IMG/VR virus record: IMGVR_UViG_3300002219_000864
Coordinates: 58,959 to 78,958 of that record
Length of the DNA stretch: 20,000 nucleotides
Origin: an uncultured virus (IMG/VR IMGVR_UViG_3300002219_000864)
Lineage: Duplodnaviria > Heunggongvirae > Uroviricota > Caudoviricetes
Direction: 5' to 3' (one strand)
Shown here: in pieces, positions 1 through 20,000 of the stretch
How the letters are laid out: each line of letters opens with the position of its first letter
Position numbering within the stretch: position 1 is the stretch's first letter
Program-made: the position numbers and the translations under genes
The notes under the pieces: generated by a model
Databases searched by the model: none
The model's input: the letters and a program-made list of their open reading frames with translations, nothing else
Told to the model about the DNA's origin: nothing

Positions 1-1491
1 GACTGCAATCAGGATCCCGAAAAAGACGGCTGTTATCGATGCCTCTATGCCTACCGGAACAATTATGAACGAAACAACACTTCGCGGGATTCTGCCATCG
101 AGTTACTATCCGAGATTCTCAAATATCGTGATCGACTGGTCAAAACTGACTCTTTGAAAAACCTGTCAATAAACCCCCTTTTGGACAGTGAATTGGAGGA
201 GCGCTTCATTGAGGCACTTCGATCATTCCAAGCGCAGGATATCGAAATTACCCTGCGTAAGGAAGTCGTCAAGGGGAAACCCGGCTGGTACCTCAAAGTC
301 AATGATCGAGGTTATTTCATCGTTCCCCAAGTGGAACTGGGATTCGGGGAGGGAATTGTCGTTCCGTCGCGGGCAGATTTTATCTTTTATCCGGAATTGT
401 CCCGCGATGGTAAACCAGTTGTGGTTTTTACTGATGGGTTCATGTACCACGCCGGGAAAGGCAACCATAATCGCATCGGCAAGGACCTTGCCCAACGGAT
501 GGCCATTGCCCGAAGCGGTAAGTATGTCGTCTGGTCTCTTTCCTGGGACGACGTGGACAACAGTATCCATAAGAAGGACTGCCACTATGATAATTTTCTC
601 GGCGATGGGAATGAAAAAATCAATGGCTTCCATGCCCATTACGATGCCCAATTCAACGTCAAAAAATTGGGAGCAATACGATATCAAGCAAGTTTTGACA
701 TACTGATGACATATCTTGCCGATCCCAATTCTAACATGTGGCGGATGTATGCCCTCATCCACGGACTGGTTCATCTGGACTGTGTCTGTAAGGATGAGGT
801 GATTCGTTCTGCTACTGATGAACTGTGGGAAGATTTATCATGGCGCGATATCCAAGTGGGCATTAATCCCGACAAGTCAGGGTCTTCTTTTGTCGGGCTG
901 TACCAAAAAAACTGCGAGGATAACCCCTTAATAAAGCTGGTTGTCTACATTGGCAAGGATGATTATAGAGAAAATCGTTTCCATAGTATATCAGTTATTT
1001 GCCGTTTTTTTGATGACGACGATCTTGCGGACAAAACCTATTTCAAGGGGGCATGGAATGGTTTTATTAGGATGTACAACGTCTATCAATTTATCCCGGA
1101 CGCCGTTTTTATTACGACAAAAGGAATTTCCGAAGGTCAGTATCTATGGCTAATGGCCGACTCAGCCACGCAAAAAGATCAATCGTCCGAAGAATCCAAT
1201 GCACTGGTCACATTGCAAACCGTTACCGATGCACGCATTCATCCGCTCCTGTCTTTTCTCGTAACACACAACTTGCCGCTTCCCGAAGCGGGATTTGAAT
1301 TATGTGATGAAAAGGGTGAAATCATCGCAACCGCCGAACTCTCCTGGCCTGCCAAGAAGATCGCTTTTCTGAGAGAGAATGAACAGGGATACGAGCATGT
1401 CTTTACTGCTAATGGCTGGCGGTCTGCTGCGCTTAATACTGTGATTGCCAGTCCATCAATATGTATTTCCATCTTTAATGAGGAGAAATAA
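1..1491 (+). CDS. 5'-truncated large YprA/MrfA-like SF2 helicase: end of the DUF1998 Zn-binding domain plus C-terminal Vsr/DUF559-like endonuclease domain(s)
   Basis: The frame is open from base 1, upstream of the 154 start in the ORF track. DCNQDPEKDGCYRCLYAYRN matches the C...GCxxCL end of DUF1998. RADFIF...VVVFTDGFMYH...DLAQRMAIARSGKYVVWSLSWDDV resembles the Vsr/DUF559 pattern. The helicase motifs lie outside the window, so the helicase call is inferred from DUF1998. Confidence 0.8.
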   Translation, partial: DCNQDPEKDGCYRCLYAYRNNYERNNTSRDSAIELLSEILKYRDRLVKTDSLKNLSINPLLDSELEERFIEALRSFQAQDIEITLRKEVVKGKPGWYLKVNDRGYFIVPQVELGFGEGIVVPSRADFIFYPELSRDGKPVVVFTDGFMYHAGKGNHNRIGKDLAQRMAIARSGKYVVWSLSWDDVDNSIHKKDCHYDNFLGDGNEKINGFHAHYDAQFNVKKLGAIRYQASFDILMTYLADPNSNMWRMYALIHGLVHLDCVCKDEVIRSATDELWEDLSWRDIQVGINPDKSGSSFVGLYQKNCEDNPLIKLVVYIGKDDYRENRFHSISVICRFFDDDDLADKTYFKGAWNGFIRMYNVYQFIPDAVFITTKGISEGQYLWLMADSATQKDQSSEESNALVTLQTVTDARIHPLLSFLVTHNLPLPEAGFELCDEKGEIIATAELSWPAKKIAFLRENEQGYEHVFTANGWRSAALNTVIASPSICISIFNEEK

Positions 1492-3639
1492 ATGTTTACC
1501 ACACCGAAGCAAAAATTGATTGTCGCCATATCAAACGATTTTCTAAAATCTTTTTCGGGGATTCCCAAAAAAGAACAGGGTAAGGTCCGAGAGTTTTTTG
1601 AGAAATTCCGCGTGAACCCCGCATCGCCTGCCATTCAGTATGAGAAAATTCAGAAAGCAAAGGATGAAAACATTCGATCTGTCAGGATTGATCAGGATTA
1701 TCGAGGAATCATTTTAAAACCGTCCTCTGGAAACGTTTACATGCTCCTTTGGGTGGACCATCATGACAAAGCCTATGCCTGGGCAGAAAACCGACTTTTT
1801 TCTATTAACGCAGAGACGGGCGGCCTCCAGGTGATGAATATTGAAGAACAAAGCCTACCCGAAAAAGCGGCTCAATTGAAGGATTCAGGCTGGAATCTCT
1901 TCGATTCTTACAAAGATATGGACTTGATGCGGCTGGGCGTCCCCGAAATCCTTTTGCCGCTTGTGCGCCAACTTAAGTTAAAGGAAGATCTGGATGCATT
2001 TGAAAACCAATTGCCCCAGGAAGCCTATGAAGCCCTCTTTTTTTTGGCCGAAGGATTTTCCATGGAGGATGTCCTCAAGGATCTTGAAAAAGAACAAACA
2101 CCGCTACAAGTAGATACCGCTGATTTTGTTACAGCGCTTGAAAATCCAGACAGCAAGCGAAGGTTCCATGTTGTTGAAGGGGCTTTGGAACTGGCGGAAA
2201 TTTTGAATTCACCATTGGAGTTGTGGCGAATATTTCTCCATCCTTCTCAGAGAAGCATTGTAGAAAAGGAATATAATGGTCCCGTCCGTGTCCTTGGCGG
2301 AGCAGGGACCGGCAAAACAGTTGTTGCGATGCATAGAGCACGATGGTTAGCGGAAAAGGTATTCGTAAGGGAGAACGATCGCATATTGTTTACGACTTTC
2401 ACCAAGAATCTGGCGGCGGATATCAAAGAAAATCTCAGGAAGCTGTGTTCGTCCGATACCATGAAGAAAATCGATGTTATCAATCTAGATGCATGGGTGA
2501 TTCAGTTCCTGAAAAAACATGGCTATAGCTATACTTTGATTTTCCAGGACAATACTGGGGGGTACTGGCAGAACGCCCTAAATATGGCTCCGGCAGATAT
2601 GGATATAGACGAATCCTTTTATCCTCAGGAGTGGTCGCAGGTTATTCAAGCACAAGGAATAACGACTTCCGATGAATACCTGAAAGCTTCTCGGGTAGGA
2701 CGGCAGAGAAAATTGACCCGTCCCATGAAACAAAAAATATGGTCTGTATTTGAGGAATATCGGGCACAATTGAATGCAAAAGGCCTGAAGGAAATGACGG
2801 ATGCCGTGAGAGACGCCCGGATCATCTTACAAAACAAAGGTGATGTTTTGCCTTATCAAGCCATTATTGTGGATGAGGCCCAGGATATGGGCATGGAAGC
2901 CTTTAAGCTTATACGGCAAATGATACCCGAGTCGAGGGGGGAATCGAAAAATGAACTTTTCATTGTCGGGGATGCCCACCAGAGAATCTATCGGCACAAA
3001 GTTGTCTTGAGCCGCTGCGGTATCAATATCAGGGGGCGAAGCAAGAAACTTAAAATCAATTATCGCACAACGGAAGAAACTCGCAAATGGGCCACTAAGC
3101 TGTTGGAGGGTACAGCCGTTGACGATCTTGACGGCGGTGTGGACTCGCAAAAAGGTTACAAATCGCTGCTTCACGGTGATTCACCGGAGGTCCAATGCTT
3201 CAATTCCTTTACAGAGGAAATACAGTACATTGCTGCCTACCTGAATGAATTGGTCAAGGAGGGGGTTGATGTGAGTACGGTTTGTCTTGTGGCGAGAACA
3301 AATGATCTTATGAAGCAATACGAATCAGCCCTTCAGGAAAGGGGTGTCAAAACATATCTGGTCAAACGGAGCGTCGCCGAGGACCGAAAAACAGCTGGTT
3401 TGCGCCTGTCCACTATGCATCGCGTCAAGGGACTGGAGTTCGATCATGTGATCATTGCAAGCATCAATGATGGTGTGGTGCCATTGCAATCGTCTTCATT
3501 TTGGGATCCTTCTTCCGATCGGGCGGAAGAGAGCGAGAATTTAGAGAGAGCCCTGCTTTACGTTTCCGCGACACGGGCTAAGAAAAAGGTACTGATGACC
3601 AGTTATGGGGTAAAGAGCAGATTTTTAAACAATGGTTGA
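1492..3639 (+). CDS. UvrD/Rep-family SF1 helicase with an N-terminal RelE/ParE-like domain
   Basis: SF1 motifs: LHPSQ, GGAGTGKT (Walker A), TTFTKNLA, IVDEAQD (Walker B), VGDAHQRIY, INYRTT, STMHRVKGLEFD, LYVSATRAKK. The first ~100 aa (ISNDFLKSFSGIPKKEQGKV...IRSVRIDQDYRGII...LLWVDHHDKAY) are RelE-like. GAGGAG RBS; ATG directly follows the upstream TAA. Confidence 0.9.
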   Translation: MFTTPKQKLIVAISNDFLKSFSGIPKKEQGKVREFFEKFRVNPASPAIQYEKIQKAKDENIRSVRIDQDYRGIILKPSSGNVYMLLWVDHHDKAYAWAENRLFSINAETGGLQVMNIEEQSLPEKAAQLKDSGWNLFDSYKDMDLMRLGVPEILLPLVRQLKLKEDLDAFENQLPQEAYEALFFLAEGFSMEDVLKDLEKEQTPLQVDTADFVTALENPDSKRRFHVVEGALELAEILNSPLELWRIFLHPSQRSIVEKEYNGPVRVLGGAGTGKTVVAMHRARWLAEKVFVRENDRILFTTFTKNLAADIKENLRKLCSSDTMKKIDVINLDAWVIQFLKKHGYSYTLIFQDNTGGYWQNALNMAPADMDIDESFYPQEWSQVIQAQGITTSDEYLKASRVGRQRKLTRPMKQKIWSVFEEYRAQLNAKGLKEMTDAVRDARIILQNKGDVLPYQAIIVDEAQDMGMEAFKLIRQMIPESRGESKNELFIVGDAHQRIYRHKVVLSRCGINIRGRSKKLKINYRTTEETRKWATKLLEGTAVDDLDGGVDSQKGYKSLLHGDSPEVQCFNSFTEEIQYIAAYLNELVKEGVDVSTVCLVARTNDLMKQYESALQERGVKTYLVKRSVAEDRKTAGLRLSTMHRVKGLEFDHVIIASINDGVVPLQSSSFWDPSSDRAEESENLERALLYVSATRAKKKVLMTSYGVKSRFLNNG

Positions 3640-3700
3640 AACAGTGCTATGAAGCTTTTAGTGGACAACAAGTTTGATATCATATCCGATTATTGTGGAG

Positions 3701-3757
3701 AGAATACAAAGCAATCCATCCGACGTCTCACAGCCGCCGCTTATTTTTGTGTTAGAT
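3701..3757 (+). mobile_element. Degenerate integron attC-like site 1 (57 bp)
   Basis: AGAATAC-AAAGC-AATCCATC...GCTTATT-TTTGT-GTTAGAT has the 7-5-8...7-5-7 attC layout. The core site GTTAGAT is a perfect GTTRRRY. The inverse core has lost AAC (reads TAC) and the L boxes pair only partly. Confidence 0.65.
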
Positions 3758-4319
3758 GCAGATGAAAACAATCGCTGACATAGAGCATTACTTCCGCGAC
3801 CGAGCAAAGGAGCTGAAAGCGTTCTCACAAAATGGTACGCCATGGGAATTTCTCTGTATGGCCGCCTTCGTCGAATACTTATCCAAACTCGTGTATGGTC
3901 AAGATAATGGTGCTCTCGGATTCAAAAATTTCGTCATAGATTACTTGGCTAAAATCAATCCCCTGTATCAGAACTTCAAATATAAGAACGGCGAATCCGA
4001 CTTGAACAAACAGATGTATCATATATTGCGATGTGGCATTGTGCATTCGTTCTCACTTGTTCCTGACAAAAAAAGCATCAAGGAGGGTGGCCGGCTGCGG
4101 TCTATCGTTCTAGCCCACAAGAAATCTGGTCAATCCCATCTCAGCGCTTACTCTTCCTGCGATGCTCATGACGCCGCCATATTTATTTCAGAGGATTTTG
4201 CCTGCGATATTGAGCTCGTAGTTGACCACATATTCGGTGAAGCAAAGACTTGCCCCGCTTTGAGGCGCAATATTGAAACATGGTTAAGCACCCAACCTCC
4301 AATAACTGGAGGTATCTAA
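3756..4319 (+). CDS. Hypothetical cassette protein with HEPN-like RxxxxH motif (start may be 3762)
   Basis: 187-aa, apparently helical ORF containing MYHILRCGIVHSFS (R-x4-H). It starts at an attC core site and its stop lies inside the next inverse core site. Confidence 0.7.
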   Translation: MQMKTIADIEHYFRDRAKELKAFSQNGTPWEFLCMAAFVEYLSKLVYGQDNGALGFKNFVIDYLAKINPLYQNFKYKNGESDLNKQMYHILRCGIVHSFSLVPDKKSIKEGGRLRSIVLAHKKSGQSHLSAYSSCDAHDAAIFISEDFACDIELVVDHIFGEAKTCPALRRNIETWLSTQPPITGGI

Positions 4320-4372
4320 TGATGCTATGCGCGCCTCATCGCGCACCGCTCCAGTTGATGGCCATGTTATGT
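4314..4372 (+). mobile_element. Degenerate integron attC-like site 2 (59 bp)
   Basis: Begins ATCTAAT, which contains the TAA stop and is 6/7 complementary to GTTAGAT at the start of the same cassette. Ends GTTGATG-GCCAT-GTTATGT. L-box pairing is poor. Confidence 0.55.
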
Positions 4373-4395
4373 ACGTAAGGTGGAGTCCATAAACT

Positions 4396-5214
4396 ATGGA
4401 GCAGGAAAAAATTAGATTCGGTCTTTGTGATGAATGGGTAATTTTTCTGGAAAGGCACGGGAAGTTTGTAGAGAAACAAAAACGGCTCATTGATACTTTT
4501 CATAACATTTTTATAAGAGACGTGGAAACAAGCAACTCAGCCGATTGCGTTGTGTTTATGTTGGGTCGCCTCGCTGTCGAGGATTTCATGGAGATTCTTC
4601 TGCTCTGCGGGAATGGCTATGGCATAGGCGGTATGAAGCTTCTGCGGGGGCTCTATGAAAAAGCTGTTACTTTAGGCTACATTGCAAAAAATCCTGACAA
4701 GGCGGAGCAGTTTCTTGAATACTATTACGTTCATCAGGGCAAGCATTTCAATCATGCAAAGAAGGTATTTGCCATGGATGAGTTTTTGTCCTCTTCTCAA
4801 ATCGAGCAGATTGAAAGTGCCTACGAGAAAGCCAAACAGAAGTATCAAGAAGTGCTATGCAAGAAGTGCGGGACCACACGAACACGGATTTCATGGTCGG
4901 AGTTGGACCTTCTCTCAATGGCACGTAAAGCCGGTCTTGATAAATTGTACCTGCAATGCTATTACGATCCGACGCTTCAGGCACACACAACTTTTTCCTC
5001 GCTTGCATCTAAGTTGAAAGTTAAGGAAAACGGGCATGTAAGCTTTGATGAAAGCCCTCAGCACGATAGGGCGGACGTGGCACTGATAGGTGCGCATCAA
5101 GTAATCCTGCACGTACTCGACACCGAAAACGGCTATTTCAAAATGGGGCTTGAGAACGAAATACAGGAGCTATTTATGGACTTCATGTACGTTTGGAAAA
5201 AAGAGCTTGGATGA
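4396..5214 (+). CDS. DUF5677-like (HEPN-related helical) cassette protein
   Basis: ILLLCGNGYGIGGMKLLRGLYEKAVTLGYI and SWSELDLLSMARKAGLDKLYLQCYYDPTLQAH resemble the DUF5677 pattern (LxRxxxE ... Y...H). It has a CKKC insert and an AAGGTGGAG RBS. Confidence 0.7.
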   Translation: MEQEKIRFGLCDEWVIFLERHGKFVEKQKRLIDTFHNIFIRDVETSNSADCVVFMLGRLAVEDFMEILLLCGNGYGIGGMKLLRGLYEKAVTLGYIAKNPDKAEQFLEYYYVHQGKHFNHAKKVFAMDEFLSSSQIEQIESAYEKAKQKYQEVLCKKCGTTRTRISWSELDLLSMARKAGLDKLYLQCYYDPTLQAHTTFSSLASKLKVKENGHVSFDESPQHDRADVALIGAHQVILHVLDTENGYFKMGLENEIQELFMDFMYVWKKELG

Positions 5215-5274
5215 GCAGGCGCTGAACCCGATCATGGCCCTATCATACCACTCCGAGTTGGCTCTATGTTATAC
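5209..5274 (+). mobile_element. Degenerate integron attC-like site 3 (66 bp)
   Basis: GGATGAG-CAGGC-GCTGAACC...AGTTGGC-TCTAT-GTTATAC keeps exact attC spacing. The L boxes pair 5/7 after removing the extrahelical base. The inverse core is strongly decayed but still overlaps the stop codon. Confidence 0.6.
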
Positions 5275-5290
5275 ACGAGGGACTAAGAAA

Positions 5291-5875
5291 ATGCAATGTG
5301 ACAACGAAGCAAACGTTTATAAGCTACTTGGGGAGTTCTGCGTTCAATTCGAGCAGGTTTGCCGGTCGATGGAGGTTTGCATTCGCACAATCCTTGCCAA
5401 TCAGGGTTTGACCAATGAACGAGTTCACGAGATTCTTCTGGCTGACTATACCGCTGAACCCCTCCGCAAGTTGCTCCAGAGCCTTGTTGGGGAAGTGTTA
5501 GCCAAGGACTCTCAAGATGTCAAAATTTGCTCAAAGGTTTTCGGCAAACTTCAAGAGTTAACCAGCGAGCGAAACGACATTGTGCACTCCAAGTGGTTCA
5601 TTCTCGATGTGACAAATGACGTCGGAACCAAGAATTTCCTAGTCCTGGGTGAGAAGCTACATGCAAACAGGGAAGGAGCGGCTACAAAAAGGTTAAAACT
5701 CGATCGGGCCAGACTGGAGAAAAACATCGCGAAATGCAAAGAGGCCAGCATTTTGCTGAAGTTGCTCATGCGGTGTATTCTTGGGTTACGAAAGCTCAAT
5801 GAATGCTATAAATTAAACAAGGACGGGCTCACATGGAGCAAAGATGCTCTGAGACCCTTGAAACTGAACGTATAA
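5291..5875 (+). CDS. Hypothetical cassette protein with HEPN-like RNxxxH motif (194 aa)
   Basis: ATG at 5291 follows a GAGG RBS and an attC core site. Contains LGEFCVQFEQV near the N-terminus and LTSERNDIVHSKW (R-N-x3-H). Confidence 0.75.
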   Translation: MQCDNEANVYKLLGEFCVQFEQVCRSMEVCIRTILANQGLTNERVHEILLADYTAEPLRKLLQSLVGEVLAKDSQDVKICSKVFGKLQELTSERNDIVHSKWFILDVTNDVGTKNFLVLGEKLHANREGAATKRLKLDRARLEKNIAKCKEASILLKLLMRCILGLRKLNECYKLNKDGLTWSKDALRPLKLNV

Positions 5876-5938
5876 TAAGGCGCAGAAGCTGATCGACGCG
5901 AAGGGACGACCGCCGCCCTCGCTAAATCTGTTTTATAC
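5870..5938 (+). mobile_element. Degenerate integron attC-like site 4
   Basis: GTATAAT contains the stop and is 6/7 complementary to GTTATAC at this cassette's start. It is followed by AAGGC-GCAGAAGC-TGA, a typical attC left arm. The right arm is decayed (GCTAAATCTGT-TTTATAC), so the right boundary is uncertain. Confidence 0.55.
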
Positions 5939-6221
5939 TCTCTATCAACTGGCAATCTTCAGCAATTCATTATTCAAAATGTTAAGTGGAGTAGCAGAAA
6001 ATAAATAATCTAATATTTCACAAAAGATGTCTGAGGCATTCTACAATCGCTTGCTAAATAGGTAAATATGCAGAGGTCTTACTCATTAATTCCTAAAATC
6101 AATAAATGTCTTGTCGATCAGGGGCTGCAATTCAATAGCGAACCCCTTCGTGTCTCTGCACTGGCCACATGTCTTCGCACGTATGCACCCTACTTCCCCA
6201 GTTTCTGAAAGATAGCGTTAC

Positions 6222-6446
6222 TCACACCCTCTCCCCCTTCCTGGCCTTCACACCCGTCCACCGTCTCAACACAGATGGGAAAAACGCGATTCTCTTCTGA
6301 GGCGGCCGTCCCCGGCGTGTCTCAAACACCACCCCTGCTTCGATCAGTTCCTTTTTCATACTGCGCACCTTCCGCTCGCTGCAGCCCAGGCACCGGGCAA
6401 CGTTCGCCCACCCTGTTATGGCTTCCTCGATATCGTGTATGGTCAT
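6222..6446 (-). CDS. Small HTH DNA-binding protein (excisionase/late regulator-like, 74 aa)
   Basis: ITGWANVARCLGCSERKVRSMKKEL is HTH-like with a basic wing (RRGRPP). ATG at 6446 follows GGAGTGGAG, preferred over 6491. Confidence 0.6.
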   Translation of the reverse strand: MTIHDIEEAITGWANVARCLGCSERKVRSMKKELIEAGVVFETRRGRPPQKRIAFFPSVLRRWTGVKARKGERV

Positions 6447-6523
6447 GCTCCACTCCCTGGTACGGTTATTCTCCCAGGGGGCCATGAACATGACGCGCTG
6501 GTGTGTTTGCCTGGTGTTGCGAT

Positions 6524-6661
6524 TTACTTTACCGGGTTCTTGCCCTGCAGCATCGCTTCCAACAACCCGATCAGCATTCTGAGGATGCGGATGATCGACT
6601 TAAGAAACAGCCTCATCTCCAGTGTCAGCGTTATACGCTCTTCGCTGCGTTCCCGGTCCAT
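6524..6661 (-). CDS. Small hypothetical protein (45 aa, amphipathic helix)
   Basis: MDRERSEERITLTLEMRLFLKSIIRILRMLIGLLEAML; fills the gap between co-oriented neighbours without overlap. Confidence 0.45.
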   Translation of the reverse strand: MDRERSEERITLTLEMRLFLKSIIRILRMLIGLLEAMLQGKNPVK

Positions 6662-6666
6662 CGGCC

Positions 6667-6957
6667 CTACATCATCCTCCTGGGCTCCCGCGTGTCGAGG
6701 AATATCCGTCCGCTGTCCTGGTGGATCGTGTACGGGTAGTCGTGGTTGTAGAGCCACACCCGCCCATTACAGATGACGTTCGTCGCGTAGTCTTTCTCCA
6801 CTGTCTCGGGCACCGGTCCGTTCACCGCCAGTTCGAGCAGGAACTCAACGGTCTCCCGCTGCCCTTTGTTGCGGAGTGTGTACCGATACAGGGAGCCCTG
6901 TAATTCGGTTTTTAGTTTTTCCTTGTAGCGCTCGTCCATTCTTTTTATCTGTTCCAT
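6667..6957 (-). CDS. Hypothetical phage protein (96 aa)
   Basis: AGGAG RBS upstream of ATG 6957; co-oriented in the operon. Confidence 0.6.
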   Translation of the reverse strand: MEQIKRMDERYKEKLKTELQGSLYRYTLRNKGQRETVEFLLELAVNGPVPETVEKDYATNVICNGRVWLYNHDYPYTIHQDSGRIFLDTREPRRMM

Positions 6958-7002
6958 GCTATACTCCTGCTCCTGTAGAAAATATCGAAAATAGACTTCT
7001 TT

Positions 7003-7359
7003 TTACCGTAGCCGCTTCGATCCATTTGTCCTTCTTTTCGGGTTGGCTGCCCGGGCTTTCTGGAATGCCTCCATCTGTTTCTCTGTCTTGGGAGGTCTCT
7101 TCGGTTTCGGTGCCGGGTTCGTCCCATACGGGTTATAGGGATACAGCGGACATGTCATTTCTTCACAGTCTGTTGCCCGCTCATCGGAGTGATATCCCAT
7201 GCACCAGTAGCAGTGTGCCCGGACAGCTGCCAGTGCCGACGGTAATGCCTTTCCTGCCAGATGGTCAATGAGTTCCTGCCTGCCCTTGACGACCTTCCCT
7301 ATCCGCTTGATGTCGCTGAGTTCCTGCCTGGCCAGATCGTTGATCGGTTCGTATTTCAT
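7003..7359 (-). CDS. Hypothetical Cys-rich (putative Zn-binding) phage protein (118 aa)
   Basis: GGAGG RBS before ATG 7359; AVRAHCYWCMGY...DCEEMTCPLYPY four-Cys motif; basic tail. Confidence 0.7.
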   Translation of the reverse strand: MKYEPINDLARQELSDIKRIGKVVKGRQELIDHLAGKALPSALAAVRAHCYWCMGYHSDERATDCEEMTCPLYPYNPYGTNPAPKPKRPPKTEKQMEAFQKARAANPKRRTNGSKRLR

Positions 7360-7369
7360 TGCCTGCCTC

Positions 7370-7639
7370 CTATGCGGTGGTAATCTCATACTGCCATGGC
7401 GGCGGTGGCAGGAGGTCTTCACAAGGCACCTCCTCGTAGGCCCCGGACTCAAGGAGTTCGTCGATGGTGCCGCATCGACCCGAGGGCACCTGTTCGCCCT
7501 CCCTCCACAGGCAGTACTTCCCGTCATCTGTTTCCCTGAGCAGATGTACTTCCAGCCTCAGGCTTGCAAAATGACGCACCCAGGCTTTCAGGCTCTCGCG
7601 GTTTCTCTGGGGGTCGCTGAAGATGAATCCTTTTGTCAT
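7370..7639 (-). CDS. Hypothetical phage protein (89 aa)
   Basis: AAGGAG RBS; ATGA overlap with the upstream VRR-NUC stop. Confidence 0.6.
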   Translation of the reverse strand: MTKGFIFSDPQRNRESLKAWVRHFASLRLEVHLLRETDDGKYCLWREGEQVPSGRCGTIDELLESGAYEEVPCEDLLPPPPWQYEITTA

Positions 7640-7953
7640 GTTGTTCTCCTTTCCAGATCGTCCACCACGGATATGACGTCGTCGTAGCTTGCCACCACCC
7701 GATATATTCCGCCGTGCCCCTCGATGTCCGTCTTGAACTGCTCCTGCACCGGGGACAATGGAGCGCCCGGGCGCTTTGTCTCCAGGTACACGGTGATCCC
7801 GTCCTTGATTGCCGTCAGGTCAGACAACCCCTTGTGGCTCCCCATGCTCTGCTGGTGACGGATCACATACCATCCCCGCAGCCGCAAATAATTGCGCAAG
7901 GCAGCGAGGATGGCTGCTTCAGTAGTTTTGCCCTGTTTGTTAGAGCGGTACAT
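7636..7953 (-). CDS. VRR-NUC domain nuclease (putative Holliday junction resolvase)
   Basis: TEAAI...KGLSDL...VYLETKRPG...LSPVQ...GGIYRVV is the PD-(D/E)xK VRR-NUC pattern. ATG 7953 follows GAGGA. Confidence 0.85.
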   Translation of the reverse strand: MYRSNKQGKTTEAAILAALRNYLRLRGWYVIRHQQSMGSHKGLSDLTAIKDGITVYLETKRPGAPLSPVQEQFKTDIEGHGGIYRVVASYDDVISVVDDLERRTT

Positions 7954-8395
7954 CGTCCTCTTCGACCTCGGGGATGAAATCGTCATCGCCGAAGTTGTCC
8001 GGTTGTGACGGTGTGCCCTGGCGTTGATCTCGCTGCGGTTTCTGGCCGGATCCCGACCCTTTCCCAGCTTTAGACAGCATCTTCAGGTCATGCACGACCA
8101 GGGTGGTCTTCTTGTGTTTTATCCCGTCGCGTCCTTCATACTCGCTGAAATCGTAAGTTCCCACCGCATAGACGAGCATCCCCTTTTTCACCCATTCGCC
8201 GGTGATCTCGGCCAGCTTTCTCCATGCCTCGCAGTAGTGCCAGGTCGTTTTCTCCTGCTTTTGCCCTGCCTGGTCCTTCCATGTCTTCGTCGTGGCCACG
8301 GAGAAATTTGCCACCGGTGTCCCCGTGGCCGTGTACCGCACTTCAGGGTCCTTGCCGACCCGCCCGATGATTCGTGTCTCGTTGAGCATGTTCAT
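7940..8395 (-). CDS. ssb: Single-stranded DNA-binding protein
   Basis: IIGRVGKDPEVRYT...VANFSVAT...WKD...TTWH...VKKGMLVY OB fold; acidic tail EEDDVPL. Confidence 0.95.
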   Translation of the reverse strand: MNMLNETRIIGRVGKDPEVRYTATGTPVANFSVATTKTWKDQAGQKQEKTTWHYCEAWRKLAEITGEWVKKGMLVYAVGTYDFSEYEGRDGIKHKKTTLVVHDLKMLSKAGKGSGSGQKPQRDQRQGTPSQPDNFGDDDFIPEVEEDDVPL

Positions 8396-8406
8396 CTCCT
8401 ATCGTT

Positions 8407-10074
8407 TTATAGTTTTGCTAATTCCCCAAAATACGACCTCGCCCCGTCGTAATACAGGAACGTTTCGCCGCCCGCATGAAACCTCGACGCGTCAACCCTC
8501 ACCATCGTTTCCGGCATGAATGCCTCGGTGGCCTCGGTGTTTTTGGCTGTCTTCTTCCGGTGCAAAATGATCACATGGTCAGCGTCGGCACCGATAGATG
8601 CGCTGTCCTTGAGGTCCTCGATGCCTGCAACCGCGTTCCGCTCGATCTTCCGTGGTTGCGCGATGAGGATGAGCGGTATCTCCAGCTCTTCCGCGATCAG
8701 CTTCATGGTCCGGCTGATGTATGAAACTTCCTGTGTTTGGTGTTTAATGTCGCGGGCCAGGTAGTGCAGGTTGTCGAAGACGATTACCTCAATGCCGTAC
8801 CGCTTGTAAGCCTCCCGCATAGTATCGAACACAATATCCGGCGTGAGCTGCCTGCTGTTGTAACCCCAATACATGGGCCACTCTGCTATTCTTTGGTAGC
8901 CATCGAGCAGCACTTTTGGCGTTAATTCGTGATCCTCCCTTCTCATGACTTTCTTGATAGATTGTCTGAGCAACCGGGCGGGCCTCATTTCCAGGCAATA
9001 AAACAACACCGGGTGCCCGTTTTTCGCCCAATCCAACGCCATGTTCAGCGCGAACGTGGTTTTTCCTACCTTGGGCGGAGCCGACAACACCACGAGATCT
9101 CCCGGCTCGAAGGCACCGGTTAAGCGTTGAACATTCTCCCATGGCGGATAGAGGGCGGTATCGTCCATCTTCCTGTCGTACTCTTTTGTCAACTCCATAA
9201 ATGCCTGGAACGTGGTGCATACGTTGTCAATTCCATACTGTTCAGCGTCTTGCACGAGCTGCGCGAATTCTTCCATTGTGTGTCCATCAACAATAAACTG
9301 GTTTGCATCTTTCACCGGGAGCTTGAGCCGGTAACATCTGTCCAGGCCCAACCGCTTGGCCAGTTTCTTGCCTCCCGACTCTCCTTGCGCATCATTATCG
9401 TAGGCGATATAAACGGTTTTTACCTTGGCGAGCCGGTCGATCCACTCGGGCTGAATGGTTTCTGCTCCCCCGGTAACACCCACGGCAGTGTGGCCCATGG
9501 ATGCCAGGGTCATGGCGTCGATCTCACCCTCGGTGATGAATACGATTTCCTCGTCCTTCACACTTTTCAGCACATCCCCGTTGAAAAGCGCAGTCTTGCC
9601 GCCGGGCCACCGGGTAAATGTCTTCTCCGCAGGCGGTATGCTCCGGTATTTTATATTCACCGGCTGCCCGTCCTCGTAGATGGGGATACACAAAACCGGT
9701 TTGCCGTCCTTCTTGTCGCATCCCAACTTGAACTGCATGGCAACACGGGTGTCTATTTTTCTGGAGGCGAGATAGTCCAGCACGATCGTCCCGCTCGGCC
9801 CCATGAGTTTCTTCTGGCACTGGATGACATAGTCTTCCGTGGGATATTTGTATTTCTTTTCCGGCGGAGGCGTTATTCCCTCGGCTGCTCCGTATTCTTT
9901 CCGGAGCTTGGTCCACCCTCCTGCCTCGCCGCAATGATGACACTTAAAAAGGTTTGTCGTCTTATTCAGATACAGGTGCCCCAACTTGCCACAATACGGG
10001 CACTCCATCACCCATTCGGATCCTTCATCCTTCGCGGTTATGCCTATACTACTGAGAAATTCAATCGTTATCAT
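8407..10074 (-). CDS. Bifunctional primase-helicase (Zn finger + TOPRIM + DnaB-like SF4 helicase; T7 gp4/Twinkle-like)
   Basis: CPYC...CHHC Zn finger; TOPRIM ITEGEIDAMT and AYDND; helicase APPKVGKT, YCLEM, VFDNLHYL, IAQPRK, LKDSASIGADAD. Confidence 0.92.
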   Translation of the reverse strand: MITIEFLSSIGITAKDEGSEWVMECPYCGKLGHLYLNKTTNLFKCHHCGEAGGWTKLRKEYGAAEGITPPPEKKYKYPTEDYVIQCQKKLMGPSGTIVLDYLASRKIDTRVAMQFKLGCDKKDGKPVLCIPIYEDGQPVNIKYRSIPPAEKTFTRWPGGKTALFNGDVLKSVKDEEIVFITEGEIDAMTLASMGHTAVGVTGGAETIQPEWIDRLAKVKTVYIAYDNDAQGESGGKKLAKRLGLDRCYRLKLPVKDANQFIVDGHTMEEFAQLVQDAEQYGIDNVCTTFQAFMELTKEYDRKMDDTALYPPWENVQRLTGAFEPGDLVVLSAPPKVGKTTFALNMALDWAKNGHPVLFYCLEMRPARLLRQSIKKVMRREDHELTPKVLLDGYQRIAEWPMYWGYNSRQLTPDIVFDTMREAYKRYGIEVIVFDNLHYLARDIKHQTQEVSYISRTMKLIAEELEIPLILIAQPRKIERNAVAGIEDLKDSASIGADADHVIILHRKKTAKNTEATEAFMPETMVRVDASRFHAGGETFLYYDGARSYFGELAKL

Positions 10075-10867
10075 TTTTCATTCTCCCCGGGATAAACCCC
10101 GCTCTTCTCATTCTTTCATCTATTTGGTCTGCCTGTGGCTGGTCGTCTATAGTTGCTTCGTCCTCCCATAATCTTTTGTTGATCCATGTTGAGGCTCGCG
10201 GTATGTACCGCCCTCCTTCTTTTGTCCACTCCGGCCATGTCCGCTGGACCGTCAGCGCGGAAAGGATTATTTCCACGAGGCCGTTTTTCGGGTTAGCCTT
10301 TTTCCACGCTTCAATTGCGTCCTGCTTTCCTTTTTTCTTCGGGTAGGCCGCCCAAAATTTTTCAAAGGTACTGGCCAGAAGATTTTTGTCACTGCCGCCG
10401 TCAGATGTCACGGCTGACGTAATCAGAGAATCAGGAATCAGAGAATCAGGAATCAGAGAATCAGGCTTACATTTACTCCCATTGTATGGCTCTGTAATTA
10501 CATTGTCATGACATGCCATGACATCAGAATCATTGATGTTATCAGGGTCAGGAATTTTCGATGCCGCTTCATGAGGATGGGGGCGCTGGTGTTCCCTAAA
10601 TTTAATGACGGCAATAAAAGCGTCATTGCCGACACGATACCGTTGGATGAAATGACAATGACATAACTTGTCAAGTAATGTAATGACATTTGGTTTGGGT
10701 TCGTAATAGGGAAAAATGTGAGCTTTTATTCGTGCCGGCCTGTCTTCAAGTTTGCCGTCACGATCTGCGAGACACCACAATCCTGCAAAAAGCAGTTGCG
10801 CATACGGCCCCAATCCAGCCAAAATTTCATCATCAAAAAATCCTGGTTTGATATTTCTTGCTCTCAT
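10061..10867 (-). CDS. Phage replication initiator / replisome organiser
   Basis: N-terminus MRARNIKPGFF...LLFAGLWCLADRDG, a PDSLI repeat linker, and C-terminus FEKFWAAYPKKKGK...YIPRASTWINKRLWEDE, typical of phage initiators. Lies directly upstream of the helicase. Confidence 0.85.
   Translation of the reverse strand: MRARNIKPGFFDDEILAGLGPYAQLLFAGLWCLADRDGKLEDRPARIKAHIFPYYEPKPNVITLLDKLCHCHFIQRYRVGNDAFIAVIKFREHQRPHPHEAASKIPDPDNINDSDVMACHDNVITEPYNGSKCKPDSLIPDSLIPDSLITSAVTSDGGSDKNLLASTFEKFWAAYPKKKGKQDAIEAWKKANPKNGLVEIILSALTVQRTWPEWTKEGGRYIPRASTWINKRLWEDEATIDDQPQADQIDERMRRAGFIPGRMKNDND
10421..10465. repeat. Perfect 3 x 15-bp tandem repeat AATCAGAGAATCAGG inside the initiator gene
   Basis: Copies at 10421, 10436 and 10451; encodes PDSLI x3 on the minus strand. 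Confidence 0.95.
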
Positions 10868-10870
10868 AGC

Positions 10871-11083
10871 TTACCGCCCCGGCACCCCGTTGTACTGCCA
10901 TCTGTCGCAGACGTATGCGTCCTCGATGGCATAGCGGCTCGGCTCCTCGACGCCAATCTCCCTGCAGCGGTAGCCGTTGGGGGTCATAAGGGCCTTGTTC
11001 GCGCAATACTTGCAGCGCCTGCGAAGCCCGTTCTTCCCGATCATGGACCGCCGGTAGTTGAGTTCCTGCTTCTGCTTTATCAT
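10871..11083 (-). CDS. Small Cys-rich hypothetical protein (70 aa)
   Basis: GGAGG RBS; CKYC...C...VCD motif. Confidence 0.65.
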   Translation of the reverse strand: MIKQKQELNYRRSMIGKNGLRRRCKYCANKALMTPNGYRCREIGVEEPSRYAIEDAYVCDRWQYNGVPGR

Positions 11084-11095
11084 CGCTTCCTCCCG

Positions 11096-11245
11096 CTATG
11101 CGACCCTGATGTTCAGCACGTTCAGGGCGTTCACGTGGGTTTTGCGGAACAGGCGCCACGCCTCCCACACGGATGACGCCTCGATCACGTCGTTTTTCGG
11201 TTTGTGCTTTGCCTTGGACAGGTAGATGAAGAGGTACCGCGTCAT
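11096..11245 (-). CDS. Small hypothetical protein (49 aa, not in ORF track)
   Basis: MTRYLFIYLSKAKHKPKNDVIEASSVWEAWRLFRKTHVNALNVLNIRVA; GGAGG RBS and ATGA overlap with the upstream stop. Confidence 0.6.
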   Translation of the reverse strand: MTRYLFIYLSKAKHKPKNDVIEASSVWEAWRLFRKTHVNALNVLNIRVA

Positions 11246-11520
11246 GGGGCTGCCTCCTCCTTCTCACCGGTGAAGAGCTCTTCCTGGCCCTCCTGGACGT
11301 TTCGCCCGATGGCGTCCCTGACGCGGTCCGTAACAAACGATATCCCCGCGTCCACGTCTATCCCGCCATTCTCCGCCGGTCGCATGACGACGCGGATGTT
11401 CACGGAAAAAGCGCTGTCACCTGCATTCAGGTAGCCCTTGTCGATGTCGTCCTGATGCATGGTAAGTAATCCCTTAATGAGTTCGTTCGCCGTGTTCAAT
11501 ACGTGTTTCCCGACTATCAT
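11242..11520 (-). CDS. Hypothetical phage protein (92 aa)
   Basis: AAGGAG RBS; translationally coupled to the downstream ORF. Confidence 0.65.
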   Translation of the reverse strand: MIVGKHVLNTANELIKGLLTMHQDDIDKGYLNAGDSAFSVNIRVVMRPAENGGIDVDAGISFVTDRVRDAIGRNVQEGQEELFTGEKEEAAP

Positions 11521-11704
11521 GGTTGATCTCCTTTATCTGGTGTGTGTTTTTGATGTTGTTTTCGCTACCGCTGTTTTCCCGGTCGTGTATTCCGCTGCGT
11601 TCGTCCCCCCGGTTGTTCTGCGTGTCGTGTATGAATCTGCCGAGCCTGCATCCCACAATGTAGGCCAAGACAAACCACACGATTATAACCAGAAGTACCG
11701 TCAT
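11474..11704 (-). CDS. Small putative membrane protein (76 aa)
   Basis: N-terminal hydrophobic stretch MTVLLVIIVWFVLAYIVG followed by a polar tail; overlaps the next gene by 47 bp. Confidence 0.4.
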   Translation of the reverse strand: MTVLLVIIVWFVLAYIVGCRLGRFIHDTQNNRGDERSGIHDRENSGSENNIKNTHQIKEINHDSRETRIEHGERTH

Positions 11705-11844
11705 ACCTGTCTTATGTGCCTGGTCCCGTAATTGTCCTCGCCAGGCCGAGGTTGTGGAGGTTACCCGCACCGTTGCAGCGCGGCCCGCCCGGTAAGCGCA
11801 TTACCGGTGACGACATTCCGGGCGGGTATGAAAATGAAGACCTT

Positions 11845-13209
11845 TTACATCAGGGCTCCTTGATTCTCCTTCTGCGCTATCTTGTCCTTCATGGTCACCA
11901 TGTACCGGTCGAGGTCGGCCTCGTCCATGGCGTCGATGATCCGGTTGTCAAATTTCTTCTTCAAGTCCAGCTTCTCCTGGTTCGTGAGCTTTACCGCTTC
12001 CGCCCGTATGGCTTCCCGCTTCTGCTGCATTCGTGCAGCGTAGTGCGGGTCCGTCTTCTGGCGCTCCCGCATTTCCTCGTCCGGCGACTTCATGACCTTT
12101 TTGGCCTCATCGGCGTATTCCTGCACCACGTCGGCTGCTGTCTTTTTGAACGCGGGTTCCGGTAATTTGGACGCGGGTTCCGGTAACGATGGTAGTGGAC
12201 CGGACAGTGAGGGCTGGCCGCAGCCATTTCCCCTCCCCAGGGTTGCCGTTGCTATCCCTGCTCGTTTGACGATCTCCTGCTCCTGGTAGTAGAGGACCAG
12301 CGATGTCATGTCCACTGGTATGTCCAGATGGATCAGCCACTGCTCCCTGCGCGTTGCCTTCCCCGTCTTCGGGTCCACCACGGAGATGTCCCGGTAGACC
12401 TTCTGGAGGATGAAGAGCGGCTTCTTCTCATAGAAGAGCCGGGCGAGCTGGCCTTTCGTGACCCCCGCAACAAACTCCAGGGTGCTCTTGATGTTCACCA
12501 GGGAGTACCAAGAGGTTGTCGGCAGCACCCAGACTCCGATGCCGGTTATGCCGGGTATGTAGAATGAGAGGGTGCCGCCGAACTTGCATTCACCCGACTG
12601 ATACTCCCGGCACGTGTCAGGGTCACACTGACGTTCCCCCCACTTTCTCCCGCCGAAGACCTTGCCCGCTTCTTCCATGGGGTACTGGCAGACGCGAACG
12701 GCATCTGCTTGATTGTTGACATAGACCTCCTTGAACTTCGACTTGAACCGTATCCCCGACTGGCCGAAGCACCGCAGGCTGTGGTCGATGATCTTCCACC
12801 ACTCGTTGACCGGGAACATGACAGGCAAGCGCCTGAGTTTGCCGTCCTCATCGGAGTACAACCGGTGGATCTCCTTCTCATGCGCCGGGTTGAGGCAGTC
12901 CCGGGGGCGGATGCTGAAGTAGTCCACATTGGCTGGTATGAGCTTTGACTTTCCCCTGCCGTCAACTCCTAAGGCTTTATCGATCTCGTCCCACGTGGCC
13001 CCCTCTTCGAGCATGGCCTCGTATCTGGCCTTGTCCTGATCGGTGCAGGTGCTCTTGGGCTTCATGATGCCGGGCCTGATGACGCCGCTTCTGGGCAGCC
13101 GGTACTCGGGGCCAAGCAGGGTCGAGATGGCGGCGATGTATTCCTCGTCGCCGTCCTCTAGGATCCTCGCGATGCTGGTCGTGTTGGTGCACTCTGGTGC
13201 TGCTTCCAT
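11845..13209 (-). CDS. Gp3-like / recombination directionality factor-like phage recombination protein
   Basis: LPRSGVIRPG...DYF...CDPDTCREYQSGECKFGGTLSFYIPGITGIGVWVLPTTSWYS resembles the phiC31 gp3-like family motif (CK...L...PG.GVW...T.SW). AGGAGG RBS. Confidence 0.65.
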   Translation of the reverse strand: MEAAPECTNTTSIARILEDGDEEYIAAISTLLGPEYRLPRSGVIRPGIMKPKSTCTDQDKARYEAMLEEGATWDEIDKALGVDGRGKSKLIPANVDYFSIRPRDCLNPAHEKEIHRLYSDEDGKLRRLPVMFPVNEWWKIIDHSLRCFGQSGIRFKSKFKEVYVNNQADAVRVCQYPMEEAGKVFGGRKWGERQCDPDTCREYQSGECKFGGTLSFYIPGITGIGVWVLPTTSWYSLVNIKSTLEFVAGVTKGQLARLFYEKKPLFILQKVYRDISVVDPKTGKATRREQWLIHLDIPVDMTSLVLYYQEQEIVKRAGIATATLGRGNGCGQPSLSGPLPSLPEPASKLPEPAFKKTAADVVQEYADEAKKVMKSPDEEMRERQKTDPHYAARMQQKREAIRAEAVKLTNQEKLDLKKKFDNRIIDAMDEADLDRYMVTMKDKIAQKENQGALM

Positions 13210-13220
13210 GGTAAACCTCC

Positions 13221-14765
13221 TTATGATTGTGGTGTCACTTCGATGCCGCCGTTCTCCAGCTTGATGACAGCGTCTGCCATGCTCGCAAGCTCAGCCGTCT
13301 GGGTGGTGCATTCTTTTTCCTGGGCTTCGTGGCCGTATTCCTTTTTTTGAAGGGGAAGTTCCCGCGGCCGCACGGTCAAGTTAGGTTTAAAATACACGGA
13401 ACACATACACTCACGGGCGCATGTTAATATTTCTTCAACCCATTGCCACTCGGGTTGACATTCAGGTTCGCCGGAGGTTTTACTCTGTCCGCCGATGATG
13501 ACCCAATCGAAAGGCATCGGTTTCTTTATAGAAATTCTTTCCTTTAGTGGTTCCATTGATAAGAAGATTAGGTTTTCACCCTTTTCTTTCAGTTGACGTG
13601 CTATGGGAACGCTTTCGTGGTATCTCTTGTCCGTATCGGCAGTCATGCCGAGCCATACGTTTTTGGGAAATGCGAAATCAAGATACCGTTTTGGGTTTTT
13701 TGTTAGAAAAGTAAAATACCATTGTGGTGCCGCTTCAATAGCCTGTATGACTTTGTCAATCCATATTACTGGCACCCAATCTCCAAAGAGATCGCCCATA
13801 GAGCTTACAAATACCATCCGGTCTTTCAATGGAGCATCGTTCTTGTATGTGCTTACTAATGGCATCAAAAGACGTTCAGGCCATAGTGCGGGTTCAAAGC
13901 CAAGGTCTTTATAAAATCTGTTGGCAATATCCCGAGCATAGCAGTAAGGGCATCCGTGTTCACATCCAGTAACAGGGTTCCAGGTTCTTCCTGCCCACTC
14001 GATCATTTCATTGGTCACATTAAACTGAGGAACTTTCATTTCCTTGGGTATTGGTTCACCGTTCAGACAGCTGGATACGAGTTCCGCAGTTGTTGACCAG
14101 TAGGTACCACCGCTGCACGGTATACCCTCATCAGCCCATTCAGATAGGGATACATATGTCTTGTGTTTTTCACTTTTTTGTGCTTCCTGCATTTCTTTTT
14201 TGGTTTCCTGTAATTCCCTGTATGCTTCACCGATCTTCTTCGTTCCGGTTTGTAATTCCTGTTTCATTTCTTCCGGGGCTTCTTTGATTAATACCTCGGC
14301 CTGTGCCAGTTTGCCTGTTGATACACCTGATTCTTTGGCAAGCTCGTGACGGGTGTTGTGAGAGGTTTTGTCATTCGTTGACAAAACCTCTTGCGGGTGT
14401 TTTTCTCCATAGTGCTTTCCCGCTTCGCGTTGTTTCTCCTTCCCCTTCCCGAGCAATAGGTCTTTCTTCTTCAAGACTAACTCTATCCTCTGAAAGTCGG
14501 TTAAGTTCCTTCTCCCAAGCTGGTTGTTGATGATCCACACCATGACCTCGTGCTCGGATTCAAATGCCCATTCATCAATTTCAAACTCGACGCCGAGGTT
14601 TTGACATATCTCATACCGGTTGTGGCCATCGACAATGGTTCCGTTCCAGACGATCAACCGCTCTCTGCACCCTTCCTCGTCGATGGACTGTTTGAGTATC
14701 CCGTATTCTTCTTTTGTTAATGGTGGAATTAATGCCCTGAATGACGGGTTGATTGTTACGTTCAT
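13221..14765 (-). CDS. ParB-like N-terminal domain + HTH fused to DUF5131 (Gp37/Gp68, radical SAM-like three-Cys) domain, 514 aa
   Basis: ParB-like: LIPPLTKEEYGILKQSI...IVDGHNRYEIC...NQLGRRNLT. HTH: TRHELAKESGVSTGKL. DUF5131: IEWAGRTWNPVTGCEHGCPYCYAR, FVSSMGDLF, FLTKNPKR, LSMEPL, DWVIIGGQS. ATG 14765 has a GGAGG RBS and an ATGA overlap. Confidence 0.85.
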   Translation of the reverse strand: MNVTINPSFRALIPPLTKEEYGILKQSIDEEGCRERLIVWNGTIVDGHNRYEICQNLGVEFEIDEWAFESEHEVMVWIINNQLGRRNLTDFQRIELVLKKKDLLLGKGKEKQREAGKHYGEKHPQEVLSTNDKTSHNTRHELAKESGVSTGKLAQAEVLIKEAPEEMKQELQTGTKKIGEAYRELQETKKEMQEAQKSEKHKTYVSLSEWADEGIPCSGGTYWSTTAELVSSCLNGEPIPKEMKVPQFNVTNEMIEWAGRTWNPVTGCEHGCPYCYARDIANRFYKDLGFEPALWPERLLMPLVSTYKNDAPLKDRMVFVSSMGDLFGDWVPVIWIDKVIQAIEAAPQWYFTFLTKNPKRYLDFAFPKNVWLGMTADTDKRYHESVPIARQLKEKGENLIFLSMEPLKERISIKKPMPFDWVIIGGQSKTSGEPECQPEWQWVEEILTCARECMCSVYFKPNLTVRPRELPLQKKEYGHEAQEKECTTQTAELASMADAVIKLENGGIEVTPQS

Positions 14766-15520
14766 ATTCCCTCCCTTTCTTTGCTTGTCGTGCAGAGTGT
14801 TTCCCAAATACCCCTCCCTTCTTTGCTGTCACGGGAATGAAACTTGATTGTCCGAAATTCCGGGAACCTGTAGTTCGAGCCGAACAGGAACGTCCATTGA
14901 TGCCGTCCTATGGGTTCTCTCAGCTGCCACCAGTCCTTGTTGACTGTTTCCAGAAAGTCGGACAACCTCCTGCTTTCTTTGCACAGCGGGCTCAATGCCA
15001 CCCTCTTCGCATTTGCAGCAGACATATACACGAGGAAGTCTGTTGAGGTAAAAAGCCTGATTATGCTTGTTTCACTCAGGAGATCGAAGTCGGGGATGTT
15101 TCCTGTGGGGTCACAATAGATCAAGCCTATCCGTTTGGGGCCGATAACTCCGTAGTATTTCTTGAGCAGCTCCTTGTGGTCCCCCCGTTCCATGAACAGG
15201 TTTATGTTGCTATACTCCCTGAACACATCAGTGGCGTGAAGCAGCATATCAAAGTTGTCGTTGTTGATCTCTATGAGGACGACATTAAAAAGTATTCCTG
15301 GCTGTTGTATAGCTTCCTTCAGGAACACCAGAGGGCTGCCGTCAAAACCTTCATAACGGCCGGGGCCGGCCGTAATATCGATGTACCAGTACGACCGGTC
15401 ATAGTAGTGGTGCTTTTGGATCACTCTCTGCGCTATGGCAAGATGCGTTTTAACGATCGATTGAAATGTGTTGAGTTTTTCAAACGTATGCCCGCTGATT
15501 CCCACGCCGTTATTAACCAT
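14762..15520 (-). CDS. tcmP: Three-Cys-motif partner protein TcmP-like (SAM-dependent methyltransferase fold)
   Basis: HTFEKL...YIDITAGPG...GSPL...VLIE...GD...YCDPTG is the TcmP pattern; it is adjacent to its established DUF5131 partner. Confidence 0.75.
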   Translation of the reverse strand: MVNNGVGISGHTFEKLNTFQSIVKTHLAIAQRVIQKHHYYDRSYWYIDITAGPGRYEGFDGSPLVFLKEAIQQPGILFNVVLIEINNDNFDMLLHATDVFREYSNINLFMERGDHKELLKKYYGVIGPKRIGLIYCDPTGNIPDFDLLSETSIIRLFTSTDFLVYMSAANAKRVALSPLCKESRRLSDFLETVNKDWWQLREPIGRHQWTFLFGSNYRFPEFRTIKFHSRDSKEGRGIWETLCTTSKEREGI

Positions 15521-15644
15521 TCACTTTTCCCCTCTTCGCTCCTTCAACCGCATCACACACGCAAGCATCCTCGACGGTACAGCGCCCGTTATTTTCCAGC
15601 CCGATGACCGTGGCCCAGGTGCCCGCCAATTCGACGCATGCCAT
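15513..15644 (-). pseudogene. 43-codon remnant paralogous to the Cys-rich ORF at 10871-11083
   Basis: IGLENNGRCTVEDACVCD aligns ungapped with IGVEEPSRYAIEDAYVCD (10/18 identical), but the N-terminal CxxC is missing. Confidence 0.5.
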
Positions 15645-15667
15645 GCTTTGCCGGGTTAGTGTTTTTC

Positions 15668-18046
15668 TCAGTTTTCACGGACAATCACCCCCTCGCCCTT
15701 TGTAAACTCCATCACCGCGTCTGCCAGGCTCATGAGGCCCGGTGTCTGGGTGATGGTTATTTCAGACCTGTACCCGCCCAACTCCAGCACTTTCTTCTTC
15801 ATCTGCCAGAATTCGACCTTCTTCTGGCTGTCGAGGGGACCGTCGGCCTCGTCGACGAACAGGGTGTCGAAACGCCTCCCGCTGGAGAGAGAGTTGTACA
15901 GACAGATTGCCTTCGTGAGCGCCGCCTCGCACCACACCCTCTCTCCGCCGCTCAGCTTCAGGATGTTCTTGGTTTCGTTCGTCTCGCCGTCGATGATGGT
16001 GATCTGAAAGACCTCCTTCTCCCCTTTCCCGCCCGCCTTTGATGCCTGGGTATCTATGCGGACGGTAAACCTGCCGCCGAACACCTGGAGCAACTGGTTG
16101 GCCAGCGAGGAGATCTGAGGCCCTGCATCATCTATGGTGAGCGCCACGATGCCATTGTCGCCGAAGGCCTTCTCCAGGGTGGCCCACTGGGATATCTCGT
16201 TGTTGAGGAAAGTTGTGCGCGCCGAGACGCCGGCCAGTTCCTCTTCTGCCTTCTCAACGGATCGCACTGCTTCCTGCGCTGCCCCGAGCGTTTCCCGCGC
16301 CCGGCGTTCACGGGAGGCGGTGGCCTCGATCTCTTTCTGTATCCGTTCGAGATCAGCCGCAAGGGCGGTTCTCCGCCTTTTTGTCTCCTGGTTGGAGGGA
16401 AGGCTGTTGGCCCGGGCAAACATGTCGGAGGCTTCGTTTTCAATGTCCAGAATCTGCGCGGTCAGGCCAGCAAGGGCTGCCTCTTTTTCTGCAGACAAAT
16501 CAGCCAGCTGCTCCGCTATATCAGGTAACGAAGCTTCGGCAAACTCTGCCCGCGCAAGGGCATCCGCCGAGTGTGCCAACTTCGTGACCGCCTCGTCTGT
16601 GCGCCACAGTTTATGCCGGGCGTCGTTGAGCTGGTTTTTGACCCTGGCAACGTCGGCACGGACCGACTCCTGGTCGCTCAAGAATACCCGCAACTCCTCA
16701 ATTTCGGAGATCAATGCCGAATCACCGCTGTCGGTTGTCTGTGCTGCTGCAAGGGCCTCTTTCAATTCCGGGATCATTTCTTTGGCTTTTACCGCGTCAG
16801 CAACAAACCGGCACTGCTGGGCCATGTCGAGGGAACATGGTACGGTGTCAAGCCCAGCCGCGCCTTTCCTCGCCTCTTCGAGGTTCCTCTCGGCCTGCTT
16901 GATGGCAAAATCTTGCTTCATCCTCATGCCCTGGAGGGCCTTTTCCTTCTCCGCTATGTCCGTTTGCATGGACATGAAGAGTGACAGAGCAGCGAGCAAC
17001 GTGTCGTGCCTGTCCTCGATCTCCTCTATTATTTCCCGCAGGCGCCTGCCTGTTGATTCGAGTTCTGACCTTTTCTCCACCTTTTTTTGCAATTCCGGCA
17101 ATGCTGCGACCAGCACGGTGGCCTTTTCCCTCTTATCCACCAGGACAAGCTTTTTCCCTTTATACTCCCTTATTCGCCGATCCCGTTGCTGCCTCACTTC
17201 GTTTGCCTTGTCCAGCTTGTCCTGGGCCAGCTTTTTCAGCGCCGCCTGTTCCTGCTGCGCTTTGAGATACACAATCAGTGTTGCGTCGCATTCATTGATT
17301 TCGTCCTGTATGACTGCTGCCTCGGCCGTGAGCATGTCGATACGCTGGATTGCCCGGGCAATCGTTTCTTTTGATTCGTCCACCATCCTTACCTTCTCCG
17401 GTTTCGTCCCGACGCTGTCGGACAGCCGCTTGCGCTCGAACAGCAATGTCTCTGCCCTGCCGGTCAGCTCCTGCTTGATCCGCCGGGCCTTCTCGGAGAT
17501 CAGTTTCAGGTGGTCGATGGTGAGCAGTTCAACGAAGAGCGCCTTGATGTCTCCCTTGCTATACTCCGCAAGAGCTCGGGCGTTCTGGCACCGGAAAATG
17601 CTGGTGAAGAAGAGCTGGGGGCTGCCTACGAGGTCCTCGACGGCCCTGTCGTAAAAATTGACCTTGCCGTCAATTCCGGGCATGGTCACCCAGCCTTCAC
17701 CCTCCTTCCGGTACAGGTAGGCTTCCTGCTTCCTTGCGTCCACGTCGATTACGATGAGCGACCGGTAGAGCTGCCCGTCGATCTCGAATTCGAAGTCCTT
17801 GACGGCGTCGCCGTAACACTGATCGTAATAGGAAAAAGCCGCCGGGCTGTACGTGGCCCCTGCCCTGTATGGCATGAGGCGGTACGGTGTGAGTGAATCA
17901 ATGATGGTGGACTTGCCGGAACCGTTGGGGCCGGACAGCACCACAATCCCCGGTGGCAGGTTCGACAGGTCGATAGTGATGTCGTCAACACCCAGGCCCG
18001 CCTTGATTCCCAAAAACCCCTTAAGCCGCAGCGATCTCGGTCTCAT
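15668..18046 (-). CDS. sbcC: SbcC/Rad50-like ABC ATPase with coiled coil
   Basis: LRLKGF; Walker A GPNGSGKS; long coiled coil; signature LSGGE; Walker B/D-loop LFVDEADGPLD; overlaps the SbcD-like gene. Confidence 0.9.
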   Translation of the reverse strand: MRPRSLRLKGFLGIKAGLGVDDITIDLSNLPPGIVVLSGPNGSGKSTIIDSLTPYRLMPYRAGATYSPAAFSYYDQCYGDAVKDFEFEIDGQLYRSLIVIDVDARKQEAYLYRKEGEGWVTMPGIDGKVNFYDRAVEDLVGSPQLFFTSIFRCQNARALAEYSKGDIKALFVELLTIDHLKLISEKARRIKQELTGRAETLLFERKRLSDSVGTKPEKVRMVDESKETIARAIQRIDMLTAEAAVIQDEINECDATLIVYLKAQQEQAALKKLAQDKLDKANEVRQQRDRRIREYKGKKLVLVDKREKATVLVAALPELQKKVEKRSELESTGRRLREIIEEIEDRHDTLLAALSLFMSMQTDIAEKEKALQGMRMKQDFAIKQAERNLEEARKGAAGLDTVPCSLDMAQQCRFVADAVKAKEMIPELKEALAAAQTTDSGDSALISEIEELRVFLSDQESVRADVARVKNQLNDARHKLWRTDEAVTKLAHSADALARAEFAEASLPDIAEQLADLSAEKEAALAGLTAQILDIENEASDMFARANSLPSNQETKRRRTALAADLERIQKEIEATASRERRARETLGAAQEAVRSVEKAEEELAGVSARTTFLNNEISQWATLEKAFGDNGIVALTIDDAGPQISSLANQLLQVFGGRFTVRIDTQASKAGGKGEKEVFQITIIDGETNETKNILKLSGGERVWCEAALTKAICLYNSLSSGRRFDTLFVDEADGPLDSQKKVEFWQMKKKVLELGGYRSEITITQTPGLMSLADAVMEFTKGEGVIVREN

Positions 18047-19253
18047 AGCTTCCCTCCATGTTTGCGTATGCCTGTTTCAGGATGTCCTCGACCTCGTTGG
18101 TCTCTAGAAGTGCCAGCTTCTCAACAATTTCTCGGGTGATCTCAGCGCCAGTCGTCTCGGCCCATCGCATGAGTTTTTCCTCCAGCGTAGCCGTCCGGCT
18201 GATTCCTTCGGCCCTGACGCGAATCTTTGGGATAATTACCTTCTCAATTTTGACGTCCGCGGCACCCCTGGCTAATGCCGCTTCCCGGATCCCCTCTTCG
18301 TCCACTTTGTGGAGGTCCTCTTCTGCTACCTCGTAAACGATTCGGACGAGTTCTCCTTGTTGCACGTCACCTACCGTGTCGACGGTCGGCAATCCCACTA
18401 TCCGTTTAGTTTTCATCACCCTCGCCGGCGTCTCATAAAAGCGGGACTCAACCACGCTGTCGTGAATGTCATGGATGTAGAATCCTTTGGCTTCCGTCTC
18501 GCCGTGGTTGAGCCGCGTGATGCTTCCGCAATAGTAAATGGTGTCCCAGGACTGCTGCTTGTGGATGTGGCCGAGCATGTATGCGTCGCATCCGGCAAGC
18601 TTCAGATCACCGGTTGTGAGTTCCAGGTCACGGCCGGTCATGACCTGGCCGGTGGAGAGCTGCGAGCCGGTCACCGTCAGGTGGCCAACGAGGATGGTCG
18701 GGATGCCTGCCTCCCGCATAACCTGGTTGACGATTGCCCACCCCTGGAACATCTCACGGATCAGAGAAGCCGTGTCCATGCTGCTGTCCTGTATGGTGCC
18801 AAGGCTGGCCGCAACCACGTTCGCTTTGGTGACCGTTGGCAGGCAGGAAACAAGTACCCTTGGCCTGGTGCCGTCGACGATCGTGCTGAAGCGTCCATCA
18901 TTCAGCAACCCTACCTGGCGCGGCCAGTCGGTGGTGTAGATGGGAAACGAGCCGGCCAGTTCACCCAGGAGGCCGACGCTGCCCGGCGCGTCATGAGTGG
19001 ACGTGCCACGGATGATGAGAACCGGCGCGATATCGGCGCATGCTTGAATGAACATGGCAGCTACCAGCGAGGCCGATGAGCCGAACACCACCGCCTCGTC
19101 ATAGACGTCCCCGGCAATGACGATTGCGTCGGGGCGTGTTTTTTCGGCTGTGTCAATAAGGTGGTCTGTGCATTTGACGATGTCGTCGAGGAGACTTGTT
19201 TTGTTGTTGTCCGTAAAGTGAAGGTCTCCTGTGTGTAAAACGCGAAGATTCAT
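18021..19253 (-). CDS. sbcD: SbcD/Mre11-like metallophosphoesterase nuclease
   Basis: LHTGDLH, IAGDVYD, RGTSTHD, LVGH, LGHIH and YCGS motifs; AAGGAGG RBS. Confidence 0.92.
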   Translation of the reverse strand: MNLRVLHTGDLHFTDNNKTSLLDDIVKCTDHLIDTAEKTRPDAIVIAGDVYDEAVVFGSSASLVAAMFIQACADIAPVLIIRGTSTHDAPGSVGLLGELAGSFPIYTTDWPRQVGLLNDGRFSTIVDGTRPRVLVSCLPTVTKANVVAASLGTIQDSSMDTASLIREMFQGWAIVNQVMREAGIPTILVGHLTVTGSQLSTGQVMTGRDLELTTGDLKLAGCDAYMLGHIHKQQSWDTIYYCGSITRLNHGETEAKGFYIHDIHDSVVESRFYETPARVMKTKRIVGLPTVDTVGDVQQGELVRIVYEVAEEDLHKVDEEGIREAALARGAADVKIEKVIIPKIRVRAEGISRTATLEEKLMRWAETTGAEITREIVEKLALLETNEVEDILKQAYANMEGSYETEIAAA

Positions 19254-19278
19254 GGTACCCTCCTTAGTATGTATTGGG

Positions 19279-19425
19279 CTACGTTCGTGCCCTCTTTAAT
19301 CCTTTCTTGTACCGGGTGCTGCTGGCATAATCTTCGAGCGCGTCTATGCGTGCCTTGAGCCCCGCTTGGTACTTGCCAGTCGTTTTAAGATCTCGAACAT
19401 CCTTCTCTTGGATGACGGGATTCAT
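19279..19425 (-). CDS. Small hypothetical protein (48 aa)
   Basis: MNPVIQEKDVRDLKTTGKYQAGLKARIDALEDYASSTRYKKGLKRART; AGGAGG RBS and ATGA overlap with the CII-like stop. Confidence 0.55.
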   Translation of the reverse strand: MNPVIQEKDVRDLKTTGKYQAGLKARIDALEDYASSTRYKKGLKRART

Positions 19426-19700
19426 AGCTCGTCTACCTCCTGTGCGATTGCTTTCTGGCCGATGCCCGACATGACCACGACGGCTCTGTATACGTCGTTT
19501 CTCACCAGCGTGTACCCGCTGTCCGCCATCATCTTTGCCAACTCGAAGCGCTTCCATCCCGCCTTCGGGTCCGATATCTTGCGGTTGAAATCCCCCTCGT
19601 CGGATCCCAGACGAATGGCCGCCGCCTTCTTGGTGCCATAGCATGCTATGAAGTCAGCGATGATCTCGTCGATCTTCTCGGCTGCCTGTTCCTCGGTCAT
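19422..19700 (-). CDS. CII-like phage transcriptional regulator
   Basis: GTKKAAAIRLGSDEGDFNRKIS is HTH-like; sits directly after the Cro-like gene; GGAGG RBS. Confidence 0.55.
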   Translation of the reverse strand: MTEEQAAEKIDEIIADFIACYGTKKAAAIRLGSDEGDFNRKISDPKAGWKRFELAKMMADSGYTLVRNDVYRAVVVMSGIGQKAIAQEVDEL

Positions 19701-19727
19701 ACAATTCCCTCCAAGAGAAATTGGTTA

Positions 19728-20000
19728 TCATTGGGAGTCCTCTCTGGTATCATTAGAAACATGAGAAAGGTCGTTATTCATATTACCGTAATGCTTGGTA
19801 TTATGAAAAAAAATATCGAGGGAGTCAAACTTGCACGCCCGTGCGATCTTTGTCAGGTTGCGGATTGTAGGCGCGTGGCCCTCCTCCCACAGACGGATAT
19901 CCTGGCGGGACACGCCCACCAGACGGCCAAACTCGGCCTGGTTCATGCGGAGGGAAAGCCGGATGATCCGTATGCTGTCGAAGTTATATTCTATCGCCAT
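19728..20000 (-). CDS. XRE-family HTH regulator (Cro-like)
   Basis: IRIIRLSLRMNQAEFGRLVGVSRQDIRLWEEGHAPTIRNLTKIA is a canonical HTH-XRE. The ATG is at the window edge, so the start cannot be confirmed. Confidence 0.85.
   Translation of the reverse strand: MAIEYNFDSIRIIRLSLRMNQAEFGRLVGVSRQDIRLWEEGHAPTIRNLTKIARACKFDSLDIFFHNTKHYGNMNNDLSHVSNDTREDSQ

Follow-up and report, generated by a model that had tools for sequence, protein, structure and literature searches.

Results

Organization of the locus

The window, i.e. the whole stretch of 20,000 nucleotides that was analysed within a 78,958-bp record, carries three single-gene cassettes and four relics of attC sites at positions 3702-5895, and this cassette fragment closes a large defence island on its 3' side, inside a prophage-like element. 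Protein records place the locus on a contig of 303,628 bp. The island encodes an SNF2 helicase, a type IIG restriction-modification enzyme, TmtA, a DruE-like helicase (6.4e-100) and, directly behind the latter, a UvrD/GajB-like helicase (1492..3639, + strand; Pfam UvrD-helicase 2.8e-26 and UvrD_C 6.8e-25, PADLOC GajB 5.6e-36), which is the last gene of the island and not a cassette. An assignment of the helicase operon to Gabija (GajA + GajB) was rejected, as none of the five upstream proteins matches GajA. The helicase gene ends at 3639, 62 nt before the first junction, in line with the ~60 bp given by an earlier reading made from the letters of this DNA (the sequence-only reading).

All three cassette genes are located on the + strand. 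ORF1 (3756-4319; 187 aa, start probably ATG 3762) is the gene of cassette 1, ORF2 (4396-5214; 272 aa) encodes the DUF5677 protein of cassette 2, and ORF3 (5291-5875; 194 aa) the HEPN-like protein of cassette 3. They are bordered by junction 1 (3702-3757, +), a full-length, decayed attC relic ending in the core GTTAGAT that opens cassette 1, by junction 2 (4290-4372), an attC-like hairpin of ambiguous orientation, by junction 3 (5209-5274, +), the decayed attC of cassette 2 with the core GTTATAC that opens cassette 3, and by junction 4 (5870-5895, +), the 5' half of the attC of cassette 3, where the array is broken off.

The core-like heptamers are found at 3751-3757 (GTTAGAT), 4366-4372 (GTTATGT) and 5268-5274 (GTTATAC), those containing the stop codons at 4314-4320 (ATCTAAT), 5209-5215 (GGATGAG) and 5870-5876 (GTATAAT). 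In all three ORFs the stop codon occupies positions 4-6 of its heptamer, i.e. it sits in the inverse-core position, just as the sequence-only reading had proposed; all heptamer letters given there are present and the complementarity between core and inverse core is indeed 6/7, 3/7 and 6/7 for cassettes 1, 2 and 3, respectively. Among the 45 ORFs of at least 100 aa in the record, ORF1 is the only one with a GTT-heptamer at most 45 nt from its start that is complementary to its stop heptamer at 6/7 or more positions; the 6/7 pair of ORF3 was missed in this count because the ORF caller started ORF3 at TTG 5150.

A generic repeat search detected no repeat family at the junctions, and the six Rfam matches for 3000-7000 are weak, all falling well short of the gathering score and being irrelevant here. 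Between 3400 and 6400 there are no terminator-like sites (shuffles give 2.8) and promoter-like sites are at chance level. Finally, the 78,958-bp record contains nothing that matches intI (TIGR02249), so that its absence, proposed for the window, extends to the complete record, and the array is not adjoined by an intI above 265 bits, as a complete integron would be.

Junctions 1 and 2 score above noise with an attC covariance model

The attC consensus consists of the inverse core RYYYAAC and the core GTTRRRY. Junctions 1, 2 and 3 have GTT cores, the AAC of the inverse core is missing at the previously assigned positions in all four junctions, and the consensus pair is thus not found. Moreover, junctions 1, 3 and 4 do not form the hairpin expected of a single-stranded site (z -0.04 to +0.85 against shuffled sequence). 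With three of four junctions unfolded and none fitting the strict consensus, our initial reading was that these elements are not attC sites, which we dropped in view of a covariance model and of homologous cassettes.

The covariance model, R1, was built from 35 attC sites of 11 arrays, all located beside intI genes above the TIGR02249 cut-off; it is home-made, not the model of IntegronFinder, it was trained on one bacterial class, and its E-values are rough. In arrays outside the training set R1 recovered six sites in one locus (L068, 17-29 bits) and four in another (L064, 18-43 bits), in each case with the strand as expected. In both strands of the 79-kb record only junction 1 (22.3 bits, + strand) and junction 2 (16.5 bits, - strand) rise above the noise, i.e. 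the two best matches flank ORF1, while junction 3 reaches 5.3 bits and junction 4 has no R1 match; the background is at most 8.5 bits elsewhere in the record, and in unrelated loci (99 kb, filters off) it stays at or below 11 bits.

For junction 1, the R1 score corresponds to E 0.002 in 40 kb, and a sequence-only attC HMM (nhmmer) gives 20.6 bits with E 3.4e-5 in 79 kb, comparable with the score of a real attC (18.8 bits). Each of the two half-site matrices also ranks junction 1 first on the + strand (14.5 and 18.3 bits); the ungapped 3'-half matrix fails on real attC sites with one extra spacer base and was only used for the rank within the window. One base is missing in its inverse core, three of the 14 base pairs of the R1 model are non-standard, and it folds no better than shuffles (z +0.55).

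Of the four junctions, only junction 2 has a fold that is better than those of its shuffles (z -2.58 and -3.05). It contains a 13-bp stem, in which 4299-4311 pairs with 4349-4361, as well as an inner GC hairpin, and was also recovered by the repeat search as inverted repeat I14. Its extent in the model, 4290-4372, is broader than the 4314-4372 proposed before, and in this broader form AAC is present in the inverse core at 4290-4296. A clear + orientation of this site is not supported: the 3'-half matrix matches the + strand at 4352-4372 (score 8.4), but R1 favours the - strand (16.5 vs 2.8 bits). In a canonical array all attC sites have the same orientation, and the better match of junction 2 on the strand not shared with junctions 1 and 3 is a point against an integron array.

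Junctions 3 and 4 have intact sister copies

Half-site scores of 7-10 bits occur by chance about 5-13 times per 79 kb, and by such scores alone junctions 3 and 4 are not significant; they count only via the stop-codon register and via homologous copies elsewhere. Junction 3, with the stop TGA in inverse-core position, has half-site scores of 7.1 and 9.9 bits and does not fold (z +0.79 and +0.44), and R1 recovers the ends proposed previously, 5209-5274, exactly, if only with its weak score. The segment 5217-5272 is repeated on three other contigs with ~84% identity, and these sister copies have unlike flanks and intact inverse cores, one of them combining the inverse core ACCGAAC with its perfect complement, the core GTTCGGT.

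Junction 4 (5'-half matrix 9.1 bits; z -0.04, no fold) is identical in 21 of 26 bases at 5870-5895 to the intact attC behind homologues of ORF3, whereas the similarity is random beyond this segment. The inverse core reads GTATAAT at junction 4 and GTATAAC in the intact homologue, to which the opening core of the cassette, GTTATAC, is a 7/7 complement, and the likeness to the attC of the ORF3 homologue starts at the TATAC of that opening core. Families of sites are hence shared between unrelated cassettes, both by the copies of junction 3 and by junction 4 and the attC sites of L031 and L032. A full fourth site had been proposed, but only its 5' half is recognizable; the suggested 3' core GTTTTAT (~5931-5937) is supported neither by the half-site matrices nor by R1 and was rejected.

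The junctions thus derive from attC sites that have decayed: in addition to the three sites that do not fold, the intact sister copies reveal the loss of the AAC at junctions 3 and 4, bearing out the term 'decayed' of the sequence-only reading. Since AAC has been lost from the inverse cores, we call the array decayed rather than working. Alternatively, the array might be live, i.e. a working CALIN the cassettes of which are moved in trans by a host integrase encoded outside the 79-kb record. The well-formed hairpin of junction 2, with both boxes near consensus when read at 4290-4372, would fit this scenario, as would the score of junction 1, which is no lower than scores that real, divergent attC sites can have (17-29 bits, L068), and the intI search covered only 79 kb of host DNA. 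Moreover, the sister copies of junction 3 come from the same metagenome, so that a matching integron community exists. Nevertheless, we consider a live array very unlikely, given that junctions 1, 3 and 4 do not surpass shuffles in folding and lack the AAC that their intact relatives retain, that junction 4 is reduced to its 5' half, and that no contig joins across a cassette in two metagenome runs, X1 possibly being the source sample and not independent.

Another possibility is that the cassettes were not acquired as a piece of an array but inserted singly by an integrase at a non-canonical, attG-type genomic site. Loot et al. (bioRxiv 10.1101/2022.09.11.507474) provide a precedent, as they describe integrase-driven cassette insertion outside att sites and expression from nearby promoters, and the three genes are located directly behind an operon able to express them. 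However, junction 1 has both attC halves, which would not be expected after one attC x genome event, the core-to-inverse-core joints of three neighbouring cassettes are consistent with an array, and the right end is cut inside an attC, making single insertions highly improbable.

Homologues of ORF3 and DUF5677 genes occur in cassettes with intact attC sites

The homologues of ORF3 in L031 and L032 (137 of 194 residues identical, 71%) are located in intact cassettes, and each is followed by an intact attC of 36.4 bits (two of two loci). Together these loci contain four intact attC sites (27-49 bits), one behind each gene, i.e. the genes next to the ORF3 homologues (TIR and AbiGi genes) end in attC sites as well. 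Association with attC, which the sequence-only reading had proposed as a test for close homologues of the three ORFs, thus held for ORF3. For DUF5677 genes it was confirmed in part, in two of 16 loci examined: one gene (L079) lies within the array of a complete integron, beside intI, and one (L090) is followed by an attC overlapping its stop codon, whereas the other 14 loci show no such association. It failed for ORF1, as none of the more distant homologues in 29 loci (33-52% identity) is attC-associated.

ORF1 has 92 homologues, including close ones (P0006-P0009) with 75-81% identity. R92, G94 and H97 are invariant in 73 sequences of the family, resulting in the motif R92-x4-H97, and Pfam searches with these 73 members gave only scattered weak matches. 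The structure model (pLDDT 95.6) is a helical bundle; its fold matches are weak, with HEPN chains recurring at Z 4.4-5.1 among unrelated bundles, and Foldseek found nothing in the PDB. Elsewhere, ORF1 homologues are solitary genes without attC that are never found beside homologues of ORF2 or ORF3 in the 29 loci. Same-strand gene rows around three of them (L012, L014, L015) were considered as arrays and rejected, having neither repeated sites nor attC matches. Three recombinases beside another (L024) are Xer-/invertase-like (76 bits vs the cut-off of 265) and were dismissed as IntI, and in one genome with an ORF1 homologue, G005, a true intI is located on a different contig.

ORF2 belongs to Pfam PF18928 (DUF5677; 3.8e-22) and has 240 homologues, including close ones (P0103-P0109) with 79-85% identity. 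In the ESM Atlas it hits DUF5677 clusters only, and the protein has no match in 300 genomes of one class and 401 genomes of one phylum. In the preprint PMC12632615, one DUF5677 gene was assayed and is not among the five of nine ORFs that were protective.

The ORF3 family comprises 402 representative clusters. The motif E93-R94-N95...H99 is invariant, R94, N95 and H99 being shared by all of six sequences, and 116 distant relatives gave six HEPN_RiboL-PSP matches and one HEPN_Cthe2314 match, all below the cut-off. The model is again a helical bundle, with HEPN chains at Z 5.0-6.7 among unrelated bundles, but for helical bundles the tool regards fold Z-scores up to 6.7 as non-specific. Both ORF1 and ORF3 contain the Rx4-6H motif of the HEPN superfamily, and from motif and models they look HEPN-like, although neither has a Pfam family at threshold. 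ORF3 is under purifying selection, with a dN/dS of 0.30. Profile-profile comparison found the three families unrelated to one another, a sequence search of solved structures with all three proteins gave nothing below E 0.1, and PADLOC returned no meaningful E-value for any of them. In scans of viral contigs ORF1, ORF2 and the helicase had no match and ORF3 one weak match of 32 residues.

The solitary ORF1 homologues would also fit a reading in which integrons play no role, i.e. the helicase operon would include the three genes as normal accessory genes, and the motifs at the junctions would be due to chance or be regulatory hairpins. The same holds for the three unfolded junctions, the absence of the strict consensus and the frequency with which half-site scores of 7-10 bits arise by chance. 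This reading is, however, largely refuted already and extremely improbable: the match of junction 1 to the sequence HMM has an E-value of 3.4e-5, the sole two above-noise covariance matches in 79 kb fall at predicted junctions, the non-coding similarity between junction 4 and an intact attC ends precisely at landmarks of the cassette, and junction 3 is repeated elsewhere with other flanks. Moreover, the ORF families do not co-occur with UvrD, a match being found near ORF1 homologues in one of 29 loci only, 8 kb off and on the other strand.

Discussion

Taken together, the region is very probably a decayed, integrase-less (CALIN-type) remnant of an integron cassette array. The R1 matches, the genes that occur as cassettes with intact attC sites elsewhere (ORF3 and DUF5677) and the absence of intI support the CALIN-like array that the sequence-only reading had placed behind the helicase operon. 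In this reading the array has the form attC0 - ORF1 - attC1 - ORF2 - attC2 - ORF3 - half of attC3, its three genes having originally been separate, promoterless mobile cassettes that an integron integrase put together at another place. With the recombination sites worn out, the cassettes would no longer be excised or shuffled, turning once-mobile genes into fixed residents of a prophage-like island.

All three genes have remained intact under purifying selection, the dN/dS being given for ORF3. Their transcription most likely relies on read-through out of the helicase operon, and their products most likely act as stand-alone anti-phage effectors, ORF1 and ORF3 as putative HEPN-type RNases that would stop growth on infection. 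We would give an anti-phage defence function of the cassette genes about an even chance. We regard it as doubtful that part of an array was taken up by a temperate phage or an integrative element as defence cargo behind its own helicase operon, that such islands grow by 'freezing' cassettes, and that the HEPN-like proteins might be effectors of DruE/UvrD. If phage capture did occur, integron cassettes could leave the integron and travel by phage.

The locus is a concrete example of how cassettes turned into permanent cargo of a prophage-borne defence island, the element being prophage-like. Where decay puts an array beyond the reach of routine attC detection, it can be recognized by telltale signs, i.e. 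the stop-codon register in the inverse core, the complementarity of core and inverse core, and intact sister cassettes, so that integron-derived genes in genomes may be under-counted. Furthermore, the ORF1 family, the ORF3 family and the DUF5677 protein provide three small single-gene anti-phage candidates.

ORF1 and ORF3 resemble HEPN abortive-infection and toxin RNases (RiboL-PSP-HEPN PF18735, AbiV, HEPN/MNT) in the invariant Rx4H, in the helical-bundle models with HEPN chains recurring among the fold matches and in the defence neighbours of their homologues (TIR, AbiGi, ParE). Unlike these RNases, they are below every Pfam threshold, with fold Z-scores of at most 6.7, i.e. in the non-specific range, and no relationship between the two is detectable. 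The anti-phage cassettes that Darracq et al. (bioRxiv 10.1101/2024.07.02.601686) describe from sedentary chromosomal integrons are small single-gene systems, among them AbiV and a HEPN-like-domain-only protein, and have homologues outside integrons, e.g. in prophages. The cassettes described here are likewise small and carry single genes, but in contrast to those systems they have no meaningful PADLOC match, are immobilised and have a putative role in defence.

The closest parallel in architecture concerns co-directional single-gene cassettes between attC-derived sites with no intI nearby. Such arrays are reportedly a class of IntegronFinder, termed CALIN by Cury et al. in 2016, and a definition of CALIN is also given by Darracq et al. 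(bioRxiv 10.1101/2024.07.02.601686). Our locus shares this layout and has homologous cassettes in intact arrays. Unlike in a CALIN, decay has gone so far that an attC model would accept just one or two of the four sites, and automated detection would probably yield either no site or an isolated one here; moreover, the array ends within its last site and is fused to the defence operon of a prophage-like element.

Results

The sequence-only reading had proposed that three plus-strand ORFs, i.e. ORF1 (3756-4319), ORF2 (4396-5214) and ORF3 (5291-5875), are the genes of a decayed integron cassette array bracketed by four relic attC sites (junctions 1-4), and this reading is upheld by an attC covariance model, by homologous cassettes and by a shared site family. 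When the sequence was re-read, the ORFs, the heptamers and their complementarities were all as described, and each of the three ORFs has its stop codon at positions 4-6 of the presumed inverse core. Among the 45 ORFs of at least 100 aa in the record, ORF1 alone has a GTT-heptamer near its start that is at least 6/7 complementary to its stop heptamer, a count in which ORF3 was called from an upstream TTG and its pair thus missed.

The covariance model (R1) goes back to a TIGR02249 integron-integrase search in 301 genomes of one class, 111 of which scored above the cut-off (three unpublished genomes, otherwise unused, are included in this tally). Canonical sites in the 14 arrays retrieved were located with a simple scanner, and 35 sites from 11 arrays form the training alignment, whose RNAalifold consensus contains compensatory changes in 8 of 13 pairs. 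In control arrays outside the training set R1 finds six sites (L068) and four sites (L064), all on the expected strand, and no match above 9.2 bits in a third (L065). Run without filters over all 79 kb of the record, R1 yields just two matches above 8.5 bits, one on either side of ORF1: junction 1 (3702-3757, plus strand; 22.3 bits, E = 0.002) and junction 2 (4290-4372, minus strand; 16.5 bits, E = 0.057). The R1 ceiling in 99 kb of loci with ORF1 homologues is 11 bits. A sequence-only HMM built from the same alignment scores junction 1 at 20.6 bits (E = 3.4e-5) and a real attC behind an ORF3 homologue at 18.8 bits. Junction 2 is odd in that its minus-strand R1 score lies 13.7 bits above that of the plus strand; no base bulges out of its stem, the 5' arm of which is the conserved sequence encoding the C terminus of ORF1. 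In a search restricted to 3650-5990, R1 matches junction 3 (5209-5274, plus strand; 5.3 bits) with exactly the ends drawn in the sequence-only reading, and gives no match at junction 4 (5870-5895). Half-site matrices derived from the 35 unrelated attC sites place junctions 1, 4 and 3 (5' half) and junctions 1, 3 and 2 (3' half) as the best three on the plus strand of the window; since scores of 7-10 bits often arise by chance in 79 kb, these matches count by position alone. The initial tests ran counter to the sequence-only reading: in folding, junction 2 alone beats shuffled sequence (z = -2.58 and -3.05) and junctions 1, 3 and 4 do not, an Rfam search returned nothing relevant, and the absence of intI and the solitary ORF1 homologues (both below) pointed the same way.

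Two metagenome loci (L031 and L032) carry ORF3 homologues in which 137 of 194 residues are identical to ORF3, each directly followed by an intact attC (R1, 36.4 bits) whose inverse core GTATAAC includes the stop codon; neighbouring genes, encoding a TIR-domain protein (49.4 bits) and AbiGi (27.3 bits), also end in attC. Junction 4 agrees with the attC of the homologue in 21 of 26 bases, about the identity of the coding sequences (79%), and beyond that likeness is random; its inverse core reads GTATAAT in the window versus GTATAAC in the intact homologue. Upstream of the ORF3 ATG, 16 of 20 bases are identical to the homologue, with random likeness further out. The likeness starts at TATAC of the window core GTTATAC, which is the 7/7 complement of the homologue's intact inverse core, as would be expected of a once-circular cassette. 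The dN/dS of ORF3 (0.30) indicates purifying selection.

In L032, an intact array, the cassette of the ORF3 homologue also contains a 61-aa ORF (693-878) ahead of the HEPN-like gene, without PHROG match and possibly a partner or antitoxin; it is missing from the window, the gap between ORF2 and ORF3 being merely 76 nt. Cassettes adjoining the ORF3 homologues (L031, 702-2515; L032, 28-606) encode a TIR/SEFIR-domain protein, a ParE-like toxin and an AbiGi-like protein. Defence and toxin-antitoxin cargo abounds in this array.

The stretch 5217-5272 of junction 3 recurs on three other contigs with ~84% identity, the sequence differing on both sides; these contigs come from two runs of one study, one of which may be the source sample. 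In the loose ends of these contigs an intact inverse core lies immediately 5' of the common stretch, and on one contig the core GTTCGGT perfectly complements the inverse core ACCGAAC. The likeness stops inside the core, i.e. at the point where cassettes join. By these comparisons, junction 3 is a member of a live site family. As junction 1 retains both site halves and junction 4 one, the fragment seems to have been cut from an array rather than to stem from one insertion at a genomic site.

An attC association of ORF1 homologues was not borne out, as all 29 loci (33-52% identity) lack the strict core pattern behind the gene. The homologues are single, amid housekeeping or defence genes, and at none of the 29 loci do they neighbour a homologue of ORF2 or ORF3. 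The family (92 homologues, no Pfam family) has the invariant residues R92, G94 and H97. The predicted structure is confident (pLDDT 95.6); Foldseek gave no match, and among weak fold matches (Z at most 5.1) HEPN chains recur, as do DinB-like bundles. Across L002-L030 the genes are largely solitary insertions, some between housekeeping genes (argG, tgt-yajC-secDF, ispDF, rpsP-rimM, rplJL, rho), others in defence settings, near GmrSD with a type I methylase, AbiE, RES, NACHT or DUF4145. In L024 (4465-10171) the homologue is flanked by AbiEii, a RES-domain gene, a YhcG nuclease and three Xer-/invertase-like tyrosine recombinases, none of which attains the integron-integrase cut-off.

ORF2 belongs to DUF5677 (Pfam), found in 17 of 300 genomes of the class that supplied the R1 arrays; one unpublished genome was then omitted, leaving 16 loci. 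Cassette association of DUF5677 genes was seen at two of these 16, with an attC on the gene's strand. One of the two genes lies inside the array of a complete integron, and the attC behind the other overlaps its stop codon; both are distant relatives of ORF2, the close homologues of which share 79-85% identity. The ORF3 family (402 representative clusters) has invariant E93, R94, N95 and H99, and distant relatives give sub-threshold matches to HEPN_RiboL-PSP (6 of 116) and HEPN_Cthe2314 (1 of 116). Its predicted structure is weak (pLDDT 68.4), with fold matches to HEPN chains at Z 5.0-6.7. Profile comparison detected no mutual relationship among the three families.

Discussion

The record, classified as a provirus by its source, is 78,958 bp long, and the window is its final 20 kb. 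What had been called a helicase defence operon forms the end of a ~23-kb island (L033, 706-19959, plus window 1-3639), encoding, all on the plus strand and in this order, an SNF2/DrmD-like helicase (953 aa), a type IIG restriction-modification enzyme (1569 aa; PADLOC, 4.4e-300), a TmtA-like protein (1834 aa; TmtA, 3.2e-252), a 355-aa protein (phrog_1221), a DruE-like helicase (~2100 aa, ending at 1491) and a UvrD/GajB-like helicase (1492-3639). The operon is not a plain Gabija system, since no GajA partner was seen. Downstream of the array lies a minus-strand phage-type replication module (SSB, primase-helicase, replication initiator, SbcCD-like proteins and a repressor-like gene). G+C is 43-49% over the island and the three ORFs and 51-58% from ~6000-6300 on. 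Just past the broken fourth site, at 5900-6300, it rises from ~45% to ~55% and the coding strand switches, marking the seam between island-plus-array and replication module.

The absence of intI near the array extends to the whole record (TIGR02249 profile). In each of the 14 control genomes this profile picks up Xer-type recombinases, but it has zero candidates in the 79-kb 'provirus' record. A further locus, L073, holds a 5173-aa open frame (1004-16525, minus strand).

No terminator-like sites were found at 3400-6400, and promoter-like sites occur there no more often than by chance, which fits promoterless cassettes whose genes would be transcribed by read-through from the helicase operon.

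In the preprint PMC12632615 a DUF5677 ORF is among those assayed and stands outside the five of nine ORFs that protect. Cassettes inserted outside att sites have been described (Loot et al., bioRxiv 10.1101/2022.09.11.507474). According to Darracq et al. (bioRxiv 10.1101/2024.07.02.601686), who also define CALIN, many cassettes of chromosomal integrons encode anti-phage systems of small size, AbiV and a HEPN-like protein among them, and homologues occur outside integrons, e.g. in prophages. Taken together, the observation of a decayed cassette array is real and its original interpretation correct, the array being a well-hidden further case of an already known element type rather than a new one.

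Follow-up and report, generated by a model that had tools for sequence, protein, structure and literature searches.

Sites of the attC type are defined by an inverse core, R'' (RYYYAAC), that pairs with the core, R' (GTTRRRY), and by an imperfect hairpin with L''/L' stems, and clusters of such sites, or single ones, that lie without an integron integrase are termed CALINs and SALINs, respectively. Nucleases of the HEPN superfamily, which is characterised by an R-x4-6-H motif, a four-helix up-and-down fold and metal-independent RNase activity, are common effectors in defence systems. Integron cassettes are now regarded as a reservoir of defence genes, and although their domestication has been put forward, natural cases are, to our knowledge, rarely documented. 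According to the available text of the sources, cassettes were shown in laboratory work to land at places outside integrons, where a resident promoter close by allows their expression, and they "could also be domesticated" (10.1101/2022.09.11.507474), phages carry attC sites that were recombined by IntI1 (Qi et al. 2023; PMC9892861), and defence genes are carried as cassettes in integrons (bioRxiv 10.1101/2024.07.02.601686).

The locus described here was found in a window of 20,000 nt, the whole stretch of DNA analysed, taken from a viral record of 78,958 nt that is classed as a provirus. It is very probably a fossil array of three integron cassettes that lies behind a methylase/DruE-like/UvrD-like operon in a prophage defence island. 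It would represent a concrete natural case of cassette domestication, in which two attCs are traceable to living families and are point-mutated while the encoded proteins are conserved. The block resembles CALINs, SALINs and genome-inserted cassettes in its co-oriented small ORFs, its attC-derived spacers, the lack of an integrase nearby and the resident transcription unit adjacent to it. A CALIN, however, requires at least two attCs that are detectable by model and the window has none, so that the block is a decayed derivative of this group rather than a member of it. Whereas replication-slippage deletion is proposed in the available part of one preprint (10.1101/2022.09.11.507474), the sites in the window are disabled by point mutation. 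The integron components of phages share with the block the occurrence of cassettes and attCs on temperate phages or prophages, but those described in the accessible text were recombined by IntI1 (PMC9892861), while those of the window are decayed and belong to a prophage with a host of the phylum Desulfobacterota. Similarly, the small, streamlined, defence-type genes of integron cassettes resemble those studied here, although the cassettes in that account, as far as its available text goes, reside in active sedentary chromosomal integrons (10.1101/2024.07.02.601686), whereas the cassettes of the window appear fixed in a prophage defence island and have a presumed role in defence.

The locus and its junctions as read

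The provirus record bears genes for the major head protein, portal and endolysin to the left of the locus and genes for SSB and a primase-helicase to the right. The block spans positions 3701-5936, straight after the UvrD-like gene, and consists of three co-oriented ORFs between four junctions (A to D). That this prophage has a Desulfobacterota host and that the block sits within a defence island are parts of the fossil-array reading and, like it, very probable. The features are as follows.

1-1491, + strand: 3' end of a DruE-like DEAD/MrfA-Zn helicase gene (PADLOC DruE1, 2.8e-109; Pfam DEAD, Helicase_C and MZB)
1492-3639, + strand: UvrD/GajB-like helicase (Pfam UvrD-helicase, 2.8e-26; PADLOC GajB, 5.6e-36)
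3640-3700, no strand: spacer of 61 nt from the UvrD stop codon to junction A, read directly
3701-3757, + strand: junction A, decayed family-A attC; R'' AGAATAC at 3701-3707 (TAC for AAC), R' GTTAGAT at 3751-3757 intact
3762-4319 (alternative ATG at 3756), + strand: ORF1, HEPN-like, 185 aa, R92-x4-H97
4314-4372, + strand: junction B, putative remnant; ATCTAAT at 4314-4320 (AAT), GTTATGT at 4366-4372
4396-5214, + strand: ORF2, DUF5677 protein with a CxxC insert, 272 aa (PF18928, 79.6 bits against a cut-off of 27.1, residues 60-213)
5209-5274, + strand: junction C, decayed family-C attC; R'' GGATGAG at 5209-5215 (GAG for AAC), R' GTTATAC at 5268-5274
5291-5875, + strand: ORF3, HEPN-like, 194 aa, E93-R94-N95-x3-H99
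5870-5936, + strand: junction D, half-remnant; GTATAAT at 5870-5876 (AAT), GTTTTAT at 5930-5936

A sequence-only reading of this DNA had proposed four attC-like sites in which AAC is replaced by TAC, AAT, GAG and AAT, and all four are indeed present, with attC descent borne out by homology for junctions A and C. The GTT is kept on the R' (cleavage) side of all four junctions, and the R'' AAC in none. That reading was also correct in describing three uninterrupted ORFs on the + strand, co-oriented with the helicase operon, and clear ribosome-binding sites for two of them, namely the Shine-Dalgarno-like AGGTGGAG upstream of ORF2 and GAGGGA upstream of ORF3; none was recognised upstream of ORF1, nor a promoter of its own.

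The junctions are tied to the genes by a cassette-like boundary, in which a G and the reverse complement of the last codon and stop stand upstream of the start. Thus the ATCTAAT of junction B covers the ORF1 stop codon and complements the TTAGAT at the ORF1 5' boundary (G/TTAGAT...ATCTAA), and the GTATAAT of junction D covers the ORF3 stop codon and complements the TTATAC at the ORF3 5' boundary (G/TTATAC...GTATAA). The provirus has 368 ORFs that reach 60 aa or more, and of these the signature was returned only for ORF1 and one spurious antisense ORF of 72 aa; ORF3 passes on direct reading with the ATG at 5291. The R'' expected for ORF2, ACATAAC (the complement of TTATGT), is absent at junction C, which makes the ORF2 5' boundary a putative one. 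Junction B contains a local GC hairpin at 4328-4345, and junction D forms a direct repeat (82%) with positions 5217-5233.

The DruE-like gene, the start of which lies before the window, encodes a protein of 2104 aa as a whole with a ZorE-like HNH tail. The UvrD-like gene is the last conserved member of the operon (methylase, DruE-like, UvrD-like); a homologue occurs in 80 genome loci, most of which bear a DruE-like gene upstream, along with the methylase where the flank is long enough. Although its best PADLOC match is to GajB, the preceding gene encodes the DruE-like helicase instead of a GajA OLD-family nuclease, and the upstream system, which does not pair GajB with GajA, is not Gabija.

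Descent of the junctions and decay of their arms

DNA searches of 401 Desulfobacterota genomes gave the first matches to junctions A and C, and a DNA search of 401 genomes of one order produced few. A profile of family A built from 10 genomic relatives, with the window excluded, matches positions 3706-3756 with an E-value of 2.8e-13 in the 78,958-nt provirus (next match, E 0.14), and a profile of family C built from four relatives, again with the window excluded, matches positions 5216-5271 with an E-value of 2.7e-10 (next match, E 0.62). Junction A is 85-91% identical to genomic attCs, and the AAC of the relatives aligns with the TAC of junction A and the GAG of junction C.

The relatives were evaluated with a covariance model, R1, which was made in this analysis and is distinct from the model of IntegronFinder. 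R1 was trained on 21 unrelated metagenome attCs, displays compensatory changes at 10 of its 15 pairs and gave positive controls of 21-76 bits. It returned a single match in 1.08 Mb of UvrD-operon loci, and in loci of the ORF1 family 59 of its 62 matches lie on the same strand as the gene. R1 recognises seven of the 10 family-A relatives in full and one in part (15-36 bits), and three of the four of family C (16-45 bits). One genome (G401) encodes a complete integron integrase (473 bits, cut-off 265), and within 3 kb of it are two family-A attCs, at 465-521 and 2817-2873. Because R1 recognises most of these relatives and an integrase adjoins one, they are taken as genuine attCs, and the homology confirms the descent of junctions A and C from two Desulfobacterota attC families. 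A first suggestion from ssDNA folding of the four spacers, that no attC is present at all, was overturned by this homology.

Junction D is likely a cassette junction that has also lost its AAC: its 5' arm, AAT included, aligns to family-C positions 6-29 with 4.9 bits, a half-site match with an E-value of 0.0049 among the four junctions and of 1.6, not significant, genome-wide. Junction B, with just its boundary heptamers, matches neither family A nor family C and, of the four, has no assignment by descent. Apparent DNA matches for the central parts of B and D proved to be chance, falling within coding sequence. Rfam returned nothing relevant to the junctions, its sole match being a chance hit to sR39 (E 0.068).

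The decay extends past the AAC triplet into the stem-forming arms of junctions A and C. Relative to family A, junction A is mutated at four of 31 conserved columns and keeps five of eight consensus pairs, with a minimum free energy (MFE) of -2.0 kcal/mol compared to -4.6 to -14.2 in its relatives. Junction C is mutated at six of the 32 conserved columns of family C, including a GGG to ATA change in the apical stem, and keeps seven of 12 pairs, with an MFE of -5.7 kcal/mol compared to -11.2 to -17.6.

These features outline the history of the locus. The cassettes came from integron-type gene pools and lie straight behind the UvrD-like gene. Point mutations have since gathered in the flanking attCs, both in the stem-forming arms and in the AAC of R'', and the sites neither fold nor score as attCs any longer. 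An integron integrase should thus be unable to excise the cassettes, which would leave the genes fixed. On this reading, the three ORFs are independent modules and not components of the upstream system.

The three genes

ORF1 belongs to an unannotated HEPN-like family that is often cassette-borne. None of its 92 homologues is functionally named, one (P0045) bearing a precomputed Pfam domain, PF10049; the nearest of them (P0002-P0005) are 75-81% identical. Of 80 metagenome loci, 24 have recognised attCs at the gene or close to it, 15 of these loci being outside the R1 training set. Relatives are found as single cassettes that lack a helicase, and relatives of ORF2 and ORF3 are absent from all 80 of these loci. 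The ORF1 profile gave weak partial matches in only three of the 401 Desulfobacterota genomes. Full length relative to its family, ORF1 retains the invariant residues Q86, Y88, R92, G94, H97 and S100, of which R92 and H97 are kept across 72 sequences, and none of its 32 conserved columns is altered. The AF2 model (pLDDT 95.7) shows an additional small beta-sheet; its structural matches include HEPN chains with Z-scores of 4.3-5.1, amid other helical bundles, and Foldseek returned no match in the PDB at E <= 0.001. The cassette 5' ends of two metagenome loci (L091 and L102) carry exactly the GTTAGATGCA that stands at the 5' boundary of ORF1 in the window. Cassette-borne relatives have the R'' 4-12 nt past the stop codon, with a ribosome-binding site between R' and the ATG, unlike in the window, where ATCTAA constitutes the last codon and stop and GTTAGAT abuts the ATG. 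This mismatch reflects either a deletion or a resemblance that is owed partly to coding sequence.

ORF2 has 240 homologues, the nearest of which (P0100-P0106) are 79-85% identical, is uninterrupted and full length for its family, and is altered at one of 47 conserved columns (R to K). A homologue in one locus (L209) is a bounded cassette (G/TTAGCC and GGCTAA/C) with an attC match of 18.8 bits, and dS between the two genes is saturated. The ORF2 profile found one match in 391 genomes and nothing below E 0.09 among PDB sequences. We know of no activity for DUF5677. The only DUF5677 gene tested in a preprint was, going by the text available, not among the five ORFs that conferred phage defence (PMC12632615).

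The ORF3 family comprises the window protein and five relatives among the matches listed, the nearest (P0094-P0095) being 68-71% identical, and its members in a protein atlas fall into unnamed clusters only. ORF3 is likewise uninterrupted and full length, its motif E93-R94-N95-x3-H99 is invariant in the six sequences (R94/H99), and three of 47 conserved columns are altered. Its AF2 model has a pLDDT of 68.4, and its structural matches are the sacsin HEPN domain (Z 6.7) and HepS, AbiA and HEPN toxins (Z 5.0-5.6), amid helical bundles. In single-sequence scans of viral contigs, ORF3 had one marginal match of 32 residues, and nothing related to ORF1, ORF2 or the UvrD-like gene turned up. The three ORFs show no mutual relationship by pairwise or profile comparison.

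Both ORF1 and ORF3 carry the R-x4-6-H motif of the HEPN superfamily, an assignment based on this motif and on Z-scores of 4-7, a range common for helical bundles. As with stand-alone HEPN proteins (AbiV, 9bj5; HepS, 9oik; HEPN-MNT toxins, 7ae2 and 8xdj), the R-x4-H ends a long helix in a predicted helical bundle (Z 4.3-5.6). In contrast to these proteins, ORF1 and ORF3 have no Pfam, PADLOC or PHROG membership at the sequence level and no MNT-type antitoxin gene adjacent, and the small beta-sheet predicted for ORF1 is a further difference. The two proteins would most likely be ribonucleases of the HEPN type that stand alone, similar in kind to abortive-infection proteins or toxins.

The three genes appear to remain under selection for function, as pooled counts show four of 126 conserved protein columns changed compared to 10 of 63 attC columns. 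A neutral relic, in which the whole block is decaying and the ORFs are just not broken yet, could account for the missing Shine-Dalgarno sequence of ORF1, which its cassette-borne relatives possess, for the three altered columns of ORF3 and for the outcome with the tested DUF5677 gene. It is nonetheless improbable in view of this disparity, of the full length of all three ORFs and of the R-x4-H motif that is kept in both HEPN-like genes.

The operon as neighbour and the mobility of the sites

Across positions 3300-6500, no terminator-like site was found where 3.0 were expected from shuffles, in agreement with the sequence-only reading, which saw no obvious terminator in 3640-3755, and the 61-nt spacer has no homology to the closest relatives. 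A promoter scan found five candidates compared to 4.5 expected, with no excess over shuffles. Considered by eye, an extended -10 promoter and the ATGTTAT motifs as dif/Xer-like sites were both dropped, the required partner elements being absent. Since no terminator separates the ORFs from the operon, read-through transcription is possible and may mimic the Pc promoter of an integron. In the fullest form of this idea, the operon would act as a surrogate integron promoter: HEPN cassettes captured right after the UvrD-like gene, and locked there by mutation of their attCs, would now be expressed along with it by read-through, adding abortive infection as a second layer of backup to the methylase-helicase system. 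This is a tentative and on the whole unlikely proposal; if true, it would offer a natural route by which genes from integron pools join phage-borne defence islands, module by module.

The sequence-only reading had gone further in suggesting that the ORFs may be read through as accessory effectors of the upstream defence system; they would then be co-transcribed with the methylase/DruE-like/UvrD-like system and functionally dependent on it. Their co-orientation, a start 116 nt past the UvrD stop codon, the lack of terminator-like sites, the lack of a recognisable RBS or promoter for ORF1 and the frequency of HEPN effectors in defence systems all fit such a role. However, tblastn (E <= 1e-3) found ORF1, ORF2 and ORF3 relatives in none of the 80 genome loci with a UvrD-like homologue, and the closest relatives cease to be homologous at the DNA level at 3630-3637, where the UvrD-like gene reaches its stop codon. 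The genes that follow UvrD also differ across all 46 loci that extend 1.5 kb or more past it, the kind of variability for which the earlier reading had proposed to compare orthologous loci. Together with the solitary relatives of ORF1 and the lack of kinship between the three ORF families, this makes dependence on the operon quite improbable. The account in the sequence-only reading of cassettes that lost the AAC and retain intact genes stands, while the effector role is not supported.

The fossil-array reading further implies that the sites no longer function. Working attCs of an unusual type, with cassettes that are still mobile, would be compatible with the GTT at every R', with the perfect complementarity of ATCTAA/TTAGAT and GTATAA/TTATAC, and with the one genomic relative (L178) that also has AAT, which counts against reading AAT as lost mobility. 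Yet with filters off, R1 gave no match at E <= 10 over 79,900 nt of the provirus, and on single junctions its best scores were 0.7 bits for A, 4.6 for B (from a different alignment), about -1.3 to -1.1 for C and 0.3 for D, whereas true sites and relatives mostly reach 15-76 bits. Fold z-scores were +1.3/-0.7 for A, -2.0/-2.4 for B, due to the apical GC stem only, +0.7/+0.9 for C and -0.8 for D, against a mean of -3.8 for 21 real sites. The folds of junctions A, C and D are no better than those of shuffled sequences, D has no hairpin, and R'' pairs with R' in no fold of the four junctions, so that R''/R' pairing, hairpin stability and detection by R1 are lacking in all four. Conserved stem positions are also mutated and, as weak evidence drawn from contigs only, no metagenome contig aligned to the region lacks a cassette and no joints lie within 3701-5936. 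Retained mobility is therefore very unlikely. No TIGR02249 match to an integron integrase was found within the 78,958-nt record, which thus holds no complete integron, although an integrase may be present in the host genome outside it, on a contig that homologue tables put at about 300 kb or elsewhere. Because the AAC and stem pairs are lost, R1 scores are low (0.7 bits for A and -1.3 for C) and the record has no integrase, excision of the cassettes by an integron integrase is no longer to be expected, and the genes can reasonably be taken as locked in place, as the earlier reading held.

The weakest rival, that ordinary intergenic spacers resemble attCs by chance, draws on the failure of all structure-based tests and on half-site profiles from unrelated attCs, which did not distinguish the junctions from the rest of the provirus, but it is refuted for junctions A and C by the family-profile E-values and by aligned relatives that are recognised attCs beside an integrase, possible for B alone, and as a whole can hardly be sustained. 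Such fossils are missed by structure-based attC finders and recovered by family-specific sequence profiles, and copies of junction C that are 84% alike occur in two further contigs of the likely source metagenome.

Boundaries of the three-gene block

The window comes from a 78,958-nt record, classified as a provirus, and covers its right-hand 20 kb; in this record an island of + strand genes is placed between the head, portal and endolysin genes and the SSB and primase-helicase genes. A cassette-like block of 2.3 kb lies directly after the UvrD/GajB-like gene of this island, and its three small genes (ORF1 to ORF3) and four attC-like spacers (junctions A to D) are given here with their surroundings.

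Features of the provirus (window positions unless the record is named; cores putative)
record 23-37 kb: major head, portal and endolysin genes
island, +: type IIG-like methylase, 1569 aa
island, +: TmtA (Tiamat) protein, 1834 aa
island, +: DUF932 protein
island, ending at 1491, +: DruE-like helicase, 2104 aa
1492-3639, +: UvrD/GajB-like helicase, 715 aa, island
3701-3757: junction A, inverse core AGAATAC, core GTTAGAT
3756/3762-4319, +: ORF1, uninterrupted
4314-4372: junction B, inverse core ATCTAAT, core GTTATGT
4396-5214, +: ORF2, uninterrupted
5209-5274: junction C, inverse core GGATGAG, core GTTATAC
5291-5875, +: ORF3, uninterrupted
5870-5936: junction D, inverse core GTATAAT, core GTTTTAT
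7.9-19.3 kb: SSB, primase-DnaB-type helicase, Gp3-like factor, DUF5131 and SbcCD-like genes

The ORFs are separated by 76-nt spacers, and a gap of 116 nt lies between the UvrD-like gene and ORF1. The sequence-only reading had described this region correctly: the inverse-core triplets, read directly, lack AAC, the three co-oriented ORFs are intact, and two carry ribosome-binding sites, with Shine-Dalgarno-like motifs ahead of ORF2 and ORF3 and none ahead of ORF1. Its remark that no obvious terminator follows the UvrD gene also held, with no terminator-like site throughout 3300-6500 against 3.0 expected; promoter-like sites in the same scan did not exceed their shuffle frequency.

At the start of a cassette stands the TTRRRY from its core site, a hexamer expected to complement the inverse core of the same cassette. 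The flanks of ORF1 (G/TTAGAT and ATCTAA/T, slash at the boundary) and of ORF3 (G/TTATAC and GTATAA/T) are perfect 6/6 complements, the downstream hexamer in both comprising the last codon and TAA, and among 368 provirus ORFs the arrangement was returned by ORF1 and one spurious antisense ORF only. ORF2 fails this comparison, its 5' boundary lying off the cassette rule. The boundary geometry of ORF1 and ORF3 is independent support for a cassette origin. The ORF1 boundaries are tighter than those of its cassette-borne relatives, with no spacer for a ribosome-binding site and an inverse core (R'') that overlaps the stop codon.

Across the end of ORF1, a 13-nt inverted repeat (4300-4312 with 4349-4361; 11/13 complementary) pairs the codons of the conserved PPITGG motif with the spacer; the fold z of -3.6 at 4290-4372 (83 nt) is owed to this repeat, which contains an AAC...GTT pair but is without attC-like geometry. 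Beyond junction D, the stretch 5936-5985 (TACTCTCTATCAACTGGCAATC... and ...ATTCATTATTCAAAATGTTAA) has short matches at 94-95% in two Desulfobacterota genomes (loci L207 and L208) and may be a further conserved non-coding element or another cassette boundary. Positions 5857-6242, spanning the end of ORF3, junction D and non-coding, AT-rich DNA, are identical to a 386-nt contig from a separate freshwater metagenome study, and the same run gave no match to any other part of the 3.5 kb compared.

Ancestry and decay of the junctions

The attC likeness of the junctions is missed by every structure-based test. Three of the four spacers fold as single strands no better than shuffles, and the fold of the fourth is a local GC hairpin only. 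The covariance model R1, which is distinct from that of IntegronFinder, was built here from 21 real attC sites beside ORF1 homologues at nine metagenome loci, and their alignment displays the classic R''/L''/L'/R' structure with compensatory changes in 10 of 15 pairs. R1 located 62 sites (19-76 bits; 59 on the strand of the gene) in 80 ORF1-family loci, 15 of the loci with sites being outside the training set, and gave a single match in 1.08 Mb of unrelated loci carrying the UvrD operon, 9 kb from that operon. On the provirus, with filters off, it had no match at E <= 10, the best scores of junctions A to D searched singly being 0.7, 4.6, -1.1 and 0.3 bits, and half-site sequence profiles from the 21 attCs do not pick out the junctions.

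Searched at the DNA level, 401 Desulfobacterota genomes gave about 20 matches at 78-88% identity to 3706-3762 and several to 5217-5270; two further copies of 5217-5272, 84% alike and in differing contexts, lie on contigs of the probable source metagenome. Family A, the relatives of junction A, is a 57-nt element that begins nnnnAAC, continues as AAGGCAATCCAGCGGAC...GCCGCCGCTGATTTTTGT and ends GTTAGnn, and family C, of about 70 nt, begins nCTAAC, bears a GTGGCCC/GGGCCAC apical stem and ends GTTnGnn. A profile of 10 relatives of junction A, with the window left out, matches 3706-3756 (E 2.8e-13) as its sole significant match in the provirus, and a profile of four relatives of junction C matches 5216-5271 (E 2.7e-10). 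R1, built from sequences unrelated to these relatives, recognises 7/10 of family A completely, one more partially, and 3/4 of family C, at 15-45 bits over the two families. One genome (G401) has two family-A sites at most 3 kb from an integron integrase (473 bits against the NCBIfam cut-off of 265), and another (G263) has copies of both families and two further integrases above the cut-off. The relatives in both families are true attC sites. The G401 locus (L222; G401:C1:1-12000) is a complete integron with its integrase at 3492-4433 and family-A attCs at 465-521 and 2817-2873, all on the minus strand, a shared orientation unlike the usual divergent layout.

Junction B matches neither family and is a putative remnant. 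Junction D appears only half supported as an attC remnant: its 5' arm resembles family C (ATAATAAGGCGCAGAAGCTGATCG, aligned to positions 6-29 of the profile) and has AAT in the AAC position, at 4.9 bits only (E 1.6 over the whole genome, 0.0049 within the set of four junctions), and the 82% direct repeat of 5217-5233 and 5878-5894 is this same similarity. At the level of sequence, these comparisons establish the descent of A and C from attC sites and make it likely for D.

Junction A reads TAC where its relatives read AAC. Of 31 columns conserved in 90% or more of the relatives, 4 are mutated in it, with a G to T change in each L arm among them; 5/8 consensus pairs are kept, and the MFE is -2.0 kcal/mol versus -4.6 to -14.2 in relatives. 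Junction C reads GAG for AAC, is mutated at 6/32 conserved columns, including a GGG to ATA change that destroys the apical stem, and keeps 7/12 pairs at -5.7 versus -11.2 to -17.6 kcal/mol. The sites are without sequence and structural features kept by every recognised relative. The earlier proposal that the cassettes are locked in place is well supported by the attC descent of A and C and the likely descent of D, the loss of AAC and the loss of stem pairs in A and C, with which mobility would also have been lost. A genomic family-C relative near position 1500 of locus L178 (G174:C54) also reads AAT at its inverse core and is unrecognised by the attC model, so such decay is not unique to the provirus.

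Cassette genes and their products

Recognised attC sites accompany relatives of ORF1 at 24 of the 80 metagenome loci; in all of these but L159 they lie at the gene or no more than about 160 nt away, often on both sides; GTTAGAT is the upstream core in five of the 24, and ten bases, GTTAGATGCA, are common to L091, L102 and the window. Elsewhere, the ORF1 family is a cassette gene. One of four genomic relatives of ORF2 (L209, 70% DNA identity) lies in a bounded cassette, with an upstream attC of 18.8 bits ending G/TTAGCC 26 nt ahead of its ATG and a downstream boundary, GGCTAA/C, 28 nt past its stop codon. Homology, with contexts read for ORF1 and ORF2, places the genes in cassette-borne families.

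The three families are mutually unrelated in pairwise and profile comparisons and match no PHROG family. None of the 92 homologues of ORF1 has a functional name and one (P0045) has a precomputed Pfam domain; Q86, Y88, R92, G94, H97 and S100 are invariant. The entry for ORF1 of the window in the protein collection is a 153-aa product only, from an internal Met start; the longer reading (start 3762 or 3756) is better, as homologues 178-200 aa long span 95-100% of its 187 aa. Its predicted model (pLDDT 95.7) has only weak structural matches, recurrently to HEPN toxins, Csm6 HEPN domains and AbiV (Z 4.3-5.1), and none by Foldseek. The five relatives of ORF3 share an invariant ERN-x3-HSK motif, and its mediocre model (pLDDT 68.4) matches sacsin HEPN (Z 6.7), as well as HepS, AbiA and HEPN toxins (Z 5.0-5.6). 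Both proteins, ORF1 and ORF3, are here taken to be HEPN-like, with an evident motif, a suggestive fold and a presumed activity. ORF2 is a DUF5677 protein (79.6 bits); in the one published test identified (PMC12632615), nine candidates included a DUF5677 ORF from Bacillota, and it fell outside the five that reduced plaquing. All three products are full length and differ from conserved columns (kept in at least 90% of relatives) at 0/32 positions in ORF1, 1/47 (R to K) in ORF2 and 3/47 in ORF3; the attC remnants A and C together differ at 10/63. In the dN/dS comparison of ORF2 with its L209 relative, dS is saturated.

Upstream operon and proposed history

The suggestion that these genes serve as accessory effectors of the upstream system is not supported by comparison with other copies of the operon. 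A UvrD-like homologue occurs at 80 genome loci in several phyla, with a DruE-like helicase (about 2100 aa) just upstream in most and the methylase present too where the flank extends far enough. Relatives of ORF1, ORF2 or ORF3 occur at 0/80 of these loci, gene content after UvrD differs in 46/46 with enough flank, and nucleotide homology to the four closest relatives ends at 3608-3637, which together mark the block as a lineage-specific addition of independent modules. It is not part of the upstream system. None of the 80 ORF1-family loci has relatives of ORF2 or ORF3.

Integrase action would have brought the cassettes into the phage genome, either as a small array or through secondary-site insertion behind the resident operon, a route demonstrated experimentally in a study that explicitly suggests possible domestication of such cassettes (10.1101/2022.09.11.507474). 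Site mutation would then have fixed them in place. Since a terminator is absent, operon transcription could reach the cassette genes. Their persistence would reflect usefulness, and the most plausible roles are those of stand-alone nucleases, HEPN-type and of the abortive-infection or toxin-like kind, with one further protein to which no role is assigned. Both attC sites with cassettes in phage genomes (PMC9892861) and defence genes in cassettes (10.1101/2024.07.02.601686) have been reported, and the locus presents cassettes outside integrons, a known kind, as fossils within the defence island of a prophage.

The UvrD/GajB-like helicases of the recurrent operon (window 1-3639; L004-L083) carry an N-terminal extension of about 250 aa and are found, across the 80 loci, in Desulfobacterota, Cyanobacteriota, Bacillota, Vibrio, Francisella-like MAGs and a Methanococcoides MAG. 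The methylase abuts the DruE-like gene directly in most relatives (e.g. L014, L040 and L066); in the provirus, TmtA (Tiamat, 3.2e-252) and DUF932 genes lie between the two (provirus 47275-54119; L001:6275-13119), an arrangement that resembles the nesting of one defence gene within the operon of another system.
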